From: Chitinivibrionales bacterium
GTDB taxonomy: Bacteria; Fibrobacterota; Chitinivibrionia; Chitinivibrionales; WJKA01
Assembly: GCA_014728295.1 (NCBI GenBank)
Contig: WJLW01000081.1
Coordinates: 17,295 to 81,294, forward strand
Length of the DNA: 64,000 bases
Direction: 5' to 3'
Below are positions 1-64,000 of this stretch, piece after piece. Both the position numbers and the translations under genes were made by a program. The notes below the pieces were generated by a model. That model worked only from the letters and a program-made list of their open reading frames with translations. It searched no databases and had not been told where the DNA came from. How positions within the stretch are numbered: position 1 is the first letter of the stretch; each line of letters opens with the position of its first letter.

Positions 1-1
1 T

Positions 2-2077
2 GCCGGTTCATGCACCGGTGCACTGCCCATACCGCGCGGCAGCTTTTCCATCCGGGCGGCGGACGTCGACGCGGGCGTGCAGCGGATTGGGACGTTTGCC
101 GCCGATCTGCTTCTGGACAGCTCGAGAATTTACCTGCAACATGGCTCGGTTGAAACCGATTCTGCCAACAAGTTGGTGCTCAGCGGCTGGGTATCGCCGG
201 AGAAGGCGTACGACATTTCACTGAAGTGTAATTCTTTCGACATCACCGCCATTGATCGCATTGAAGCGCTGGACTTGCTGCAGGGATATGTGCAGCTTTC
301 ACTCAGATCGTGGGGTACCTTTGACAACCCAAACGCGCGGGGCGACATGAGGATATCGGAGGTCGCTATCAGCAACCGTCCACTTGACGACCTGTCACTA
401 TCGGTAAACCTCGCCGATCATTTCGTCCACGTGCGTGGCGACCTGGGATTCCATGCGCAGACTTCCTACGACCTCAAGCGATCGGATTTTGATGCACACC
501 TCACATTTGACTCAACGATACTGGCACCCTACTTTGCCCTGACGTCGCAGAGTAGCCTTGACGGATTTATTAACGGAAGCGTTACGGCGCGCGGCACGGC
601 AAACGATGTGAAAGCCGTTCAGGCGGAAATGCTGCTTGACGACGTGCAAATTGTACGCGATTCACTGGTACTGGTCGAAGGCGAATCGCTGCGCGCACAC
701 CTTACCGGCGATTCGGTATCGATCCCCGGCCTGCACCTGAATTTACTGCGCAGCGGCAGCTTGCATATCGCCGGCTACGCCAGACTCAACGGCGCGCTCA
801 GCCTAAATGCCGATGGCGCCATTCCCGCTGACCTGCTGGGCTCATTTTCACCGGACTTTGCCGATGCCCGGGGAACGGTCAGGCTCAAGGCCACGGCATC
901 GGGAACGCAGCAGTCCCCCGAACTTAACGCGCAGGTGCACCTGGAGGACATTGCGCTGACGGTACCTCAACTGTACCAACGCGTCACCTCCCTTGACGGA
1001 ACCATTCGCATCGACCGCGATTCGATACACATCGATTCGATCAGCGGCAACATTGAGCGCGGCGTATTTACCTGCGCAGGCAAGATTGAGCTGGAAGATT
1101 TCCAGCCCGGCCGTTTTGGGCTAAACGTCACGACAAGCCTCCTGCCGGTTTCTATTCCCGACCTGCTTGACGTAACGCTGAACACCGATCTGCATCTCAA
1201 CGGCAGTGATACACTCTCGTTTCTGCAGGGAAACATCGAGCTTGTCAACGGCCTTTACTATAAGGAGGTCGACATCATCACCCTGGAGGGCCTGACGCGC
1301 AAGAAACGCGAACAAAAGCCGCCGACGCAATCCGAACCCATCCCCTACCTCAGCAACATGCAGATTGATATTGCGGTAAGCAATCGCCGGCTTTTTGAAG
1401 TGAACAACAATCTTGCGCAACTGAGCATTAAGCCCGATTTGCAAATTGAAGGAACGCCGGAAAAGCCGATTGTCTTAGGCCGGGCTGAGGTCGCCGAAGG
1501 TTTCATCGAATACAGCAAGCGCATGTTTGAGGTTAAAAAGGGAGTGATTGACTTTGACAATCCGTACAAGATCGAGCCACGCATCGATATAATCGCGCAG
1601 GCCACAATCGACAGCGTCACTATTACCCTCACGGTTTCCGGAACTCCCGAGGCACTCGACTTCAAACTGGAAAGCGACGACAAAAGTCTGGAGCACGCCG
1701 ATTTACTTATGATAATTGTGCTGGGGAAACGACCCGAAACCATGTTCGGAAAACAGGGAGGACAAACAAGTCCGACGCAGTTGCTGGCGCAATTGGTAAA
1801 CACCCGCTCGGAGGATCTGAAATCGGCAACGGGCCTTGACCTGATTGAAGTGGGCTCAAACACAAATGGTCGCAACGAGGATGGATTGAGTGTTACTCTG
1901 GGCAAGAATATTTCACGCCGACTGGCAACCAGAATTACGCTGGAGCAGGACGCCAGTGAGATCAGCCAGAAAGCGATCATCGAATACAAGCTTCTGGAAC
2001 AGTTACTGCTGCAGAGCATGAACGATTCCCGGGGCAACTACGGCGGCGAGTTAAAATTTAAAATTGAATTCAGATAA
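2..2077 (+). CDS. TamB-like translocation and assembly module protein, C-terminal part (5' truncated by window edge)
   Basis: The frame is open from nt 2 with no stop before the listed GTG at 77, so the gene continues upstream. The beta-rich C-terminus (LGKNISRRLATRITLEQ...GGELKFKIEFR) resembles the DUF490/TamB end. An Omp85-family gene follows 3 nt later. Confidence 0.6.
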   Translation, partial: AGSCTGALPIPRGSFSIRAADVDAGVQRIGTFAADLLLDSSRIYLQHGSVETDSANKLVLSGWVSPEKAYDISLKCNSFDITAIDRIEALDLLQGYVQLSLRSWGTFDNPNARGDMRISEVAISNRPLDDLSLSVNLADHFVHVRGDLGFHAQTSYDLKRSDFDAHLTFDSTILAPYFALTSQSSLDGFINGSVTARGTANDVKAVQAEMLLDDVQIVRDSLVLVEGESLRAHLTGDSVSIPGLHLNLLRSGSLHIAGYARLNGALSLNADGAIPADLLGSFSPDFADARGTVRLKATASGTQQSPELNAQVHLEDIALTVPQLYQRVTSLDGTIRIDRDSIHIDSISGNIERGVFTCAGKIELEDFQPGRFGLNVTTSLLPVSIPDLLDVTLNTDLHLNGSDTLSFLQGNIELVNGLYYKEVDIITLEGLTRKKREQKPPTQSEPIPYLSNMQIDIAVSNRRLFEVNNNLAQLSIKPDLQIEGTPEKPIVLGRAEVAEGFIEYSKRMFEVKKGVIDFDNPYKIEPRIDIIAQATIDSVTITLTVSGTPEALDFKLESDDKSLEHADLLMIIVLGKRPETMFGKQGGQTSPTQLLAQLVNTRSEDLKSATGLDLIEVGSNTNGRNEDGLSVTLGKNISRRLATRITLEQDASEISQKAIIEYKLLEQLLLQSMNDSRGNYGGELKFKIEFR

Positions 2078-2080
2078 CAA

Positions 2081-4900
2081 GTGTCTATGATAGCAATTCG
2101 CATACTCATACCTGCCTTGTTCTGCCTTTCACTCAGCGAGGCTTATTCGGCTAAGACACCGGTTGACTCGTCAACGGCTCCGGTTGTCGTCTCGGCTATC
2201 AATTTCAGGCTGTGCGACTCGCGCCGGGACAGCCTGCGCAGCCTCAATTTTGCACGAGATATCAGCCTGCTGAAAAGCAACCAATCCTATCAGGTGGAAC
2301 ATCTTCAGAAAACCTTGCAGGCGTTGAAGGCAAGTAAGAAATTTAGCACGATTTCGGTTGATTCACTCAGGGAGGGCCATTCAATTTCGTTTACATTTGC
2401 ACTGTGCCCCTACCTGCTGGTCAGAAAAATCGCAATCAAGCGCGCATTCCCACTCTTTCCAGGCGAAATTATGACGGTACTCAGTTTCAAGTCCGGCAGT
2501 GTGTACGATGAAGCGATGCTGGACGATGCACGCACAACAATCAAAACATTATACCGACGGGAAGGCATCGAGCTTGATACCATTTCCTTCTCCATTGCCA
2601 CCGACTCATTGCAGGGATATTGCGACATAACCATGGACGTGGGACAGAAGCGCTTTTCATTGCTGAAAGAGATTCGTATCAGCGGGAACAAAGCCAGATC
2701 GGATCTCAGCCTTAAATTAAAAATGGACTCCTGGCGAACCAGGTTTTATACGCTTTCGGCCTGGCGCTATTCGGCCACAAAAATCGAAAAGGACATCGCG
2801 CGCATCAGAGATTTTTATCACCGCAAGCGTTTTGCCGACTGTAAAATTGACTACAACGTGATTGCGGATTCATCTGCGAACACACATACCGTGCACATTC
2901 GGATAGCTGAAGGTCCGCGCTACAAACTCATCTTTGCCGACCGGCTGAGAAAGCGCAAGCTGACCCGGCGCACTATCAGAAAGCAATTCGCATTCATGAG
3001 CAAAGGGCTCAGAAGCGCTTCCGGCATCAAGCAGAGCATCCGCAAGCTTGAAAAACGCTACGAAGAGCGCGGCTACCTCCAACCACGGATTGACCTGAGC
3101 GACACCGTGATTGTCAAGCGAACAGGATTTTTCACGCAAAGACAGATACCGCAGCGGCGACTGACCCTTTCCCTCTCGCCCGGGCGGCAGACGCGCGTGT
3201 CGCACGTTGACATCAGCGGCAATATCACCTACGACGACCGCAAAATCGTCAAGCAGATGCTCAATGAGCACGGCAGACCATACAATGCCAGGGAGATGCT
3301 TAACGATCAACTGGCAATTCATTCTTTGTATACCAGAAACGGATTTCTTAAAGCCGAAATTGACATCAGCGAGTCATGGGATCCAGATTCAAGCGACGTT
3401 GCCCTGACAGTCGACGTAGTGGAGGGGCCGCAGACGATTCTATCTGAAATCGAGTTCAACGGCCTGACCGTCATTACCGAGAAAGCCGCACTGCGCAAGA
3501 CGCTTCTCCAAACCGGGAGACCGCTTGCAATGAAACATATCGAACATGATCAGATCGTTATCTCCTCCCTCGTTGCCGAGGAAGGCTACCCGTATGTAAC
3601 GATACAAACCGACCTGCACTTTAACAATGATTCTTCCCGCGTGGCGGTAATTCACCAGGCTAAGCAGGGCCGTAAAGTCACGATGGGCTCCACCTATTTC
3701 TCGGGCAATTTCAAAACACGCCAGAGAATTCTCAAGCGCGAGATTCGTACCCGGGAGGGCGATGCGTTTTCATTGCGCCGGATTGTCCAGGGACAACAAA
3801 ACCTTCGAGATTTTGATATTTTGAATTCGGTCTCATTCAAAACGTTCGGGCTCAAGGAACGGGCCGACACCATCACCCTGCTGGTGGACGTCGGGGAAAA
3901 TAAGCCCTATCTGTTCGAGGCAGGCTTCGGATTTCACAGTGAAGACTTGATAACTGCACGTGTCGAAGCAGGCAATCGAAATTTCATGGGCTACAATAAG
4001 CATATCTCGCTCGGCGGGCAGTACAGTTCGGTAATCCAGCGAGGCGAATTCAGCATTCTGGATCCGCGCCTGTTCGGCTATCGCATTGCTGCAGCGCTGG
4101 GGACATATTTGCAAAGAGAAACTCCTGCCAATCTGGATTTCGGCACCTATACGCTGGGCGTGCCGCTCAGTTTTACGCGCACGATATCGCGCAATCTAGC
4201 GGCCAGCCTCACCACCAGCTTCACCCGCAAACAGAATTTCGACGTCACCACTTCGCATCCCGATACGAGCATATCCTATGACACGTATCCCCGCAATCAG
4301 GTTTCGCTCACACCGTCGCTGACATTCGACAAGCGGGATTCATTTATCAGGCCGACCTCGGGAATCCTGGCAACAGCCTCGATTAGCCTGACGCAGGGAT
4401 TCGGACGCAATGATGTTGATTTTGCCAGAATTGAAATTGATGCGCGGCGCTACATCGCCCTGACCGAAACATTTACCCTTGCCCTGCTGGGCCGTGCCGG
4501 CTATGTGATTCCAACCGGCGCCGGCGATTCCATACCCTATGATGAGCGTTTCGTGCTGGGAGGAACATCGACAGTTCGGGGCTACAAGCGAAATAAGCTG
4601 GAAGTTGACCAAAGCGGCGATCCGCGTACGGAAGTAACTTCACTTTCCGGATCGATTGAAGCGCGTATCGAATTCTTCTCCAACGTGGAAGTCGCACTTT
4701 TTTTTGATGCAGGCCGCCTGGCGCCCACACTCGAAATCGACGACATTCAGCATGAGTTCAGGCAGGCAGCCGGCGGCGGGTTGCGCTATCATACGCCGAT
4801 TGGACCAATCGGCTTGCTCTACGGGCACAAAATAACGCCGCGGCGCAACGCTAACGAGGAGCGGGGGCAATGGCACTTCTCAATTGGATACACCTTCTGA
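2081..4900 (+). CDS. BamA/TamA (Omp85) family outer membrane protein assembly factor
   Basis: Signal peptide (IRILIPALFCLSLSEAYSA), repeated POTRA-like units (e.g. I.I.GN..), and a C-terminal Omp85 barrel (VRGY, GGGLRYHTPIGPIGLLYG, terminal ...SIGYTF). The start could be GTG 2081 or ATG 2087. Confidence 0.85.
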   Translation: MSMIAIRILIPALFCLSLSEAYSAKTPVDSSTAPVVVSAINFRLCDSRRDSLRSLNFARDISLLKSNQSYQVEHLQKTLQALKASKKFSTISVDSLREGHSISFTFALCPYLLVRKIAIKRAFPLFPGEIMTVLSFKSGSVYDEAMLDDARTTIKTLYRREGIELDTISFSIATDSLQGYCDITMDVGQKRFSLLKEIRISGNKARSDLSLKLKMDSWRTRFYTLSAWRYSATKIEKDIARIRDFYHRKRFADCKIDYNVIADSSANTHTVHIRIAEGPRYKLIFADRLRKRKLTRRTIRKQFAFMSKGLRSASGIKQSIRKLEKRYEERGYLQPRIDLSDTVIVKRTGFFTQRQIPQRRLTLSLSPGRQTRVSHVDISGNITYDDRKIVKQMLNEHGRPYNAREMLNDQLAIHSLYTRNGFLKAEIDISESWDPDSSDVALTVDVVEGPQTILSEIEFNGLTVITEKAALRKTLLQTGRPLAMKHIEHDQIVISSLVAEEGYPYVTIQTDLHFNNDSSRVAVIHQAKQGRKVTMGSTYFSGNFKTRQRILKREIRTREGDAFSLRRIVQGQQNLRDFDILNSVSFKTFGLKERADTITLLVDVGENKPYLFEAGFGFHSEDLITARVEAGNRNFMGYNKHISLGGQYSSVIQRGEFSILDPRLFGYRIAAALGTYLQRETPANLDFGTYTLGVPLSFTRTISRNLAASLTTSFTRKQNFDVTTSHPDTSISYDTYPRNQVSLTPSLTFDKRDSFIRPTSGILATASISLTQGFGRNDVDFARIEIDARRYIALTETFTLALLGRAGYVIPTGAGDSIPYDERFVLGGTSTVRGYKRNKLEVDQSGDPRTEVTSLSGSIEARIEFFSNVEVALFFDAGRLAPTLEIDDIQHEFRQAAGGGLRYHTPIGPIGLLYGHKITPRRNANEERGQWHFSIGYTF

Positions 4901-5049
4901 ACCCGGTGTCGATTGACGGTGGCCGGGCACGTAATGATATAATTACCATATAATCATCCGGACTGCTGCGACGGGGCGTTGCCCTCGCGGGCCGGCGCCC
5001 TACCTGTGCAGCAATCACCTTCGTTGTATCCAGCGGGGACAACTTCTTT

Positions 5050-6375
5050 TTGAATCTCAGGCAAATTTTCTCCATCGGCAGTCAAACCCGCCTTTCGTAC
5101 GTTTACCTTTTCAAATGGGTAGTACTGGCGTTGCTGGCCGGCAGCACCGGTGCGCTGGTTGTACGGGTATTCTCGCTGCTGCTCGATTCCATATCCACCG
5201 CCATACTGCATTGGGGCGTGCCGCTTCCCCTCATACCGATATGCGGAGCGCTCGTAGCCGGGGGGATAATTTATCGGCTGCAACCTCATGCCGCGGGAGA
5301 GGGCATTCCGTCCTATATCCGCGGCATTCGTGTGCACAAGGGAGACCTGCTCTTTTCGGTCACGTTTTATAAATTCTGGGCAGCCCTGGCAACACTGGCA
5401 ACGTTTGGCAACGGGGGCATCGTCGGCCCGCTGGGCAGAACCAGTGCGGGCAGCATGGCACTGATCACCCGGGGATTGCGTCGGATTACTTCGGTATTTG
5501 ACGAAGAGGATCAGAAAACTTCGGCCATATGCGGACTTGCCGCAGCAGTGGGAACCATATTTCACACACCGATCGGCGGCGGCATTTTTGCAGTGGAAAT
5601 AATCCAGAAGGCGCGTATGGGCTATAAAGACCTCTTTCCGGCTATTTTGTCAAGTGCGACTGCCACCATCATCTGCAAGCTGTTCGGATGGGACAGTTTT
5701 TATCCAACCCATGCCGGCAGTGATTTCATGGACCACGGAATGATTGGCTGGTTGTTGCTTCTGGCGCTTGTTGCCGGACTGGTGGGTGGTGCGTATCCGA
5801 CCCTGTACAGTTGGATCACCAGAATTATTAAACGTAAAGAGGGCAACGTTTTACTCAAGGTAACTCTCGGCTCAGGGGTCGCCGGCATCATCGGATGGCT
5901 GGTGCATCCTCAGTTAATGGGAACCAGCTCGAGTTTGATTGATGCGCTCGTCCAGGGAGATTTGCATCTGATTGTCGGCAACCTGGGCATGATACAGTCG
6001 CTGGGAATAGTATTGCTCATTGCGCTGGTGGTTAAAGCAGTGTGCAATTGCATAACTGTAGGATCGGGGATGAGTGCCGGCTTTGCGGGACCGGCGGCAA
6101 TAACCGGCATGTTGCTCGGTGCGACCGCCGCTTGTTTTCTCAATGTTGAGATCGGCAGCCCAACGTATGCGGCATTTATCGCCGGCGGTTTTGCGTCCAT
6201 GCTCGCCAGCACCATGAACATACCCCTCGCTTCGGCAGTAATGGCAGTAGAGATTTTTGGATTACAGTGCAGCTTTCCGGCAGGACTGTCGGCTATTGTC
6301 GGTTTTCAGGTGACGCGCCACGGCACCATTTATGATTACGCGCTGGCGGGAGCAGGTGTGGCGATTGACGAGTAG
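5050..6375 (+). CDS. ClC family voltage-gated chloride channel/antiporter
   Basis: Multi-TM protein with ClC selectivity-type motifs GEGIPSY, GIVGPLGR, PIGGGIFAVEI and GSGMSAGFAGP. The TTG start at 5050 is uncertain. Confidence 0.8.
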   Translation: MNLRQIFSIGSQTRLSYVYLFKWVVLALLAGSTGALVVRVFSLLLDSISTAILHWGVPLPLIPICGALVAGGIIYRLQPHAAGEGIPSYIRGIRVHKGDLLFSVTFYKFWAALATLATFGNGGIVGPLGRTSAGSMALITRGLRRITSVFDEEDQKTSAICGLAAAVGTIFHTPIGGGIFAVEIIQKARMGYKDLFPAILSSATATIICKLFGWDSFYPTHAGSDFMDHGMIGWLLLLALVAGLVGGAYPTLYSWITRIIKRKEGNVLLKVTLGSGVAGIIGWLVHPQLMGTSSSLIDALVQGDLHLIVGNLGMIQSLGIVLLIALVVKAVCNCITVGSGMSAGFAGPAAITGMLLGATAACFLNVEIGSPTYAAFIAGGFASMLASTMNIPLASAVMAVEIFGLQCSFPAGLSAIVGFQVTRHGTIYDYALAGAGVAIDE

Positions 6376-6419
6376 CAGAGCGCCGGAATGGCACGTTGGC
6401 GCCCGGTTGCGCATATTCC

Positions 6420-8246
6420 CTAATTATAATAGTACTGGGATACGTTTTTTTCGATGTCCTGACGCTTCTTGTAGTCCAGGTACCAGTCAATATATATTTT
6501 CTGCGCCATATTACCGGTTATTTTCCTCTCGACGGCAGCGACCTCGGGACTCTCCCAGGGAATATCCTTGACACGTTCAACCATAACCGGGCGAACAACG
6601 AAAAAGGCGTTCGCAGTTTCGACAATATCCGACATTGCTGCCTCGGGCAGCGAAAATGCGGCTGCAACGGCCTGATTGTTGTTGCCGACGCCGGGGATGT
6701 ATGATGAGCGCGCTACCGTATCCGTCGTTGCGGAAGTTATCAGTGAATCCGCTTCGTGCAACGTTGCGAGCGTTATTTCGCCGCCAATCTTTTTTAAGGC
6801 ATCCTCCAGATACGAACGTGCTTTTGCGCGTCGAAGCGAATCACGCAGCGTTAAAAAAATAGATTCTTTAACAGTCTCAAAAGGCTGCGTCCCTTCCGGC
6901 ATTTTTCTCTTCAGCTTGAGGATATAAAAGGCATCCTCACTTTCCAGCGGATTTTCGTATACATCACCCTGATTATAGGTAAATGCAAAGAAATTCAATC
7001 CGCTGACATACCCGATTCCGGGAACCATATCGCCCTGGACAAACGGCCCGGTCGAATCAAGCTTTACATTTTCATCACCCTTCAAAGCCTCCTCGAAGCC
7101 TTTTTCAGCCACAAGGTCACGCAAGCTGTCGGCAAAATCTTCCAGACTGTCAACCGTTTCGGCGGAAGGATTTAGTTTGCGCAGTATGTGACGGGCTTTG
7201 ATGCGGGTTACCGAATCACCTTCCAGCTCCTTTTGCTCGACTTTGATAATGTGATAGCCGAACTGGGTCTTTACCGGATCTGATATTGTACCGGTATCCA
7301 TGGCAAAGGCAACCTTCTCGAACTCCTTGACCATCTGTCCGCGGCCGAACCATCCCAGATTCCCACCGTCTTTAGCCGAACCTTCGTCGTCGGACTCGAT
7401 TTCGGCCTCGTCGGCAAAAGTTGCTTCGCCATCCTGTACCCGGCTTTTTATGGCAAGCAGCTCGTTATAGAATTCCGCTTCATCAGCTTTCGTCGTCATC
7501 TTGGGAATTTTGGCATAATAGAGATCGGCCTGCTCTTCGGAATGGAACGAATCGGCATTGGCTTTGTAGTAGCTTTGCATCATGTCATCGGTGACAGCGG
7601 AAGAATCAACACTGAACGAAAACGGACTCACCTTGGCATATTCGAAAACCGCTTGTTCATTATCCAGCCGATACTGATGGGCGATTTCGGCCCGGGTGAT
7701 GAAATTGCCCGCCTCAAGCAAGTGCTGCAACTGAGCCATCGGGGCCTGCAGGCGTCGCAATTCCTGCTCCCACAATACCAGGTCCGGATTGGCCTCAAAT
7801 GATGTAGGATCGTTCAGGAATTCTTCCCATTTCAAGGTGTCGAATATGCTGTCGGTCTGGAACATTGGCGACTCAACCACGTTTTGGGGAGGATTGTTCC
7901 GGATCATGGTATAGATTTCCTGCGTAGAAGCGTTGATATTCATGTCATCAAACACTTTCTGCAACAGAATTTCGCTAACCTTTCGTTCCCAGACCTGCTC
8001 GGGGATCTGACGCCGCGTATACGGTGGAAGATCCCCGCCTGATTGAAGCCGCTGCTGTTCCTCCGTCATATTGACCATATTGTCAAATTCACGAAGTATG
8101 ATCTCCCGGCCGTTTACGGTACCAACGACCTGCTTCGGCTCCTGTGCCATCTGGTCGATGCCGCCGCCGACAAAAATTGAAATTACGAAAATAATGGCAG
8201 CCGCCAGAATGAATCCCGGCGCAATGTTGCGCATTTTGCTAATCAT
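6420..8246 (-). CDS. ppiD: PpiD-like periplasmic chaperone / parvulin peptidyl-prolyl isomerase
   Basis: N-terminal membrane anchor, SurA-N-like region, and parvulin core GGNLGWFGRGQMVKEFEKVAF...FGYHIIKV. Confidence 0.8.
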   Translation of the reverse strand: MISKMRNIAPGFILAAAIIFVISIFVGGGIDQMAQEPKQVVGTVNGREIILREFDNMVNMTEEQQRLQSGGDLPPYTRRQIPEQVWERKVSEILLQKVFDDMNINASTQEIYTMIRNNPPQNVVESPMFQTDSIFDTLKWEEFLNDPTSFEANPDLVLWEQELRRLQAPMAQLQHLLEAGNFITRAEIAHQYRLDNEQAVFEYAKVSPFSFSVDSSAVTDDMMQSYYKANADSFHSEEQADLYYAKIPKMTTKADEAEFYNELLAIKSRVQDGEATFADEAEIESDDEGSAKDGGNLGWFGRGQMVKEFEKVAFAMDTGTISDPVKTQFGYHIIKVEQKELEGDSVTRIKARHILRKLNPSAETVDSLEDFADSLRDLVAEKGFEEALKGDENVKLDSTGPFVQGDMVPGIGYVSGLNFFAFTYNQGDVYENPLESEDAFYILKLKRKMPEGTQPFETVKESIFLTLRDSLRRAKARSYLEDALKKIGGEITLATLHEADSLITSATTDTVARSSYIPGVGNNNQAVAAAFSLPEAAMSDIVETANAFFVVRPVMVERVKDIPWESPEVAAVERKITGNMAQKIYIDWYLDYKKRQDIEKNVSQYYYN

Positions 8247-8330
8247 GGTCTCTCCCTGAAGGCAATATCAATATCACTAGGTCCGCAAAAAGCGGAGACT
8301 ACAAAAAATAATAAATACAACCTGCAACAA

Positions 8331-10148
8331 TCATTTTTTCGGCTTTAAAATTGAAGCATACAGATTTTTATCGGAGAGCAGCTCCAATGCGGCTTTGAGT
8401 TGGACGTCATCGGCGAGTTTGGTGCGATACACCAGTTCGTTGTCCTGCCCGTATTCTCTTACCAGAAATGCTTCTCGGATGTATTTGCGGACTTCCTGTT
8501 CCACCTCGGCAAATTCACGTTTGCGCTCCTGCGCCAGAAGCCTCTCTATGCCCCGGCTGATTGATTCGAGCTCCTGCTTTTCCTGTTGGGTGAGTACGAT
8601 TGCCGGTTCATTGTCAATCGTATCCGCAGTATCGGGCTTTTCAATTTCAAGTCCGGCGTGCTGCTTGAAATCGTCAAAAGCAATATCCGCCATGGTCTTG
8701 TACTCGAAATCAATTGAGTCCAGAAATGCTCTGAAAGATGCATAGAGTTTATCATTGATGCTAAAACCGGTATCGATCGGAGCTTTGGCCTTTTTCAGCA
8801 TCGGGTGTTGCAGGTTTGCGAACTTAAAAAATGCGTCCCTGCCGAAGAGCGCCCGCACAATGTCATCAAACGACTCCGGCTCCACGATTGTGTCGGGAAT
8901 AATACCGCCGCCACCCAGTACGATACGTCCGTTTTTGGTGCGATATGCCGATGTGTCCTGCACAGTATCGGCGGCTTCCACAGATGTGGCCTGTGAACCT
9001 AGCGAAGCAGTGTCGATATTTTCCTGGTCGTCCTGGGCATCTCCATTGCCCCGGACATCATTTTCCGGCTTATTGATGCACCGCCCGGACGGTGTATAAT
9101 AAAAGGCCGTCGTCAATTTGATATGATGCGTTTTGTCAAGATACAGAATGCTCTGCACCGATCCCTTGCCAAAGGTCGTATCGCCCAGGACAATACCCCG
9201 GTCCCAGTCCTGGATGGCGCCGGCAACAATTTCGGAAGCGCTGGCGCTGGCCGGGTTCACCAATACGACCAGCGGCATATTTTCGGGAAAAACGGGGCTG
9301 GTTTTAACATAGAATTCTTTGTTCTGGCCGGGTGCTCTTCCTCTGGTCGAAACGACAAGTGATTTTTTTGGCAGGAATTTGGACGAAACTTCAATTGCCT
9401 GCGGCAACAAACCGCCCGGATTAAAGCGCAAGTCAAGCACCAATCCGTTGATGCCTTTTTTGACGAGAGTCTTGACCGATTTTTCGATCTCGTCCCCGGC
9501 TTCCTGCGAAAAAGTATTGAGGCGGATGTAGCCGATACTGTCGTCGAATACGCCGCTGAAAGGAACAGATTTGATTTTAATAATCTCGCGGGTGATGGTA
9601 AAATGCAGCGGTTTGGTTTCGCCTTTGCGGCGCACGGTAATGGAGACTTCGGTACCGGGTTTGCCGCGCAACTTGCCGACCGCCTCATCGAGCTTGATTC
9701 CTTTTGTTGACTTGCCTTCTATTTTGATAATCTGGTCTCCCGAACGAATACCGGCACGCGAGGCAGGCGTTCCCCCGATAGGCGTCATCACGGTCAGAAC
9801 ATTTTCACGGATGGAAATCTGTATGCCCAGACCGCCGAATTTGCCTTCGGTATGAATGCGTAGCTCTTCGAATTGTTTCTTTTCAAAGTAGCTCGTATGG
9901 GGATCAAGGATTTCGATCATTCCTTCGATAGCTTTATCGACGAGGTCTTTTGAGCTGACTTCTTCAACATAATTCTGGTGAATTTTGGTGGTAACATTGT
10001 CCAGCCGAATAATATCGGCGTAAAAATTATCGTCTTCGGCATCCGGGCGCACTTTGTCGGCCATCAAGCCGGTAATAACAACGACCAGCATGACGATTCC
10101 CAACAATGGCGTTTTGCCCAGCGGATGCTTCTTCGTCTGAGTACTCAT
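8331..10148 (-). CDS. ctp: Carboxy-terminal processing protease (S41 family) with PDZ domain
   Basis: TM anchor, PDZ (FGGLGIQI...GTPASRAGIRSGDQIIKIEG), S41 core (LRFNPGGLL, NPASASASEIVAGA, FGKGSVQS, GGGGIIPD), plus a ~190-aa C-terminal extension. Confidence 0.9.
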   Translation of the reverse strand: MSTQTKKHPLGKTPLLGIVMLVVVITGLMADKVRPDAEDDNFYADIIRLDNVTTKIHQNYVEEVSSKDLVDKAIEGMIEILDPHTSYFEKKQFEELRIHTEGKFGGLGIQISIRENVLTVMTPIGGTPASRAGIRSGDQIIKIEGKSTKGIKLDEAVGKLRGKPGTEVSITVRRKGETKPLHFTITREIIKIKSVPFSGVFDDSIGYIRLNTFSQEAGDEIEKSVKTLVKKGINGLVLDLRFNPGGLLPQAIEVSSKFLPKKSLVVSTRGRAPGQNKEFYVKTSPVFPENMPLVVLVNPASASASEIVAGAIQDWDRGIVLGDTTFGKGSVQSILYLDKTHHIKLTTAFYYTPSGRCINKPENDVRGNGDAQDDQENIDTASLGSQATSVEAADTVQDTSAYRTKNGRIVLGGGGIIPDTIVEPESFDDIVRALFGRDAFFKFANLQHPMLKKAKAPIDTGFSINDKLYASFRAFLDSIDFEYKTMADIAFDDFKQHAGLEIEKPDTADTIDNEPAIVLTQQEKQELESISRGIERLLAQERKREFAEVEQEVRKYIREAFLVREYGQDNELVYRTKLADDVQLKAALELLSDKNLYASILKPKK

Positions 10149-10169
10149 GTCTTCTCCCTTATCAGTGCT

Positions 10170-10820
10170 TCACGCATGCGCGATGCGCTTTTGTTCCAGT
10201 AAAAAGTCGAGTTTACTGATTATGTTCAAAGATAATTCATCAATGGGACGACCGCCATCCAGAAGCGTCATGCGCTGCGGATTGCTGCGCACCAGATCCT
10301 GATATCCCTGACGAACCCTCTTAAAGAAAGACCGCGAATTGCCTTCAAGACGGTCGGGCGATTTATCCATATTGTGTAATCGAGTATGTGCAATGTCAAT
10401 ATTGATGTCGAATACGAACGTATGATCGGGGGTGATACCGGCCGTGGCAAACGAGTTGCATTGCTGCACAGCTTGCAGATTCATGCCGCGTCCCCAGCCC
10501 TGATAAGCAAAAGTAGCCTCCTGAAAACGGTCGCATACGACAACCACGCCGTCTGCAAGGGCCGGCAGGATTTTTTCTTCGACATGCTGGGCGCGGGCGG
10601 CGAGGTAGAGCAATACTTCGCACCGGTCAACCATGGCATCATTGTCGGGAGACAGCAGCAGCGACCTGATCTTTTCAGCGATTCGGGTGCCCCCCGGCTC
10701 ACGCGTTGCCATGCAGGCAACACCACGGCGCTGCAACGATTCGACCGCACGCGCAACCTGAGTGCTTTTGCCGCAGCCGTCGACACCTTCAAAAGTGAGG
10801 AAAAGACCTTTTGGAATCAT
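10170..10820 (-). CDS. tmk: Thymidylate kinase
   Basis: P-loop FEGVDGCGKSTQ. I place the start at the second Met (MIPKG), whose ATG overlaps the secA stop as ATGA (10817-10820), suggesting translational coupling. Confidence 0.9.
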   Translation of the reverse strand: MIPKGLFLTFEGVDGCGKSTQVARAVESLQRRGVACMATREPGGTRIAEKIRSLLLSPDNDAMVDRCEVLLYLAARAQHVEEKILPALADGVVVVCDRFQEATFAYQGWGRGMNLQAVQQCNSFATAGITPDHTFVFDINIDIAHTRLHNMDKSPDRLEGNSRSFFKRVRQGYQDLVRSNPQRMTLLDGGRPIDELSLNIISKLDFLLEQKRIAHA

Positions 10821-13800
10821 GCAGTTGTTTTCCCGCAGCATTTTTTATACTTCTTGCCGCTGCCGCACGGACACGGATCGTTGCGTCCTACCTGCTGTGG
10901 AGCCCGCACGGGTGCAGGCTTCCCGCCGCCGGCCCGATTGGTTATCATTCGGCGTTTTCTGGCCGCAGCGGGAACCGAACCGTCCGAAGCGGGAGCGCTA
11001 CCGGGCCCGGCGAATACGTTGTAGCTGTCATGCTCGGTCTGCGCTCGGTTAAGTCCCATGCGATCCTGCTGCTCGACGACGTCGTCATAGCGAAAGATGT
11101 TCATGGTTACCTGACGGGCAATAGTGCTGCGTAATTCCGCAAATGCATTGAGCGCTTCTTTCTGGTATTCGTACAGCGGATTCTTCTGAGCATACGAGCG
11201 GAACTGCACCCCCTGCTTGAGATGGTCCATTTCGTAGAGATGATCTTTCCACAGGTTGTCAATTACCATCAGAAAGATGCTGCGCTCAAGACTCCGCATG
11301 AACAATTCGCCGCGGCTCTGTTCGCGTTCGTCGTAGGCCTTTTTTATTTCGGCGCCAATATCATCGTACAACGACTCGATAGATTTGCTGCTCACCTGCT
11401 CTTCGGGAATACTATAGATGATTCCAAAGCCCGCCTGCAGGTCTACATAAAGATCTTTGAGATGCCATTGCTCGGCATATTTGCTGTCTTCGGTATGTCT
11501 GAGCACCAGCTCTTCGAGAAAGATGGATATCTGCTCCATGATCTTGTGCTTGATGTTTTCGCCGCGCAAAATCTGTTGCCGCAAACCGTAAATCTCGGTT
11601 CGCTGCAGGTTCATGACATCATCGTACTCTTTGAGGTGCTTACGCTGATCGAAGTTACGTCCTTCAACCCGCTTTTGAGCGGAACCGATGGATCGCGATA
11701 CCAGCGGATGCGAAATGGCCTCCCCATCCTCAGCGCCCAGGCGGTCCATGATGCCGACCAGCCGTTCAGAACCGAAGATACGCATGAGATCGTCGTCGAG
11801 CGAAAGAAAAAATTTTGACGAGCCGGGATCGCCCTGGCGTCCGGCGCGACCGCGCAACTGGTTGTCAATGCGCCGGGCTTCATGACGCTCGGTGCCAATG
11901 ATGTGCAATCCGCCCAGTTCTTTGACCTTCTTTTGCTCTTCCTGTAATTCGCGGAAGAGTTTGGCGTATCGCTCGCGCCTCTCTTCACGACTGAGATCGT
12001 CGGCTTCAATCCCCTCTTTTGCAAGCTCCTGGTTAACCATTGCCTCAAAGTTGCCGCCCAGGACAATGTCGGTGCCGCGGCCGGCCATGTTGGTGGCAAT
12101 CGTTACCCCACCGATGCGCCCCGCCTGCGCCACAATGTGCGCTTCCCGGCTGTGCTGCTTGGCATTGAGTACCGAATGCTGAACGCCGACTTGCGTAAGC
12201 TTCTTGCTGAGCACTTCGGATTTCTCAATAGAGGTCGTGCCCACCAGAACCGGTCGGCCTTCTTCATTCATATGGCTGATCTCATCTGCAATGGCCCCGA
12301 CTTTTTCTTTTTGCGTCTTGTAAATTTCATCATCGTAGTCTGTGCGCGCCAGCGGACGATTAGTGGGGATAGTAACAACATCAAGTTTGTAAATGTCATG
12401 AAATTCGCCGGCCTCGGTTGCCGCCGTACCGGTCATGCCGGCAATTTTGCGATACATCTTGAAAAAATTCTGAAACGTAATCGTTGCCAGAGTCTGGTTT
12501 TCACCGGCTACCCGGACACGTTCTTTGGCCTCCAGCGCCTGATGCAGTCCTTCGCTGTAACGTCGCCCGTGCAGGATACGGCCGGTAAATTCATCAACAA
12601 TCAGAATTTGGCCGTCCTGCACGACATAATCAACATCACGCTCAAACATCGAATAGGCGCGCAGCAATTGGCTCGCCGAATGAATACGCTCCGACTTATC
12701 GGTGTATTGACGCTGGGCGTCTTCCCGCAAAAGCTGGCTCTCTTCGGGGCCGACCGGCAGGTTGTTACCCACGCGCTCGAGCATCGCATTTTTCTGATTG
12801 ACGTCTACGGTTTGAATGGATTTCACATGCTCGAACAGACGTGCGCGTTCGTCGCTGTCAAATGCCGGGCAATGCCGCAAGGCGCGGGTGGCGATCTCCT
12901 TTGCCCCGGCTTTGATTCCTTTTGCCGCATCAAGCGCCTGTTTGATCTGTTTGGCTTCTGAAGGGGCCAGCCGATGGTTGTTCTTGAGGCGTTGCGTCAA
13001 TTGCGAGCGCTCACGGGATGAAAGCGTTTTTGCAGAATCTGAAACTATGTGCACGAGCGCTTCCTGATCTTGCTTGTCAAGACGGTCATACTTATGAAAG
13101 TAGCTAAGCAGGCTTTCCCTGAGATCGGCTGACAGGTTTGTCTCGGAAACGATGCGGTACAGCTCATCTTTTTCATTGCGGGAAACATCGGCAAACGATG
13201 CAATTGCATCGGCAATTCGCGCCAGCGCGACCTGGTCCCCGGCAGTTTCGCGCCGCAGCAGTTCGCAAAGTCGCTTGGGCTCATTCAATGTGGCGCTATC
13301 GTAGCTTTTCAGGCACTCCAGTGCCTCGTTTTTGTCTTCTTTTGACCAGTCGTAGTAGATGGATACTATCTTCTTCAGTTCAACCTTATCCTGCTCTTTG
13401 AGAGAAGCATCAATTTCTATTATATGGTTGAGCCCCGAATAGTAATCAGACGACAGCTTGGCATTGCCGGCCAACTTCGCTTCGACTTCGGCCTGTACCT
13501 TCTGGATTATCTTTGCCTGTGACTGAACGATTGAGGTGATTGTTTGCTTTTCATCGGCCGAAAGCGGTTGGAGCAAGGCCACGAGCGCTTCAAGCTTTTT
13601 GATGTCAATGACGGAAAGATTGTCGCACTTTTTTATAACCTGCTTGATTACAACATCTTTCTGCTTCTGTGTCAAAGTGGGTATAGCGTTTACTTTCTCG
13701 ACCAGATCGGTGCGCTTTTCTTCGGGATAGGGGCGTACGTCTTCGTCCAGGGCGTTGACTTTATCCATATAGGGGAGGGAAGAAAACGCATTATTCTGAA

Positions 13801-15559
13801 TCAGCTCCAATAGTTTGTCGAGCTGTTTTGCGGTAAGAATCTGATTCCTTTTCAATGCATCGACCAGGGTAGTTATCTGGCGCGAATCGGAATCCGGATC
13901 TTTATTCAGAATGTCAATGATTTCATTGCGCTCGGCAAGTGTCAAGGGGATATTTTTGGCGATAATTGCTTCGAATTCTTCCCGCTTCTGCGCGATCAGC
14001 AGATCTTTGTCCTTGATTTTCTCAAACAAATCACGGTAGGCCGCACTGCTGCCTGCATTAAAAATTTTATACAATTCCACAATTTCGGTTAAACGCTTTT
14101 TGCGCAGTTCATCGCCGGGACTTGAGCCATACAGGTAAGCGTCGATGTCGCACAACTCCGTACTTTCCTGCTGTGACAGCGGCTCTGACTGTTTGACAAA
14201 ATCGGCCAGTTTCTGCTTGTGGGTGTCGTTCAGCCCGCGATTTTCATCGATGATCTTCTGGATTTTTTCAACCATGTCATAGTTCAACGGCTCGTTGCTC
14301 TCAATCGAAGCAACTAGTGATTCACGCTCCTGCGGTGTCAAAACGTCAATGATTTGTGCAAATTCGAGCAGCTTGGCCTTCTGGCCAATGGAGACTACAT
14401 CATTTTTCGTCACGGCATTGAGTGTTTCGGCCAGGTCGGGTACCACAAAAAAGTATGGGTCAGATTCGCTGATCAGCCGACGCCCCTTTTCGGTCAGCTC
14501 GGCACTGTGTCCCGATTCGTCAATCGAAAAGAAGAGCTGCTCGTCAATCTCATGCAGCTTGCGTTCGCGCAGGTACTCGGCTTCCACCGATTTCATTATT
14601 TTGCCGATACCGGGCTCTTTGAGCAGATTGAGCAATGGCGGATATTTCGGAGAGCCGCGCCGAACAGCCAGGAGCTTCAAACCGGCTTCAAAATGCTTCT
14701 CTTCGTCATCAAGCAATTTCTGAGCTTCGTCAAAGAGCTTTTTGATCAGATTTTTCTGCGCGGAGACGGCCTTTTCAACACGCGGGCGTAGCTCTTCATA
14801 TTCCTTGTTCGATTTGGTCACCGGACCCGATATAATCAGGGGCGTCCGGGCTTCATCTACCAGAATGTTGTCCACTTCGTCAATTATCGCATAATTCAAC
14901 TCGCGCTGTACGCACTGGTCGGCCGAAAAAGCCATATTGTCACGCAGGTAGTCAAAGCCGAATTCATTATTGGTACCATAGGTAATGTCGCAATTGTATG
15001 CTTCCCGCCGCTCTTCACTGCTGGGCTCGGTATTGTCCAGACAGCCCACGGTAAGGCCGAGAAAGCTGAATATTTTTCCCATCCACTCACTGTCGCGCCG
15101 GGCCAGATAGTCATTGACCGTAATGACATGCACGCCGCGTCCTTCAAGCGCGTTGAGATAGGCGGCCAGGGTTGCAACCTGGGTTTTTCCTTCACCGGTT
15201 TTCATTTCAGCTATTTTGCCCTGGTGCAAAACAACGCCGCCCATGATCTGCACATCAAAATGCGCCATAAAGGGGATCTCTTTTTTGGTATAGGGATCCT
15301 TGACCACACGCCCTTCACCCAACACCCGATGCGTCACCTCGCGCACCACAGAAAAAGCTTCGGGCAAAATATCATCAAGCGTCTCTCCCTGCGTCAATCG
15401 CTGCCGGAATTCAGCGGTTTTGTCCTGAAGCTGCTCATCGGAGAGAGTATGCATGGTCTCAGGGAAACCATTAACGCGATCAAGCACAGGATTCAAACCC
15501 TTTACATCACGATCCTGTTTTGAACCGAATATCCTGCCGACTATATTCATCAAGCTCAT
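10817..15559 (-). CDS. secA: Preprotein translocase ATPase SecA carrying a very large insertion in the preprotein-binding domain (1580 aa)
   Basis: Walker A MKTGEGKTQVATL, DEAD-like IIDEVDNILVDEARTPLIISG, conserved RDVDYVV.DG.I.IVDEFTGR...GRRYSEGLHQALEAKE, TNMAGRGTDI, and C-terminal zinc finger CPCGSGKKYKKCCG. About 565 extra residues lie between aa ~386 and ~951. Confidence 0.97.
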   Translation of the reverse strand: MSLMNIVGRIFGSKQDRDVKGLNPVLDRVNGFPETMHTLSDEQLQDKTAEFRQRLTQGETLDDILPEAFSVVREVTHRVLGEGRVVKDPYTKKEIPFMAHFDVQIMGGVVLHQGKIAEMKTGEGKTQVATLAAYLNALEGRGVHVITVNDYLARRDSEWMGKIFSFLGLTVGCLDNTEPSSEERREAYNCDITYGTNNEFGFDYLRDNMAFSADQCVQRELNYAIIDEVDNILVDEARTPLIISGPVTKSNKEYEELRPRVEKAVSAQKNLIKKLFDEAQKLLDDEEKHFEAGLKLLAVRRGSPKYPPLLNLLKEPGIGKIMKSVEAEYLRERKLHEIDEQLFFSIDESGHSAELTEKGRRLISESDPYFFVVPDLAETLNAVTKNDVVSIGQKAKLLEFAQIIDVLTPQERESLVASIESNEPLNYDMVEKIQKIIDENRGLNDTHKQKLADFVKQSEPLSQQESTELCDIDAYLYGSSPGDELRKKRLTEIVELYKIFNAGSSAAYRDLFEKIKDKDLLIAQKREEFEAIIAKNIPLTLAERNEIIDILNKDPDSDSRQITTLVDALKRNQILTAKQLDKLLELIQNNAFSSLPYMDKVNALDEDVRPYPEEKRTDLVEKVNAIPTLTQKQKDVVIKQVIKKCDNLSVIDIKKLEALVALLQPLSADEKQTITSIVQSQAKIIQKVQAEVEAKLAGNAKLSSDYYSGLNHIIEIDASLKEQDKVELKKIVSIYYDWSKEDKNEALECLKSYDSATLNEPKRLCELLRRETAGDQVALARIADAIASFADVSRNEKDELYRIVSETNLSADLRESLLSYFHKYDRLDKQDQEALVHIVSDSAKTLSSRERSQLTQRLKNNHRLAPSEAKQIKQALDAAKGIKAGAKEIATRALRHCPAFDSDERARLFEHVKSIQTVDVNQKNAMLERVGNNLPVGPEESQLLREDAQRQYTDKSERIHSASQLLRAYSMFERDVDYVVQDGQILIVDEFTGRILHGRRYSEGLHQALEAKERVRVAGENQTLATITFQNFFKMYRKIAGMTGTAATEAGEFHDIYKLDVVTIPTNRPLARTDYDDEIYKTQKEKVGAIADEISHMNEEGRPVLVGTTSIEKSEVLSKKLTQVGVQHSVLNAKQHSREAHIVAQAGRIGGVTIATNMAGRGTDIVLGGNFEAMVNQELAKEGIEADDLSREERRERYAKLFRELQEEQKKVKELGGLHIIGTERHEARRIDNQLRGRAGRQGDPGSSKFFLSLDDDLMRIFGSERLVGIMDRLGAEDGEAISHPLVSRSIGSAQKRVEGRNFDQRKHLKEYDDVMNLQRTEIYGLRQQILRGENIKHKIMEQISIFLEELVLRHTEDSKYAEQWHLKDLYVDLQAGFGIIYSIPEEQVSSKSIESLYDDIGAEIKKAYDEREQSRGELFMRSLERSIFLMVIDNLWKDHLYEMDHLKQGVQFRSYAQKNPLYEYQKEALNAFAELRSTIARQVTMNIFRYDDVVEQQDRMGLNRAQTEHDSYNVFAGPGSAPASDGSVPAAARKRRMITNRAGGGKPAPVRAPQQVGRNDPCPCGSGKKYKKCCGKTTA

Positions 15560-15564
15560 GCGTG

Positions 15565-16146
15565 CTAATCCTTTTCTATGCGGAAGTCACTGAATTCGAT
15601 ATCGATCACGCGGCTTTCGCGTAGTACGTTATTGACTTCAGCAATCAGTTCCGGGCGGAGCGTTTTAATCAAAACGTCTTCCATTTTTTTCCTGCCTAGT
15701 ACGTTTTGCACCATCACTTTCATGTCTTCCCGCTTGAAAAGAAGCTCATTGCGGGATGACGTATCGTTATAAAATACGAAAAGTGACAGGTGAACCGTCA
15801 TTTCAGCATTATCAAGCAGCTTGCAGGAAATAGTATTAAGCTCGATGTGGGGTTTTTCGGAGGATATTACGGTTGCAGCGCCGGATGCAGAAGCTGCATT
15901 CTCGGGAACTTGCATGGCGTCTGAGGTAATTTCAGCAGGTTGAGCCGCATCGGTGTCAGACGATTCTGCGGAAGGCTGATAGACTCGGGAAAGGTGTTCT
16001 GTACCGGCAGTGGGCCCGGGTGAGCCGGGCTGACTGTTATTGCGAAATACCAGATAAGCAATGCCGCCCGTCACTGCTGCGATAATGACCAGCAGCCATA
16101 TCCGTGCGGTTGTTTTTTTCTTTGCAAGCCACGCCGAATCAGTCAT
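15565..16146 (-). CDS. Single-pass membrane protein with FliL-like C-terminal domain
   Basis: N-terminal TM (IWLLVIIAAVTGGIAYLVF). The C-terminal ~90 aa follow the FliL pattern (MTVHLSLFVFYND...LRPELIAEVNNVLRESRVIDIEFSDFRIE). Its stop lies 5 nt upstream of the secA start. Confidence 0.45.
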   Translation of the reverse strand: MTDSAWLAKKKTTARIWLLVIIAAVTGGIAYLVFRNNSQPGSPGPTAGTEHLSRVYQPSAESSDTDAAQPAEITSDAMQVPENAASASGAATVISSEKPHIELNTISCKLLDNAEMTVHLSLFVFYNDTSSRNELLFKREDMKVMVQNVLGRKKMEDVLIKTLRPELIAEVNNVLRESRVIDIEFSDFRIEKD

Positions 16147-16160
16147 CGATCAGGTTTCTA

Positions 16161-16484
16161 CTACTTTGCATCCATTATCCGGCAGGCAACCGGAACGCCC
16201 CGGGAATACTTTTCAACAACAGAATCCACTTCCGCCTGACTTTGCGGCGGTATTTTCAAAAACTGCAGCCCGATCCGGTAGCCGTCGGTTCTGTCGACCG
16301 AGTAGGCAACTTTTGCGGCCAGCAAAATGTCATTCAGGCTGACCGTCACCTGCGCCCCCTTGTTCAATGCCTTGTCGTAAAGGCAACAGACACCGGTGGT
16401 ACTCAAATCAAAGAAAGTGCGATTTTCGGTATCGGAGTTGAGCTGCTCGATCCGATCGCTGCCTCGTTCGTTCATGGAAGCCAT
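16161..16484 (-). CDS. PilZ domain protein (c-di-GMP receptor)
   Basis: RxxxR motif (RGSDR) followed by D/NxSxxG (DLSTTG). I chose the start at MASMNE (16484) because AAGGAG lies 7 nt upstream; the listed ORF extends to 16535. Confidence 0.7.
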   Translation of the reverse strand: MASMNERGSDRIEQLNSDTENRTFFDLSTTGVCCLYDKALNKGAQVTVSLNDILLAAKVAYSVDRTDGYRIGLQFLKIPPQSQAEVDSVVEKYSRGVPVACRIMDAK

Positions 16485-16566
16485 ACAGAGACTCCTTGAT
16501 GTTGCCGGTGAAAAATGTATAGATTCGGGTTGCACACGCGGCCAGCACGTCCGTCAACCCGCAAAA

Positions 16567-17628
16567 TCAGGAATTGCCTTCGAATGCAAAGGGATAAACC
16601 ACTTCCGTCGGTTCGGAAATCTGACACGAACCAAACTTCCAGCGGCGTACATAGCGCAGAAGATTTTGCTCGAATTTTGAATTATTCATGGTCGATTTCA
16701 CGATGGATACGTTTGAGACGGCACCCGAGGGCAGGATGGTAAACTTGATCTTGAGGGAACCGGACAGTCCCGGATCGCGTTTGAGCCAGTTCTCGTACAC
16801 GCGTTTGATGCGGGGTTTCTGCCGGTTGACAACCTTGCCGATGCAGGCCTGGCTGGTAACCGCGGCGCCGGATTCGGACTTAACTTCGGGAGGGTTGCTG
16901 CTCATAACCACATCGCCGCCGGTTGACGCAATTCTATCGCTGCGGGCTTTGCCCAACTCCTGCTTTTGAATACCGACACCGCTGGTCCGGGTGCCGCGCT
17001 TTTTTGTCAATTCTTCGGGATCGACATTTTTCGTAGCAAAGGTTCCTTTGGATACGGAAATACCGGATAAATCGCTTACCCCGCCCGTAGCCCCCAACAG
17101 ATCTGAGATGCCCGACGATCTGCCGCCGCCGGAACCGTCGGAAGCCGTAATCGCGGCAAAAATGCCGGTGGATTGCACCTGCGATGCTACCTCCCGGCGC
17201 TTAGCTCTGCGCTGCTCGGCACTGGCTGCTTTGCGTTCCTGCTTTTCGGCAAATGATTCTTTTTCCCGATCTAACTGCGGCTTGTCCTCTTCTTCTTGCT
17301 GCCGGGTCGCTTCGGCCTCGCTTTCTGCTGTTTGAGCAGCTTCCTCCTCAACTTCCTGCGGCTTGGATTTGGGCTGGTCCAGCACCAGCCTGGCATAACG
17401 CTCCTGGATTTTGAGGATATCCTTTTCGGTAGCCTCCCGAGGAACTTCACGGGCAGACATATAGCCAAAAAAACCGCACAGCACGAGCGCCGTAACCAGC
17501 AGGATTATCAGGAATCGTTTATCGAGCCCGCCCAGCAAACGGCCGCGAAACTGGTTCGGAAAGCTCTTCAGCGCCGCCGAAGTTCCCGAAGATTTCGCAT
17601 AAAAAATACCGGTTTGCTTAACGTTCAT
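16567..17628 (-). CDS. TonB / AgmX-PglI-type C-terminal domain energy-transducer-like protein
   Basis: N-terminal TM, E/K/Q-rich charged spacer rather than a Pro-rich one, a Gly/Ser-rich segment, and a TonB-C-like end (GSLKIKFTILPSGAVSNVSIVKST...LLRYVRRWKF). The start lies 2 nt after the ExbD stop. Confidence 0.65.
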   Translation of the reverse strand: MNVKQTGIFYAKSSGTSAALKSFPNQFRGRLLGGLDKRFLIILLVTALVLCGFFGYMSAREVPREATEKDILKIQERYARLVLDQPKSKPQEVEEEAAQTAESEAEATRQQEEEDKPQLDREKESFAEKQERKAASAEQRRAKRREVASQVQSTGIFAAITASDGSGGGRSSGISDLLGATGGVSDLSGISVSKGTFATKNVDPEELTKKRGTRTSGVGIQKQELGKARSDRIASTGGDVVMSSNPPEVKSESGAAVTSQACIGKVVNRQKPRIKRVYENWLKRDPGLSGSLKIKFTILPSGAVSNVSIVKSTMNNSKFEQNLLRYVRRWKFGSCQISEPTEVVYPFAFEGNS

Positions 17629-17630
17629 GC

Positions 17631-18134
17631 TCAGTCTTTTCTGTAAACTATCAGATTCATCACCGGATAACCGGCCTGTCCGCAGGTATACATGATGCGG
17701 GTCAGCACATTGTAGGGAATCTCGACATCTCCCTGAATCGTAATTTCACCCGAAAACTCTTTGCCGAATAGCTCCGCAGATTTACGAGCCTCCCCGGCAT
17801 GTTTCTGCAGCACCTCGTACAGGCTTTGAATCATGAAATCTTTCTGTTCCGTGATCGCTTCATAATCCTGTTTATCAACTACCAGAGCATCCTCAACGGC
17901 AATCTGGTTGCGCGAGATTTTGACACTGAGCGCCTGCCCGGTGGTGCGTTCGATGGAAGATGCGGGCAATGTCAAGCCCTCGGCGGGAGTGATAAGCTGG
18001 CCCTGAGTGGAAAAACTTTTGAGCAGGAAGACAAGAATAATAGTAAACATATCCATCATAGAGGTGATATTGAGCTTGGCGTCGCCTTCGCTGCGATTGC
18101 GGCGAGCCTGTCTGCCTGCACGCGGGAGCGCCAT
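17631..18134 (-). CDS. exbD: ExbD/TolR family biopolymer transport protein
   Basis: Signature INITSMMDMFTIILVFLL TM and a periplasmic ExbD fold-like end (ITIQGDVEIPYNVLTRIMYTCGQAGY). Its start overlaps the upstream stop (TAATG at 18132-18136). Confidence 0.85.
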   Translation of the reverse strand: MALPRAGRQARRNRSEGDAKLNITSMMDMFTIILVFLLKSFSTQGQLITPAEGLTLPASSIERTTGQALSVKISRNQIAVEDALVVDKQDYEAITEQKDFMIQSLYEVLQKHAGEARKSAELFGKEFSGEITIQGDVEIPYNVLTRIMYTCGQAGYPVMNLIVYRKD

Positions 18135-19441
18135 TACTGGATTATCCCTCCTGCCAGAGATACATTGGGAAACATGGTTACTTTGCCGTTGGGATCGGCA
18201 AATCCCCGGGCGGCATCCATTACCGAAACGACAACCTGATAGGGAATTTTGTCTTCGGCCACAATTTTGACGCTTTCATGATCTTCAAAGGCCGCAATGC
18301 CGGAGAAATCATTTTTGGCATAAGTCGTATAGAGTTTGATCAAGGAGGCGTCATCCGGGATACCGGGATGCATCGAACGGATAATTTGCAATAATGCCTG
18401 CCGTTTTACATCTGCAAGTTCCTTGTTCAACTGTGCGAAATCATACTCCCGGCCATTTTTCGGAATTTCGGCATGAGTATCGGATGCTTGCGCCGGCTCA
18501 GTTGCGGTACTGTCATCAGATTTGAAATAGTGAAAGAGGTTGAAGCCCTTTTCGGTGATGACGATTCCAAGATTCAGCTTTGCCTGCTGCGCTTTTTCAG
18601 ATGCGCCGCCGCCTCCGCCGCCGAGTTGTGATTTGGGCAGCTTCAACTCGATGGCGCCGATTTTGACAAATTCAGCCGAAGTCAGCAGAAGCGGAATGAG
18701 AATAACCATTAAATTCATCATGGGGGCGATGTTGGGTTCGGTATCGACTTCCTGTTTAAGTCGCCGGGAAGACACCTTGTAATTTTTTTGCATCATGTCA
18801 AAGGGCGTCAGCACCTTTAGCACCGAAACGGCATAGCGGTCAATCTCTTGCACGGCCCGGTCGATTTTGGCACGCAGCATCGAATAGACCAGTATGCACG
18901 GCACGCTGATCATCAGCCCCATCAGGGTTGTGTTCATTGCGGTGGATATTCCCGAGGCGAGCATGGATGATTTATCAACCGCCGCTACGTTCGGCTGGGC
19001 AACCGCGGCAAAAGATAATATGAGACCGTAAATCGTTCCCATAAGTCCAAGCAGCGTTGAAATATTTCCCAGCATCAGAAGAAAATCAACCCGCTTTTCC
19101 AGAATAGGAATCATGTGCATGGTCTCTTCTTCCATTGAGGAGCGAATCAACTGAGGCGTCTTGGCCGCGCGCTGCAGCCCCGACCCGATAATGCGCGGCA
19201 GAGCCCTGCGCTTGCCCGCCAGACAGAGCTGATAGGCTTCATCCATTTTGTGCTCTTCGATGAGCTGCTTAATTTTATCAGCAAAGGACGGTGCGTCCAC
19301 ATCGGTGCGACTGCGGATGTCAAAAAAGCGATCCAGTATCAACAGCGCCGCCAGCAGCGCGATGACCGCCAGAACCCACATAAAAACGAAACCGTCCTGG
19401 CCCGGTAGAAAAGCTGTTAGAAGCTCAGTGAAAAGATTCAT
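18134..19441 (-). CDS. MotA/TolQ/ExbB proton-channel protein fused to a C-terminal ExbD-like domain
   Basis: aa 1-~225 form an ExbB core (TLLGLMGTIYGLILSFAAV, MNTTLMGL). aa ~235-435 are ExbD-like (NIAPMMNLMVILIPLLL ... KIVAEDKIPYQVVVSVMDAA) and include a GGGGGG linker. Confidence 0.8.
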   Translation of the reverse strand: MNLFTELLTAFLPGQDGFVFMWVLAVIALLAALLILDRFFDIRSRTDVDAPSFADKIKQLIEEHKMDEAYQLCLAGKRRALPRIIGSGLQRAAKTPQLIRSSMEEETMHMIPILEKRVDFLLMLGNISTLLGLMGTIYGLILSFAAVAQPNVAAVDKSSMLASGISTAMNTTLMGLMISVPCILVYSMLRAKIDRAVQEIDRYAVSVLKVLTPFDMMQKNYKVSSRRLKQEVDTEPNIAPMMNLMVILIPLLLTSAEFVKIGAIELKLPKSQLGGGGGGASEKAQQAKLNLGIVITEKGFNLFHYFKSDDSTATEPAQASDTHAEIPKNGREYDFAQLNKELADVKRQALLQIIRSMHPGIPDDASLIKLYTTYAKNDFSGIAAFEDHESVKIVAEDKIPYQVVVSVMDAARGFADPNGKVTMFPNVSLAGGIIQ

Positions 19442-19447
19442 ACAAGA

Positions 19448-20215
19448 TCAGACATTGATTTCTTTGATCAACTTGTTGTCGGTAAATATCTTGATGTTAT
19501 TGTGTGTAACATGTACACCGACGCCCTCTTTGAGCTGTGCGGCGCTAATGTGATATTTGTGCGTTTTGTAGGAACGCTCGACCAGGGTATTGACCAGTCG
19601 CAAACTGTATTCGTCAATCTCATCAATGATCTTCTGGGTTTTGGCACGAAAAAGCGCATAGAGAATGATCGAGGGGATAGCAACCAGCAGCCCGGTAAAG
19701 GTCGTGTTCATAGCGGCGGCAATACCCGAAGCCAGCAGGGTTGATTTTTCGGCAGCGTCGATACCCGGCTTTCCAACGGCGGCAAAGGAGAGTATCAATC
19801 CATAAATCGTTCCCATCAGCCCCAGCAGTGTTGCAACATTTCCGATAGTGGCAAGGTAGTTGGTACGCTTTTCCAGATCGGGAATGACTTTCAGCATCGC
19901 TTCGTCAATGGAATTGCGTATGCGATCCGCGCCGGATTTCGCTTCGGCCAGTCCGGCGTTAACCACGGTAGCGATGACCATTTTGCCGGCCTTTTTGCAC
20001 ATTTGTTTCGCACCGTCGATATCATCGCGCTCGATTTTGGTAAGGATCTCCTTCATAAAAAGTTCCGTTTTATATCCGGCCCTGCTCATCAGAAAGACGA
20101 AGCGCTCGATTGCAATGGCTACACAGAAAATTCCGACGACCAGCAGAACCCACATAAATACATAGCCCGGCTCCGATGGACTGAACGATACGAAAAACTT
20201 GGCAAAGAAATTCAT
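19448..20215 (-). CDS. exbB: MotA/TolQ/ExbB proton-channel family protein
   Basis: Three-TM ExbB core, with the TLLGLMGTIYGLILSFAAV segment identical to the downstream paralog. AAGGAG RBS upstream of the ATG. Confidence 0.88.
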   Translation of the reverse strand: MNFFAKFFVSFSPSEPGYVFMWVLLVVGIFCVAIAIERFVFLMSRAGYKTELFMKEILTKIERDDIDGAKQMCKKAGKMVIATVVNAGLAEAKSGADRIRNSIDEAMLKVIPDLEKRTNYLATIGNVATLLGLMGTIYGLILSFAAVGKPGIDAAEKSTLLASGIAAAMNTTFTGLLVAIPSIILYALFRAKTQKIIDEIDEYSLRLVNTLVERSYKTHKYHISAAQLKEGVGVHVTHNNIKIFTDNKLIKEINV

Positions 20216-20405
20216 ACAGACTCCTTAGTTGGTTCGGCGGACGTGGCTGAACCCACTTGAATAAAACCCTTTGATTGTGTTACATATCTCCAATAAAAGC
20301 TAGTAAGATACATTATTCGAACGAGCAAAGTAAGTACGGCTACCAGCGAACAATACCAAATAGAACCATCGGCACGAGTAAGCCATTACCCTGCTTTGAC
20401 GGCTG

Positions 20406-20729
20406 TTACGGCGTGTAGTTGATAATCTGCTTGTCTCGAAATTCAAACGCGCCGTCGTAGGGTGATTTTTCTATAATTGTATTGTCGACAAAGTCAATTA
20501 AATTTTCGGCGGCGCCCATGCTCTGGATAACCATGGGCCCGAATTCGGGCCGTTTATCAGCCTTGATAAGCACCATTTGGGGCCGACGGATTTTTCCCTC
20601 AATACGTTGCTCTTCAAAAATGATACGGACTTTTTTGCCGGATTTTGCAGCAAAAGCATGCAGGGGAACCAGCGCCGCGAGGCAGAGCAATGCGACAAAC
20701 ACACGACGGCAGGTAAACCAGTTTTTCAT
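20406..20729 (-). CDS. Hypothetical small secreted protein
   Basis: Signal peptide from the internal Met (MKNWFTCRRVFVALLCLAALVPLHAFA). No recognisable motif. Lies 190 nt upstream of the exbB operon on the same strand. Confidence 0.4.
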   Translation of the reverse strand: MKNWFTCRRVFVALLCLAALVPLHAFAAKSGKKVRIIFEEQRIEGKIRRPQMVLIKADKRPEFGPMVIQSMGAAENLIDFVDNTIIEKSPYDGAFEFRDKQIINYTP

Positions 20730-20903
20730 GTCAATCTCAAAGGCAAATAGCTTATAGCCGAGCATAGTAAAAAGATACCATTAGTATGGGCTAAGATCAA
20801 TACAATATACAACTTATGAGGTCACCCGCAAAGACATGCACGAAGTTATTTATTTTAGTCTCAGGTGAAATATAAGAATCTATATCATCCTAAGAGATGA
20901 TTC

Positions 20904-21518
20904 ATGAGAAAGCAAACGATGAGCAGCATATTGCACCGTGCCAGAGAGATTATCGATTTTGAGGCCGAGATCCTCAAAAAAATACCCCTTGATGAGCATT
21001 TTGAGAGCGCCCTGCACTGTCTGAGAAAGTGCACCGGAAAAGTCATTACGACCGGAATGGGCAAAGCCGGCAAAATAGCTCACAAAATGGCAGGCACCCT
21101 CAGCTCCACGGGCACGCCTGCCTGCTATCTGCATCCGGGTGAAGCCGAGCACGGCGATCTGGGTCTGCTGGGCCCGGGTGATGTTATCATTGCCTACTCG
21201 ACTAGTGGCAAGACCAGAGAAGTTATCGAAATGCTGGAGCTTTCGCGCCACCTCGGCATCGTCTCAATTATCGGGATCACCTCACACCCCGATTCGCTAA
21301 TTCACGATTGTGCCGAAATTGTCATCAACATGGGGGTCATTGAAGAGCCCTGCCCGCTGGGTCTGACGCCGACCGCCAGTACCGTGGCCATGCTGGCGAT
21401 CAGCGATGCGCTGGCGCTGGTACTGATGGAACAGAAAAAAGTCACCCGCGACGACTATGGCTTGCGCCACCATGGGGGGTATCTGGGACTTAAGGCCCGC
21501 CAGGCGGCTGCCGGATGA
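20904..21518 (+). CDS. SIS-domain sugar-phosphate isomerase (KdsD/KpsF-like, no CBS pair)
   Basis: TGMGKAGKIAHKMAGTLSSTGTPACYLHPGEAEHGDLG and IAYSTSGKTREV match the arabinose-5-P isomerase SIS domain. Its stop overlaps the nadB start (ATGA). Confidence 0.7.
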   Translation: MRKQTMSSILHRAREIIDFEAEILKKIPLDEHFESALHCLRKCTGKVITTGMGKAGKIAHKMAGTLSSTGTPACYLHPGEAEHGDLGLLGPGDVIIAYSTSGKTREVIEMLELSRHLGIVSIIGITSHPDSLIHDCAEIVINMGVIEEPCPLGLTPTASTVAMLAISDALALVLMEQKKVTRDDYGLRHHGGYLGLKARQAAAG

Positions 21519-23131
21519 AGCTTGAGTGCGATTTTCTGGTTATTGGTAGCGGCATTGCAGGACTCAGTTTTGCATTGCACGCCGCTGCGCACGGCAGCGT
21601 CATCATTATTACGAAAAAATCCGGCAACGAGTGCAATACCCGCTATGCGCAAGGCGGTATTGCCTGCGTACTCGATCCCCGAGATTCCTTTCGCAATCAC
21701 ATCACCGATACGCTTTCAACCGGCCACGGCATTTGCAATGCGGAGGCGGTGGAACTACTGGTGCGCAATGCTCCCGATCGGTTACGCGAGCTGTTAGAGT
21801 GGGGCGTTCACTTTACGCAGGCCAGAAAATCCACGGCCGCCTTCAGCCTCGATCTGGGCAAGGAGGGCGGGCATTCGGCGCATCGTATCGTGCATGCCGC
21901 CGACACCACCGGTGAAGAAATTGAATCGGCCGTGTTGGCACAAGCCCGGTCGCACCCGAACATTTCCATCTACGAGCACCATCACGCCGTTGAATTGATC
22001 ACCAACCATCATCTCAGGCGGCGTCGCAAAAAGAACAAGTGCTATGGCGCATATGTTCTTGACACACAGCACAGATACATCGGCGCGATACGCGCAAAAA
22101 TCACCTGTGTTGCCACTGGCGGAGCCGGCAAAGTATATCAACATTCGACGAATCCCGACGTTGCCCGCGGCGACGGAATTGCCATGGCGTACCGGGCCGG
22201 TGCCCAGATCGCCAATATGGAGTTCATTCAGTTCCATCCCACCATGCTGTGTCACGAACAGAGCAATTCTTTTCTGATTTCCGAGGCGATCCGCGGCTTT
22301 GGCGCCGTCATCAAAGACGCTTGCGGACGTGCATTTATGGACGAGTACGATCCGATGAAATCGCTGGCCCCCCGCGACATTGTGGCCCGGGCTATCGATC
22401 GCGAGATCAAGCGCTCGGGACAAAACTGCGTCTACCTTGACATACGTCACGCCGATGCGACTCAGACCCGCAAGCGTTTTCCGGCAATTTACAAGCGCTG
22501 CAAACGGTTGGGTATCGACATCACCAGAGACCTTATTCCCGTCGTACCCGCTGCGCACTATCTCTGCGGCGGCATTAAAGTGGATTCCTGCTGTAAAAGC
22601 AGCATCGAAAATCTGTATGCCTGCGGTGAAGCGGCCTGCACCGGCGTGCACGGCGCGAACCGGCTGGCCTCGAATTCACTGCTGGAAGCGGTGGTTTTCT
22701 CACACCGTGCCGCGCATGACGCCGGCGCCCGTATACACGGCGTCGATCAGTTACCCATTGACGCCGTACATGCCTGGGATGATAGTGGTACTATTGACAT
22801 CGAAGAATGGATTTTGCTGTCGCACAATATCTACGAAATTCAGGCAACCATGTGGGACTATGTCGGCATCGTTCGCTCCGATGTGCGGCTGCAGCGCGCC
22901 CGCAGACGCATTAGCATGCTGGAGGGCGAAATAGAAAGTTATTACAAACGTACCAGAATTACTCCCGAACTACTTGACTTACGCAATGTTGTGACTACCG
23001 CCAAGCTTATCGTCAACTCGGCTTTGCGCAGGCATGAAAGCCGGGGTCTTCACTATACCACCGACTATCCCGAGCAGGACGAACGGCGCTGGAAACGCGA
23101 TACCATCATTTCCAAAAAGCTGCGCTACTGA
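21515..23131 (+). CDS. nadB: L-aspartate oxidase
   Basis: FAD-binding DFLVIGSGIAGL, YAQGGIA, FIQFHPT, GGI.VD and ACTGVHGANRLASNSLLE. Confidence 0.92.
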   Translation: MKLECDFLVIGSGIAGLSFALHAAAHGSVIIITKKSGNECNTRYAQGGIACVLDPRDSFRNHITDTLSTGHGICNAEAVELLVRNAPDRLRELLEWGVHFTQARKSTAAFSLDLGKEGGHSAHRIVHAADTTGEEIESAVLAQARSHPNISIYEHHHAVELITNHHLRRRRKKNKCYGAYVLDTQHRYIGAIRAKITCVATGGAGKVYQHSTNPDVARGDGIAMAYRAGAQIANMEFIQFHPTMLCHEQSNSFLISEAIRGFGAVIKDACGRAFMDEYDPMKSLAPRDIVARAIDREIKRSGQNCVYLDIRHADATQTRKRFPAIYKRCKRLGIDITRDLIPVVPAAHYLCGGIKVDSCCKSSIENLYACGEAACTGVHGANRLASNSLLEAVVFSHRAAHDAGARIHGVDQLPIDAVHAWDDSGTIDIEEWILLSHNIYEIQATMWDYVGIVRSDVRLQRARRRISMLEGEIESYYKRTRITPELLDLRNVVTTAKLIVNSALRRHESRGLHYTTDYPEQDERRWKRDTIISKKLRY

Positions 23132-23158
23132 GCAATGCACTGGTAAAGAAACTCGTCA

Positions 23159-25120
23159 ATGAATGCCATAATCGCCATCTGGATATGTGCCGCCGGTCTC
23201 ATCGCCATCTACGCAGCGCTTTATTACCTGCGCTTTTGCAGGAGATCATGGAATGCGTATGCACTCCTGGGTATCAGGCTGGCACTCTTGATCGTGCTCA
23301 CCCTTGTTATTGTCAAGCCTTCCTGCACCATAAACCGTCTCAGCCACCCCGAAGCGATCATTCCTTTGCTTGTCGACGGCTCGCAGAGCATGCAAATGTT
23401 TGATCCCGATTCACTGACTGCATATATCACGCGTCTGCAAAACACGGCGAAAGAGCTACATCTGAAAGTACCGCTCATTCTCTTCGGCGATTCGTCGCGC
23501 GCCGTAGCGAGCATCGATGCCGAAGATTTTAATGACGAACACAGCAGCTTTCCCGGCCACTTTGCCAATCAACGGGTCGACCGGGCGCCACTCATGATCG
23601 TCCTTACCGACGGCAACTGGTCCAATACGGCTATCCCGTATGAGACAGTACGCAACAGGGAGATCCACTTTCTGGAGTTGGGCAGTATCTCGGTTTCCGA
23701 CCGCACGGCCATGCGGCTTCTTGACATACCAGACGCAACACCGCAGGACGAAGCAGCCTCGGCACTGATTGTGTTGAGCGGCAGCAGGTCCGCCGACGAC
23801 ACGCTGCTAGTGGTACATCGCCATGGGCGCCATGCCGAGCGGCTGCATTCGACAGCTCTGCGGGCAGGCAGATTCAACGATACACTCCGGATTCCACTCG
23901 CAACAGATTCGGTCGGGCGCCGGCTGCACAAGCTGCATGCGGTAGATGCTGCAGATTCCGTCATTGCAACAGCCTCGTTCGTTCACACGGTAATCCCGGA
24001 GAAATTTGGCATCGCCCTCTATTGCGCACAACCACGGCTAGACAAAAGATTTTTTGCGCTGGCGATTGACCGGGATTCGTCCTGGCGGCGCATAGATTCG
24101 GCAACCAAACCCGGTGAAGTAAATGCGCTGGTCTGCTTTGACTGGAATCGCACGGCGCGTCAAAAAGCCGCGTCCTTGGGCACGCCCGCCGTTGCGGCAT
24201 GCATCGGATGTTTGCCGGAAGCAGCAGGCAGTTCACCCCTGCAGGTGCGCCAAGTAACACTGATTGCGCATGATGAAACCCCGGATGTGATGCGCATCCA
24301 GGCCCGGCGCAGCATTCCCGCTCCGGATCTGATTCTGCAGGGATCCTGGCGTACGGATCCGCCCCTGTCGCTGCTCGACGCTTCCGTTGTCTATCGCTTT
24401 AAGGGCCGCACTCTTGCCGATACCGTTCCGATAGTGCTTGAACGTTCCGACATGCTCATTGTTGGAGCGGCGGGTATCTGGAAATGGGACTTTTTGCCTG
24501 CCGGCATAAACAGTGCAGAGCAGGAGACATTCGCCCGGGCACTGCTTGACATTATGAAAGCGAAGCTTATCCGCAAATCGGCCGGGAGCTTTCTGGTACA
24601 TCGCAGCAGCGGCTCTGCAGTTTCGCAAGCTCAGGGACTCTCGCTGCGCTTACTATTTCCGGCTACCTGGACGAAGATCGAAAAGGCAGAGGTTGCGATA
24701 AATCTGAATGACAGCGCACATAAGATCCATTTTGATTCAACCTGCTCGCTTGCACTCGGGGGGTTTTTTGAAAAGCAAGTCCATTTCCCGCCGTTGCCAC
24801 CGGGGCGCTACAGCCTTTCGGCTACGGCCCGTACAGGTGCTTTAACCCAACATTACACAGATGAGCTCATTGTCTTCGGACATAATCACGAATTGATGAT
24901 TACCGGGCAGAATCACTCGCTGCTCAATCGCATCAGCCACCCCCTCACCCCCTCAAAAGAAGCCTATGTTAAGTTACTTTCGAACAAAAAGCAGGTTTTA
25001 AGCTCTCCGCGAACCTCGGCAATGAACATATCGGTGCGGCAAACCTGGCATTTTCTACTGGCAATTCTGGTGCTTTTCGGCGCAGAGTGGTGGATACGAA
25101 AACGCCGCTCGCTCGATTAA
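23159..25120 (+). CDS. Membrane protein with N-terminal double-TM segment and vWA-like domain (BatA/BatB-like)
   Basis: Two N-terminal TM helices, a MIDAS-like DxSxS (VDGSQSM), LTDGNWS, and a C-terminal TM (WHFLLAILVLFGAEWWIRKR). Confidence 0.45.
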   Translation: MNAIIAIWICAAGLIAIYAALYYLRFCRRSWNAYALLGIRLALLIVLTLVIVKPSCTINRLSHPEAIIPLLVDGSQSMQMFDPDSLTAYITRLQNTAKELHLKVPLILFGDSSRAVASIDAEDFNDEHSSFPGHFANQRVDRAPLMIVLTDGNWSNTAIPYETVRNREIHFLELGSISVSDRTAMRLLDIPDATPQDEAASALIVLSGSRSADDTLLVVHRHGRHAERLHSTALRAGRFNDTLRIPLATDSVGRRLHKLHAVDAADSVIATASFVHTVIPEKFGIALYCAQPRLDKRFFALAIDRDSSWRRIDSATKPGEVNALVCFDWNRTARQKAASLGTPAVAACIGCLPEAAGSSPLQVRQVTLIAHDETPDVMRIQARRSIPAPDLILQGSWRTDPPLSLLDASVVYRFKGRTLADTVPIVLERSDMLIVGAAGIWKWDFLPAGINSAEQETFARALLDIMKAKLIRKSAGSFLVHRSSGSAVSQAQGLSLRLLFPATWTKIEKAEVAINLNDSAHKIHFDSTCSLALGGFFEKQVHFPPLPPGRYSLSATARTGALTQHYTDELIVFGHNHELMITGQNHSLLNRISHPLTPSKEAYVKLLSNKKQVLSSPRTSAMNISVRQTWHFLLAILVLFGAEWWIRKRRSLD

Positions 25121-25719
25121 GCGTCAAGCCAGGCCGCCAACTTGCTCCTGAGCTGCCGCAATGCGTTCCCCCGATGACTGATCCGGTTTTTTTCCCCGGC
25201 TTCGAGTTCGGCAAACGACCGGTCATAACCAGCGGGGACAAAGAGGGGGTCGTAGCCAAACCCCCCGCTGCCCGACGGCTTCTGCGCGATCCTGCCTTCA
25301 CAGGTGCCCTCTGCGACCAGTTCGCTGGTGTCACTCAGCTTCACAACCATAACGCAGCGAAATCGTGCCGCTCTCTGATCGACCGGACAGGCGGATATGG
25401 CCTCGAGCAGCTTCGCATTGTTGGCGACGTCATCAGCGGGTTCACCGGCATACCGGGCAGAGCGCACTCCCGGAGCACCTTCCAGGGAATCGACTTCAAG
25501 ACCAGAATCGTCGGCCAGGGTCCACAAGCCTTTGCGCGAGTAAACCCAGTCGGCTTTCCGGCGCGCGTTGGCCAGAAATGTTGCGCCGGTTTCGGGTATC
25601 GCCGGCACCGGATCGAAGATGTCGGCCAGAGATTGCACTGCAACGTCGAAGTCCGACAGCATCTCTGTGATTTCTTTGAGCTTGCCCCTATTTCCTGTTG
25701 CGACAATAAGCGTGTGCAT
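25117..25719 (-). CDS. rdgB: RdgB/HAM1 non-canonical purine NTP pyrophosphatase
   Basis: ATGNRGKLKEI, FGYDPLF and SHRGNAL motifs. Confidence 0.9.
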   Translation of the reverse strand: MHTLIVATGNRGKLKEITEMLSDFDVAVQSLADIFDPVPAIPETGATFLANARRKADWVYSRKGLWTLADDSGLEVDSLEGAPGVRSARYAGEPADDVANNAKLLEAISACPVDQRAARFRCVMVVKLSDTSELVAEGTCEGRIAQKPSGSGGFGYDPLFVPAGYDRSFAELEAGEKNRISHRGNALRQLRSKLAAWLDA

Positions 25720-25727
25720 TGTTTCCT

Positions 25728-28151
25728 TTACTTTGCGACAATATTGACCAGTTTTCCGGGAACGACTACTATGCGTTGAATGTGCTTGCCGGTGAGGTAG
25801 TGCTTTACTTTTTCATCGTCCTGGGCACGCGTTTGGAGCTCTTCCCTGCTGATATCGGCAGGAACTTCCAAACGCGATCGGACTTTGCCCATTACCTGTA
25901 TGACAATGGTTTTCATTTCATCAACCAAATACAATTCATCAAAACGCGGCCAGGACTGTTCGGCTACCGAGGGATTGTTGCCCAGCCTGCTCCACATCTC
26001 TTCGCACATATGCGGCGCAAAGGGAGACAGCATCAACACGAGGGAATTGAGCACCGACCGGAATTGCTTTTCTTCCTTGTAAAGATCGTTGACCAGGATC
26101 ATCATGGCGCTGATAGCCGTATTGAAGCGATAATTATCCAGGTCCGCGGTGACCTTGTGAAGGGCTTTGTGCAGGCTTTTTTTGACGTAATCCGGGGGTT
26201 GCTCATCGACAATGTCCGATTGGTCCACGAGTCGCCAGACCCGGTCGAGAAACTTTCTGACACCGCCAATGGCCTGCGTGTTCCACGGCTTGGTAACTTC
26301 CAGCGGCCCCATGAACATTTCGTACATGCGCAAGGTATCAGCGCCGTATTCCGAGATTACATCGTCGGGATTTATGACATTGCCCAGCGATTTGGACATT
26401 TTCCGGCCGTCTTCGGCGAGGATCATGCCCTGATTGATAAGCCTTTGGAACGGCTCGTCAAACGGCACGGCGCCGATATCGAAAAGGAATTTGTGCCAGA
26501 ACCGGGCATAAAGCAAATGCAATACCGCATGCTCGGCGCCGCCGATGTACAAGTCGACCGGTCCCCAATAGTCCAGCTTTTCACGGCCGGCGAAATGCTC
26601 GTCGTTGTGCGGATCGACATAGCGCAAAAAATACCACGACGATCCCGCCCACTGCGGCATCGTGTTCGTCTCGCGTTGTGCGGGTGCACCGCAGTGGGGG
26701 CACGAGGTTTTGACCCATTCGGCAATATTTGCCAGAGGCGACTGACCGGTACCGGTCGGTTCATAACGCTCAACATCCGGCAAACGCAATGGTAAATCCT
26801 TTTCGCCAACCGGCACAATTCCGCATTTTTCGCAATGTATCAGGGGGATTGGTTCTCCCCAGTAGCGCTGCCGGGAAAAAACCCAGTCGCGCAATTTGTA
26901 GTTGACGGCCCTTTTGCCTTTTCCCTGCCGCTCAAGATCGGCGATAATTTTTTCCTTGAATTCAGCAGTCGGCAGACCGTCGTACGGGCCGGAATTGATT
27001 GCATATCCCTGATCCGTAAATGCTTCCCCCAATTGCTGAGTCTGTCCCGGAGATTCGGCAACAACCTGAATAATGGGAATATCGAATTCGGCGGCAAATT
27101 CAAAATCGCGCTGATCGTGAGCCGGAACGGCCATAATGGCACCGGAGCCGTAGGTGATCATCACATAATCCGAAATCCAGATCGGCACTTTGTCTGCGTT
27201 GACCGGATTGACGGCGTAGGCACCGGTAAATACGCCGGTCTTCTCTTTACCCAGATCGGTACGTTCAAGGTCACTTTTGGTGGCAGCCGCATCTATGTAG
27301 TTGTGCACAGCCTGTTTCTGGCGCGAAGATACGATTTTGTCAAGCAACGGATGCTCAGGCGCCAGCACCATGAAAGTTGCCCCGAAGAGCGTGTCCGGAC
27401 GAGTGGTAAAGACAGTTATAACCTCACTGGTCGAAGATTCCACAAAGTCGACTTCTGCGCCAATCGATTTGCCAATCCAGTTGCGCTGCATAAGCTTGAT
27501 GGCTTCGGGCCAGTCCAGCTTGTCAAGATCCGCAAGCAAACGTTCGGCGTAGCTGGTAATTTTCAGCATCCATTGCGGGATCACTTTTTTAACAACCAGA
27601 TGTCCGCAACGATCGCAAGCACCTTCTTTGACTTCTTCATTGGCAAGTCCGGTTTTACACGAATCACACCAATTAATGGGCACTTCGGCGCGGTAGGCCA
27701 GCCCTTTTTTGTAAAGCTGCAGAAAAATCCACTGGGTCCATCGATAATATGCCGGATCGGTTGTGGCAAACTCTCGATCCCAGTCATAGCCGAAGCCGAT
27801 TGATTTGATCTGTTGACGAAAGCGCTCGATATTCTGCTGAGTTGTCACCCGCGGATGCGTACCGGTCTTGATGGCATAATTTTCGGCCGGCAGACCGAAA
27901 GCGTCCCAGCCCATCGGATGCAGTACGTTGTACCCGTTCATCTTTTTATAGCGGCCGATGATATCACTGGCTGTATAGCCTTCCGGATGGCCGACATGCA
28001 ATCCTGCACCTGAAGGATAGGGAAACATGTCCAGTACGTAAAAACGTTTATCCGCAGGCTGTTGGGAATCTTCGGTCACCGAAAATGTCTTGTTGTCTTC
28101 CCAGTAACGTTGCCATTTTTCTTCGATGGCTTCAAAATCAAAGTGGGCCAC
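25728..28151 (-). CDS. leuS: Leucyl-tRNA synthetase
   Basis: HIGH-type HVGHPEGY and KMSKSLGNV motifs. The length and overall sequence are typical of bacterial LeuRS. Confidence 0.97.
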
Positions 28152-28273
28152 GAGTTTACCTCTTTATACTGTCGGTATGATAGGCGAATTCAGGGTAACA
28201 AAAGTAAGAAAATAGTTGATGTAGAGATTTGTACTCTACTGACCGGCTGCGACGATACGGTTCTTCAGCACGT

Positions 28274-29203
28274 TCAGACCGCCTCGATCGTAGTATCTTC
28301 CATCAATTGCCAGACTTCATTGCGATCGATAGTCCCGGCCCCGCGATGCAGCGCATTTGAAGTTCCACAGGCAATCGCCAGGCGACACATTTCGTTAAAA
28401 GAATATTTTCTCACCAGCCCCACCAGCAACCCGGCCACCAATGCATCGCCGCAGCCGACCGTATCGACAACATCTATTGCGGGGGCACCACACAACAGGC
28501 AGTCATTTTCATGAATGGCAATCATGCCGTCGCTTCCAAGCGAAATAAAAACATACGGAATGCCGGCATCGAGCAACCGTTTTCCCCGCAGAGCCATATG
28601 GCGAATACCGCGGATTTTTTCGCCGTAATAGCCTTCAAGTTCGGCATGGTTTGGTTTGATCATGGTCGGCCGAGCCCTGAGCCCATGTGCAAAAGCCGCT
28701 CCGCGGCTGTCCAGAAGAGCCTGCACATCGCGGCCCTTCAGTTGTGCAACAAGGCGTTCATAGGCTGCATCGGGAAGTCCCGGAAACAAACTGCCGGAAA
28801 GTGACCATACGTCTCCTGCACGCATAAATGAACAGGCAAAGTCGAAATAATCGGCAAAGGCTTTTTCGGCCAGGGTATCAGGCTGCCTGCTGTTTAGGTG
28901 GGTGATTCCCCCTGATGCATCGGCAATGGTGACATTGACACGTACACCCCCCGGAACAGAGAACAGGTGTGCAGTGATGTGCCGTTCATGTAAATAGCGG
29001 CGATACTGCTCATAGCTTTCCGCCGGCATCAGGCCGATAACTCCGGCCTCTTCTCCCAGCCTTGTAATTACCCGTGCGACATTAACTCCTTTCCCGGCCG
29101 GCGTAACGAGTGCGGGTACGTCCGTCCAGGTACGGCCCGCCTCAAATCCGCAAACAGTGTAGGTAACGTCAAGTGCCGGACTGAGAACCGAACAGTAAAT
29201 CAC
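28274..29203 (-). CDS. PfkB-family sugar kinase (1-phosphofructokinase/tagatose-6-P kinase-like)
   Basis: N-terminal MIYCSVLSPALD pattern typical of 1-PFK, and DTVGCGDALVAG ATP/anion-hole motif. GTG start. Confidence 0.8.
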   Translation of the reverse strand: MIYCSVLSPALDVTYTVCGFEAGRTWTDVPALVTPAGKGVNVARVITRLGEEAGVIGLMPAESYEQYRRYLHERHITAHLFSVPGGVRVNVTIADASGGITHLNSRQPDTLAEKAFADYFDFACSFMRAGDVWSLSGSLFPGLPDAAYERLVAQLKGRDVQALLDSRGAAFAHGLRARPTMIKPNHAELEGYYGEKIRGIRHMALRGKRLLDAGIPYVFISLGSDGMIAIHENDCLLCGAPAIDVVDTVGCGDALVAGLLVGLVRKYSFNEMCRLAIACGTSNALHRGAGTIDRNEVWQLMEDTTIEAV

Positions 29204-29625
29204 AACAGCTTGTCCCCACTTAGTACAAGGTAAAGCAGCTTCATTGCCCTGACCATCATATATGTCAAGGCACAGGCGGCGCCGAATTGCAGAATACGCA
29301 GCACGCTGGTTATTTGCTTGAAGTATTTCATGAGCATAAATTGGATTGCCTGTTAAAAATACACAAATTTCGCATCCACAATTGCGTCAGGCAAGCATGA
29401 TGGCTTGCCTGGTAGAATGGCTCGATTAGGCGCTGCACCCCAGCACAACGATTGAGGGAAAAAACGATAAGCAAATTAGGCGAATACACAAATGATTTTC
29501 GCCAATAAACGGTGGAACGCTCCCCGAATCCCAGACCGAATTTGCGAAAACTTATTTTAGCCTGTACTAGTACTGTAATTCGACTTTCATTTTTTAACTC
29601 CACACTTTGGAGAAAGGAGCTTCGC

Positions 29626-32600
29626 ATGAAATGCAATGCAGGCCTGATGCATCTCCTCGTGCACGTATTCATTTTGCTGATGGTTTCGTTACCTGTTCTG
29701 GGTGATGAGAAATTTGACGAAATATACAATGCGGGAAAGTACGACAAAGCACTCCAATATGCGGATGAAAAGATCAAACCAGCCGATCGCGACCTTGAGA
29801 TATGGATAAAAATGGCCAAAGCGATTGAAGAGTCGCGCGGTTCAAAAGAGAAAATGCTCGTCTATTACAAAGAAGCACAAAAAAAGAACCCCAGTGATCC
29901 TCGCGTGGCCCTTGGCTTTGGGAAATATTACGCTGTATCCAAAAAATATAAGGAAGCGCTGGAGTACTTCCAGAAAAGCTACATACTCGACAACACCGCA
30001 CAAGCCGCAGAAGGTATGGCAATTTGCGCATACCATATCAAAGATTTCGAGAAGGCTCGTGATGCGGCAGAATCAGCCGTGCGCCTTGATCCGGACCTGT
30101 TTAATTCCAGAGCTATTCTTGCCAAGCTTTTTTTGGATGATAAACAATACGCATCCGCTGCAACTCACCTTGAATTCATTGTGAATCAAAAGCCCAGGGA
30201 ACTCAAATACTGGAAGCAGCTTGCCCTGTGCTATTCCCAAACCGGCAACACAGACAAACTTGCCCAAGCAGACAAAAAAATTATAGAGCTTGATGAGAAA
30301 AATATCCCCAGCCGAACCCGCTACGCAGCCTACACACTAACCAACCAAGACACCTCTGCTGCATTCAGCCTCTATAAAGAGTTGGCGATTTTATCGGAAA
30401 AAAATCCTGTTGTATTCAAGAATCTGTACGAAATAGCATTCGCAAAAGGCCAGAAAAAAGACGCCCTGCTTTATGGAAAAAATTATCTGATTCTAGATTC
30501 GACCAATGCAACGGCGAATCGGGATTACGGTAATCTCCTCTTTGAGGCAAAGCGATACGATGAGGCACTTACCTCATACCGTAAAGCGTTGCGCATTGAT
30601 CCGGACATCAAAGGTTTTTATAAAAATTACGCCCGAATACTCATCGAAAAAAAGCTTGAGAAAGAAGCGATTAGCATTATTAAAAAAGCGATTGACGCTG
30701 GTGAAGCCGACAAAGCACTCTATGTCGCATTGGGAAACATCTACCGCAATCAAAAAAACTGTGCGGCGGCCATTACGATGTATCAGAAAGCGCTTGAGCT
30801 TGACAGCAAGGATGTCGGGGTGCTTGGTTCATTAGGTGCATGCCAGGCTAAAACCGGCGATACGGATAATGCCATAATAACCTACGAGCAAGTGGTGCTC
30901 ATGGACGACAAGGCCGGGAAGGAGTATAAAATTCTGGGCGACCTGCATTTGAAAAAAGGCGAGCAGGCCGATGCCATGAAATCCTATTCCACCTATCTCA
31001 CCAAAACTCCCGACGATCAGAATGTTCTCAAAAAAGTGGGCCTGTATACTTTTGGTAAAAAAGATTACCGGACGACTATCAAGCATCTCAAAAAAGTCAA
31101 CAGAGAATCTCTTCAGGATGCAGACCTCCTGCTGGCCCTGGGGCAGTCATATTTTCATACCGGGGATTTTCAAAAATCCGCCGACGCCCTTGCCAAAGCC
31201 CGCACCAAAAGCCCCGCATCACGCGACTTGCCCGGGCTTTTAAAGACGCTTGCAGACAGTTATGTCAAGATTGGCCAGGAGCTCAAAGCGGCGCGGATCT
31301 ACGAAGCTTATACAAAACTCTCTTCGGTCAAGGATGCGGATGCATCATACATGAGCGCGTTTTTGAGGGAAAAAAGCGATAAAAAAGCAGCGCTCACCAT
31401 GTACCGGCAAAACACCAAGCTGTTTCCCAATGATCATCGAAACTACCTGCGTCTGGGCATGATTTATGCCCAAGACAAGGCGATGCTGTCAACGTCGGCT
31501 ACGATGCTGGCTCAAGCCGGAAAACTCAAAAAAGATGATCCGGTTATCTGGCACAAGCTTGCGAAAGTCAACCAGCGCCTGAGCCGCACCGACAGTGAGC
31601 TGTCCGCTTGGGAAAAGCTGGTTGCAATCGAGCCACAGCACCTCGAAGCAAATCGACGCATCGGTGCTCTCATGCTGGACAATGGCAAGACATCCGAAGC
31701 ATTGGCTGCGCTAGAGATCGTGTCGACACAGGCTCCCAAAGATGTTGAGATCATGCTGCTGCTGGCAGAAGGATATATTCAAACAAACCGCCCGGCCAAA
31801 GCGGCAGAGCTGATGGCAAAAGCCAAGACGTACAAAAAGGATGATGTCAAATTGCGAATTATGCTCATCGATGCTTATGAAGCCGCCGGGCAAAAAGACA
31901 AGGTTCAGGCCGAACGAAAAGAACTGGCGGAAATAGACAAAAAAACCGTAGCAAAGGACACGAAAAACAAGGCCGCCCTCGAACGGCTGGCCCACTATCG
32001 ATACGATACAGAATCCTTTGATGAAGCATATGATCATTATAAAGACCTTGCTGTCATGAAGCCCAAAGACACTTTGATAGTCAAGCGCCTGTATGAGATT
32101 TCGGTCCAGAAGAAAAACAAAACCGATGCATCTACCTGGCTGCGCAAATATCTTGCACTCAATCCCAACAACGCCAAGGCATATCGCAATCTCGGCGCCC
32201 TCCTTTACAGCCGCGAAGATAAAGACGGTGCGCTTGCAGCCTACCGCAAAGCACAAAAACTTGATGTCCGTCTCAAAGGGCTCTATCCCAAATATGCAGA
32301 GCTGGCTGTTGCGAAAGGACTGGATGATGAAGCAATCGCCGCATTAAAAGGCGCAATCACAACAGGCGAGGCCGAAGAGCAAACCTACATCACTCTGGGT
32401 AAGCTGTACCATAAGAAGAAGCAGTATAAAACAGCTTCGAACTATCTCAACAAGGCACTCGAAAAAAATCCGAAGAATGCGGATGTACTGACACTGTTGG
32501 CTGAATCTCAGTCAAAAAGCGGTGCGCTCAGTGACGCCGCCCTTACCTACCAGCAGGTAGTTATGATGAAGCCTGACGCTGCGGACGAATACAAGGCACT

Positions 32601-34053
32601 CGGTGACCTGCAGCTCAAGCAGAAGAAAGTCGACGACGCCATGAAGTCCTACCGAAGCTACCTGGAGAAAAAGCCGGCCGATCAGAAAATCGCCCGAAAA
32701 GTCGGCCTCTATGAATACGAGAAGAAAAGTTACCACAAAGCCATCGAATATCTCAAAAAAGTAAGCGACGTCTCGCAGCAGAATGTCGAATATCTGCTTG
32801 CACTGGGCAACTCGTATTATTCACTGCAAAAATACGCGGATGCTGCCCGGGCATATACGCAATTGCAGGCCAAAAAGGCAAAATCGGACATAGCTAAACA
32901 ATTTCTGAAAAAGCTGGGTAAATCCTACGAAAAGACCGGGGATGAACTTAAAGCCGCCAACGCATATGCAGCATATCTTCGCCTGGGATTAAAAGATGCG
33001 GATGCTGCCTACCTCAACGGCTATTTGCGAGAAAAAACCGATAAAGATCGAGCGGTTGAAATTTACACTCAGAATATAAAATCATATCCGCAAGACTCCC
33101 GCAACTTCCTCAGGCTGGGTCTGATTTATGCCGATAACAAAGCCATGCTTTCCAAATCGGCGAGCATGCTGAAAAAAGCATCCGCACTTGCCGATGACAA
33201 ACCGGATATCTGGCAAAAACTCGGTCAGGTTTACGGCAAACTGAACAAAGAAGACGAAGAACTCGACGCATATCAGAAACTCCTGACGTTTGCACCTCAG
33301 AATTTGCAGGCCAACAGACGCGTCGGTACCATCATGATGAAAAAGGGGCAAACCAAAGATGCCCTGGCCGCTCTGGAAATAGTGGCAACTATGGCGCCCA
33401 AAGATGTTGACATTATGCTCCTGCTGGCCGACGGGTATATGCGAACTAATCGATTGGAAAATGCTGTAAAATTGCTGGAAAAGGCTCAAAAAATTAAAAA
33501 GGATGATCCCGCACTCCTCGTCCAGCTTTATAAGCTCAATAAGAAGACCGGTAAAAAGCAAAAAGCCGAGGCATCCCTGAAGAAAGCAATCGAATTAACA
33601 AACAAGAATGAATACCGGACAATGTATGCACAGGACCTGATCGAGACCAAACGCTATGAGGATGCCATGCAGATAGCACAGGAGATTAAAAAGAACGATC
33701 CGGTAAATGTGGACGCGCTTATGCTCATTGCGGATATTCAGGGATTGCAAAAAAAGTATAACGAAGCGATCGAATCGTACAAAATGGTGTTGTACATCAA
33801 GGACGACTATGCGCCCGCGCTCTATGGAAGAGCGCAAATGTATCTCATGCAGTCCAAGTACGAGCGGGCAACTGACTATTTTCAAAAGGCGCTCAAATCC
33901 GATGCAAAACACGCAAAAGCGACGCTTGGACTTGCTCTGGTAGCTAAAGCACAAAACAAAAATGCCGACTACGCCAAGCTCGTAAAAAAGGCCTCAGCCC
34001 TGGATCCGAATGATGAAGAGATACTGAAGGAATTGAAAAAAGCTTCAAACTAA
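29626..34053 (+). CDS. Giant TPR-repeat protein (1475 aa) with N-terminal signal/anchor; paralog of 35468-39187
   Basis: ATG at 29626 is preceded by AGAAAGGAG. Hydrophobic N-terminus LMHLLVHVFILLMVSLPVLG, then continuous 34-aa TPR-like repeats. An internal ~555-aa tandem duplication is present. Confidence 0.85.
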   Translation: MKCNAGLMHLLVHVFILLMVSLPVLGDEKFDEIYNAGKYDKALQYADEKIKPADRDLEIWIKMAKAIEESRGSKEKMLVYYKEAQKKNPSDPRVALGFGKYYAVSKKYKEALEYFQKSYILDNTAQAAEGMAICAYHIKDFEKARDAAESAVRLDPDLFNSRAILAKLFLDDKQYASAATHLEFIVNQKPRELKYWKQLALCYSQTGNTDKLAQADKKIIELDEKNIPSRTRYAAYTLTNQDTSAAFSLYKELAILSEKNPVVFKNLYEIAFAKGQKKDALLYGKNYLILDSTNATANRDYGNLLFEAKRYDEALTSYRKALRIDPDIKGFYKNYARILIEKKLEKEAISIIKKAIDAGEADKALYVALGNIYRNQKNCAAAITMYQKALELDSKDVGVLGSLGACQAKTGDTDNAIITYEQVVLMDDKAGKEYKILGDLHLKKGEQADAMKSYSTYLTKTPDDQNVLKKVGLYTFGKKDYRTTIKHLKKVNRESLQDADLLLALGQSYFHTGDFQKSADALAKARTKSPASRDLPGLLKTLADSYVKIGQELKAARIYEAYTKLSSVKDADASYMSAFLREKSDKKAALTMYRQNTKLFPNDHRNYLRLGMIYAQDKAMLSTSATMLAQAGKLKKDDPVIWHKLAKVNQRLSRTDSELSAWEKLVAIEPQHLEANRRIGALMLDNGKTSEALAALEIVSTQAPKDVEIMLLLAEGYIQTNRPAKAAELMAKAKTYKKDDVKLRIMLIDAYEAAGQKDKVQAERKELAEIDKKTVAKDTKNKAALERLAHYRYDTESFDEAYDHYKDLAVMKPKDTLIVKRLYEISVQKKNKTDASTWLRKYLALNPNNAKAYRNLGALLYSREDKDGALAAYRKAQKLDVRLKGLYPKYAELAVAKGLDDEAIAALKGAITTGEAEEQTYITLGKLYHKKKQYKTASNYLNKALEKNPKNADVLTLLAESQSKSGALSDAALTYQQVVMMKPDAADEYKALGDLQLKQKKVDDAMKSYRSYLEKKPADQKIARKVGLYEYEKKSYHKAIEYLKKVSDVSQQNVEYLLALGNSYYSLQKYADAARAYTQLQAKKAKSDIAKQFLKKLGKSYEKTGDELKAANAYAAYLRLGLKDADAAYLNGYLREKTDKDRAVEIYTQNIKSYPQDSRNFLRLGLIYADNKAMLSKSASMLKKASALADDKPDIWQKLGQVYGKLNKEDEELDAYQKLLTFAPQNLQANRRVGTIMMKKGQTKDALAALEIVATMAPKDVDIMLLLADGYMRTNRLENAVKLLEKAQKIKKDDPALLVQLYKLNKKTGKKQKAEASLKKAIELTNKNEYRTMYAQDLIETKRYEDAMQIAQEIKKNDPVNVDALMLIADIQGLQKKYNEAIESYKMVLYIKDDYAPALYGRAQMYLMQSKYERATDYFQKALKSDAKHAKATLGLALVAKAQNKNADYAKLVKKASALDPNDEEILKELKKASN

Positions 34054-34081
34054 TACGATATTTGCAGCGCAATTCGTACAC

Positions 34082-34117
34082 AAAAAAAAGCCCGGATTTG
34101 TCAAGTCCCGGGCTTTA
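34082..34117. terminator. Bidirectional rho-independent terminator between convergent genes
   Basis: A8-GCCCGG-loop-CCGGGC-TTT hairpin, flanked by an A-run and a T-run. It lies between the TPR stop (34053) and the anti-sigma stop (34145). Confidence 0.7.
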
Positions 34118-34144
34118 TCAACCTGGTAAAAAGGTATTGCTTGC

Positions 34145-34705
34145 TTATTCTTGCTCTTCGCTGACTAATATGCTTTTCTCGCCCTTACCGTTGTATGGTC
34201 GAACTCGCTGTATTGCTGTACTGTCTTCCGCTTTTGACGAATCGTGAGGAAGGTCCCCTGCAAGCTGCATTTTATCATTAGCTTCTACTACCGGAGAGGT
34301 TGGTTGCTGCGGGATTGCATTGCGCTCCTTTGCAAGCCTGACAGCTTCCTGCCGGGTATCTTCAATCAGATAGACAAAGTAGCCGGCACCGGCAAATCCA
34401 ATAACCACCAGAAGTGCCGAAACGGCAACCCGCCTGAATAAGCCTGAAAACAAACCAAGCGAGGTTGTTTTTGCAGAGCTGGAGCAAACGCGTAAGATTT
34501 CGGCATCAGTTTGAGCTGAGGGCGAGGCTCCCAACACTTCGACGGTAAAGAGCGATTGTGATGATACCCGATAGTCGGCAAGGTGCTTCCTGCAATACGC
34601 GCATTTATCCAGATGGCGCTCGTAGGCCGCTTTCTGTTTATGAGTAAGTTCATCAGATGTATACAAAAGTCCGTCGGTTCCCCATTTAGTACACTCCATG
34701 GACAC
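34145..34705 (-). CDS. Anti-sigma factor (zf-HC2 type, single TM)
   Basis: H-x3-C-x2-C motif (HLDKCAYC), central TM (VAVSALLVVIGFAGAGYFVYLI). Overlaps the upstream ECF sigma gene by 20 nt. Confidence 0.7.
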   Translation of the reverse strand: MSMECTKWGTDGLLYTSDELTHKQKAAYERHLDKCAYCRKHLADYRVSSQSLFTVEVLGASPSAQTDAEILRVCSSSAKTTSLGLFSGLFRRVAVSALLVVIGFAGAGYFVYLIEDTRQEAVRLAKERNAIPQQPTSPVVEANDKMQLAGDLPHDSSKAEDSTAIQRVRPYNGKGEKSILVSEEQE

Positions 34706-35249
34706 CTCTCTTTTCTAGCTCTTTGCGAATGTTTTTCAAAGCTAACCTCATTCTTCCCAGAGCGGTATTGATAGGACAGTTCATTATTCTTGCAATATCT
34801 TTAAAAGGCACATCGCCAAGCTCTCGCAACAGAAAGACTTCCCGTTGAATGGGATCTAATACTTGCACCGCTTCATTAATCAGATCCCGCATCCTGCGAT
34901 TAGTAACCTCGCTTTCGGGCGAGTCAAACCTACTTCCAACCGAACCAATCGTATCCTGTTTGTGTTCGATTTCGACTTTTGCATGCCTGAAAAAATCGAT
35001 TGTTCGTTTGTGCGCTATGCCAAAGAGCCAGCTCAGAAAGCTTCGCTTTCGATCGAACTGGTCAAGATTCCTCATAGCAGCAATGAAAGTATCCTGCAAG
35101 AGGTCTTCGGCTTTTTCCATATCGGCCGTTAATCTGAGAAGAAATCCCAAGACCCGATCTTTGTATTTATCATAGAGCTGCGAAAATCCTTTTTGATCGC
35201 CTTTGGCCCAGAGCTCTACCAGGACCTTATCTTCTTCTCGTTCGTTCAT
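34686..35249 (-). CDS. ECF (RpoE-like) sigma-70 family factor
   Basis: Region 2 (DLLQDTFIAAMRNLDQFD, SFLSWLFGIAHKRTIDFFR) and region 4 (REVFLLRELGDVPFKDIARIMNCPINTALGRMRLAL). Confidence 0.88.
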   Translation of the reverse strand: MNEREEDKVLVELWAKGDQKGFSQLYDKYKDRVLGFLLRLTADMEKAEDLLQDTFIAAMRNLDQFDRKRSFLSWLFGIAHKRTIDFFRHAKVEIEHKQDTIGSVGSRFDSPESEVTNRRMRDLINEAVQVLDPIQREVFLLRELGDVPFKDIARIMNCPINTALGRMRLALKNIRKELEKRGVHGVY

Positions 35250-35400
35250 AAATAAATACGTTCAATTCCAGTTTTTATTGTTTAGGCCTTGCTTTTTTTC
35301 ATCCGAAACCAGGTTATCCGCCACGAAAGATTGTAACCAATTGAATACCGGAGCCTTAGTCATCCGCCCGGCCAGGCGGACGACTACAGGTAAATCTAAT

Positions 35401-35439
35401 AAAAAAGGACAGCTTGATTCAATATAATTCAAACTGTCC
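35401..35439 (-). terminator. Rho-independent terminator downstream of TPR gene 35468-39187
   Basis: On the minus strand, GGACAGTTTGA-11 nt loop-TCAAGCTGTCC (10 of 11 bp paired) followed by TTTTTT. Confidence 0.65.
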
Positions 35440-35467
35440 GCTTATTTTGGGCTGCAGTATCAATTGC

Positions 35468-38400
35468 TTAATTAAAGGCTTTATTGTATTCCTTTAGGAT
35501 TTCCTCATTATTCGGATCAAGCTCTTTGGCTTTTTTAAGGTTTTGTTCGTATTCTGCTTCGCGTTTCCAAAGCTTTTGCAGCTTAGCCAGACCCAGATAG
35601 GCAAGCCCGTAATTAGGATCCGTGCGCAATGCGCGCTTATAAAAGGTTTCGGCCCATTTGGGGCTTTTACCGAGTTGCTTGCCGTACTCACGAAAGAGTT
35701 CCGCTTTTTCGTACAGGGCTGGGACGTAGTTGTCCATTGCAATTATTTCATCATACACCCCAAGCGCTTCTTCGTATTTTTTCTGCGCCGTCCTGATCTT
35801 GCCCAGTAGCATAAGCACTTCGAGATCGGGATTCATAGCCATAATATTTTCTACTTCGTTTGCGGCGTCATCGTACTTGCGTTCACTGAAAAGCATCTTT
35901 GCATAAACCATGCGTGTTTCCAGATCATTCGGATCCAGTTTGAGAAGCGCTTCGACCTCCTTTTTGGCCTCCTTGTCTTTGCCGACCTGGGCGTATAAGC
36001 GGTAGAGATTTTTTCTTAATTCCGCAATGTACTTCTTTCCCTGCTCATTTTTCAGCGCCTGCTCTTTTGCTTTTTCGAGTACGGATATGGCCTCGTTGGG
36101 ACGCCGGGTACCTTCATAGCCCTTGGATAGCGCCAGCATGATTGAGATATCCTTGGGAGCAAGGGTGCTGGCTGTCTCAAGGTAGATCAGACCTTCTTTG
36201 AATTGGCGCTTCTTGGTAAGAATTATGCCAATCCGCTTGTTTGCTTCTGGATTTTGAGGCTCTTTTTTAACAAAGTTTTTGTAGGCTTTGAGCTCTTCAT
36301 CTGCTTTGCCGAGTTTTCCATACACTTCGGCCAGATTTTGCCAGATAACCGGAATAGAATCTGCCATGGCGGTAATTTTTTTGAATAGTGTAATGGATTT
36401 TGACAAAGTGCTTTTGTTTTTGGCATACATCAAACCAAGCTGTAGGTAGTTACGGTAATCCTTGGGGAAACGCGCAATATTTTTTTGGTATACTGTCTGT
36501 GCACCCGATGGATTGGACTCTTCCTGCAAAAAAGCAACCTTATACGAAGCTTCTGGATCAACAACGCCCCTGAGGCTCGTATAGGCCGCGTAAGTTTTAG
36601 CCGCGCTGACATTTTGCTTTTCAGCTTCGTAGCCTTTTGCCAGCATGAGAAGTATTTCCTTCAGTGTAGCAAGTTTAGGGTTGCGCTTTCGCAAGGCAAT
36701 CAGCAGAGGAATAGCTTTTTTATATTCCTTTGTCTCAAAGTAGGAAGTTGCCAGATTGAGCTGCACAAGAAAACCACTGGCTTCTTTGCCCTTGATCATC
36801 GAAAGATATTTAATAGCGTCCTTATACTCCTTCTTTGAAAAAGCCAGCATACCAACCTTTTTTGCGACAGCATTGTCGGCGCTTTTCTTGTCAAGGTATT
36901 TCTTGTAGGTTTTAATGGCCTGAGCCGTGTTCTTTTGCCGCTCGTATAATTTTCCCAGAGCCTTGAGTTCATCAACAGCTTTGGGTTTCATCATGATTAC
37001 CTGCTCATAGGTGATGATGGCTTCGTTAAGCTGATTCAGCGCGGCCTGACATTCACCCAGCGAAGTGAGTACATCCAGTTTTTGCGGGTCTAGCTTGAGG
37101 GCATTCTGATAGTTGTCAAGCGCCTGTTGGTACTGTTTCTTCTTCTGGTAAATCGTACCGAGGGTCGTGTAGTCTTCAACGGTGGCACTGCCCGATTTAA
37201 TCTTGCCTTTCAAAGCCCTGATGGCCTCGTCATGCTGGCCCTTGGCAATGACAATCTCTGCGTATCTTTGATAAAATCCGGATATTTTGGGATCAAGCTT
37301 GAGCGCCTGACGATAGGCAGCCAGAGCACCATCCAACTGCTTCTTCTCGTAAAGCAGGTCTCCCTTATCACGAAAGCCAACCGCGTCTTTCGGATTAAGC
37401 TTCAGATATTTATTAACATAGGTCAATGCTGAGGTTTTGTCGCCGGTTTTCATTGAAAGCTGGTAGAGATTCTGAAAAACCTCTTTGTTGCCGGGCGCCA
37501 GAGAGGCCAGTTGTTTATAAATGGCCAACGCCTCTTTCGGCTTGTTATTATCGATGAGGTAGGCGCCATAGCGCATACGAGCTTCTACATTCTTCGTGTC
37601 CAGGGAAATGATTTTTTTATCGGCATTGGCCAGTTTGTCTTTTTTGCCGGTTTTTTCATAGCACAAGGCAAGATCTTCCAAGTACGTCTTGTTTGAACTG
37701 TTCTTTTTTACCAGATTTTCAAGCTGTCCGGCAGCCGACTGATAGTTTTTTTCCTTCAGCAAAGCCTGGTAGAGGACCTCGCGTGCGTCAACAAGATTCC
37801 CGTCTGCATCGATAGCCGAACGAGCAGCATCTTTGGCCGTTTCCCACTGGTTCAACTGAGCCGATGCCAGGGCGATTCCCTCAAGCGCGGCTGCGCTCTT
37901 TTTCAGGCTGTTGGATTTTACGAATTGCTCTTTTGCTTTGGCGTATTGTTTCGATTTGAAATTGTACTGTCCCAGAATAAGATAGACATTGGGATCGTTC
38001 GGGCTGAGGCTGATCATTTTCTCATAGGTTTCTTTGGCCTTTTGTCCCTGCCCCGTCTTTTTGTACAAATCGGCCAGTCGAGCATAGGCTTCTACATTCT
38101 TGGTGTCCATGGAGATGGCTTTCTCCAGGCTGGAAACTGCCGATTTGTATTGCTTGAGCCCAACTTGCGCATCGGCCATCAGGAAATAAATGTCCTTAAC
38201 CGTCCGGGCTTTGGAATCGGCGTTGACAACAAATTTGAAATGACCTAAAGCCTGTTGGTATTCCTTGCCTTTGAGCTGTTGACGCCCAACAAAGGTACGG
38301 GCCAGCAGGGCTTCCTCTTGCTTTGATGCACCGAATTGTTTAATTGCGGTTTTGTAGCCGGCAACGGCTCCCGGTATATCACCAGACTTTTCTTTGGATA

Positions 38401-39187
38401 TGGCACGATAATATTGGTCTTCGGCAGTCGTTTTGTTCTTGGGAATTGCTTTGTCGTAAGCATCCGCCGCCTGCTTGTAATCACCTTTTTCATAATAGGC
38501 CCGCGCTAACGCAAGCTGCGCTTCGGAAAGGATCGGCTTTTTCTTGAGTGCTTCTTTGAGATACTGGATAGCGGCGGACGGGTCACCGGCTTCCGCGTTG
38601 GCCTTTCCCAGCATGAATGCAATCTCGCCGTCGGGTTTTTTATCGTATGATTTCTTGAGAAGTGGAATTGCCTTCTGGTATTCTTTTTGTTCGTAATAGA
38701 TGTTGCCGAGTGCTTTGTTTGCAACAGCATTTGTCGGATCGGATTGTATAACCTTTTCGAGCGCCTTCTTGGCCTCGCCAGGCTTTCCCTGCTTGATGCA
38801 GGCTTTTCCATACTCCCAACTGGCTTCGGCCGTAAAGTTGATATCCAGAGCTTTTTTGGCCATGGTTTCTGCGCTGGAATATTGCTCCAGTTTATTGTAA
38901 ATCCGTGCTGCGCCGAAGAAAGATCCGTAATCTTTGGGAAAGCTGCGGGAAGAGACCAGGTAACATGCAAGAGCCTTCTCTGTGAGATCGAGTTCTTCAT
39001 TGGCTTTGGCGACTTTGACCCATTCGTCGGCAGTACGCTTGGTTGGCGGCAAATTGCTGTCGGCATGCTCAATCGCTTCTTTGTATTTTTTATTCTTGAT
39101 CAGCTTGTCCAATGCCTCGTCGGCATAGATAAGCAGTGAAGCGGTTAAAACCATTGTAACGGAAAGGTGCAAAAGGTGCCTCGGCAT
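35468..39187 (-). CDS. Giant TPR-repeat protein (1239 aa) with N-terminal signal/anchor; paralog of 29626-34053
   Basis: Hydrophobic N-terminus (LLHLSVTMVLTASLLIYA), continuous TPR repeats, colinear with the other TPR giant, and a near-identical C-terminal tail (LDPNNEEILKEYNKAFN). Confidence 0.85.
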   Translation of the reverse strand: MPRHLLHLSVTMVLTASLLIYADEALDKLIKNKKYKEAIEHADSNLPPTKRTADEWVKVAKANEELDLTEKALACYLVSSRSFPKDYGSFFGAARIYNKLEQYSSAETMAKKALDINFTAEASWEYGKACIKQGKPGEAKKALEKVIQSDPTNAVANKALGNIYYEQKEYQKAIPLLKKSYDKKPDGEIAFMLGKANAEAGDPSAAIQYLKEALKKKPILSEAQLALARAYYEKGDYKQAADAYDKAIPKNKTTAEDQYYRAISKEKSGDIPGAVAGYKTAIKQFGASKQEEALLARTFVGRQQLKGKEYQQALGHFKFVVNADSKARTVKDIYFLMADAQVGLKQYKSAVSSLEKAISMDTKNVEAYARLADLYKKTGQGQKAKETYEKMISLSPNDPNVYLILGQYNFKSKQYAKAKEQFVKSNSLKKSAAALEGIALASAQLNQWETAKDAARSAIDADGNLVDAREVLYQALLKEKNYQSAAGQLENLVKKNSSNKTYLEDLALCYEKTGKKDKLANADKKIISLDTKNVEARMRYGAYLIDNNKPKEALAIYKQLASLAPGNKEVFQNLYQLSMKTGDKTSALTYVNKYLKLNPKDAVGFRDKGDLLYEKKQLDGALAAYRQALKLDPKISGFYQRYAEIVIAKGQHDEAIRALKGKIKSGSATVEDYTTLGTIYQKKKQYQQALDNYQNALKLDPQKLDVLTSLGECQAALNQLNEAIITYEQVIMMKPKAVDELKALGKLYERQKNTAQAIKTYKKYLDKKSADNAVAKKVGMLAFSKKEYKDAIKYLSMIKGKEASGFLVQLNLATSYFETKEYKKAIPLLIALRKRNPKLATLKEILLMLAKGYEAEKQNVSAAKTYAAYTSLRGVVDPEASYKVAFLQEESNPSGAQTVYQKNIARFPKDYRNYLQLGLMYAKNKSTLSKSITLFKKITAMADSIPVIWQNLAEVYGKLGKADEELKAYKNFVKKEPQNPEANKRIGIILTKKRQFKEGLIYLETASTLAPKDISIMLALSKGYEGTRRPNEAISVLEKAKEQALKNEQGKKYIAELRKNLYRLYAQVGKDKEAKKEVEALLKLDPNDLETRMVYAKMLFSERKYDDAANEVENIMAMNPDLEVLMLLGKIRTAQKKYEEALGVYDEIIAMDNYVPALYEKAELFREYGKQLGKSPKWAETFYKRALRTDPNYGLAYLGLAKLQKLWKREAEYEQNLKKAKELDPNNEEILKEYNKAFN

Positions 39188-39440
39188 GTCGGTAACCTCC
39201 TTCTGTACAAATAGTAAGCACGGTGATGACCAGGTTCAAAGGTAGGATAAACAAAATTAAACTTAAAAATGAATCTTGGATAGGACACTTTGCAAGCGGT
39301 CAAGCGCTAAGTAATTCATTTGACTATTGAATTCTTTAGTATGTACCGGCATAAACCGACCAAAGCTCCCCGCATGGCACTGTCCTGATTATTTTATATA
39401 GAGCTGATAATTATCACCACCCGGAAAGAAAAGAGGCACT

Positions 39441-40157
39441 ATGAATTCCAGGGGGACACTTTTAATTACCGGCGGCTCGAAGCGTTTGGGATTTGCCCTG
39501 ACCCGACAGGCGCTGAGTATCGGATATAATATTCTGGTACATTACCGTTCGGACAATTCAGAGATGGTTGCGTGGACGGACCAGCATCGTGAGTTCAAAG
39601 ACCGTATTGGCTATATTCGCGGTGATTTACTGGAAATGCATCAGGACCTCATTCCCGCCGCCCTGGACCAGGCGAGCGATCTTGTCGGCCTGGTGAACAA
39701 TGCATCGCTTTTTACGGAAGGCAACATTGACAGTCTCGACCATTTCACCCGGACATTCGAGATAAATGCACTGACGCCACTACGGCTTTCGCATGCCTTT
39801 CATGCATGTGTTGGATCCGGATTTATCATCAATATTACCGATGCACATGATGATGGCGCAAGTGTCAACTTCATGAATTATCGCATGTCAAAACACTTCC
39901 TGAAAGATCTGACTGAACAATGCGCGCTGTGCTTTGCCCCGGCTATCCGCGTCAATGCACTCGCGCCCGGCGCCATGCTGCCGCCGCCGGGTAAAGACGA
40001 AGCGCATCTCCAGCGTCGAGCATCCAGCATCCCGCTTAACCGTGTTGGAGACATCACTGCGTTGCAGCAGGCTTTTGCATTTCTGACAACTAATGAGTAT
40101 ATCACCGGTCAGACTTTGTATGTCGACGGAGGCTGGCATGTTGTCAAGGGAGATTGA
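39441..40157 (+). CDS. SDR-family oxidoreductase (pteridine reductase/FolM-like glycine motif)
   Basis: TGGSKRLG dinucleotide motif, NNAS, and catalytic YxxxK (YRMSK). Confidence 0.75.
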   Translation: MNSRGTLLITGGSKRLGFALTRQALSIGYNILVHYRSDNSEMVAWTDQHREFKDRIGYIRGDLLEMHQDLIPAALDQASDLVGLVNNASLFTEGNIDSLDHFTRTFEINALTPLRLSHAFHACVGSGFIINITDAHDDGASVNFMNYRMSKHFLKDLTEQCALCFAPAIRVNALAPGAMLPPPGKDEAHLQRRASSIPLNRVGDITALQQAFAFLTTNEYITGQTLYVDGGWHVVKGD

Positions 40158-40176
40158 GATCAACCGTTGGGTATGC

Positions 40177-40641
40177 TCAAAACATGTCGGTGAGCTGCGG
40201 CAGAAGGCGATCTATATGAAGCGCTATTGTCTCGAAGGCTCGGCGATAATCTTTAAGAGTACCGCCGATGGGGTCGGCAACAGTGCTTTTGCGGCCAGGC
40301 TTATCGGGCCAGGCTGCGAGCAGGAACGTGCGATCGTTGACTTGCGGGAAAAACAGAGTTATATAATCCCGCTGCACGGCTTCCATAACGAAAATGATAT
40401 CCGAACTTTTAAGATCCCTGCCGTTAAGCGGCGACGATAAATGGTGGGATATATCAATGCCATTTTCTTGGCATACCTCAACAGCGAGTGAGGCTGCGGG
40501 CTGATTTTCCTGTGCATGAATACCGGTAGATGCTACGTGCAGATCGTTACGTCCAAGCTCCATCCATCGCGAACGTAAAATTCCTTCGGCCATGGGGCTG
40601 CGGCACAGATTACCGGTGCATGCAAATATCACTTTGTGCAA
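40177..40641 (-). CDS. Low-molecular-weight protein tyrosine phosphatase
   Basis: CX5R(S) loop CTGNLCRSP near the N-terminus and a DP general-acid loop (VADPIGG). TTG start. Confidence 0.85.
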   Translation of the reverse strand: MHKVIFACTGNLCRSPMAEGILRSRWMELGRNDLHVASTGIHAQENQPAASLAVEVCQENGIDISHHLSSPLNGRDLKSSDIIFVMEAVQRDYITLFFPQVNDRTFLLAAWPDKPGRKSTVADPIGGTLKDYRRAFETIALHIDRLLPQLTDMF

Positions 40642-40750
40642 GTAAAGACAACTCCAGCAGATTAATAAAACACCATTGAAAATATATTATTTTACCATTG
40701 TTAACCAGCAATGACCAACTGTATCTCATGTCAACACTAAGGCAGATTAT

Positions 40751-41074
40751 ATGTCACTCTCTCAGGAAGAAAAATCTCTGATTGCAGAATCCATGCAGGT
40801 CTATTTGCAGATTGTTGCCCGCCAGATGCCCCAGGCTCAGGTAGAGCAGATTGCAGCCATCGCCCAGGGCATTATGAAAAAACTCGACAATCTTCAGCCC
40901 GCCGGCAAAAAGGGCAACAAACCGGCCGGCATTACCGATGAATGGTACAAAAAAGTCTGTTCCACCTGCGAAAAGCTTTCGCCGTCAGGCTGCGAAGATA
41001 AAGTTACCGTCAAATTTCCCGGCAAGTGTGATCCCATACTCCACTACGAAAATCAGAAAAACCGGAAAAGATAG
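40751..41074 (+). CDS. Hypothetical small Cys-containing protein
   Basis: 107-aa ORF with CxxC...C...C in the C-terminal third. No recognisable family. Confidence 0.35.
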   Translation: MSLSQEEKSLIAESMQVYLQIVARQMPQAQVEQIAAIAQGIMKKLDNLQPAGKKGNKPAGITDEWYKKVCSTCEKLSPSGCEDKVTVKFPGKCDPILHYENQKNRKR

Positions 41075-41109
41075 AGAAAAGCACCAACGAGCCTGGTATT
41101 CCACCTTGG

Positions 41110-42390
41110 CTAAGCAGTCGTGATCAAATAGTAATTTTTCTTCCCTTTTTGTATCAGCAAATACTTCCCGTTAAGTAAATCCTGTGCGTCACATAAAGTA
41201 TCCTCGCCGACGGCCTTTTTTTTATTGACGCTTACGCCACCTCCTTTAATCATCCGGCGCGCCTCGCCTTTTGAGCCGAATACCGCCGCTTCTTTGGAGA
41301 TCAGGTCAATGAGAGGAATGCCGGCGGCCAGCTTTTGCTTTGTCACGGCAAATTGCGGCACACCTTCAAAAACGTCGAGCAATTCTCTTTCCGACAGCGT
41401 CCTGAGTTGATCGGTAGTTCCTTTGCCGAACAAAATTTGCGAAGCGTTTTGTGCTTTGCGCAACTCAACAGCAGAATGAACCCGCTCGGTGATCTCCTCG
41501 GCAAGCGCTTTTTGCAACGTGCGGATATGCGGGGTTTTTTCGTGCTCTTCAATCAATGCAGCTATCTCTTCCCGGGGCCTCATCGAAAATATTTTTATGA
41601 AGCGACCAACATCTTCATCCGAGCAGTTAAGCCAGAATTGATAAAATTTGTAAGCAGAGGTGAGGTTTGGATCAAGCCATATCTTTTCACCTGCGGCAGA
41701 TTTGCCGAATTTGGCGCCATCCGCTTTAGTCAGCAACGGACAGGTCAGAGCGTAGGCTTCTCCCCCGGCTTTGCGGCGGACAAGCTCGGTTCCGGTTACA
41801 ATATTGCCCCATTGGTCGGAGCCACCAACCTGTATCGTGCAGTTTTTTTCGCAGTAAAGCCGGTAAAAGTCGTAGCCCTGCAGCAACTGATATGAGAATT
41901 CGGTAAACGAAAGCCCCGATTCCATGCGCTGCTTTACCGAATCTTTGGCAAGCATGTAATTAACCGTAATATGCTTGCCGACATCCCGGAGAAAATCCAG
42001 AAATTTAAAATCTTTGAACCAGTCATAATTATTGACAATCTCAGCCGCCTCGTCACCGCTGCCAAATATGAGAAATTTTTCCAGTTGGCCGCGAAAACGC
42101 TCCAGGTTATGCTGTATAGCTTCCTTTGTCTGCAAAACACGTTCTTCCGATTTACCCGAGGGATCTCCTACCATCCCGGTCGCTCCACCGACCAGCGCAA
42201 TCGGTTTATGGCCGGCCCGTTGAAAATGCATCAGCAGCATTATGGGAACCAGATTGCCAATCTGTAAAGATTCTGCAGTAGGATCAAAACCGGCGTACAC
42301 GACACGTGGAGCCTGAGCAAGCTTTTCTTCAATGCCGGGAATGCTGTCGTGAATCATACCCCGCCAGCGAAGATCTCCAATCAAATTCAT
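41110..42390 (-). CDS. tyrS: Tyrosyl-tRNA synthetase
   Basis: HIGH-like SLQIGNL, KMSKS-like KFGKS, and a C-terminal S4 RNA-binding domain ([15 protein letters not shown]). Confidence 0.95.
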
Positions 42391-42510
42391 TTGCCGTCCT
42401 TATTAACATATGAGATAATTATCTTGCTTAGAGGTTTTCAAAATACATATTGTTCGGGCAATTCCCCGAAGCAATATTTTTAATCCGGTACGGCTACCAA
42501 ACGGAATATC

Positions 42511-42720
42511 ATGCCATTGCTCGGACCACTCCTTCACCTTGTCGAAGGCTCGCCTGCAATTGCCTGGGCTGCGCTCGTTGTCGCATTTGTCATATTGGCA
42601 AAATCGGCGGATTCGTTCGTCGATTCGTCGGTAGGTCTGGCCGACCGGTTTAACCTGCCCCGGCTGGTCATCGGAATTATCCTGGTCTCGCTGGCAACGA
42701 CCGCACCGGAGCTGAATGAG
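42511..42720 (+). pseudogene. N-terminal remnant (~70 aa) of a CaCA-family Na+/Ca2+ antiporter
   Basis: LAKSADSFVDSSVGLADRFNLPRLVIGIILVSLATTAPEL matches the alpha-1 repeat (..GTSAPEL) of YrbG-type exchangers. Similarity stops right after APEL, where the frame runs antisense into the ankyrin gene. Confidence 0.55.
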
Positions 42721-42728
42721 CAAGCGGA

Positions 42729-44042
42729 TTACCTCACAGCACCGGCATCAAGCAGCATTTTTTCAATCATACGCCGGTTATACTTGCGCGCATACCACAG
42801 AGCCGTGTGCTCCCGGCGGTTCTCGATATTGACATCTGCGCCCGAATCGATGAGCATGCGCACGGCAGGTACATAGCCCCGCGCAACCGAATATATGAGG
42901 GCCGTTCCCAGTATTTCATTCGACGCATTGATATCAGCGCCATAGTGCAGCAATTCGTACATAATTTCGACATGCCCCCGGGATGCGGCAATTATCAGCG
43001 GCGTGCTGCCATAGCGGTTGCGCCGTTCCAGATCCACCATCTGTGTCGCAAGGATTTCCCGCACTTCTGAGAGATTGCCGTTGCGTGCAGCCGACATCAA
43101 TTTGGTGTAGCCGTCGGCTTCCTCCTGCAAAAGCAGCCGTTCGATGCTGCGATAATTGCGTTCCATGGCAATCTGTAACGCCGTCCTGCCGTGCCTGCCC
43201 GCATAATCAACGTCGGCGCCGGCAGAAAGAAGCAGCCGAACCATATGGCGCTTGTTGCGCTGAGTTGCATGAATCAGCGGCGTCCTGCCCGATTCGTCGA
43301 CAACATTTACATCCGCTCCCGCTTTGAGCAATGATTCTGTAATTTCAAGTTTATTGCGGATGACCGCATGGACCAATGCCGTCCGCTTATCACTGTCGGG
43401 AATGTCGGGATAGGCTCCGGCCAGCAGTAACTGTTCGATGATTTGCGAACTATGGTGCTTGACGGCCGATATCAGCAGCGGTTCGCCGCCATAGGCTTGG
43501 CCGGATGGGTCGGCACCGTATCTGAGCAGCAATATAGCAAGCTCCGGCTGCTTGCGCCCTATTGCATGTCCCAGCGCGGCAACACTGCTGTCGTCTTCAC
43601 GGGTGACATCGGCCCCTTCGGCAAGCAGGATTTCTGCGATTTCTGTATTTGCGTTGATAACCGCCAGCATGAGCGCGTCTTCGCCGCGGTTATTGACTGC
43701 AAACGGATTGGCATGCCTCTCCAGCAACCAGATAAACATATCAAAGCATCCTGAAGCGGCAGCCGACATAAGAACCGTTCCGTCATCCTCGCCCCTAAGG
43801 TCGATAACGTCAAGGCCCCGGTCTATCCGGGAAGCACCGGCCGAATCACACCTCCACACCATGTTCAGCAGGGCGTTCCAGCCAGTATTCAGTGAATCGA
43901 ACCGGGCTTCACTCACCGTGCCATGCGCGTCGTGCAAGCGCGGTTCTTGCCCTGCTGTCGGGTAGCGCATCAGTACCAGCAAAACCGCCACAGCGGATAC
44001 GATTACGGGCCTGTTCCCGGCTAAAAGTGAGGCTGCTGTCAT
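42729..44042 (-). CDS. Ankyrin-repeat protein (~11 repeats) with N-terminal signal/anchor
   Basis: Hydrophobic N-terminus, then repeated G.T.L..A......V..LL..GAD.N units (e.g. GRTPLIHATQRNKRHMVRLLLSAGADVD). Confidence 0.85.
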   Translation of the reverse strand: MTAASLLAGNRPVIVSAVAVLLVLMRYPTAGQEPRLHDAHGTVSEARFDSLNTGWNALLNMVWRCDSAGASRIDRGLDVIDLRGEDDGTVLMSAAASGCFDMFIWLLERHANPFAVNNRGEDALMLAVINANTEIAEILLAEGADVTREDDSSVAALGHAIGRKQPELAILLLRYGADPSGQAYGGEPLLISAVKHHSSQIIEQLLLAGAYPDIPDSDKRTALVHAVIRNKLEITESLLKAGADVNVVDESGRTPLIHATQRNKRHMVRLLLSAGADVDYAGRHGRTALQIAMERNYRSIERLLLQEEADGYTKLMSAARNGNLSEVREILATQMVDLERRNRYGSTPLIIAASRGHVEIMYELLHYGADINASNEILGTALIYSVARGYVPAVRMLIDSGADVNIENRREHTALWYARKYNRRMIEKMLLDAGAVR

Positions 44043-44083
44043 AGATGTTTCCGGCCGGTCGGAATTGATGGGAAATGAACAAT

Positions 44084-44740
44084 TCAGGTGACCGGCGCTT
44101 CTTCTGTATCCTGAAATATGTCCTTTCCTTTCTTCTCAAGTGCGCTAGGCTTTATAATGCGGATTTTGCCCCGCGAAACGTGAATTAAATGCATTTTCTC
44201 TAATCGGGAAAGAATTTCCAGGGTGTCACCAATCTGCAAGTTGAGGATATCCAGTATTTCGTTCTGAGCGAAAGTCAGTGCAATTTCAAGATTGCCATCG
44301 TTACATTCGCAGGCCGGTGCAGAGGCCATCATTGCCAGCAGGGCTGCAACATGCGGGAGTTTGTCACAACCGACGCTATTGTCGATCTTCTCATCCACCT
44401 CCCGCAATCGCTGCACGAGTATCATGGTAATCTTTTTAAACCATTCGGGAATTGAGCCAAAAGTGCTCCTGAAGCTTTCTTTTCTGACAACATACGCCTC
44501 GGTCTCATCCAGAGCAACAACCGAAGCACTGCGCGGCCCTCCGTCAATGGCGGCCACCTCCCCCACAACTTCACCAACCCCGACCGTTGCCAGCTCGACT
44601 TCGATATCTCCCTCGGTCTTGAAAATTTTGACCCGGCCGGATTTGATGATATAGAGCTCATTGGAAACATCATGTTGCCTGAAAAAGCAGTCTCCGCGCT
44701 TAAACCTGGTGAGTACCTGATCAGCTTGCTGTTCTGCCAT
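44084..44740 (-). CDS. Cyclic-nucleotide-binding domain protein (Crp/Fnr-like)
   Basis: cNMP pocket GEVVGEVAAIDGGPRSASVVA, and a C-terminal winged-helix-like end (ILSRLEKMHLIHVSRGKIRII). The start at 44740 (MAEQQ) is preceded by GGAGGAG. Confidence 0.75.
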   Translation of the reverse strand: MAEQQADQVLTRFKRGDCFFRQHDVSNELYIIKSGRVKIFKTEGDIEVELATVGVGEVVGEVAAIDGGPRSASVVALDETEAYVVRKESFRSTFGSIPEWFKKITMILVQRLREVDEKIDNSVGCDKLPHVAALLAMMASAPACECNDGNLEIALTFAQNEILDILNLQIGDTLEILSRLEKMHLIHVSRGKIRIIKPSALEKKGKDIFQDTEEAPVT

Positions 44741-44778
44741 ATTCTCCTCCACCGAAATAAAATTGACAACCAGTTGGT

Positions 44779-45303
44779 CTATTCCGCAAAAACTTTTGTC
44801 GATACGATCCATGCATCCGGATAGCCTTCCTCACGCAGTGCATTAAGCTCTTTTTGGGCGTTGGCTTTATGCTTGAAATCCCCCACAAATAATTTGTAAT
44901 AAGGTGCATTATATGAGATATACACCGAATGCCGCGTTCTCATCTCAAGATTTTTTTTCTCGGCTCTTGCACGCTCAACCTGGCTCGTAGCGAAACACTG
45001 GATACGAAAACCGTCTATGAGATTTTTTTTCTTTTCATCCGGACCGACTTTGGCAAGTTCCTCGGAAACGATTTCAACAAAATCGCTTTCAGTCAATCTG
45101 ATTTCATTGCCGCGGTTTAATGTGTCCAGATAGGTCAATTGGATGTCCTTCCGCTCCTCAAATTCGACTGCTTCAACATTCTCAATCTTTTCCTCCTCCT
45201 TGTCTTTTTTCTTGCGACCGAAAAACCAGGAGGCTGCATCGGCTGAGAATGACAGGATGGTCAGAAAGGCCGTAAGTACATAGATGCAATTTCGTAAACG
45301 CAT
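44779..45303 (-). CDS. SPOR-domain (peptidoglycan-binding) protein
   Basis: Signal/anchor, a K/E-rich linker, and a C-terminal SPOR repeat (GFRIQCFATSQVERARAEK...YYKLFVGDFKHKANAQKELNALREEGYPDAWIV). Confidence 0.75.
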   Translation of the reverse strand: MRLRNCIYVLTAFLTILSFSADAASWFFGRKKKDKEEEKIENVEAVEFEERKDIQLTYLDTLNRGNEIRLTESDFVEIVSEELAKVGPDEKKKNLIDGFRIQCFATSQVERARAEKKNLEMRTRHSVYISYNAPYYKLFVGDFKHKANAQKELNALREEGYPDAWIVSTKVFAE

Positions 45304-45375
45304 AGCTACTCCATTCTATAATGATTGCCCGGCACTGCACCAGAAAAATAACAGACAACTGTGCACAGCGCAAAA

Positions 45376-46590
45376 TCAAGCGGCGGGATTGGCCACATAT
45401 CCTGCAAAGAGAATCATATCTTTGCTTCGGTCAATAATGAGGAAGAGGAATGGCCGGTCGCACTTGAAAAGCGGCAATCGTTCTTCTTCCGACAACTCAA
45501 TGAGTGTTGCAGCCGCTGCGACGGTACCGGCTTCATCAACAGCAATTTTAGCCGTATGCAGTATTTTGCTGATAAAAAGCGGCGTTGCGTCGCTGATTGC
45601 GGAAAAGTTGGCCAGGGAGGTAAACGCAGAAGTTATTCCCAGTGCCTGCAGCGCCTCCGTCAATTCGGTACGGTGAGAGAGGGTGAATTTCGGTAGATGA
45701 ATATCGCCTTGCCGCGTGCTGAAGCCGGAATCCAGTGCGGCAAAGTTTGAATCGCTGATCTCGTCAAGAGCCTCGGCGCACGTGCGCCCGCGTTCGGGCA
45801 GGATGAGCACCATGTCGGCATCGACATTTCCATAGCCGCGCCTGAGCAATCTACAACTTGCAAGCTGAGCGATATCATGCATGCCCATTTGATACATCAG
45901 CGTGCAGGCAACAGTCGAGTCGGGACGAATGTGGAACCCACCGGCGTAACTGTCGTCCTTGACAAAAGCATTCTGCCATTTGCCATTAAAATAGAGTGCA
46001 TTGATCAGATACACCAAGGCCGATTCATCGACAGGCCCTGATAGTATACGGTCGATCATAGAGTTAGTCTGACGCCCGACCCATGCGTTTATCGTATCGG
46101 TAAGTGCGGGATCGGCGAAATTGCTGCGATACGCATCCCCGGCAAAAATATCCGACAGCGTGTGACTAAATTGATCGTGAATTTGGATATCCTTGCGGTA
46201 CCAGAGTGAGGTTGCAGTATGGACCCCTTTCTGACTCCTAAGTGATTGACAAATGGCAGCCCAGTTTTTGCGTGTTTTGCCCGCTGCATATTCCTCAAGG
46301 TGCAGCGCTGCCCGTATTTCTCGTTGGGTCACCCCCTGCGCTCCCGCGCCCGCCAAAGCCAGCGAAAGCGCGATACTAACCGGGGACACGACCGCATTTT
46401 CACGGTAATCCTCGAATATGCTGCTCATCGCGTCAAAAGCGAAAGCAGCATACGCCTCAACAAATACCGATTCAGGAACGCAATGTTTGCGATGATCGGA
46501 CATTCCGCAATTCTGAGCAGCACAGGCGCTCATTAAGAAAGTAGCCGGAACGGCAAACAGCAGGAAAGAGTGCAATGTACTTTTTCTCAT
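45376..46590 (-). CDS. Serpin-family protease inhibitor, probable lipoprotein
   Basis: NALYFNGKWQ, reactive-centre hinge DEAGTVAAAAT, and C-terminal PFLFLI.D motifs. The signal peptide ends in a lipobox-like LMSAC. Confidence 0.85.
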   Translation of the reverse strand: MRKSTLHSFLLFAVPATFLMSACAAQNCGMSDHRKHCVPESVFVEAYAAFAFDAMSSIFEDYRENAVVSPVSIALSLALAGAGAQGVTQREIRAALHLEEYAAGKTRKNWAAICQSLRSQKGVHTATSLWYRKDIQIHDQFSHTLSDIFAGDAYRSNFADPALTDTINAWVGRQTNSMIDRILSGPVDESALVYLINALYFNGKWQNAFVKDDSYAGGFHIRPDSTVACTLMYQMGMHDIAQLASCRLLRRGYGNVDADMVLILPERGRTCAEALDEISDSNFAALDSGFSTRQGDIHLPKFTLSHRTELTEALQALGITSAFTSLANFSAISDATPLFISKILHTAKIAVDEAGTVAAAATLIELSEEERLPLFKCDRPFLFLIIDRSKDMILFAGYVANPAA

Positions 46591-46721
46591 AACAACATAA
46601 AAATACGATGCGGCGCCTCGCCCGAGTTTGCTCTCCGATTCGGAGATAAGGTAAAATGAACGAGAATCCTGATTTGTGCGACTGAAAGAGTACTGAGTCG
46701 GCCAATTGAAACAGGAATGTC

Positions 46722-47744
46722 ATGAAAGCAACTATAATTCAACTCATGCTTGCCGCAGCTTTGGCAGCAAGCGGGATATCGATCATTGACGTAAGTGCCG
46801 CAGGGATAGCACCGCCGCATATCACGCCACATGATACCCAATTTAAAGGAAGCCTGGAGATTACCGTCACGTCCTCCACGCCGCGGGCATCAATTTTTTA
46901 CACGCTTGACGGAAGTGAACCAACGCGCGCCTCCACGCTTTACACCCGGCCAATTTCCATTTCCTCCGGCTCAACGATCAAGGCAAAAGCCTACCTGCCG
47001 TATGGCCGGCATAAACACAGCACAACGACTACCCGGCGATTTGTCAACCTTGACGAGCACGGGCCGCGAATCCAGCGTATCTTTCTGCAAAAGCCACCAG
47101 CCGGCGGGAGTGCGTCAAAACAGCGCACGCTCATCATCGAATTCAACGAGCCGGTCATGCTCAATCCGCAAGATGCCGTACCGACAGGCAAAATTTTCAC
47201 CTATTCCAAACAGGACAAAGACTTGACTGATGCATTTGCCGCCTATACCCGGGTGAGTGCGGGGCCGCCTGAAGAAATGGCAGCAATACACCTGCATATA
47301 AGTCCGCAATTCCCCTTGGAAACAGGGGACCGGATTGCTCTGCAGGCAGGCAGTGACTACCTGACCGATATCTATGGCAGATCCGCCTCCGACACCGGCG
47401 GGCATTCTGTAATCCTGGATGAAAAGCAGCAATTAACGATCGCCATCGCTCCCAACCCCTTCTCGCCGCATACCACCGAGCAGAAAGAAATAGTAATATC
47501 AGCCACATCCCTGCAGCAAATTCTCTCTGCCAAAGCGGTAATTTACGATTATCGGGGAGTTCAAATTGCCGGACCGCTGAGCCTGCTCAGTACGCAGAAA
47601 GGCTCATTTGAGGGTGTGTGGAACGGCGTCTCGCACAATGGCAGCCTTGTTTCATCCGGAACCTACCTGGCGGAAGTCACGGCAGTGTCCTTTGAGAAGC
47701 GACATGTCACCGCACGTATCAAATTCGGCGTGAAAACTTACTAG
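46722..47744 (+). CDS. Secreted protein with Fn3-associated/chitobiase-C-like domain and FlgD-Ig-like C-terminal domain
   Basis: Signal peptide; SIFYTLDGSEPTRASTLYTRPISISSGSTIKAKAY; C-terminal APNPFSP...VIYDYRGVQI...VWNGVSHNGSLVSSGTYLAEV. Confidence 0.6.
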   Translation: MKATIIQLMLAAALAASGISIIDVSAAGIAPPHITPHDTQFKGSLEITVTSSTPRASIFYTLDGSEPTRASTLYTRPISISSGSTIKAKAYLPYGRHKHSTTTTRRFVNLDEHGPRIQRIFLQKPPAGGSASKQRTLIIEFNEPVMLNPQDAVPTGKIFTYSKQDKDLTDAFAAYTRVSAGPPEEMAAIHLHISPQFPLETGDRIALQAGSDYLTDIYGRSASDTGGHSVILDEKQQLTIAIAPNPFSPHTTEQKEIVISATSLQQILSAKAVIYDYRGVQIAGPLSLLSTQKGSFEGVWNGVSHNGSLVSSGTYLAEVTAVSFEKRHVTARIKFGVKTY

Positions 47745-47752
47745 ACAACAAG

Positions 47753-48235
47753 CTACCAGGAGTTGAATCTGAGATTTCTGTCGAAGGAGGGGAATGGTCC
47801 TTCAGAGTAATAGGGGTCGTTATCCCGCACGACGCTAAATCGCATCATAAAATTGTCATTCGGCTGCCAGGTCAAATGCATATTCAGGGGCATATTGCGA
47901 AAATAATCCGCTGACTTGACGTTGGTTGCATTGAGGTTGCGGTCAGGCGCATAACTCGAATGAAGAGGGAAGCCGAAGTTAAGATTAAGCGTAACTGGTG
48001 CGGTGAATTTGTATTGCAGCATCGTAGCGTACAAGCTTTGGGATATTACATCGTCCTTTCCGGTTGCCGACATGCCGAAGCTCATACTGTGATTAACCTT
48101 CAGGCGCGACGGATCAAGCAGCCCGGCATTGGGAGAGCTTTGGGTATCATCCGCATACGCCTGCGCGGTCTGAGCAGGGGCCAGTTGTATACAAACCGCT
48201 GTCGCCAGGGCAAATAAGGCCATCCTCTTGTTCAT
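47753..48235 (-). CDS. Small secreted protein, possible 8-10-stranded outer-membrane barrel
   Basis: Signal peptide (ALFALATAVCIQLAPAQTAQA), alternating hydrophobic pattern, and an aromatic C-terminal residue (..RFNSW). Confidence 0.4.
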   Translation of the reverse strand: MNKRMALFALATAVCIQLAPAQTAQAYADDTQSSPNAGLLDPSRLKVNHSMSFGMSATGKDDVISQSLYATMLQYKFTAPVTLNLNFGFPLHSSYAPDRNLNATNVKSADYFRNMPLNMHLTWQPNDNFMMRFSVVRDNDPYYSEGPFPSFDRNLRFNSW

Positions 48236-48360
48236 AAACCTGCCTTCCTTGATTCACTTGGTACGCTACTATCATAAATTACGAGGTAGCCGGGCAGTTA
48301 TTACTAGTATACTATTTTCCCGTGATAATATCCAGACGCTAAGGCGCCGTTCCGCCCTGT

Positions 48361-49557
48361 TTACATCAATTTTTTCACCGCCGCCGCAATGATACCTACA
48401 CCTGTTTCGATTTTTTCTTCAGGCGTATGCGAGAAGGCCAGTCTCAGGCAATCATTGCGGCTGCCGGATGGATCGAAGGCATTGCCGATCACAAACGCGG
48501 CACCATGCGACAAACTGCTGTCAAATACGGCGGAAGCGTCAATCGCTTGCGGCAGAGTCACCCATACATAGAACCCACCTCGCGGAATTGTCCAGCCAAC
48601 CTCCTGGGGCATCGAAGCATTGAGAGCTTCCAGCAGGAGCGTTGCACGATGTCGGTATGCGCGACGCAGCTTCTCAAGATAGGGCTCCAAATAGCCCCAG
48701 CTGCAGAAATAATGCGCCAATACCTGAGTGAAAGCACCGGAGCATGCATCCATTGACTGTTTCGCAAGTTCACACTTTTCGATGAGCTCCGCCGGCCCCC
48801 AGAGAAATCCCAGGCGCATTCCCGGTCCGAATATTTTTGAAAATGATCCTGCATAACACACCGGAACCGTGCCCTCTGATAACGCCGCCAGCGGAGTGAC
48901 CAGACGCTTTGATTCATCCTCAAAATAAAGATCCCCGTATGGATCGTCTTCGAGCACGACGACGTTATGATTTTCCAGTACGGAGATAAGTGCTTGTTTT
49001 TTTTGCGGGGTGTAGGTTATGCCGGCCGGATTGTGGAAGTGCGTATTGAGATAAACCAGCTTTACCCGGTCACCCCCCGCGGCAAGTGCGGCATCCAGCT
49101 CAGCAGGATCAATGCCGTCAGATGACAGCGCAAGCCCCTCTCCCGTATCAGCACCGTAAGATTTAAATGCAGCCAGTGCACCAATAAAGCTGGGGTACTC
49201 GGTAATTATCCGGTCACCGGGATCGCACAGCACTTTCGTTACTAAATTGATGGCCTGCTGAGCCCCGGTAGTAATCAACAGTGCGCCGTTTTCGACCTTA
49301 ATCCGTTTCTTGCGCAACAGTGCGCGCACCGTATCAAGCAACGGCGGATAGCCCGAGGTAGGAGAATACTGGAAGCCGGCCTGCTTGTGCTCGAGCGCAA
49401 TCCGGCGCATCAGCTCATCCACTTGCTCAACCGGAAAGAGGCTGTTATTCGGCATACCCCCGGCAAATGAAATAATGGCAGGATCCGCGGCAAGCTTCAT
49501 CAGCCTGCGGATTTCTGAAGAACGCATCTGGGTGGCTGCCTGCGAAAATGCAATCAT
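48361..49557 (-). CDS. PLP-dependent aminotransferase, class I/II (2-aminoadipate/aromatic aminotransferase-like)
   Basis: PLP-lysine motif SFSKIFGPGMRLGF, plus a length and layout typical of the fold. Confidence 0.8.
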   Translation of the reverse strand: MIAFSQAATQMRSSEIRRLMKLAADPAIISFAGGMPNNSLFPVEQVDELMRRIALEHKQAGFQYSPTSGYPPLLDTVRALLRKKRIKVENGALLITTGAQQAINLVTKVLCDPGDRIITEYPSFIGALAAFKSYGADTGEGLALSSDGIDPAELDAALAAGGDRVKLVYLNTHFHNPAGITYTPQKKQALISVLENHNVVVLEDDPYGDLYFEDESKRLVTPLAALSEGTVPVCYAGSFSKIFGPGMRLGFLWGPAELIEKCELAKQSMDACSGAFTQVLAHYFCSWGYLEPYLEKLRRAYRHRATLLLEALNASMPQEVGWTIPRGGFYVWVTLPQAIDASAVFDSSLSHGAAFVIGNAFDPSGSRNDCLRLAFSHTPEEKIETGVGIIAAAVKKLM

Positions 49558-49609
49558 TCAGTACCTTATCTTTTAACTGAAAACAGAACATCTCGACTGG
49601 TACATCGTT

Positions 49610-50074
49610 TCACACGCCAAATCCGCCGCAATGTGGCGCAAGGCTGCCAATAAGCAAATCCGCTCCCTGCGGCCGGGGCGATGATGATTCAAATACAATA
49701 GTTGTATCGACATTGCCCCGTGGCAGAAAATCACCCGCCACCAGTAGCCACCGGGGCTGCAAAATATCGTTAAGTGTGGAAAATATATGAGCAGTTACCC
49801 GTTCATGAAAGGTACCGATCATGCGGAATGCATTAAGGTAGAGTTTCCATGATTTCAATTCGATACAAAGTTTATCGGGCAGATAAAACACCTTTATTGC
49901 AGCAAAATCGGGATATCCGGTTTTCGGGCACAAACAGGTGAATTCGGGAAAGATAACGCGAATAATCCCTCCGCCTTCGCCGCCGGAATCAAAGGGACAC
50001 GCAAATGTTTCCAGCACGGGCAGACGCTTTGCGGCAAGCGCATCTTCGAGGAGTATGGATTCACTTTCATGCAT
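49610..50074 (-). CDS. queF: NADPH-dependent 7-cyano-7-deazaguanine (preQ0) reductase, type I
   Basis: FPEFTCLCPKTGYPDFA with the catalytic Cys, and QueF motif ELKSWKLYL. I place the start at the internal Met (MHESES). Confidence 0.85.
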   Translation of the reverse strand: MHESESILLEDALAAKRLPVLETFACPFDSGGEGGGIIRVIFPEFTCLCPKTGYPDFAAIKVFYLPDKLCIELKSWKLYLNAFRMIGTFHERVTAHIFSTLNDILQPRWLLVAGDFLPRGNVDTTIVFESSSPRPQGADLLIGSLAPHCGGFGV

Positions 50075-50278
50075 ATCAGGTTTGCCACTCCGGTAACGGA
50101 TACATTGAATTATTTTATCAATAATCCTAAAATAATGAATGAAGCGCAAGAGCAAAAACATCGAACCAGCAGCATTCCGTTAATTTCCTGCTACTTTGCC
50201 CTTGACTTGACAGGAATGAGTTAGCTAATTTTAGACGTTTCGGCTTTATCAGACCTTTACCCTTTACCAGGAGTTAAT

Positions 50279-50449
50279 ATGGCTTACAAAATAACCGACG
50301 AATGCGTAGCATGCGGATCTTGTGTCCCGGAATGCCCTGTTGAAGCAATCGAAGAGGGCGATCCTATTTACACGATTGACGCGGAAAAATGCACCGATTG
50401 CGGCGCCTGCGCAGATGTTTGTCCTTCTGAAGCTATCGTTTCCGAATAA
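50279..50449 (+). CDS. 2x[4Fe-4S] clostridial-type ferredoxin (56 aa; absent from the ORF track because it is under 60 aa)
   Basis: My translation is MAYKITDECVACGSCVPECPVEAIEEGDPIYTIDAEKCTDCGACADVCPSEAIVSE. It has two CxxCxxCxxxCP motifs, a CAGGAG RBS 5 nt upstream, and a terminator downstream. Confidence 0.85.
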   Translation: MAYKITDECVACGSCVPECPVEAIEEGDPIYTIDAEKCTDCGACADVCPSEAIVSE

Positions 50450-50506
50450 TTAGCAAGGCGGGTAACGCAATTTAGCGTTCAAATAGAATTTGTTGCCGAC
50501 GGATGC

Positions 50507-50538
50507 AGGAACGGGGAAACCGCTCCTGTATTTTTTTT
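50507..50538 (+). terminator. Rho-independent terminator after the ferredoxin gene
   Basis: AGGAACGG-GGAAA-CCGCTCCT hairpin (7 of 8 bp paired) followed by GTA-T8. Confidence 0.6.
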
Positions 50539-50570
50539 ACCCCGTGATGCATTTCAGGACGCGGCACAGC

Positions 50571-52487
50571 ATGCAGACCACTAACCTCATATATCTGCTC
50601 GGTTCGGTTCCTGCCGCCGACAGGAGTTTGCTGGAAATTATTCTGAACAGAATTGAGGTGGAAGGCTGTTTTGTCGATGTATCATCTTTAGAGGCGATCC
50701 CTCAATTTTCCACTCCCCCGCTGGGTTTTTTTTCGTATCTTGACGATTCTCAGGATACGTTGATCAAGGCGTTCGGCGCACTACCGATCGGCACAGGCCG
50801 GGATATTCCGTTCTTCCAGTTGTCAAGCAATTCAAAAGCTTGCGAGGCACGGCACTCTATTCCGGTAACTTCCTGCTTTGCAAGTCCGCTTTCTGAGCTG
50901 CCGGCAGAAGCCATGCTTTCGCAAATCGCAAACAATAGCGAGATAGTTGCCAACAATCGTCAGTTGCGAAGCGAAATCGTGCGCTATCGCAATGAAAAAT
51001 CCCGGATACTGCAGATTGCCTCGGCGCTCTCGGCGGTCAATGACCTCGATTCACTGCTGGAGCTTTTCCTTACCAGGAGCAGAGAGCTGGTCAATGCAGA
51101 TGCCGGCAGTATCTACATTCGTGAGCTTACGTCTCCGGGCGGGGCATTCGGCAACTCTCTGCGCTTCAAAATAGCCCAGAATGACTCCATTGATGTATCC
51201 CTCAAGTCCCGCGAGTTTGTGATCCCGATCAGCCAGGAAACTATTTGCGGATACGTTGCGCAAACCGGCAAGCCGCTGTCTCTGGACGACGTGTATACGC
51301 TCGATGGTGAAGCGCCATATGCATGGCAACGACACTTCGATCTTGATTTCAAGTATCGCACCAAGTCGATGCTTACCGTACCGCTGAAAAATCTCAAATC
51401 CGAAGTCGTCGGCATTATGCAATTAATGAATCGCAAGAAAGATTTTGACACACCCATATCGGATCAATCCGATATCGAGGAGCAGATCCTTTCCTTTTCG
51501 CGTTCGGATGAAGAGCTGGTGCTCTCGGTTGCTTCGTTGGCTGCAACCAGTATCGAACGTGCGCTGCTTTACAACAGCATCCAGAATCTCTTTGAGGGTT
51601 TTGCAAATTCGGCCGCGGCAGCTATTGACGAACGCGACAGAGTTACCGCCGGCCACTCAAAACGGGTCATGGGCTACGCGCTGGCCCTGGCCGATGCGAT
51701 GTCCGAGGATAGCCGGGGACCGTTCAGGGAAATGCATTTTGATGCCGAACGTAAACGACGCCTGCGCTACGCCGCGCTGCTGCACGATTTCGGCAAAATT
51801 GGCGTGCCGGAAAAAATTTTGACCAAAGAGAGCCGTCTGTCGCAGGCCGAACTCGATTTTGTCAAGGCGCGCGCAGGCTATATCAGGCTTTACCTCCGCA
51901 CCAATCAACAGCCGCAGCTATCGGGCTGGCAGACCGAAGCCGAAGTCGATGCCGATGTGGCACTGATTGATTCGGTAAATCGAATCGGATTTATCAAAGA
52001 AGATGTGCTGGCGTCACTGCAGCGAATACGCGTGAAGACATTCGTCGATATTGACGGTTCCGAAAAGCCATTCATCACCACCTCGGAGTGGGAACACCTT
52101 TCGGTGCGCAAGGGCAATCTCACCACGGCGGAGCGGGAGATTCTCAACTCACATGCCGACGGCACCTTCCGGCTGCTGGCTCGCATTCCCTGGACCCGGG
52201 AACTGGAAGATATTCCCGACATTGCCTGCCACCATCACGAAAAACTTGACGGATCGGGATATCCGGACGGCTTGACCGATAAAGAAATTCCGCTGGAAAG
52301 CCGCCTGCTGGCGGTTATTGACATATATGAAGCCCTGGTTGCGCAGGACAGACCGTACAAGCCCAAAATCGAGCCGACCCGCGCCGCGCGGATACTCAGA
52401 GAAGAAGTCGCCGCCGGCCATCTGGACGGCGATATTGTCGAGTTTTTTCTGAACAAAAATATACACCTCATGTTTTACCACACATAA
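50571..52487 (+). CDS. GAF + HD-GYP domain protein (probable c-di-GMP phosphodiesterase) with uncharacterised N-terminal domain
   Basis: HD (LLHDFGKIGVPE) and GYP (HHEKLDGSGYPDG) motifs, with a GAF-like region upstream. I chose the start at MQTT (50571) because the listed TTG start at 50490 would overlap the terminator. Confidence 0.85.
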   Translation: MQTTNLIYLLGSVPAADRSLLEIILNRIEVEGCFVDVSSLEAIPQFSTPPLGFFSYLDDSQDTLIKAFGALPIGTGRDIPFFQLSSNSKACEARHSIPVTSCFASPLSELPAEAMLSQIANNSEIVANNRQLRSEIVRYRNEKSRILQIASALSAVNDLDSLLELFLTRSRELVNADAGSIYIRELTSPGGAFGNSLRFKIAQNDSIDVSLKSREFVIPISQETICGYVAQTGKPLSLDDVYTLDGEAPYAWQRHFDLDFKYRTKSMLTVPLKNLKSEVVGIMQLMNRKKDFDTPISDQSDIEEQILSFSRSDEELVLSVASLAATSIERALLYNSIQNLFEGFANSAAAAIDERDRVTAGHSKRVMGYALALADAMSEDSRGPFREMHFDAERKRRLRYAALLHDFGKIGVPEKILTKESRLSQAELDFVKARAGYIRLYLRTNQQPQLSGWQTEAEVDADVALIDSVNRIGFIKEDVLASLQRIRVKTFVDIDGSEKPFITTSEWEHLSVRKGNLTTAEREILNSHADGTFRLLARIPWTRELEDIPDIACHHHEKLDGSGYPDGLTDKEIPLESRLLAVIDIYEALVAQDRPYKPKIEPTRAARILREEVAAGHLDGDIVEFFLNKNIHLMFYHT

Positions 52488-52541
52488 GCTGCCGGAGGTC
52501 ACCCATTTTTTATATTGATTTTTTTCCAGGAGAGATCCCAC

Positions 52542-53165
52542 ATGCCACTAACGATAAAACGATTGCCGCTCGGACCGATAGAAACAAACTCCTATGTCGT
52601 CGCCAATGACGAAAATGCCTGTTTGATAATCGATCCCTCGCAGGGTTGTGAGGAGTTATTCAGCCATGTCAATGAGCACAAACTCAAACCCGCAGCAATC
52701 GTTCTGACCCATGGACATTTCGATCATATTATGGGCATTCCCGAAGTCAGGGAGCGTTTCGGGGAAATAGACGTCTGGGCGCACCCCGCAGAAGAATTGC
52801 TGTTGACCAATTCGATGTACAATGCCTCAGCGATGATGGGAATCGAGTTTACCTACACCGGTCCCGTTCGCCATCTCACAGAAGGCCGGGTAGCCATTGG
52901 AGAATTTGAAGCCGATGTACTGCATATTCCCGGGCACAGCCCCGGCAGCGTTGTGGTTTGCATCGAAAACAACTGCTTTTGCGGCGATGTGATATTTGCC
53001 GGCTCAATCGGCAGAACCGACTTTCCCGGCGGCAGCATGGATACTCTTCTAAGCGGCATCCGCCGGAAACTGTTCACCTTGCCGGACGACACCGTTTTGC
53101 ACTCGGGACACGGCGGACGCACAACCATCGGCCGCGAAAAAAAACACAACCCGTTTCTGCAATGA
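52542..53165 (+). CDS. MBL-fold metallo-hydrolase (glyoxalase II/YcbL-like)
   Basis: THGHFDHIMG (HxHxDH), GHSPGS and HSGHG. The start MPLTIK is preceded by AGGAGAG. Confidence 0.85.
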   Translation: MPLTIKRLPLGPIETNSYVVANDENACLIIDPSQGCEELFSHVNEHKLKPAAIVLTHGHFDHIMGIPEVRERFGEIDVWAHPAEELLLTNSMYNASAMMGIEFTYTGPVRHLTEGRVAIGEFEADVLHIPGHSPGSVVVCIENNCFCGDVIFAGSIGRTDFPGGSMDTLLSGIRRKLFTLPDDTVLHSGHGGRTTIGREKKHNPFLQ

Positions 53166-54082
53166 AAGAATTACCCTATCAGAAACCTTTCCTGGCGCAT
53201 CTCCAGTTGGAGAAATCGCTGAGCGAAAATACGATTGCGTCATATCGCTTTGATCTGCAGCGACTCGTACAGTATTGCTCACAACAGGAAATCGCCGGAA
53301 TCAAGGACATTACTGCCGAATGCTTAACCGGCTATTTTCACGCACTGCATGACATCGGGTTTGCGCCTTCTTCAATTCAACGCACCTTGTCATCGCTGCG
53401 CGGCTATTTCGCTTTTGTCATAGCGGAAGGGCTGCTGCAGCACGATCCGGCGGAGCTGATCGACGGCCCGAAAGCCAACCGCTATCTTCCGTCGGTGCTG
53501 AGCGTTGAGGAGATCGAGGAACTCCTGGCGGCGATCGATACGAAAAAAAGGGGCGGTCTGCGCAACCGCGCAATGCTGGAGCTCCTGTACGCGTCCGGAC
53601 TGCGCGTATCCGAATTAAGGAGCCTGAGCCTTGAGAACATTATTGCCGCAGAGGGATTAATCCGTATTTTCGGCAAGGGAACCAAAGAACGACTGGCTCC
53701 CGTAGGCGGCGAGGCCCTGCAATGGGTTGCAACCTATTGCGAAAACGAGCGTCCCCGGTTCATGCGCCCGACAAGCGACAACACGTTGTTTCTCAACGTG
53801 CGCGGGGGGAAGCTCTCACGCATGGGAATCTGGAAAATCATTCGCCAATGCGCTGTGGATGCCGGCGTTCGCACTAAGATATCTCCGCATACGTTTCGCC
53901 ATTCCTTCGCAACGCATTTGCTGGAAGGTGGCGCCGACCTGCGCACGGTTCAGGAAATGCTGGGTCACGCCAATATCGTTACGACCGAAATTTATACGCA
54001 TATTGACAGAGAGTATCTCAAAGAAGTGCACCGCAGCTTTCACCCCCGATATCGCATACCACACCGACCGGCAAGGCCATGA
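53162..54082 (+). CDS. xerD: Tyrosine site-specific recombinase XerD/XerC
   Basis: N-terminal SAM-like EKSLSENTIASYRFDL, and catalytic region HTFRHSFATHLLEGGADLRTVQEMLGHANIVTTEIYTH. Its ATG overlaps the MBL stop (ATGA at 53162-53165). The listed longer ORF from 52958 overlaps the MBL gene. Confidence 0.85.
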   Translation: MKELPYQKPFLAHLQLEKSLSENTIASYRFDLQRLVQYCSQQEIAGIKDITAECLTGYFHALHDIGFAPSSIQRTLSSLRGYFAFVIAEGLLQHDPAELIDGPKANRYLPSVLSVEEIEELLAAIDTKKRGGLRNRAMLELLYASGLRVSELRSLSLENIIAAEGLIRIFGKGTKERLAPVGGEALQWVATYCENERPRFMRPTSDNTLFLNVRGGKLSRMGIWKIIRQCAVDAGVRTKISPHTFRHSFATHLLEGGADLRTVQEMLGHANIVTTEIYTHIDREYLKEVHRSFHPRYRIPHRPARP

Positions 54083-55647
54083 ACCGCGCATTCATTCAAA
54101 TACACTATCACGACCGATTAGGCGGTGTGGGAAAAGTTATTCGAAGCTATGCAGAATCATTTGAGAAGATCACACCAGCAGGCGATATTATGGCAAACTG
54201 CGTTATTTGCGCCTCTTCCCGCGCAGGCGTACATTCTTTTGAACCGGCGAAGACGGTGCATATGCCGTCTTGCGACTATCGCCGGTTTGTCGCCAAGAAG
54301 CAATTCACCCGCATGCGAGATGAACTGGCACATCAGCTGGCCGAATATGTAAAAAGGGCGGATACTGTTTCAACTCGCCTCGTTGTTGTGGCGCACAATA
54401 TTACGCTCGGCAAAAACAGTGCGCTGAGTTCAGCCTTCGCGCAACTGGCCCACACCTTCAGTCCTCGATCAACCGTGCACTTCTTTTCCGTGATTCATGA
54501 TCTCGCCGAAGAAGGCAGAGCCGACATGCTTGCCCAAATGCGCAAGGTGACGCAATTCGGCGAAACAATAGACTCGGTTTTCTATCCGGCATTGCCGAAT
54601 ATTACCTATGTTGTATTGAATAAACGTATTTACCATATTGTCAAGGCAGCCGGTTTACCGGTGCGTCTGCTTCCTAATCCCGTTGAGGTTCCCCGCCCTG
54701 AAAAAACTCTTTCGTCACAACAAAAAAACGAGCTGGTTGCAGCGATCGGCAAGCTTGCCGCCAATGACGGTGCGGCGTTTTATGCGAATCGACCGCTTTT
54801 TTTCTACCCTGTGCGCTGTATCAGCAGAAAAAACATCCCCGAAGCCATAATAATTGCCGCACTGGTGCTGAAGGCCAACCTGGTTACCGGCGGCCCGGGT
54901 ACCGCAGAAGGTGATATTGACATGCTGGCGCGGCTGCGGTCACTTGTTCGTGCATATCACCTGCCGGTCGTATTCGATGGAAATCGTGTTTGCAGCTTTC
55001 TGAGCGACACCGATCCGTTTCAGCTAATCTACTGGAATTGCGATGCGTGTATTTCCACAGCCGTAGCCGAAGGATTCGGCTACGCGCTCTACGAGCCCTG
55101 GCTTTTCAAAAAGCCGCTGATCGGCAGGCATGCAAAAGGATTTACGCCGGGCAAAACGATCCAAACAGATCATTTATATGCCGAGCTGAACATACCCGCC
55201 ACATGGATTGATCTTTCTGACCTGCAGAATACCTATCGCAAATCAATGCAACAATGCTATCCTCAAGAGGTGGCCCGTCCACTACTCGCCAAATCAAATC
55301 ATATCGATTTCGGCATGCTGGACATGGGGTCACAATTTACGGTACTTCAAAAGCTCCTCACTCAGCATGCAGCACTCGATCAAATACGAGTCTCACCCTG
55401 CGCAAACAATGCTCCAGATTTAAAGACTCGCCTCTATCCGCCCTCACTCACCATTGAACGCGTTTGCGCCAATCAATCCGCCATAGCCGATACGCTTGCC
55501 GGCCGGGCATTTCTGAGCCGGTTTAATAAATGCTATTTCCGCCCCGTTTCCCCTACACCTGTCACGCGTCAAGCATCTCAACATCTGCAAAAGCACTTTT
55601 GCTCGCCCGAAGAATTCCGGCTTTTACTGACACCATCTGCATCCTGA
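54079..55647 (+). CDS. Hypothetical protein, possibly a GT-B-fold (GT4-like) glycosyltransferase
   Basis: N-terminal IQIHYHDRLGGVGKVI, plus later RKNIPEAI and EGFGYALYEP elements reminiscent of GT4 enzymes. Its start overlaps the xerD stop (ATGA). Confidence 0.35.
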   Translation: MNRAFIQIHYHDRLGGVGKVIRSYAESFEKITPAGDIMANCVICASSRAGVHSFEPAKTVHMPSCDYRRFVAKKQFTRMRDELAHQLAEYVKRADTVSTRLVVVAHNITLGKNSALSSAFAQLAHTFSPRSTVHFFSVIHDLAEEGRADMLAQMRKVTQFGETIDSVFYPALPNITYVVLNKRIYHIVKAAGLPVRLLPNPVEVPRPEKTLSSQQKNELVAAIGKLAANDGAAFYANRPLFFYPVRCISRKNIPEAIIIAALVLKANLVTGGPGTAEGDIDMLARLRSLVRAYHLPVVFDGNRVCSFLSDTDPFQLIYWNCDACISTAVAEGFGYALYEPWLFKKPLIGRHAKGFTPGKTIQTDHLYAELNIPATWIDLSDLQNTYRKSMQQCYPQEVARPLLAKSNHIDFGMLDMGSQFTVLQKLLTQHAALDQIRVSPCANNAPDLKTRLYPPSLTIERVCANQSAIADTLAGRAFLSRFNKCYFRPVSPTPVTRQASQHLQKHFCSPEEFRLLLTPSAS

Positions 55648-55671
55648 GTGGTAAAAGATTATTTTTTTATC

Positions 55672-55700
55672 TTGACGAAAAATCTAAACTATTGGATAGT
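55672..55700 (+). promoter_or_regulatory. Putative sigma-70-type promoter of the HU/IHF gene
   Basis: TTGACG-17 nt-GATAGT, located 33 nt upstream of the GTG start. It overlaps a 7-bp inverted repeat. Confidence 0.4.
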
Positions 55701-55732
55701 TAGAAAGAAATCTAACTAACTGAGGAGGACTT

Positions 55733-56059
55733 GTGACTAATACAACCAAACACGATTTAGTCGCAGATGTCTCAAAAACGACCGGACTTACCCAGGCGGA
55801 TACGAAAATCGTTGTCGAAGAACTCCTGGAGTTGGTAGCACAAATCCTCGAGACCGGACGCAACATTGAGATTCGCGGTTTTGGAACATTCTACACCAAA
55901 GTGCGCAAGCCGCGTCCGGCCCGTAATCCCAAAACCGGCGAAGTTGTGCCTTTGCCTGAGAGAGTCGTCCCTCTTTTTAAATACTCTAATGAGATGAAAA
56001 AGGAAATCATTGCTGCACTCAAAGCCAGGGAACAGTCATCGTTCCCATCCGGGCTGTAA
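55733..56059 (+). CDS. HU/IHF-family DNA-binding protein
   Basis: RGFGTFYTKVRKPRPARNPKTGEVVPLPERVVPLFK beta-arm signature. GTG start preceded by GAGGAGG. Confidence 0.88.
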   Translation: MTNTTKHDLVADVSKTTGLTQADTKIVVEELLELVAQILETGRNIEIRGFGTFYTKVRKPRPARNPKTGEVVPLPERVVPLFKYSNEMKKEIIAALKAREQSSFPSGL

Positions 56060-56092
56060 CTACCTTCTGTATATTACTTTCTCCTATGTAAA

Positions 56093-56129
56093 GCGGTGCG
56101 AAAAAATAATTTCGCACCGCTGTTTTTTT
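56093..56129 (+). terminator. Rho-independent terminator after the HU/IHF gene
   Basis: Perfect 10-bp stem GCGGTGCGAA/TTCGCACCGC with an 8-nt loop, followed by TGTTTTTTT. Confidence 0.8.
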
Positions 56130-56130
56130 G

Positions 56131-56159
56131 TTGACACCTAGAATACCAAGCGATATAAT
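56131..56159 (+). promoter_or_regulatory. Consensus sigma-70 promoter (TTGACA-N17-TATAAT)
   Basis: Exact TTGACA at 56131-56136, a 17-nt spacer, and exact TATAAT at 56154-56159. It lies 45 nt upstream of the ATG at 56204. Confidence 0.7.
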
Positions 56160-56203
56160 AACTTTGTGATTTTCATTATGTTACCCTTACAAGGTGGTAC
56201 TCA

Positions 56204-57649
56204 ATGAAGCGTTTTATTACCGGTACGCTCCTGGTGTCATCATGTGTTTTAAGAATGCAGGCCCAGGATATCTCATTTGACGAAGATGATGCAAAGGTAG
56301 AAACGCCATTTGTAGAAACGTCAATTTCACTTGGATTTAACTACGACTGGCTGCGTCCGCCGACTTCTGTTTCGTTCGAATACCCCAAAGGATACCTCGG
56401 TTTCAACATCCCCTTTGAGCAAAGTGTCAATCCGCTTGACATATACCGCTCTTTCGATCCGGTTGTCGACTCCATGTTCGCCGACACTAACTTTCTCATT
56501 AACGGGGAAGAGTTCAAGCCGACGGCTACTGCCCGGCAAAGCCCCAATTACACCTTGCGCGTTGACGTGCCTGCACTGGGGGGCGTATGTTCATTTTCAA
56601 ATATCGAAAATGTGTCGCTCTCCTACCTCAACCAACTGGGCGTACCCGGCTCTCAGGCCGGCAGTGAAATAAAAGACCAGGGCGTTTCATTTTTCACTCG
56701 CGGAGTAATCAGCGTTCCAGTCAGCTTTGATGCATCGTGGGAAACAATGACATTTGGCTATGCCTATCGCGTCAATCGCCAGTTGACGTTTGCCTTCAAC
56801 CTGCATCGCCATATTTTCAGATTGAATATGCGTGCCAAAATCGGCGTTGAATTACTGGGGTACGCCGATATCGATCAGGACGTCGTGCGCGAGCGAATCA
56901 ACCTTGATTATTCACTTGGGGGCAGCGCAGACGCCAACTACTCGGCGGAAGCATGGTCACCTTCTTTCGGTATCAGATACTGGCGATTTACCTGGACGTC
57001 ACGTTTTGGCATCGATACCAAAGCAAAGGGATCACTGTTTGCCGACTACACCCTCCCCTTCTTCGTCGATCCGGAAACATTTGAAGTTACCCTCACCGAA
57101 AGCCAATTACTGGACCCGGCGGTTATTTCTCAGTTGGCGCAAAGCGACACCGTAAAATACACGCATAAGTCAACAGAAACGATGACCTGGAAAATGCCAC
57201 AGGGCCACACCGTTGCATTTGACATCATCAGGGACAAGCTGACCCTTTCCTACACCAAAACGGTAGGTAACCTGGAAACCAGTCTCAACAATATCTGGCG
57301 CGTTAAAAATGAAAATGAAGACAGTCTTACTTCAAGCGTAGACACAATAGATTTGAAGTTCGGCATAACCACCGACAACATGATTCTGCTCTCGGGAAAT
57401 TTCAGAAATGCGTTTTTCAATATCGGTATTTTCACACTGGATATGCAATTTGATCAGGAAAAAAAGGTGGCGTCGCGTGCGCTGAAGCAGGCGCTTCCCG
57501 ACGCTTATCAGTATATTACGCTCGGCGACGCCCCCATGCTCCCGGTGCTCAATTTTGGATCGGCGCTGGGAACTAAAATGCAGCTTCTTCTGGAGCTGGA
57601 TGTACTACCGCTTCTGGCGCTCAAAACAGGTGTGATTTATTACTTCTGA
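56204..57649 (+). CDS. Hypothetical outer-membrane beta-barrel-like protein
   Basis: Signal peptide (LLVSSCVLRMQAQ), amphipathic beta-strand pattern throughout, and a terminal aromatic motif (GVIYYF). Confidence 0.5.
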   Translation: MKRFITGTLLVSSCVLRMQAQDISFDEDDAKVETPFVETSISLGFNYDWLRPPTSVSFEYPKGYLGFNIPFEQSVNPLDIYRSFDPVVDSMFADTNFLINGEEFKPTATARQSPNYTLRVDVPALGGVCSFSNIENVSLSYLNQLGVPGSQAGSEIKDQGVSFFTRGVISVPVSFDASWETMTFGYAYRVNRQLTFAFNLHRHIFRLNMRAKIGVELLGYADIDQDVVRERINLDYSLGGSADANYSAEAWSPSFGIRYWRFTWTSRFGIDTKAKGSLFADYTLPFFVDPETFEVTLTESQLLDPAVISQLAQSDTVKYTHKSTETMTWKMPQGHTVAFDIIRDKLTLSYTKTVGNLETSLNNIWRVKNENEDSLTSSVDTIDLKFGITTDNMILLSGNFRNAFFNIGIFTLDMQFDQEKKVASRALKQALPDAYQYITLGDAPMLPVLNFGSALGTKMQLLLELDVLPLLALKTGVIYYF

Positions 57650-57685
57650 TCTGGCATAATGCCCAGTAATGAAAGGATAGAATCC

Positions 57686-60600
57686 ATGCACGTATTGAAA
57701 AGGCTGTCATGCATTGCTATAGCAATTTTCTGCTGTACGATCTTCGCACAACAAAGCACGCCCTACGTTCTTACCAGCTTTCCGCTTGCGGCAATTAAAG
57801 CGGATACCCTGGTGGAGATACGCTGGGCGGGTTCGGCCCGCCCCGAGCTTGTTTTGCAGGGAGTTACCCCCGATTCGGGCATTATCTACTACGACCGGGC
57901 TCCTGGAGGCTCCGATCTTGGAAATTATCGCTACCAGGTAACCAACCCGACAATTTCAAATACGCACATTCAGGGCAGTCCGTCTCAACGCCAGATATAT
58001 TTCAATCCTTCAGAGCAAACCGACATGAACGCGGGAGTGTTTTATTTCATAGTCGGCTGGCCGATGCCAAACGATACTTTTTATTCGAATGAACTCCAGC
58101 TTATTGTGGAGACAACAGAACCTACCAAACTGACGGAACCATCACAGGCAAACATAGAAGATCTGACGCCAACTTTCGAATGGGAGATTAATCCCGGTGT
58201 TCCATATTACCATATCATACTCTCCGACGAGAAAATTCAGATCGACAGCTCCGGCGAAGAGCTCAATGTTGAGGGTTTGAGCATTATCTGGCAGGCAATC
58301 ACGCCCAATACGCAAATAGTTTACGGCGCTCCCGATCCCTCCGGTACGATTACCGCTTCTCCCCCGCCCATGTCGCCCGGCCAGACCTATTCTATTGTCG
58401 TATTGAACAACTACGGCAATCATCCCGCCTATACATCAACAAAGTTTGGTTTGCCCAAAACATTTACCATTGCAGGTGACGAAGATGATACTTTGATCCC
58501 ACCGGTCAACGCATCGCCGGCCGGCATTTCAACCTCGGATTCCAGCATTACCTTCAAGTGGACCAGTCTAGACACGGCCAAAGCAAACACCTATAAAATT
58601 TATGTCTATGTCGCCAACGATCTGGGCGGTGTCAAAGCACAACTGGTTGTCTGGGAAAATGAAGTCACGGCACAGACATTTCAAAACGATGACGGCACCT
58701 GGATAGATACCGCTTTTGTGACGATCGATGCACAATCGGTTCTTACCGAAAATCATTACACCTGGAAAGTGATAGCCATCGATGATCGCGGCGCGGGGCG
58801 GGCCGGGGACACCACGGGCTTCGATTATACCTCGCCCTCCGGAGTGTTGCGTTGTTATACCAAAGAGAAAATCGTATCCGGCAACGACACGATCACCTCC
58901 AATGTTTCGGCTGTCGAGATCCAGGTGGAAGTACTCGACGGCTCTCTGGAAAAACCGCTCCTGTTTTACACCGACAACAACGGTTACCTCAAGCGCGATC
59001 GACCGGTAGGAACCTACCGTATAACCGCAGTCAAAAATGGATTCGAGCAGCAGTCCAAGACAATTGTTATTGAAGATGATAAGACAACAGAGGTCACCCT
59101 CTACCTCAAACGCCCCGACGCGACGGTATACGGGAAAGTCGTTGACGAATCGGGAGCCGGCATCAACCTTGCAAAGGTGAAGGGAATCTCGGAAAAGGGT
59201 GATACCTTGTATGCCGAAACGGATAAATTCGGCAGCTTTATACTCAGTTGCTACAAGAGCGACTGGAAAATTACAGCCGAGAAAATCGGCTACATCACCT
59301 CATTGCCGCGCGACACCTTTGTTACTTTCGGGCAAAATGTAAACTTCTCAAGCATTGCACTCGAAAAAGTCCCCTTTCAGATTTCCGGTACTGTAAAAAA
59401 CAATAAAGGCCGGGCTCTGATCGGCGTCAAAGTGCAACTCTTGAGAGAGGGGGTTGTTGTCGATGAGCTTCCGTCCACTTCACAAACCGGGGTCTACTCC
59501 TTTTCCGCCGAAGCCGGTACCTATAAGCTGGAAGCAACCAAAACCGGATTCACGACCTACAGCAAAGAGGTACAACTGTCAAGTTCGTCCCAGATCAATA
59601 TCACGATGCAGGCCGGTGCGGCTCTGGTCAACGGGTATGTGTTCGGGCGCTCCTGGGTTTCGGGCAAAGAAGTTATCGCCCCAATAACCAAGGCAACCTT
59701 GACCTTTACCAATGTGATGGATTCCACACAGATTACCAGCGTGCAATCCGACGCAACGTATGGTGATTTTCGCATCAGTCTGCCTGGGGATGAAAACTAT
59801 GCCGTCACGACCTCTGCCAAGGGATATGTCACAGCAGGCACCATCGATACAGTTAAGCTCAAGCCCGGGAAAACAAAGGCCTACAACGACACGCTCCAGG
59901 GACTGGCCATGATACGTGGCGTCGTCAATCAGATTAACGACACTACCGGCGCTACCGTCGGAACGGTTGGCAATGCGAGTATCTCACTTGTTAACACGAC
60001 AACCGGCCGGGTATCGGCAACAGCCACCTCGCAGGCTAACGGCGAATTCGAGCTACGCAATATCGCGGATGACAACTATGTGATCAAGGCCGGAAAAGAC
60101 GGCCTGGTTCTCGACAGCGTAGCGCCGGTTGAAACCCTGGAAGTCAAAACGGGCAAGATAACCAACGCCACTCAGGATATACAGGTCTTCATGGTTGCCG
60201 GTACGAAAACTATCAAGTGGTCCATTAACAACGGCATCGATCTCACCAGCTCGATCAAAATCCAATCACCGCTCGAAAAAACCATTAAGCCAACCGACTC
60301 CCTGACCGGAGCAGGTTCGGGTGATTATGTCGTTATTGTCGACGCGGTGGAAGATTCGATCATCGACCTGGCATATCATGCCTTCACCGTACCCGACACA
60401 GTCGAAACCTATACAGACGATGTTCAGCTTTCCGTTTTTCATACGCCGCCGGATACGGTCGATACGCTGAAAGTTACTTCGCTGACACCGCTTGACACCG
60501 TCACTTTCTTTTATCGCTCCATATCCTCACCGACCTACACCAAGCAAGTGCAAGCCGGTCCGGCAACTTCGTTCAGCTTTGCGCCCTTGCTCGAAAAAGA

Positions 60601-62227
60601 CGGCAATTACATGGTGTATTATTTCGTGTGCCAGGATACTCTGGGACAAATTTACGGGTATGAGCGCGAAGCCTATAAATCATACGTAAAGCCAAATCCG
60701 CTCTATCGCAAGCTCGAAATAATTCCGGCATCCTCGGACACGGCAACCTATCCGGCCGATTACGACCTGACGTTGCGCTTTCAGGCTTATTTCAGCTCGG
60801 CTTTTATCAAAGACAGCACGATCAGCAGAAACGCCGTGCAATGGTCTATTGAAAATCCTCAGGGCACCACCCTGAACGGCACCGACTCCACACTGGTTAC
60901 CGTTACCACGGCAAGCCGAGCAACTACAGCAACGTCCGGTCCGGTCGTAGTAAAGGCAAGCATTGTCGATGCGTCAAAAATGTGGCCGGGAGTTTCCGCC
61001 ACGGCGTATATTGCATTTCATGTCGCCTCGCAGGGCATCAGCAAAATTGCCGTTAGCCGCACCGATCCCGCCAATCCGCTTCCAATCACGACTGCGCCGG
61101 GAGATTATGCACAATTTAATGCTACCGCCACGGACTCTGCGGGCAGCCAATACGCACTGACTCCCACCTGGTCTATTCAGCCGGCGAATGCGGGTACCAT
61201 TGCCTACAATGGTGTTTTCTCGGCACACTCCTCATTTGCAGGCAGAGTACAGATTTATGCCAAAGGCGGTACTGTTACCGGGCAGTACAATGTTAATACG
61301 ACCGACGCGGCAAAGTCGGGCCTGGAAGTACAGCATATCGTCAGCAGAAAAAGCATACCCGATACGATTAACAGCTTCAGGGGTGCACGCATTGTGCTAC
61401 CGCCCTTTGTCGTGGGAGCCAATGAAACCGGAAAGATGACAGTCACAACTCCCCCGCTCAGCAACCTCATAGAACGCGGCCTGGGCGCTCAGAAAGCAAT
61501 CGGGCAAGCTTATGAGATTAATGAAGTAAACGGCATTGCGCTGCAGCTATCCGACACCGGTTCGGCAGAGATCACACTTGACATGCCGGAATCTCACGTC
61601 GAGGCCGCGGCCGGCAACAAGATGAACTTCTCCATAGCGCGCTGGCATGTGGACAGCTTGCGCTGGGATACTCTCAGCACCTCTCAGGTAGCCGCCAACG
61701 GGAAAACAATAAGCGCAACGCTGACGCGCTTTTCACGTTTCGGCATTCTGGCGGAAGCGAAAAAAACCGAGGGATTTCTCAGTGTCTGGCCCAATCCATT
61801 CTCACCATTTGGATTCAGCAGCAACAACAATAAAGATTACTATCGCCAGGCAGTAAGCAGAAATTACAAGGATCCATATAACGAATCGGATATAGCCGCG
61901 ACTGCCGGGGGCACCTGGATTCGTTTTAAAACATCGTCAAAGGAAAACTTTGCGCAGGCTCGTGTTCGCATCTACACAGTACTTGGGGACCTTGTCTATG
62001 CAGTCTCTCATGTCAACCTAAGATCGAACACGGATTATTTCTTATGGTGGGACGGCAAAACCACCGAGCGCGAAATTGAATTACGCCCGCAATCTCAAGA
62101 TGACGCAACGTTTTACACGCCCGGCAAAAAGCTATGCCGCAACGGTCGATATTTTGTCGTCCTGATGCTCAAAGATACCAAAGGCAAAAAGCGCTATTAT
62201 AAACAACAGGTCATTCTCATTAAATAA
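57686..62227 (+). CDS. Giant secreted/surface protein (1513 aa) with multiple CarboxypepD_reg-like, Ig/Big-like domains and an FlgD-Ig-like C-terminal domain
   Basis: Signal peptide (CIAIAIFCCTIFAQQ). Repeated units of type V.G.V.D..G..I..A.V (e.g. ATVYGKVVDESGAGINLAKVKG; ISGTVKNNKGRALIGVKVQL; GEFELRNIADDNYVIKAGKDG). C-terminal VWPNPFSPF...VRIYTVLGDLV...WWDGK...GRYFVVL. Confidence 0.75.
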   Translation: MHVLKRLSCIAIAIFCCTIFAQQSTPYVLTSFPLAAIKADTLVEIRWAGSARPELVLQGVTPDSGIIYYDRAPGGSDLGNYRYQVTNPTISNTHIQGSPSQRQIYFNPSEQTDMNAGVFYFIVGWPMPNDTFYSNELQLIVETTEPTKLTEPSQANIEDLTPTFEWEINPGVPYYHIILSDEKIQIDSSGEELNVEGLSIIWQAITPNTQIVYGAPDPSGTITASPPPMSPGQTYSIVVLNNYGNHPAYTSTKFGLPKTFTIAGDEDDTLIPPVNASPAGISTSDSSITFKWTSLDTAKANTYKIYVYVANDLGGVKAQLVVWENEVTAQTFQNDDGTWIDTAFVTIDAQSVLTENHYTWKVIAIDDRGAGRAGDTTGFDYTSPSGVLRCYTKEKIVSGNDTITSNVSAVEIQVEVLDGSLEKPLLFYTDNNGYLKRDRPVGTYRITAVKNGFEQQSKTIVIEDDKTTEVTLYLKRPDATVYGKVVDESGAGINLAKVKGISEKGDTLYAETDKFGSFILSCYKSDWKITAEKIGYITSLPRDTFVTFGQNVNFSSIALEKVPFQISGTVKNNKGRALIGVKVQLLREGVVVDELPSTSQTGVYSFSAEAGTYKLEATKTGFTTYSKEVQLSSSSQINITMQAGAALVNGYVFGRSWVSGKEVIAPITKATLTFTNVMDSTQITSVQSDATYGDFRISLPGDENYAVTTSAKGYVTAGTIDTVKLKPGKTKAYNDTLQGLAMIRGVVNQINDTTGATVGTVGNASISLVNTTTGRVSATATSQANGEFELRNIADDNYVIKAGKDGLVLDSVAPVETLEVKTGKITNATQDIQVFMVAGTKTIKWSINNGIDLTSSIKIQSPLEKTIKPTDSLTGAGSGDYVVIVDAVEDSIIDLAYHAFTVPDTVETYTDDVQLSVFHTPPDTVDTLKVTSLTPLDTVTFFYRSISSPTYTKQVQAGPATSFSFAPLLEKDGNYMVYYFVCQDTLGQIYGYEREAYKSYVKPNPLYRKLEIIPASSDTATYPADYDLTLRFQAYFSSAFIKDSTISRNAVQWSIENPQGTTLNGTDSTLVTVTTASRATTATSGPVVVKASIVDASKMWPGVSATAYIAFHVASQGISKIAVSRTDPANPLPITTAPGDYAQFNATATDSAGSQYALTPTWSIQPANAGTIAYNGVFSAHSSFAGRVQIYAKGGTVTGQYNVNTTDAAKSGLEVQHIVSRKSIPDTINSFRGARIVLPPFVVGANETGKMTVTTPPLSNLIERGLGAQKAIGQAYEINEVNGIALQLSDTGSAEITLDMPESHVEAAAGNKMNFSIARWHVDSLRWDTLSTSQVAANGKTISATLTRFSRFGILAEAKKTEGFLSVWPNPFSPFGFSSNNNKDYYRQAVSRNYKDPYNESDIAATAGGTWIRFKTSSKENFAQARVRIYTVLGDLVYAVSHVNLRSNTDYFLWWDGKTTEREIELRPQSQDDATFYTPGKKLCRNGRYFVVLMLKDTKGKKRYYKQQVILIK

Positions 62228-62248
62228 TACAGCAGAGCGGAGGCTACT

Positions 62249-63793
62249 GTGAAGATTGCATACTGCATGCTCATCATTTTCGTGCTGACGCATTTTCATG
62301 TTCTGCAGGCTGATGAAGTCAGTATAAGCGAATCGAAGATCCGTGTCGGTTTGCTGAATCTGGAAGCTTCGGGCGGCGACGTCAGCTTTGCCGACAACGC
62401 CAATCAGGCACTTAAGACAAGTATGGACAACGTCGGCTTCTACGACGTCTATGACCAGACCGCAATTCAGGACGCCTTCGCGCAGATGAACATGAAGCTT
62501 CCCAGGCGATGCAGGGATCCCCGTTGTGTGCGGGAGGTAGGCGCTACCGTGCGCATGGACCGCATGGTATTCGGAGCAATAGACAAAAGCGAAAATTCAT
62601 TCGGCATCTCCCTGCAACTGCTCGATGTTGAAACCAAGCAAATCATCGAAACCGTCAGCCTTGAAAGCGAACCGAACGTCAAGCTCGAGGAGCTCATCCA
62701 GGCAACGGTGGCTAAGTTGCATGGCCATCAGGACCAAGATCTTGCAATTAAAGTACATAAGTATTTTGGCCCTGAAATTAACCATGAGCTGGAATGGGGC
62801 ATATCCTCCGGCGGTGTAGTTCTTGCGGGCCTGATCTGGGGGCTTGCAAGCGGCGGCATCAGTGCAGGAGGAGGTGAGCCGGCCTGGACGGAAAGCATCA
62901 AGGATATGGATAAATCGGGCATCCCCACCAGCGGACACAACATTCCCCTTTCGGCCCGTCCGGCATCGCTGGCCAACTGCTATCTGGCGGAATCTAATGA
63001 TGCATACGGCGTGCTGTACAACCCGGCGGGAATGGCATGGGTGCACAATCGAGAATTCGCTCTTTCCTATCAATACCGTTTTGGCGAGCTGAATAATGTC
63101 GCCGCCGCGTATGCCAACAAGGCGACCCGGGAAATTGGCTTCGGCCATGCATTTCTGTATGTCGGCGACAGGGAAGATCTACTGACGGAGATGTATTTCA
63201 TCACCGCGGCTGCCTATAAATTCAACAGACTGCTGGCATTTTTGCGCCCCTTCTCGATCGGCGCCTCAATAAAACTGATGAATCTCACCACCCCTGAGCT
63301 CGAAGACGGCAACTCCTCGCAGAAAACGTTCGGCCTGGCCGTTGACCTTGGGGTGCTCGCCGAATTTTCAGATAAAATAAAAGGTGCGATGGTACTTAAA
63401 AACGCACCAAATTTCGAGCATGTCAATAATGAGAAGGCAGGATACAGCTACGTAACCACACAACCGATTACCTTGAATTTTGGTGGAGCATTTCACGTTG
63501 GCTACACAACGCTGTTGCTCATGAACATACAAACCCCGGTCTATGAAGATCAGCCCTGGAAAATGGCCGGCGGTATCGAACAGGAGTTGTTCAGAGTGCT
63601 GCGCCTGCGAGCTGGAATCGAAAAAGAGATTCAGGCAAATGTTGATACCGAATGGAAGATCACTCTGGGCAGCGGCATGCAGTTCAATACTGAATCGCTG
63701 CTGGGCCGTTACACGGCAATAGACGCCTCCTACGAATTTAATACTCTGCTGCTGTTCTATGTACTCAATGTGTCGATGCGCTTTGCCTTCTAA
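62249..63793 (+). CDS. Outer-membrane protein: CsgG/LpoB-like N-terminal domain fused to a PorV/PorQ-like beta-barrel
   Basis: GTG start preceded by GGAGG. N-terminal pattern RVGLLNLEASGG...GFYDVYD...C.DP.CVREVGATVRMDRMVFG...ISLQLLDVETKQII. Barrel region has GVLYNPAGMAW and a terminal ..MRFAF. Confidence 0.45.
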   Translation: MKIAYCMLIIFVLTHFHVLQADEVSISESKIRVGLLNLEASGGDVSFADNANQALKTSMDNVGFYDVYDQTAIQDAFAQMNMKLPRRCRDPRCVREVGATVRMDRMVFGAIDKSENSFGISLQLLDVETKQIIETVSLESEPNVKLEELIQATVAKLHGHQDQDLAIKVHKYFGPEINHELEWGISSGGVVLAGLIWGLASGGISAGGGEPAWTESIKDMDKSGIPTSGHNIPLSARPASLANCYLAESNDAYGVLYNPAGMAWVHNREFALSYQYRFGELNNVAAAYANKATREIGFGHAFLYVGDREDLLTEMYFITAAAYKFNRLLAFLRPFSIGASIKLMNLTTPELEDGNSSQKTFGLAVDLGVLAEFSDKIKGAMVLKNAPNFEHVNNEKAGYSYVTTQPITLNFGGAFHVGYTTLLLMNIQTPVYEDQPWKMAGGIEQELFRVLRLRAGIEKEIQANVDTEWKITLGSGMQFNTESLLGRYTAIDASYEFNTLLLFYVLNVSMRFAF

Positions 63794-63802
63794 GTTCGGC
63801 CA

Positions 63803-64000
63803 TTATAAATCAATTACCAGCAGGGTTATATCATCTTCAGGAGGACGATCGGGGCCGCAGAACGTACGCTGATGGTTCAGGATGTCAACGACGGTCTTGT
63901 CGGCGGGTTCATGCGCGGTTTGCAGGGCAATCTCTTCTAACCGCTGCAGATCATACATAACCTCTTCATTGTTTTGAGCTTCGGTCAGGCCGTCGGTATA
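63803..64000 (-). CDS. PP2C-type SpoIIE/RsbU-family phosphatase, C-terminal fragment (5' part outside the window)
   Basis: My minus-strand translation is YTDGLTEAQNNEEVMYDLQRL...FCGPDRPPEDDITLLVIDL*. YTDGLTEA and DDITLLV are typical SpoIIE-domain ends. It is not in the ORF track because it has no start codon inside the window. Confidence 0.6.
   Translation of the reverse strand, partial: YTDGLTEAQNNEEVMYDLQRLEEIALQTAHEPADKTVVDILNHQRTFCGPDRPPEDDITLLVIDL

Follow-up and report, generated by a model that had tools for sequence, protein, structure and literature searches.

A lineage-specific, in-frame array of 18-residue repeats within the preprotein cross-linking domain of a Fibrobacterota SecA

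SecA is among the most conserved and best-studied bacterial machines, and its preprotein cross-linking domain (PPXD) is the domain that grips the substrate. Conserved signature inserts have been described in this protein, one of 50 aa in the Thermotogales/Aquificales and one of 76 aa in the Thermales (Khadka and Gupta 2019, PMC7023208). Both were placed in a surface-exposed region of the ATPase domain, the 50-aa insert being mapped to NBD1, and they presumably provide additional interactions while leaving the motor undisturbed (PMC7023208). For large PPXD inserts in SecA, the literature searched gave nothing relevant beyond that study. The SecA analysed here is encoded in a 64-kb stretch of DNA (the window) from an uncultivated, Chitinivibrionia-like member of the Fibrobacterota. 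Its insert resembles the signature inserts in being discrete, in frame, lineage-restricted and set in an otherwise conserved SecA (PMC7023208). However, whereas the published inserts are 50-76 aa long, non-repetitive and conserved over whole orders, the window insert measures 547 aa, is found in the PPXD (between aa 390 and 938), is made up of some 30 tandem units and is so far known from a single lineage. It is thus roughly seven times larger than the SecA inserts in the literature searched, and it does not occupy their site, being in the PPXD and not in the ATPase domain.

A 547-residue in-frame insertion in an orthologous SecA

The gene and its parts were delimited as follows:

10817..15559, minus strand: secA coding sequence, 1580 aa (open reading frame, all SecA Pfam domains, synteny)
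14390..15559, minus strand: N-terminal native SecA, aa 1-390, NBD1 and the first part of the PPXD (Pfam, PDB alignment, alignment with relatives)
12749..14389, minus strand: insert proper, aa 391-937, 547 aa, 62 kDa, 1641 nt, in frame (alignment with relatives, anchor distance, codon usage)
10817..12748, minus strand: C-terminal native SecA, aa 938-1580 (Pfam, PDB alignment, alignment with relatives)

The 1580-aa protein matches the full SecA domain set in Pfam, namely SecA_DEAD, SecA_PP_bind, P-loop_SecA, SecA_SW and SEC-C (E-values of 4e-123 for PF07517, 4e-91 for PF21090, 4e-58 for PF07516, 3e-25 for PF01043 and 2e-9 for PF02810). SecA chains of the PDB matched it at E 1e-235, and in this alignment E. 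coli SecA covers aa 1-280 and 958-1485 of the query, with nothing aligned between them. The initial annotation had described the motor motifs and the C-terminal zinc finger as intact, and both the translation and Pfam bear this out: Walker A (MKTGEGKT), DEVD, TNMAGRGTDI, GRAGRQGDPG and the zinc finger CPCGSGKKYKKCCG are all present. Walker A and DEVD lie in aa 1-390, together with a clade-typical helical expansion of the PPXD at aa ~262-340; aa 938-1580 hold the remainder of the PPXD (DVDYVV...), NBD2, the scaffold and wing domains, the two-helix finger and the zinc finger. Most of these catalytic and docking motifs are invariant across the alignment with relatives. In the two-helix-finger segment, the window SecA reads RSYAQKNP, against RAFGQKNP in most relatives. 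The gene order ExbB-ExbD-TonB-PilZ-FliL-SecA-Tmk-S41 is identical in a Chitinivibrionales MAG (L001, GCA_014728215.1), whose SecA is 1031 aa long. Judged within the 64 kb of the window, this secA is the orthologous housekeeping locus and not an accessory SecA2 paralogue.

Alignment with the closest relatives resolved the insert as one clean contiguous block, flanked on both sides by sequence that is collinear with the relatives to the residue. The distance between two conserved anchors is exactly 36 aa in 114 of 115 relatives, against 583 aa in the window SecA. All 119 closest relatives lack the insert (SecA lengths of 1011-1052 aa), and not one of them carries an extra repeat unit at the site. 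A first reading of the DNA had proposed some 565 extra residues, between aa ~386 and ~952, within the PPXD. The domain and the presence of a large insert there were right; the size was slightly overestimated, the exact figure being 547 aa at aa 391-937. Nor is the insert a known, widespread SecA variant, given its absence from 119 of 119 nearest relatives and the 50 and 76 aa of the inserts in the literature.

The insertion site corresponds approximately to E. coli residues ~285-305, a loop on the protein surface immediately ahead of the helix leading to Tyr326. Even without the insert, about 24 additional residues are present in the clade at this loop, as well as an earlier helical expansion of about 80 aa within the PPXD. 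All 547 codons of the insert are open and both junctions are in frame. Moreover, the insert does not stand out by composition: its GC3 is 0.578 (window mean, 0.579) and its CAI-like score 0.768 (against 0.741 +/- 0.021). Taken together, these data show a genuine, lineage-specific, in-frame insertion of 547 aa in secA, found on one contig and apparently unique.

Periodicity and predicted fold of the insert

In the insert, about 30 units of 18 residues follow one another in tandem, with the consensus x-P-L-S-x-x-E-K-x-x-L-x-x-I-V-x-x-N. With the units at its boundaries, the array extends slightly beyond the insert proper:

12707..14401, minus strand: full array in register, 31 units of 18 aa, aa 387-951 (periodicity and register tables)

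A degenerate motif of about 15 aa, in at least 12 copies, had been noted before. The motif is real and 12 copies are strong (starting at aa 405, 519, 537, 555, 573, 627, 664, 790, 825, 844, 898 and 916), but the unit is 18 aa long and there are about 30 of them. Statistical support for the motif is clear: as a regular expression it matched nine times in the insert, compared with 0.2 +/- 0.5 times in shuffles and not at all in the rest of SecA. BLOSUM autocorrelation peaked at offsets of 18, 36, 54, 72, 90 and 108 aa (z = 7.5, 5.3, 6.5, 5.3, 5.2 and 4.1, respectively), and the periodic pattern is unbroken over the whole insert. The sum of the top 20 self-diagonal scores was 863, as compared with 561 +/- 22 for shuffles and 530 for a control stretch of SecA. 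The autocorrelation is slightly stronger at 54 aa than at 36 aa, which is a hint at most.

Each unit has a helix start, L-S/T-x-x-E-K, followed by hydrophobic positions 11, 14 and 15. Over the 31-unit register, hydrophobic residues make up 84% of position 3, 87% of position 11 and 81% of position 15, and 21 of the 31 units have S, T or D at position 4. The two boundary units are half native sequence (DVVS/IGQK... from aa 387 and LPVG/PEES... from aa 934). No tandem repeat was detected within the insert at the DNA level, and BLAST of the insert against itself returned the diagonal alone. The motif also occurs as single copies in other proteins of the window, and it is largely a generic helix-start signature.

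We modelled aa 224-1020 with AF2 without an alignment (pLDDT 41), and six units with a five-row alignment made from the repeats themselves (pLDDT 57). These low-pLDDT models, used for secondary structure only, contain one helix of 12-13 residues and a loop per unit. The initial description of the insert as helical and repetitive is thus borne out by the predicted secondary structure, the autocorrelation and the self-diagonal scores. A Foldseek search against the PDB gave no match with E < 1; weak matches above that value, to three-helix bundles of 58 aa, are a hint at most.

Arrays of alpha-helical repeats usually make elongated scaffolds for binding and expand through tandem duplication. Like TPR, HEAT, Sel1 and PPR repeats and tandem three-helix bundles, the insert combines many short amphipathic helices with short loops and confines its conservation to cap and core positions. 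However, its period is 18 aa with one helix per unit, whereas TPR, HEAT, Sel1 and PPR units are of 34-42 aa with two helices, and no repeat family of Pfam matched the insert even at E <= 10. The helix-start motif, in the form L-T/S-x-x-Q/E, bears a superficial likeness to the LTXXQ motif of the periplasmic chaperones CpxP and Spy, which we took as a lead only. These chaperones are periplasmic whereas the insert is cytoplasmic, and the architectures differ; membership of the family was rejected, as Pfam gave no match at E <= 10.

Origin of the array and its possible role

Pairs of units that agree in an amino acid use an identical codon for it in 33.9% of cases, the expectation from codon usage being 36.7%. 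This saturation of synonymous sites between units, together with the native codon usage, indicates that the array is old and not an assembly artefact. Both the first and the last unit are completed by native SecA residues. Moreover, the native consensus of the relatives at this site, E-S-L-S-P-E-E-K-A-E-K-R-E-E-A-H-R-E, matches unit positions 3, 4, 7, 8 and 13, and for 53 of 115 relatives the native helix start falls in phase with the array, where the null would be 1 in 18. That the array runs in phase into the native SLSPEEK helix start suggests amplification in situ. Against the repeat profile, the native site ranks within the top ~2% of SecA positions. It was rejected as the best match in insert-free SecA (median rank 23, top in 1 of 119), and higher scores were obtained by other native helix starts, which leaves in-situ seeding plausible but unproven.

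An evolutionary scenario may thus be suggested. An ancient tandem amplification of an 18-residue (54-nt) unit probably produced the array, which is fairly well supported. The seed would most likely have been the native x-S-L-S-P-E-E-K... helix start, which occupies exactly this site in insert-free relatives; the units would later have diverged, with selection preserving the helix cap and the core positions. In our opinion, the best explanation of the locus (probability of roughly 60%) is a genuine helix-loop array grown in place, giving a normal SecA motor with a repeat-protein arm on its substrate-binding domain. More tentatively, the units may pack into an all-alpha repeat appendage of about 62 kDa that folds on its own, shaped as a solenoid or as a string of small helical bundles. 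Such an appendage would stand out from the PPXD bulb at a surface loop (the counterpart of E. coli ~285-305) and follow the movements of the PPXD during clamp opening and closing, leaving the motor able to work. Judging from location only, the most likely role of the array would be to provide an additional protein-binding surface, which could retain or attract preproteins, or serve as the docking site of a partner particular to this lineage, and it is reasonable to infer that this binding platform would move with the preprotein-binding domain. The first reading of the DNA had likewise suggested a docking platform for substrates or partners. A bolder version, which we regard as unlikely, is de novo birth: a folded 62-kDa domain of about 30 units would have arisen from a native 18-residue helix start and would now be a substrate-holding or partner-docking arm on the SecA clamp domain, changing how secretory proteins are recognised or delivered in this lineage, for example as an integrated holdase or tether.

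Alternative readings and significance

The strongest competitor to an array that grew in place and serves a purpose, possible though clearly less probable, is that the array is a tolerated passenger. It would then be an expansion of neutral or slightly negative effect in a permissive loop at the surface, with no specific function beyond folding in a non-poisonous way, which in-frame deletions have not yet removed. The array is indeed a singleton, with 0 of 119 relatives carrying even one extra unit at the site, and homologues of the insert were absent from the results of every sequence search that we ran. Its motif is a generic helix start, present singly in other proteins. Moreover, the essential C-terminal half of SecA keeps the frame open whatever the insert does, so that the open frame is not necessarily due to a function of the insert. 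Nevertheless, synonymous sites are saturated while positions 3, 4, 7, 8, 11 and 15 stay conserved, which is how long-term purifying selection on a fold shows itself. A burden of 62 kDa on a usually abundant essential protein was also retained until the repeats had vanished at the DNA level, which argues against pure neutrality.

It is improbable that an existing helical-repeat domain of the DUF3106 type was recombined into secA from another gene instead of growing in place. DUF3106 (PF11304) is the sole curated family above threshold for the insert, and its best match covers nearly the whole profile:

12836..13138, minus strand: best Pfam DUF3106 match, aa 808-908, profile positions 3-102 of 104 (Pfam HMM)

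The score is 43.4 bits on the whole protein and 55.2 bits (E 1.1e-14) on the insert alone, where it is spread over three stretches; the gathering threshold is 24.3 bits. DUF3106 and the insert share a periodic helix-start motif, L-S-P-E-E-R/K ... L, in an all-helical context. However, separate insert segments of about 100 aa scored 15.4-20.3 bits or nothing, below the cut-off; the total is a sum of weak periodic matches, and the resemblance is limited to part of the 547 aa. We take DUF3106 proteins to be small, stand-alone and mostly proteobacterial, and not SecA inserts. The literature searched gave nothing relevant on a function of DUF3106, and because the family has no known function, the resemblance offers no mechanistic explanation.

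It also speaks against an acquired domain that exhaustive phmmer against 1.84 billion representative proteins found no homologue of the insert apart from one spurious match (P0121, E 1e-20). We rejected this 6865-aa, D/G-rich, RTX/cadherin-like protein, in which about 20 near-identical repeats each match the insert weakly (17 stretches, 28% identity). The insert alone had no match in an index of 5.8 billion clusters, a weak negative as the window's own protein (P0001) was missed too. Peptide-pattern scans of genome and metagenome contigs gave no match, nor did a profile built from ten three-unit segments against the protein index, and comparison with NCBIfam and with PDB sequences returned noise only. 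Two further points against an acquired domain are the fully native codon usage of the insert and the native SecA residues that, at both ends, complete the array and keep its phase.

An assembly or gene-calling artefact, whether a chimeric join or a repeat-induced misassembly, is very improbable. The insert is known from a single contig, and a contig index queried with the exact protein had no record of it, but both junctions are in frame around 547 open codons, codon usage and GC3 match the host, no DNA-level repeats could have misled an assembler, the flanks are collinear with the relatives to the residue, and the protein periodicity is continuous through the entire block. Finally, although the insert is a large discrete block within a conserved essential gene, the usual setting of an intein, we give practically no credence to an intein, intron or mobile element that would be lost before SecA is mature and active: Pfam shows no domain of the Hint, LAGLIDADG or HNH type (E <= 10), there is no C-terminal His-Asn and no Cys, Ser or Thr after the insert, the next residue being Pro (...NNLPVG/PEES), the composition is helical and repetitive, no intron or other RNA family of Rfam matches, and terminal inverted repeats are absent. 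These three readings were rejected, as were the TPR-like and LTXXQ ones, on the basis of Pfam at E <= 10, Rfam and the inverted-repeat search.

That a 62-kDa array is tolerated in the PPXD, with selection apparently maintaining it, shows what additional mass the clamp can bear as it moves. The locus would rank as one of the clearer examples of in-place evolution of a sizeable repeat domain inside an essential enzyme. Were the array no more than a passenger, it would still offer a natural map of a permissive site for the engineering of SecA fusions. Heavy secretion of polysaccharide-degrading enzymes is a known trait of the Fibrobacterota; should the array bind substrates or partners, it would constitute a new accessory module of the Sec pathway.

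The secA gene and the boundaries of its insert

The secA open reading frame encodes a 1580-aa protein in which Pfam recovered the complete SecA domain set (SecA_DEAD, SecA_PP_bind, P-loop_SecA, SecA_SW and the SEC-C zinc finger), together with an unexpected match to DUF3106 (PF11304) at aa 808-907. Solved SecA structures matched this protein in two pieces (E ~1e-235): E. coli SecA aligned to aa 1-280 and 958-1485, leaving a gap without any match. The Walker A motif, DEVD, the arginine-finger region, the two-helix finger and the CPCGSGKKYKKCCG tail were each found. The protein is unambiguously SecA and, because the reading frame, domains, split structure alignment and motor motifs were all found, the giant insert described in the initial annotation is a real feature.

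secA reading frame and insert.
10817..15559, minus strand: secA ORF, 4743 nt, 1580 aa
12749..14389, minus strand (that of secA): insert, 1641 nt, aa 391-937, 547 aa, from anchor distances and alignment

Gene order at this locus (ExbB, ExbB/ExbD, ExbD, TonB, PilZ, FliL-like, SecA, thymidylate kinase, S41/PDZ protease, SurA-like PPIase) is the same as around the 1031-aa SecA of another Chitinivibrionales MAG, GCA_014728215.1. As judged from the 64-kb window, secA thus occupies an orthologous housekeeping locus and is not an accessory copy. With the motor intact and the locus a housekeeping one, SecA function is most likely retained.

Envelope-biogenesis genes flank secA (77-10148 and 15565-20215): FliL-like, PilZ, TonB and ExbD/ExbB genes on its 5' side, and Tmk, S41/PDZ protease and SurA-like PPIase genes, then Omp85/POTRA and TamB-like genes, on its 3' side. 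The longest tmk frame begins at 10841, so that 25 nt (10817-10841) are shared with secA; an internal ATG (Met8, 10820), which is probably the true start, would yield a 4-nt ATGA-type overlap, as between secA and tmk in GCA_014728215.1 (L001, 9093/9096). Long repeat proteins are frequent in this part of the genome, with two very large TPR-repeat proteins (29512-34053, plus strand, 1513 aa; 35468-39187, minus strand, 1239 aa) and a 1522-aa CarboxypepD_reg/PEGA-domain protein (57659-62227).

The best 119 database relatives (P0002-P0120) were all SecA proteins, 67-71% identical to the window protein across shared parts; those named came from Chitinivibrionales, Chitinispirillales or Fibrobacter-like MAGs and from Chitinispirillum alkaliphilum. 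In the alignment they read from '...FFVVPDLAEELGRIDxDxSLS' to 'PEEKSxKREEAHRxYAERSERIHS...' without break, and at the SLS/PEEK point the window protein holds a single uninterrupted extra block, whose boundaries are ambiguous by a residue or two. The distance from the D of 'VPDL' to 'RIH', measured in 115 relatives and the window protein, was 583 aa in the latter; 114 of the relatives had exactly 36 aa and the remaining one 28 aa. Everywhere but in the window, the length of the native loop-plus-helix is thus under strict constraint. The native spacing of 36 aa (SecA aa ~375-411) equals 2 x 18.

The insert was thus confirmed, but at 547 aa rather than the ~565 aa initially estimated against E. 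coli; that estimate was too large because clade-wide extra residues already lie in the region. Relative to E. coli these extras comprise ~24 residues in the insertion loop, an ~80-aa helical expansion earlier in the preprotein-binding domain (PPXD) and a 16-aa NBD1 insertion. The NBD1 insertion (EGRVVKDPYTKKEIPF; 15268-15315, aa 82-97) and the PPXD expansion (14540-14776, aa ~262-340) are present in all Chitinivibrionia-type relatives and not in E. coli; judged by alignment, both are clade-wide and distinct from the 547-aa insert. The segment holding the insertion site (aa 366-957) corresponds to E. coli native residues ~285-305, the PPXD loop preceding the helix that leads to the 'DVDY(326)' strand. 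The numbering offset was verified against chain 6s0k and against Tyr326.

The 119 best relatives all lack the insert, measuring 1011-1052 aa (median 1030); had any sister SecA carried a homologous one, it would have headed this list. The insert is no widespread SecA variant. It is a singleton, known from one uncultivated organism.

An 18-residue helical repeat

The insert had been proposed to carry at least 12 copies of a degenerate ~15-aa motif. Written as a regular expression, this motif matched 9 times in the insert, against 0.2 +/- 0.5 in shuffles, and not once in the remaining 1032 SecA residues. The expression is a post hoc pattern, and pattern-free tests were therefore run as well. The top-20 ungapped self-diagonal scores summed to 863 for the insert, 561 +/- 22 for shuffles (maximum 617) and 530 for an equal-length SecA control stretch. 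Mean BLOSUM62 autocorrelation peaked at offsets 18, 36, 54, 72, 90 and 108 (z = 7.5, 5.3, 6.5, 5.3, 5.2 and 4.1), so that the unit is 18 residues long. Repetition and motif are thus statistically supported, but the unit is 18 aa, not ~15. An insert-built profile found 12 strong copies (aa 405, 519, 537, 555, 573, 627, 664, 790, 825, 844, 898 and 916). An 18-step layout placed 31 units from aa 387 to 951, with only four small register shifts (+6, +1, -1, +1), and column statistics gave the consensus x-P-L-S-x-x-E-K-x-x-L-x-x-I-V-x-x-N.

Residue preferences within the 18-aa unit.
Position 3: hydrophobic, 84%
Position 4: S, T or D, 21/31 units
Position 7: E, Q or D, 20/31 units
Position 8: K or R, 16/31 units
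Position 11: hydrophobic, 87%
Position 15: hydrophobic, 81%

Pairs of units are on average only 13% identical, and the repeat signal is therefore confined to a few structural positions. The unit motif is a helix-start signature of a generic kind: a capping box with a hydrophobic residue before it. The best long self-matches cover 4-5 units, as with aa 405-472 and 519-586, which suggests that the array grew by block duplications.

As a lone helix cap the motif is common in this proteome, with single copies in four other, unrelated ORFs of the window (12-24 bits with the insert profile; for example KTLSSQQKNELVAAIGKL and IVLTQQEKQELESISRGI).

Single motif copies in other ORFs.
54079-55647, plus strand: copy at aa 209
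42729-44042, minus strand: copy at aa 213
8331-10148, minus strand: copy at aa 517
48361-49557, minus strand: copy at aa 180

AF2 without an alignment gave an unreliable model of aa 224-1020 (pLDDT 41.5), with ~30 short helices joined by 4-6-residue loops and followed by the native PPXD strands. Six units (aa 519-626), modelled with a five-row alignment of other repeat blocks, reached pLDDT 57 (64-72 over the first four units) and showed one helix of 12-13 residues per 18-aa unit. The helical character first ascribed to the insert is supported. Foldseek against the PDB returned nothing under E = 1. Periodicity and secondary structure are solid. The helices could pack into a solenoid or form beads of small bundles, and three-helix modules are hinted at by a 54-aa harmonic that is slightly stronger. 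The insert has a mass of 62 kDa, a mildly acidic pI (5.55) and a hydrophilic composition (GRAVY -0.51), with no long hydrophobic stretch.

Origin and age of the array

An assembly artefact, a concern raised initially, is unlikely. The insert is in frame at either end with 547 open codons, and its codon usage is native (GC3 0.578 against a mean of 0.579 in the window's long ORFs; CAI-like score 0.768 against 0.741 +/- 0.021); its lower total GC reflects amino-acid composition, since the difference lies at second codon positions. No DNA tandem repeat was found in it, only a few 15-29-nt direct repeats, making repeat-driven misassembly unlikely. The exact window protein was absent from the contig index. 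Pfam detected no domain of an intein, endonuclease or transposase, the insert has no splice junction of the His-Asn/Cys type, and no Rfam family matched, dismissing an intein, a mobile element and an RNA element or intron.

Scans of genome and metagenome collections found no match to the insert. A word-indexed protein search with the insert alone also found none, but missed the window protein itself (P0001), although it is in the database; such negatives are unreliable for a low-complexity helical query and constitute weak evidence. Exhaustive phmmer against 1.84 billion representatives returned no credible relative, its sole match (P0121, E 1e-20) being a 6865-aa RTX/cadherin-like protein. 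This was a false positive, a ~5-bit chance match recurring 17 times across that protein's many identical repeats, and a caution on repeat-rich search targets. A profile from ten 3-unit segments matched no protein, and NCBIfam and PDB sequence searches gave only noise. Among curated families the insert matched DUF3106 alone (55.2 bits, cut-off 24.3, E 1e-14), and this score adds up periodic segments that each stay below threshold, at 15-20 bits per ~100 aa; the insert is DUF3106-like by profile only. The DUF3106 literature offered no known function, and the two papers mentioning the family were irrelevant. The insert is not a member of the TPR/HEAT/Sel1/PPR or LTXXQ families.

For amino acids that two units have in common, the codon is also the same in 33.9% of cases, against 36.7% predicted from codon usage. 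Synonymous sites are thus saturated and the duplications old. The cap and core amino-acid pattern was kept nonetheless, which points to purifying selection for a fold rather than recent slippage.

Our preferred, though not proven, origin is an in-situ amplification of a 54-nt segment. The site consensus in insert-free relatives, E-S-L-S-P-E-E-K-A-E-K-R-E-E-A-H-R-E, agrees with unit positions 3, 4, 7, 8 and 13. Native residues complete the units at both ends of the array, the first (DVVS|IGQKAKLLEFAQII) and the last (LPVG|PEESQLLREDAQRQ), so that the array reads as an integer number of units set into a native unit after its position 4 and before its position 5. With the insert-derived profile, the best of 18 phases near the site was the array's in 53 of 115 relatives (null 1 in 18), which, as the relatives are not independent, amounts to about one observation with p ~0.06. 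Speaking against this origin, the native site unit ranks only in the top ~2% of insert-free SecA positions (median rank 23), and other native SecA helix starts outscore it. 'L-T/S-x-E-E-K' helix starts recur inside SecA itself; 'DDLTLEEKRQRYAKLYKQ' (aa ~640, NBD2 variable region) outscores the insertion-site segment in many relatives.

A possible role in the preprotein clamp

Helical tandem repeats are typically binding scaffolds. By analogy, our best guess is that the insert would offer an extra surface for interactions. It might bind unfolded preproteins, acting as a built-in holdase or antenna, or else a partner specific to the lineage. The array would hang off a surface loop of the PPXD bulb and would have to travel with this domain, whose large-angle swings accompany opening and closing of the clamp (PMC7503281; PMC9360617). 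The main rival, a tolerated passenger with no specific role, seems rather unlikely, because structural positions are conserved despite saturated synonymous sites, which argues for selection on at least the fold.

The SecA inserts described in the literature searched, of 50 aa in Thermotogales/Aquificales (mapped to NBD1) and 76 aa in Thermales, both lie in a part of the ATPase domain exposed at the surface, and were termed 'large' (PMC7023208), whereas the present one is a 547-aa repeat array in the PPXD. The literature searched held no report of a SecA repeat array or of a PPXD insert of hundreds of residues. The insert is striking in both size and position, and would represent a neat case of repeat-domain birth inside an essential enzyme.

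Follow-up and report, generated by a model that had tools for sequence, protein, structure and literature searches.

The Agl-Glt core complex of Myxococcus xanthus (AglRQS with GltD, GltE, GltG and GltC; Luciano et al. 2011, PMC3169522; modelled in PMC11761067) is the closest known system to the locus reported here, together with flagellar MotAB and the Ton and Tol systems. GltG interacts with AglR (PMC3169522), and its predicted ligand is GltF, a beta-strand of which has been modelled as pairing with the TonB-type C-terminal domain of GltG (PMC11761067). GltF, also called CglF (PMC4488436), has been reported only from Myxococcales and Bdellovibrionales, and a related core complex has already been reported in one Fibrobacteres genome (PMC3169522; PMC11761067). 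The reviews of the Ton and Tol systems consulted make no mention of c-di-GMP, PilZ proteins or fusions for these motors. The present DNA comes from the Chitinivibrionales (Fibrobacterota), a flagellated lineage: Chitinivibrionia carry flagellar genes, those for MotA and MotB among them, and a polar flagellum is known from cultured representatives (PMC4704652 and its supplement; PMC4814513).

Layout of the gene row

The window, that is, the whole 64 000-nucleotide stretch analysed, contains six closely packed minus-strand genes encoding ExbB, an ExbB-ExbD' fusion, ExbD, a TonB-family transducer, a PilZ protein and a FliL-like protein. An earlier note made from the sequence alone had described these six, and the open reading frame calls agree with its coordinates and spacing, the successive gaps from exbB through to secA being 6, -1, 2, 82, 14 and 5 nt; secA thus starts 5 nt past the last of the six. 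Missing from that list is a seventh conserved gene at the upstream head of the block, described below.

The invariant downstream neighbour of the array is secA (10817-15559, minus strand), whose 1580-aa product owes its length to a 548-aa insertion. It in turn overlaps tmk (10817-10841), so close packing characterises the row as a whole and is no specific sign that neighbours are partners. The housekeeping row itself (secA, tmk, an S41 protease gene, a SurA-like gene) is long, co-directional and tightly packed, and adjacency therefore says little about who works with whom.

Among window ORFs of at least 150 aa there is no flagellar gene, TolB, Pal or TonB-dependent receptor, as had been stated. 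GltD, GltE and GltC are not adjacent to the block, and the giant TPR proteins of the window give generic TPR matches only. An HD-GYP-type protein is encoded within the window, so the organism is equipped for c-di-GMP signalling.

Motor subunits, transducer and GltF-like protein

The block encodes a motor of the Exb/Tol/Agl type and is not a flagellar operon. ExbB (19448-20215, minus strand; 255 aa) is an ExbB/TolQ/AglR-type proton-channel subunit (PF01618, 92.6 bits) whose top NCBIfam match, TolQ (TIGR02796), scores 75.7 bits, below that model's cut-off. It shares 39% identity with the ExbB half of the fusion (18134-19441, minus strand; 435 aa), which matches both PF01618 (88.3 bits) and PF02472 (42.3 bits). 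Profiles and an AF2 model divide the fusion into an ExbB part (residues 1-211), a disordered linker (about 212-238), an ExbD-type transmembrane helix (239-266) and a periplasmic domain. Stand-alone ExbD (17631-18134, minus strand; 167 aa; PF02472, 50.1 bits) completes the set. The three identities assigned earlier hold; what was overlooked is that the fused ExbD' carries Asn243 at the site of the essential, proton-carrying Asp of ExbD, TolR and MotB. This Asn is present in every sequence with a visible transmembrane motif; the fusion has 296 homologues, and the best 120 of the 296 are all fusions. Stand-alone ExbD keeps the transmembrane Asp28, in a motif (TSM[MIV]DMFT) invariant in 10/10 orthologues, and the Asp/Asn asymmetry between the two ExbD modules is invariant.

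The transducer (16567-17628, minus strand; 353 aa) consists of a short cytoplasmic N-terminus, one transmembrane helix, a spacer rich in Glu, Lys and Gln and then in Gly and Ser, and a TonB-type C-terminal domain; neither an FHA domain nor a Pro-rich spacer is present. The TonB/AgmX-type assignment is borne out by NF033768, the AgmX/PglI C-terminal domain model (81.8 bits against a cut-off of 40), and by TonB_C (34.5 bits). The GltG model NF033760 gives 100 bits (E=1e-28), over model positions 320-646 only and against a cut-off of 650, and fits far better than the TonB or TolA equivalogs. The generic TonB C-terminal model TIGR01352 is also passed (41.3 bits, cut-off 27.1), so a role in ordinary TonB-dependent uptake is conceivable.

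The seventh gene (20406-20765, minus strand) encodes a 119-aa protein with a signal peptide and the invariant core FEEQ(K/R)IEGKIRRPQ(L/M)VLIKA..RP, and it is a conserved gene that leads the block in 11 loci. NF033764 (CglF) is matched by seven of eight orthologues, all sub-threshold (best E=3e-4). With its profile score under the family cut-off, we regard the product as a putative GltF/CglF-like protein and candidate periplasmic ligand of the transducer. The output of the motor, called unknown in the earlier note, is thus less so, given a GltG-like transducer and a GltF-like upstream gene.

PilZ and FliL-like proteins

The PilZ gene (16161-16484, minus strand; 104-107 aa, with an alternative GTG start at 16535 in the longest ORF) passes PF07238 (35.4 bits, cut-off 22.5). 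Its RxxxR (RGSDR) and DxSxxG (DLSTTG) motifs are intact, as had been read from the sequence, and both are kept in 15/15 complete orthologues; the protein also has a family-specific C-terminal motif, VDKFSRGVP.

The last protein (15565-16146, minus strand; 193 aa), in which a FliL pattern had been noticed, is alone among the six in not reaching its Pfam cut-off (PF03748, 12.6 bits against 24.6). The pattern is upheld by other means. A profile from 101 family members has FliL as its sole PDB match (9hmf_O, E=2e-9), and 52 of the 101 match PF03748 at E<1. The AF2 model, with pLDDT >94 in the C-terminal domain, superposes on Campylobacter jejuni and Helicobacter pylori FliL with TM 0.83-0.84 and rmsd 1.8-1.9 Å, and SPFH proteins (stomatin, HflK/C) are the next-best structural matches. 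The predicted fold is truly that of FliL. An N-terminal SxW..KKK, one transmembrane helix, a near-invariant NN and a disordered linker precede the FliL/SPFH-like domain (residues 100-193). The family is one homogeneous group of 169 clusters, all with the SxW..KKK-TM-NN signature, and no ordinary-looking FliL is found among its matches.

Conservation in related contigs

About 25 related Chitinivibrionales contigs or loci were compared, giving 16 scorable blocks. The arrangement proved syntenic: block order is kept in the window and in L001, L003, L008, L012, L013, L020, L024 and L026, and partly kept in L002, L005, L009, L016 and L022, with protein identities down to about 45-70%; the full co-linear array occurs in at least 12 contigs. 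The block adjoins secA even where both outer flanks differ.

PilZ follows the transducer gene in 15 of the 16 scorable blocks, the exception (L025) being otherwise complete, and it accompanies the Exb block in two clades whose outer flanks differ. The FliL-like gene behaves otherwise. In all loci examined that have it, its immediate 3′ neighbour is secA, which it frequently overlaps by 4 nt (ATGA). It is absent from two of the 16 blocks (L023 and one other contig, both of which keep PilZ), and persists where there is no motor block, alone in L006/L007 and L021 and together with PilZ in L014. The contigs thus show a mosaic in which each accessory can be lost independently, and the FliL-like gene is linked to secA rather than to the motor; its treatment in the earlier note as part of the motor unit is weakened.

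Interpretation

Our preferred reading, to which we give a probability of about one half, is of a minimal envelope energiser resembling Agl/Glt or Ton, with PilZ as its probable regulator, within a vertically inherited, Chitinivibrionales-wide array of separable modules. We assign with high confidence the first module, a proton-motive-force-driven Ton/Tol/Agl-type inner-membrane motor of ExbB, the ExbB-ExbD' fusion and ExbD with a GltG/TonB-family transducer. The subunits probably form a 5:2-type complex in which the ExbD pair would be a heterodimer with a single protonatable Asp. The beta-strand motif of the GltF-like protein probably docks on the transducer C-terminal domain in the fashion of a TonB box, and, if it works as Ton, Tol and Agl-Glt do, the motor would pull on this ligand or on a partner bridged by it, energising an outer-envelope process. 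The second module, held with moderate confidence, is a stand-alone c-di-GMP-type PilZ protein encoded almost always directly after the transducer. It would bind c-di-GMP and probably act from the cytoplasmic side, either on the motor or on the short transducer N-terminus, which is where Myxococcus GltG has its regulatory FHA domain. The third is a lineage-specific FliL paralogue whose gene stays directly 5′ of secA and which may ring ExbD-type stalks as FliL does. Its genomic behaviour shows independence of the adjacent motor, and it could work with this motor, with the flagellar stator or with Sec.

The earlier note went further, proposing a c-di-GMP-gated, FliL-scaffolded motor. Spelt out in full, all six (now seven) genes would make one machine with c-di-GMP-bound PilZ as brake or clutch in the cytoplasm and a FliL-type ring stabilising the ExbD stalks in the periplasm. 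The Exb-type operon, the intact PilZ motifs, the FliL fold in a homogeneous family distinct from ordinary FliL, and the co-linear array all agree with this, and the homologous MotAB stator is known to have FliL and PilZ proteins as its two accessory partners (PMC11725899). We nevertheless consider it rather unlikely: the FliL-like gene tracks secA and not the motor, PilZ is dispensed with in L025, and the plug-and-linker domain of flagellar MotB, the region that FliL surrounds in flagellar stators (PMC11725899), is typically missing from non-flagellar ExbD-type subunits (PMC12505986). Since the lineage is flagellated, PilZ and the FliL-like protein could instead serve an ordinary MotAB stator as a MotL/YcgR-like regulator and a FliL, their place beside a Ton/Agl-type operon being historical. 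Flagellar FliLs are the closest structures, the accessory genes survive apart from the block, and in L022 a distance of 4 kb separates the block from flgA, flgH and flgI. But in some 25 loci neither accessory gene ever adjoins mot or fli genes, the FliL-like protein is too divergent for the Pfam FliL threshold, and PilZ travels with the Exb block; we think this unlikely.

A plainer reading, with the block as the TonB-ExbB-ExbD apparatus by which this lineage serves its TonB-dependent receptors, the TonB spacer being atypical and the small genes incidental, seems quite doubtful. ExbB-ExbD-ExbD-TonB operons are common, TIGR01352 is passed and one relative has a TonB-dependent receptor 8 kb from the block, but the AgmX/PglI and GltG models score the transducer far above the TonB equivalogs, its spacer is not Pro-rich, the GltF-like and PilZ genes travel with the block, and the fusion and its Asn are conserved peculiarities. 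Least probable, and by our estimate very improbable, is an SPFH/FliL-type membrane scaffold tied to protein export and co-expressed with SecA, the Exb/GltG/PilZ block being an independent neighbour. Its position immediately 5′ of secA fits, as does its likeness to SPFH proteins, organisers of membrane protein complexes; however, secA and tmk overlap likewise without a functional link, so such coupling is an operon property, two contigs have secA and no FliL-like gene, and a FliL-Sec interaction has, to our knowledge, no precedent.

Comparison with known systems

The locus shares with Ton (ExbB-ExbD-TonB) and Tol (TolQ-TolR-TolA; PMC12905483) the gene order channel, stalk, transducer, the TonB-type C-terminal domain and an ExbB that best matches TolQ, and its charged helical spacer resembles TolA domain II. 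It differs in equivalog scores far below cut-off throughout, in its spacer composition, in having no TolB, Pal or CpoB nearby and no TonB-dependent receptor in the window, and in its duplicated channel gene, fusion and PilZ and FliL-like neighbours.

With flagellar MotAB, its FliL ring and its PilZ proteins (YcgR, MotI, FlgZ, MotL, FlgX; PMC11725899), it has in common membership of the 5:2 superfamily and the encoding of a FliL-fold single-TM protein and a PilZ protein beside the motor. Here, however, the channel is of the 3-TM ExbB/TolQ type without the torque-generating cytoplasmic domain of MotA, a TonB-like transducer takes the place of the rotor, the PilZ protein is a single domain without the YcgR N-terminal domain, and the FliL-like protein is a divergent paralogue anchored to secA.

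Differences from Agl-Glt are the absence of GltD, GltE and GltC beside the block and of the outer-membrane parts GltA, GltB, GltH, GltK and CglB from the window, a transducer without an FHA domain, an ExbD-type subunit that has Asn for Asp and is joined to a second ExbB-type subunit, and PilZ and FliL-fold genes after the transducer. The two systems share a channel of the TolQ/ExbB type with two different TolR/ExbD-type subunits, here a probable heterodimer like AglQ/AglS, a GltG-like single-TM transducer with an AgmX/PglI-type TonB-like C-terminal domain, and a small secreted GltF-like protein.

Gene row and motor subunits

Eight co-directional genes occupy the minus strand from 20765 down to 10817. 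Six of these, from exbB to a gene for a FliL-like protein, had been described in an earlier note made by reading the sequence, and their coordinates proved exact; the gaps between them and on to secA are 6, -1, 2, 82, 14 and 5 nt. The list in that note lacked a seventh gene (20406-20765, minus strand), which encodes a secreted GltF-like protein of 119 aa. We rejected tight spacing as a sign of partnership and treat it as a property of the gene row, because secA and tmk overlap as well. Scanning of positions 10000-21500 found no convincing promoter, and terminator-like sites occurred at the level of shuffled sequence.

All three motor genes (minus strand) scored above the Pfam thresholds: ExbB (19448-20215) with PF01618 at 92.6 bits, stand-alone ExbD (17631-18134) with PF02472 at 50.1 bits, and a genuine ExbB-ExbD fusion (18134-19441) with both PF01618 (88.3 bits) and PF02472 (42.3 bits). 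The essential Asp of ExbD, TolR and MotB marks the key difference between the two ExbD modules. Stand-alone ExbD has this protonatable TM-helix residue as Asp28, kept in 10/10 orthologues, and the fused module has Asn243 at the position of the proton-carrying Asp. Asn occupies the site in every family member with a visible TM motif, including the top matches and all loci, and the substitution in this natural fusion spans more than 100 homologues. Taken together, Asn in the fusion and Asp in ExbD imply a heterodimeric stalk that would carry a single Asp and be tethered to its channel subunit. The C-terminal tail of ExbB can be aligned with the linker of the fusion, which suggests a duplication.

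An AlphaFold2 (AF2) monomer model of the fusion confirmed the expected topology, with a disordered linker of ~27 residues. We rejected the idea that a covalent tether necessarily blocks rotation, since one chain joined to the stalk at its free cytoplasmic end can swivel.

Transducer and GltF-like protein

The gene at 16567-17628 (minus strand) encodes a TonB-family transducer whose C-terminal domain is recognised by PF03544 (34.5 bits, cut-off 24.6) and TIGR01352 (41.3 bits, cut-off 27.1). Two models match it best: NF033768, the C-terminal domain of AgmX/PglI (81.8 bits, cut-off 40), which bears out its earlier designation as a protein of TonB/AgmX type, and the portion of GltG NF033760 from the TM helix to the C-terminus (100 bits, E = 1e-28, model positions 320-646 only). 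It falls short of the 650-bit cut-off for the full-length GltG equivalog, which includes a cytoplasmic FHA domain; its own cytoplasmic N-terminus has ~35 residues and no FHA domain. Instead of the rigid Pro-rich type, its spacer has an E/K/Q-rich part followed by a Gly/Ser-rich one.

The GltF-like protein has a core, FEEQ(K/R)IEGKIRRPQ(L/M)VLIKA..RP, that is invariant among orthologues. Against GltF/CglF NF033764 (CglF is the same protein as GltF; PMC4488436) the window protein scored 16 bits (E = 0.009), below the equivalog cut-off of 90 bits, and sub-threshold matches appeared in 7/8 orthologues (best E = 3e-4, model positions 32-64 only). We therefore speak of a resemblance in sequence to GltF/CglF and not of family membership. 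In the published Agl-Glt model (PMC11761067), GltG pairs through its TonB-type C-terminal domain with a beta-strand of GltF. By eye, the PQLVLIKA strand within the core (..RRPQLVLIKA..) looks like a TonB box of the DTLVVTA type. This strand may dock on the transducer C-terminal domain, a lead in which the GltF-like peptide KIIFEEQKIEGKIRRPQLVLIKA is the candidate partner of that domain.

PilZ and c-di-GMP

Directly 3′ of the transducer gene lies a gene (16161-16484, minus strand) for a single-domain PilZ protein of 104-107 aa (PF07238, 35.4 bits, cut-off 22.5). The motifs RGSDR (RxxxR) and DLSTTG ((D/N)xSxxG), reported intact in the earlier note, were found again and are preserved in all of the 15 complete orthologues. 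They are 14 residues apart, a shorter distance than in classical PilZ domains. The PilZ domain stands alone, without the YcgR N-terminal domain that completes the two-domain YcgR/MotI layout.

Elsewhere in the window, a GAF and HD_5 (HD-GYP-type) protein (50490-52487, plus strand) is a likely c-di-GMP phosphodiesterase and shows that this organism has equipment for c-di-GMP signalling. GltG uses its FHA domain on the cytoplasmic side. Because the transducer here lacks that domain, a motif-intact PilZ gene adjoins it, and the window encodes an HD-GYP-type protein, c-di-GMP probably modulates the motor through PilZ.

FliL-like protein and conservation of the array

The product of 15565-16146 has the FliL fold, judged from profiles and a model, without strict Pfam membership. 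On its own it scored 12.6 bits against PF03748, below the gathering threshold of 24.6, so the earlier claim of a FliL pattern at the C-terminus stands for the fold and not for the Pfam family. A word-indexed homologue search returned only the protein itself, while an exhaustive HMMER search returned 169 clusters forming one homogeneous family. Its members have SxW..KKK at the N-terminus, then a TM helix, a nearly invariant NN and a disordered linker, and end in a conserved C-terminal domain of 95 residues. Three lines of evidence make the fold assignment. PF03748 touches 52/101 members at E < 1 (best 1.5e-6); a 101-member profile had no PDB match other than FliL (9hmf_O, E = 2e-9; 7sgn, E = 1e-6); and the AF2 model (helix at 4-37, pLDDT >94 in the C-terminal domain) superposed best in Foldseek on the same two FliL structures from C. 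jejuni and H. pylori (TM 0.83-0.84, rmsd 1.8-1.9 Å). SPFH/stomatin domains followed as the next structural matches. The layout is that of FliL, with one TM helix at the N-terminus and then, in the periplasm, an alpha/beta domain of FliL/SPFH-like type.

Synteny was read on ~25 related contigs (L numbers). The metagenome scan used a 15-sequence FliL-like alignment, since the 101-sequence one had no sufficiently conserved stretch. The full order GltF-like/ExbB/fusion/ExbD/GltG-like/PilZ/FliL-like/secA/tmk is present in the window and eight relatives (L001, L003, L008, L012, L013, L020, L024, L026), and part of it on shorter contigs (L002, L004, L005, L009, L011, L015-L017, L019, L022), so the neighbourhood, whose conservation the earlier note proposed to test, is conserved. 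Sixteen blocks can be scored, being visible from transducer to secA; PilZ occurs in 15 of them (exception L025) and the FliL-like gene in 14 (exceptions L023 and a 678-kb JGI contig). In these last two contigs both outer flanks differ, and the motor block, PilZ, secA and tmk are still together. The FliL-like gene, where present, is always directly upstream of secA, frequently with a 4-nt overlap. The secA sites with no motor block are of three kinds: L006/L007 and L021 keep the FliL-like gene only, and L014 has PilZ and the FliL-like gene after an unrelated beta-helix protein. (This is an 818-aa secreted protein of right-handed beta-helix type, at L014 1-2457 in place of the Exb block.) The sole invariant neighbour in the array is secA. 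From this pattern, the array is ancient in Chitinivibrionales and made of separable modules.

Neither flagellar genes nor TolB, Pal or a TonB-dependent receptor turned up among the longer ORFs of the 64-kb window, as had been noted. What the earlier note missed is that Chitinivibrionales (Fibrobacterota), to which the organism belongs, is a flagellated lineage: Chitinivibrionia genomes have flagellar genes including MotA and MotB (PMC4704652), and cultured species bear a polar flagellum (PMC4814513). On L022, the genes flgA, flgH and flgI (193-3131) are found 4 kb upstream of the motor block, separated from it by a divergent nadB and a 624-aa homologue of an orphan window protein. The latter (653 aa, 23159-25120, plus strand) adjoins nadB, matches no family, and has 23-29% identity in relatives with the same upstream flank.

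The flagellar precedent (PMC11725899) makes a FliL ring around ExbD an appealing idea. Given the synteny of the gene, which can leave the motor block and stay with secA, and given that the lineage has a genuine flagellar stator, the ring is only one of three options. A role at MotAB is another, although in the ~25 loci no mot or fli gene adjoins the FliL-like gene; a role linked to Sec is the third option. The earlier proposal of a c-di-GMP-gated, FliL-scaffolded ExbBD-type motor is partly supported: a link between PilZ and the motor is probable, and the FliL scaffold is weakened by synteny.

Proposed mechanism and significance

Most likely the core is a proton-driven motor of Ton/Tol/Agl type that has a transducer of GltG type and, as its periplasmic ligand, a GltF-like protein. 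Judging from ExbB5D2 and AglR5QS (PMC11761067, PMC12905483), an ExbB-type pentamer would surround an ExbD/ExbD′ heterodimer, ExbD′ being the module of the fusion. The fusion would contribute one ExbB protomer of the pentamer, which is possible because the C-terminus of ExbB lies in the cytoplasm, as does the N-terminus of ExbD, and the modelled linker is disordered.

A bolder and less likely reading is that FliL rings and PilZ regulators control 5:2 ion-driven motors in general and not the flagellum alone, here serving a Ton/Agl-type envelope motor whose Asp/Asn heterodimer stalk is tethered to its own rotor subunit. We put its chance at roughly one in five. If true, no earlier 5:2 motor outside the flagellum would have combined a FliL scaffold with direct gating by c-di-GMP. 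Two points of the locus are unusual and open to testing, namely the single-Asp tethered stalk and the link of PilZ to the motor.

Together with the flagellar stators, Ton, Tol and Agl count today as a single 5:2 motor family, and on/off control of its non-flagellar members is poorly understood. A conserved PilZ gene beside a Ton/Agl-type operon is a concrete, testable point at which c-di-GMP may control envelope energisation. The fusion with its invariant Asp-to-Asn change is a natural probe of the rotary model, asking whether a single protonatable Asp and a rotor-stalk tether are enough. A GltG-like and GltF-like pair without other Glt parts may reveal an ancestral function of the gliding core in non-gliders. 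Experiments are feasible because cultured relatives exist (Chitinivibrio alkaliphilus and Chitinispirillum alkaliphilum).

Other features of the window

SecA (10817-15559, minus strand) has 1580 aa, with a 548-aa helical K/E/L-rich insertion between residues 396 and 945, as defined against the examined relatives, all of which have a SecA of 1020-1046 aa; no internal repeats were detectable in the insertion. Two minus-strand genes encode a 437-aa ankyrin-repeat protein (42729-44042) and a 404-aa serpin (45376-46590), both uncommon kinds of protein in bacteria, and between them lie a CRP-family regulator (44084-44812) and a 174-aa ORF. A tyrosine recombinase/integrase (52958-54082, plus strand) is followed by large ORFs with no Pfam match (54079-55647, 56204-57649, 62249-63793) and by a 1522-aa CarboxypepD_reg/PEGA protein; the stretch from the integrase onward may be a mobile or variable region.

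Comparison with known systems

TolQ, TolR and TolA equivalog scores were far below cut-off, which sets the locus apart from Tol-Pal (tolQ-tolR-tolA with tolB, pal and cpoB). A PADLOC scan led us to reject the Zorya anti-phage system, as weak generic ZorA matches reached at most 22.6 bits and neither ZorB nor an effector was matched. Overviews of stator homologues and Ton/Tol motors (PMC12505986, PMC12905483) make no mention of fusions, PilZ, c-di-GMP or second-messenger control, and a full-text literature search for FliL or PilZ with ExbB/ExbD gave a Campylobacter FlgX paper as its sole relevant match.

Nearest among known systems is the Agl-Glt core, which had earlier been reported from one Fibrobacteres genome (PMC3169522). 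That core clusters an aglRQS-type motor with gltD, gltE, gltG and gltC, and no GltD, GltE or GltC homologue is adjacent to the block in the window or its relatives. Two giant TPR proteins of the window (29512-34053, plus strand, 1513 aa; 35468-39187, minus strand, 1239 aa), which flank an ECF sigma/anti-sigma pair (34145-35249), were rejected as GltD/E/C/I equivalents since they gave generic TPR matches only, including weak ones to GltE, PrsT and PilW. GltF was earlier reported as restricted to Myxococcales and Bdellovibrionales. Compared with the Agl-Glt core, the locus shares the motor and a gltG-like gene, has a transducer without the FHA domain, and adds the ExbB-ExbD fusion with Asn, the GltF-like gene, PilZ and a FliL paralogue.

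Follow-up and report, generated by a model that had tools for sequence, protein, structure and literature searches.

In a 64,000-nucleotide stretch of DNA from a Chitinivibrionales bacterium (the window), the genes of two giant TPR proteins, TPR-A and TPR-B, flank an ECF sigma factor and its anti-sigma factor. The reading that we favour, as probable though well short of settled, is a lineage-specific juxtaposition of periplasmic TPR scaffolds, whose partners are left unspecified, and an autonomous ECF unit. The TPR proteins would be soluble periplasmic or envelope-associated scaffolds that keep other proteins together, while the sigma/anti-sigma pair would form a self-contained stress-signalling unit of the SigW/RsiW kind, probably autoregulated through its own motif. 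TPR-B and the sigma pair would be old chromosomal neighbours in a slowly rearranging housekeeping block, and TPR-A would have moved and inverted, in this genome only, to a place between the anti-sigma gene and PfkB. An earlier note on this DNA had proposed a dedicated envelope module. What survives of that proposal are the exported TPR paralogs and TPR-B as a recurrent neighbour; TPR-A falls outside the unit, and the sigma motif is absent before the TPR genes. If the favoured reading is right, a real conserved neighbourhood (TPR-B and the ECF pair) is told apart from an accidental one (TPR-A).

Two TPR paralogs of a clade-specific family

TPR-A (29626..34053, plus strand; ORF call, Pfam and BLASTP) is a 1475-aa A-type member of the family described below. 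Its start, ATG 29626, follows a GGAG Shine-Dalgarno sequence and is the same in the database copy P0087. The protein comprises a signal peptide, a short N-terminal cap (~140 aa), two tandem modules and a C-terminal region. Self-BLASTP and module mapping placed the first module copy at residues ~164-711 (30115..31758, plus strand) and the second at residues ~712-1313 (31759..33564, plus strand), and the alignment of residues 164-759 with 712-1313 (43% identity, E 4e-151) identifies them as a tandem duplication. TPR-B (35468..39187, minus strand; ORF call, Pfam and AlphaFold model) is a 1239-aa B-type member, composed of a signal peptide (1-22), a B-specific N-terminal TPR region (25-470), one module (471-1065) and a C-terminal region (1066-1239). 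Both proteins matched TPR-type Pfam families only (TPR_16, TPR_19, TPR_2 and others, E 1e-50 to 1e-77), and BLASTP aligned them with 35% identity across 1218 columns (E 4e-166), which places their paralogy far above chance. Their colinearity, also claimed in the earlier note, holds only in part: the ~445-aa N-terminal region of TPR-B is absent from TPR-A, which has the tandem duplication in its place.

Inspected by eye, both N-termini have the parts of a signal peptide: a positively charged n-region, then ~16-20 hydrophobic residues, then a cleavage site with small residues. Cleavage is predicted between IYA and DE in TPR-A and between VLG and DE in TPR-B, right before the conserved DE(T/K)FD mature end, and no lipobox Cys at +1 was seen in TPR-A, TPR-B or their orthologs. 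The two proteins are thus most likely Sec-exported, processed by signal peptidase I and periplasmic or envelope-associated, in line with the earlier description of giant proteins, 1475 aa on the plus and 1239 aa on the minus strand, with an N-terminal hydrophobic signal or anchor and otherwise almost pure TPR. The nearly identical tails noticed at the same time, LDPN(D/N)EEILKE, are real and at the same time nothing special: they represent a canonical TPR turn plus capping helix conserved throughout the family, and a role as a special sorting signal was discarded.

The AlphaFold model of TPR-B (pLDDT 87.8) is an all-helical, unbroken solenoid of 69 helices of 13-14 residues with no other domain. 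A profile search of non-TPR segments and of the tail had been suggested; the model contains no non-TPR segment, and profile-PDB and Foldseek searches gave generic TPR matches only. The TPR-B profile hit consensus TPR and OGT structures, and the closest structures to the model were TTC21B/IFT139, Ski3, Ctr9 and OGT-TPR (TM ~0.13-0.20, 13-19% identity). These eukaryotic scaffolds organise multi-subunit complexes and share with TPR-B a long unbroken TPR superhelix, but the likeness is repeat-generic and implies no evolutionary or functional link. A scaffold role is the default expectation for TPR-A and TPR-B because of this fold.

More than 100 family clusters scored 667-1613 bits, followed by an abrupt fall to generic TPR matches at or below 227 bits. 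All named clusters belong to Fibrobacterota, Chitinivibrionales or Chitinispirillaceae, and the 74 genome loci fall in the same group, except two with uninformative or discordant labels. Judged by these sequences, the family appears confined to MAGs of the class Chitinivibrionia (Fibrobacterota). Three architecture classes (B, A and long) have the signal peptide, the C-terminal region and a mature N-terminus of the DE(T)FDKL type in common and differ in the number of copies of a module of ~550-590 aa: one in B, two in A and more in the long forms. Tandem duplication of this module appears to have diversified the family. The TPR family that the earlier note did not recognise is indeed unnamed, its matches to known proteins being generic TPR only, and it can now be annotated as specific to this clade, with giant, exported TPR members that fall into three architectures. 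It is uncharacterised, but as an envelope scaffold fairly ordinary.

Look-alike families and envelope machineries

Against the PrsT model (TIGR02917, cut-off 312.2), TPR-A scored 391 bits and TPR-B 295.8 bits, both totals being added up from 5-7 partial stretches within a protein of more than 30 repeats; MamA, PilW, SycD, SctY and C39 peptidase models 'passed' likewise. PrsT, whose cut-off TPR-A exceeds, is likewise long, exported and built almost entirely of TPRs, and the TPR proteins might be exopolysaccharide or exosortase scaffolds of the PrsT (PEP-CTERM/XrtA) or AlgK/BcsC/PelB/PgaA type. The ortholog in Chitinispirillum alkaliphilum carries the annotation 'putative PEP-CTERM system TPR-repeat lipoprotein', one A-type ortholog (L003) lies amid glycosyltransferases and a polysaccharide deacetylase, and one long-type ortholog (L005) lies 4 kb from Wza/Wzc-like genes. 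However, PrsT has ~900 aa, a lipoprotein signal and an exosortase locus, whereas TPR-A and TPR-B, with 1239-1475 aa, have no such signal and no exosortase locus nearby, and TPR-B remains below the cut-off. The Pfam scan of window ORFs found no exosortase, synthase or porin domain, exosortase or EPS genes were absent among the called genes around TPR orthologs, and the gene contexts of the A-type and long-type members are not conserved across loci (an Omp85/YceG context of long-type genes recurred in one close relative only). We consider this explanation very unlikely.

PilW, MamA, SycD/LcrH and SctY are proteins of 100-250 aa with 3-6 TPRs, encoded in loci of their own systems. Their models (TIGR02521, NF040959, TIGR02552 and NF052415, respectively) were rejected: the cut-offs were exceeded only by summing 3-12 stretches. 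TPR-A and TPR-B are 5-10 times longer, and no pilus, magnetosome or T3SS genes were found nearby among the window ORFs scanned. For annotation, PEP-CTERM/PrsT lipoprotein names and several curated 'equivalog' cut-offs are therefore reached in this family only through repeat summation.

Phylum and lifestyle would suit another role, that of surface or outer-membrane-vesicle scaffolds of a chitin-degrading machinery. Chitinivibrionia are chitin specialists (PMC4814513), and in Fibrobacter succinogenes TPR proteins with signal peptides are up-regulated on cellulose and found in a multi-protein complex; two of them, FSU_2397 and FSU_2398, co-purify with cellulases, fibro-slime and OmpA proteins (PMC6851124). 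They resemble TPR-A and TPR-B in phylum, signal peptide, all-TPR build and proposed function as envelope-complex scaffolds (PMC6851124), and some relatives carry tandem arrays of TPR paralogs (L058-L062). But the likeness is by analogy only: no F. succinogenes protein occurs in the family, below which scores fall steeply, and FSU_2397 and FSU_2398 were not detected in the family search as homologs above generic TPR level. They are encoded beside OmpA, whereas TPR-A and TPR-B lie beside the ECF pair and housekeeping genes, with no glycoside hydrolase, OmpA or fibro-slime gene next to them among the window ORFs. The TPR proteins also lack an outer-membrane anchor and a T9SS C-terminal domain. 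A part in chitin degradation is distinctly unlikely on this evidence.

The sigma/anti-sigma unit and its motif

As the earlier note had stated, an ECF sigma factor and a zf-HC2-type anti-sigma factor lie between the TPR genes. The group IV sigma factor (34686..35249, minus strand; Pfam, NCBIfam and PDB profile search) has 187 aa and contains only the sigma-2 and sigma-4 regions (Sigma70_r2, 64.7 bits; Sigma70_r4_2, 40.6 bits). It scored 88.9 against TIGR02937 (sigma70-ECF, cut-off 42.9), and its best solved match is B. subtilis SigW (5wuq, E 3.5e-20). The anti-sigma factor (34145..34705, minus strand; motif, Pfam and ortholog alignment) likely starts at ATG 34699 (MEC...). It carries HLDKCAYC (HxxxCxxC), in which H29, C33 and C36 are invariant among 20 orthologs, a single hydrophobic span at residues ~93-114 and a predicted periplasmic tail of ~70 aa; its zf-HC2 match is weak (18.5 bits, under the cut-off of 22.2). 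The sigma and anti-sigma genes share an overlap of 14 nt, and translation of the anti-sigma factor is probably coupled to that of the sigma factor. By its zinc motif (HxxxCxxC), gene order and transmembrane helix, the anti-sigma factor falls into class I (ZAS-type, zf-HC2) of the membrane anti-sigma factors.

In relatives the tail is variable, yet it ends in a conserved (F/Y)SxxRGNLxxxGVxPVDL, which is degenerate in the anti-sigma factor of the window (RVRPYNGKGEKSILVSEEQE). No known domain could be matched to this motif. A profile of the 20 orthologs retrieved 24 proteins, all within the clade and no distant relatives, and against the PDB the profile yielded a single, insignificant match. In B. 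subtilis, RsiW is a single-pass zf-HC2 anti-sigma factor, and SigW is autoregulated from a TGAAAC-N16-CGTA promoter. The pair described here shares with SigW/RsiW the HxxxCxxC anti-sigma factor, the one transmembrane span, the extracytoplasmic tail and the overlapping genes. The anti-sigma factor may be subject to regulated proteolysis. The pair differs from SigW/RsiW in its low sequence identity, with no NCBIfam equivalog cut-off reached, and in the short, variable tail with a clade-specific end motif.

Five nucleotides before the sigma ATG ends a conserved AACAATA-N15-CGTATT motif (35254..35282, minus strand). The window has no other good match to it; the next best scored 15.6 versus 23.7 and falls within the coding sequence of TPR-B. 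In its form ACAATA-N15/16-CGTAnT the motif precedes the sigma gene in all 46 of the 46 loci, and a scan of 2.4 Mb of strand sequence turned up no copy elsewhere. Like a SigW promoter it is bipartite, lies upstream of the sigma gene and ends in CGTA, but its upstream half-site is ACAATA and not GAAAC. Transcription from SigW-type promoters starts ~6-8 nt past the -10 element, upstream of the start codon. The geometry here is awkward for a promoter reading, the only usable sigma ATG lying -2 to +5 nt from CGTAnT: a leaderless start would be possible in the window and ~15 loci, while ~24 others do not fit. In B. subtilis, a CGTA -10 element is selective for SigW (PMC5758882), and the motif is probably an autoregulatory ECF promoter of the sigma gene. 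Reading ACAATA as a sigma-70 -10 element with a short leader was dropped, as neither a conserved -35 element nor a Shine-Dalgarno sequence was present. The motif offers a clean, testable handle with which to look for regulons in a little-studied phylum.

Comparison of ortholog upstream regions revealed a different, sigma-70-like motif, TTGCA-N19-TTCATTTT (39266..39295, minus strand), 79 nt upstream of the TPR-B ATG. In orthologs it takes the form TTGCA-N17-19-CCATTTT, together with a GGAGG Shine-Dalgarno sequence, and ~21-24 of the 42 orthologous upstream regions matched the pattern, a few of them loosely. TPR-A and TPR-B each appear to use a promoter of their own that is not of the ECF type. 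These data bear on the idea that the ECF sigma factor drives one or both TPR genes as a dedicated regulon. Genes conserved next to an ECF pair are often among its targets, and closeness of the genes is what speaks for this idea. However, the window has a single copy of the sigma-gene motif, and across 80 related loci the motif lies at sigma genes only; it was found before neither of the two TPR genes of the window nor any TPR gene in those loci. Moreover, TPR-B has its conserved sigma-70-like motif instead, and TPR-A orthologs are not linked to the sigma pair. Of the alternatives that we weighed, we give this one the least credence.

Folding placed two hairpins past the TPR-B stop (35359..35439, minus strand). 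The first (~35401-35439) has an 11-bp stem followed by U6 (-16.5 kcal/mol, z -4.5), which agrees with the terminator that had been placed between TPR-B and the sigma pair; the second (~35359-35386) is GC-rich, with a 13-bp stem and no U tract. Terminators between the TPR-B and sigma units occur here and in ~1/4 to 1/3 of relatives. The convergent gene ends are separated by a GCCCGG...CCGGGC hairpin (34087..34117), described earlier as a bidirectional terminator. This description fits the minus strand, where U8 would make it strong for the anti-sigma transcript, while on the plus strand it is weak for TPR-A (UUUAUC). A generic terminator scanner did not flag the hairpins of the window.

Neighbourhood in related genomes

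Of the 42 informative B-type loci, 37 (88%) have the sigma gene on the same strand as TPR-B and at most 1.2 kb downstream of it, and the anti-sigma gene follows the sigma gene directly in 38 of 38 loci. TPR-B and the pair belong to a wider conserved housekeeping block with tyrS, LMW-PTP, amidase, PfkB and leuS. Apart from the sigma/anti-sigma pair itself, TPR-B/sigma is the steadiest adjacency of the block, only moderately steadier than those of the unrelated neighbours amidase (85%), LMW-PTP (80%) and PfkB (73%). The synteny of all four genes holds for TPR-B and the pair only; TPR-A lies elsewhere in other genomes. In the closest relatives (L001 and L007) it is located ~5 kb away, after PfkB-leuS-Ham1 and on the same strand, and in L003 and L004 its orthologs have unrelated contexts. 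The convergent TPR-A/anti-sigma arrangement was found in no other sampled genome, and the position of TPR-A is, judging from these comparisons, a lineage-specific rearrangement.

In an alternative reading, periplasmic TPR-B would bind the anti-sigma tail, in particular its conserved RGNLxxxGVxPVDL end, and gate anti-sigma proteolysis, as a co-anti-sigma factor or sensor comparable to RseB on RseA. Besides the same-strand adjacency in 37 of 42 loci, the trio of TPR-B, sigma and anti-sigma is intact in L021 and L055 despite different flanks, and its survival in two rearranged contexts hints at more than inertia. In some loci, the gap between TPR-B and sigma is just 67-95 nt without a terminator, so co-transcription is possible there. 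TPR grooves typically bind extended peptides, which fits capture of the tail by TPR-B, and a variable tail ending in a conserved short linear motif is a possible ligand of such a groove. Yet TPR-B occurs without the sigma pair in five loci, in a new context in L027, L028, L049 and L053 and with its upstream neighbours retained in L045. The conservation alignment included L027, L045 and L053 (L028 and L049 were left out): TPR-B of L027 and L053 retained conserved columns as well as the other copies did, which makes two of these three equally conserved, and that of L045 was within the range of sigma-linked copies. Also against this reading, unrelated neighbours are nearly as steady in their adjacency, the window combines an intact TPR-B with a degenerate tail motif, and TPR-B and sigma have separate putative promoters, often with a terminator or an inserted NUDIX gene in between. 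RseB of the E. coli RseB/RseA/sigma-E system, a periplasmic protein too, has its gene next to those of a sigma/anti-sigma pair, an analogy for this alternative only, but it is a non-TPR protein encoded downstream in the same operon, whereas TPR-B lies upstream with its own putative promoter and often a terminator. In the ECF classification paper, TPR comes up only in ECF42 extensions and in an ECF267 FecR-like protein, and no comparable arrangement is described. We regard an input function of TPR-B as unlikely, if the strongest competitor of the juxtaposition reading. Its most specific form is more doubtful again: the 135-kDa TPR-B solenoid would be the third component of a Chitinivibrionia-specific ECF pathway, capturing RGNLxxxGVxPVDL and coupling the state of an envelope complex to sigma release. 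If true, TPR-B would represent a new class of ECF input module of wider interest. The cultured C. alkaliphilum has the same locus.

Genes, signals and module architecture

We propose that the four genes probably represent two TPR scaffolds, exported paralogs from a family specific to Chitinivibrionia, plus an autonomous SigW/RsiW-like ECF unit that would be an old neighbour of the TPR-B-type gene. Open reading frames and a Pfam scan confirmed the layout described in the earlier note, an ECF sigma/anti-sigma pair between two large TPR-only proteins. TPR-A (29626-34053, plus strand, 1475 aa) has a GGAG Shine-Dalgarno sequence before its ATG and the same start in its database copy (P0087). TPR-B (35468-39187, minus strand) comprises 1239 aa, and TPR-type families were the sole Pfam matches of both proteins. 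The sigma factor (34686-35249, minus strand) matched Sigma70_r2 and r4_2. Its gene overlaps by 14 nt with that of the anti-sigma factor (34145-34705, minus strand, likely start ATG 34699), which shows a weak zf-HC2 match, the HxxxCxxC motif HLDKCAYC and one hydrophobic span. Reading by eye also bore out the N-terminal hydrophobic signals: both TPR proteins start with a Sec-type signal and a small-residue site, followed by a conserved acidic mature end (IYA then DEALDKLI in TPR-A, VLG then DEKFDEIY in TPR-B), and a lipobox cysteine was seen at neither N-terminus. The claimed hairpins are likewise present. On the 3' side of TPR-B, an 11-bp stem with U6 (-16.5 kcal/mol, z -4.5) is followed by a 13-bp hairpin that is GC-rich and lacks a U tract, and the hairpin between the convergent gene ends has U8 on the anti-sigma strand and only UUUAUC on the TPR-A strand.

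Comparison of TPR-A with TPR-B supported their paralogy (35% identity across 1218 columns, E 4e-166) but not the simple colinearity attributed to them. TPR-A residues 164-759 match its residues 712-1313 (43% identity, E 4e-151), which at the sequence level is a tandem duplication of a ~550-590-aa module. TPR-B has a single copy (residues 471-1065) and a 445-aa N-terminal TPR region absent from TPR-A. In a third, long-type class (1780-2060 aa), the B-type N-terminal region is combined with several module or half-module copies. Common to all classes are the signal peptide, the first helix pair DE(T)FDKL..GKYKEAI.YAD and the C-terminal region. The nearly identical tail noticed earlier is real, but it is a canonical TPR turn (LDPxN) plus capping helix kept throughout the family. 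One A-type gene in a related genome (L021:14014-16794) encodes a protein of just 926 aa that has one module, and it may represent the A architecture before duplication. In six other loci (L028, L058-L062), TPR-homologous sequence extends over 7-10 kb and resembles long-type paralogs arrayed in tandem.

Elsewhere in the window, large ORFs at 23159-25120 and 54079-57649 (both plus strand; 653, 522 and 481 aa) had zero Pfam matches. The SecA encoded at 10817-15559 (minus strand) has 1580 aa, far above the usual SecA length; its SecA_DEAD match extends over residues 9-1053, pointing to a ~700-aa insertion that includes a DUF3106-like stretch.

A TPR family of the Chitinivibrionia

A search of 5.8 billion proteins returned more than 100 clusters at 667-1613 bits, below which scores fell abruptly to generic TPR proteins (227 bits or less). 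All named clusters in that range belong to Fibrobacterota, Chitinivibrionales, Chitinispirillaceae or MAGs labelled 'Fibrobacter sp.'. Sampling one genome per species gave 74 distinct loci from the same group, except for two with uninformative or discordant labels. AlphaFold2 modelled TPR-B residues 41-1239 from a 30-sequence alignment with a pLDDT of 87.8 and a pTM of 0.37, low as expected given the elongated solenoid shape; the model comprises 69 helices of 13-14 residues each and zero other domains. The matches from Foldseek and a PDB profile search were confined to consensus TPRs and giant TPR scaffolds of a generic kind (TM ~0.13-0.20). The family is most likely Chitinivibrionia-specific, new and unnamed, though of a well-known protein kind.

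The NCBIfam PrsT model scored 391 bits with TPR-A (cut-off 312), and TPR-B stayed below the cut-off. Equivalog cut-offs for MamA, PilW, SycD/LcrH, SctY and C39 peptidase were likewise exceeded, through many summed repeat stretches. A PrsT identity is improbable: neither TPR-A nor TPR-B has the lipoprotein signal or the length of ~900 aa, and the window ORFs scanned with Pfam include no exosortase locus. Summed repeats that pass curated cut-offs give rise to misannotation among giant TPR proteins, and the B-type ortholog of the cultured Chitinispirillum alkaliphilum already carries the name 'putative PEP-CTERM system TPR-repeat lipoprotein'. The nearest functional analogy inside the phylum is provided by the Fibrobacter succinogenes TPR proteins FSU_2397/2398, which have been proposed to act as scaffolds in a complex for cellulose adhesion (PMC6851124) and were not among the homologs recovered.

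Neighbourhood of TPR-B and the sigma/anti-sigma pair

We used tblastn to place the sigma and anti-sigma genes, and the genes on either side, across the window plus 80 related loci, counting adjacency in full-length B-type loci with enough flank (two long-type loci that passed this filter were excluded). In 37/42 loci the sigma gene shares the strand of TPR-B and lies within 1.2 kb downstream, and the anti-sigma gene is directly 3' of sigma in 38/38. The pair itself aside, no grouping in the block is more stable than that of TPR-B with sigma and anti-sigma, and this trio is intact in two rearranged contexts (L021 and L055). An AmpD-like Amidase_2 gene immediately precedes TPR-B in the same orientation in 40/47 loci, and around the trio we also found a LMW phosphotyrosine phosphatase (33/41), an SDR (26/43), PfkB after the anti-sigma gene (24/33), leuS (24/34) and tyrS (16/37). 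The C. alkaliphilum ACht6-1 locus (L002) comprises the amidase, TPR-B, sigma and anti-sigma genes. Since the whole block is of the housekeeping type and tends to be conserved, adjacency by itself says little about shared function. The window itself has no Amidase_2 gene upstream of TPR-B (39188-39440), where the gap to the SDR gene is only 254 nt, and none was found anywhere else in its 64 kb.

The proposed synteny check thus recovered the adjacency of TPR-B with the pair, but not the second TPR gene. TPR-A orthologs lie amid glycosyltransferases in L003 and amid PAS kinases in L004; in the closest relatives (L001, 47% identity; also L007) the A-type gene follows PfkB-leuS-Ham1 on the same strand, and the single-module gene of L021 sits ~3 kb downstream of the anti-sigma gene in a different context. 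Ham1, leuS and PfkB are all present in the window, and we infer from gene order that TPR-A has moved and inverted into the anti-sigma/PfkB gap there. Two TPR genes in convergent orientation are therefore a feature of this lineage only.

We weighed a model in which TPR-B and the anti-sigma factor are functionally tied, with periplasmic TPR-B binding the anti-sigma tail and gating sigma release, against an autonomous ECF unit. The periplasmic part of the anti-sigma factor is variable and ~70 aa long, and most orthologs (L002-L079) end in (F/Y)SxxRGNLxxxGVxPVDL(K), a terminal peptide that could be a putative ligand of the TPR groove, the basis of the gating model, or of a protease. In the window the motif is degenerate (RVRPYNGKGEKSILVSEEQE, 34145-34210). 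A profile search with the anti-sigma factor returned in-clade relatives only, and its tail was covered by no known domain. Five loci (L027, L028, L045, L049, L053) retain TPR-B without the pair: L045 has kept the upstream genes, L027 and L028 have new contexts, and in the termite-gut Chitinispirillales L049 and L053 NUDIX and then accD follow TPR-B. Three of these copies were in our alignment: L027 and L053 match its conserved columns as well as other copies do, and L045 falls inside the sigma-linked range. In the ECF classification literature, the sole mentions of TPRs are a C-terminal extension of the sigma factor (ECF42) and TPRs in a FecR-like protein (ECF267). We consider such a tie unlikely and favour the autonomous unit.

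The NUDIX hydrolase genes of the pair-less loci lie at L049:12477-12995 and L053:9676-10194. Judging by coding-looking gap ends, a NUDIX gene also seems to occupy the 520-790-nt gap that separates TPR-B from sigma in L008, L012, L013, L041, L046, L073 and L079.

Motifs upstream of the sigma and TPR-B genes

An invariant bipartite motif, [A]CAATA-N15/16-CGTA[A/T/G]T, precedes all 46 sigma genes (46/46). Scanning the window and 80 loci (2.4 Mb, both strands counted) with a position matrix from these sites, we found every match scoring >19 at a sigma gene. The sole good match in the window lies at 35282-35254, and the motif was absent before TPR-A, TPR-B and any long-type gene of the scanned set. 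Regulation of TPR-A or TPR-B by this sigma factor seems very improbable. Of the "dedicated envelope module" suggested in the earlier note, the association of TPR-B with the pair holds, but TPR-A falls outside the unit and the motif precedes no TPR gene. As B. subtilis SigW recognises promoters selectively through the -10 sequence CGTA (PMC5758882), and SigW is the closest solved relative of the window sigma factor, the natural reading is a candidate autoregulatory ECF promoter. The only usable in-frame sigma ATG lies -2 to +5 nt after the CGTAnT hexamer (+5 in the window, +1 or +2 in ~24 loci), a closeness seen at 35249-35282 (minus strand) and in 45 related loci; the conserved N-terminal peptide after this ATG rules out a downstream start. 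Either the sigma transcript would be leaderless, with an unusually short -10-to-start distance, or the motif would work otherwise.

Upstream of TPR-B we found a distinct motif, TTGCA-N17-19-(A)CCATTTT, whose distance to a strong GGAGG Shine-Dalgarno sequence downstream is 55-205 nt. It was matched in ~21-24/42 loci, including the window (39295-39266), and looks like a putative housekeeping promoter. Convincing terminators follow TPR-B in roughly one quarter to one third of the loci and in none of those with gaps of only 67-95 nt, so that co-transcription of TPR-B and sigma is possible in some lineages.
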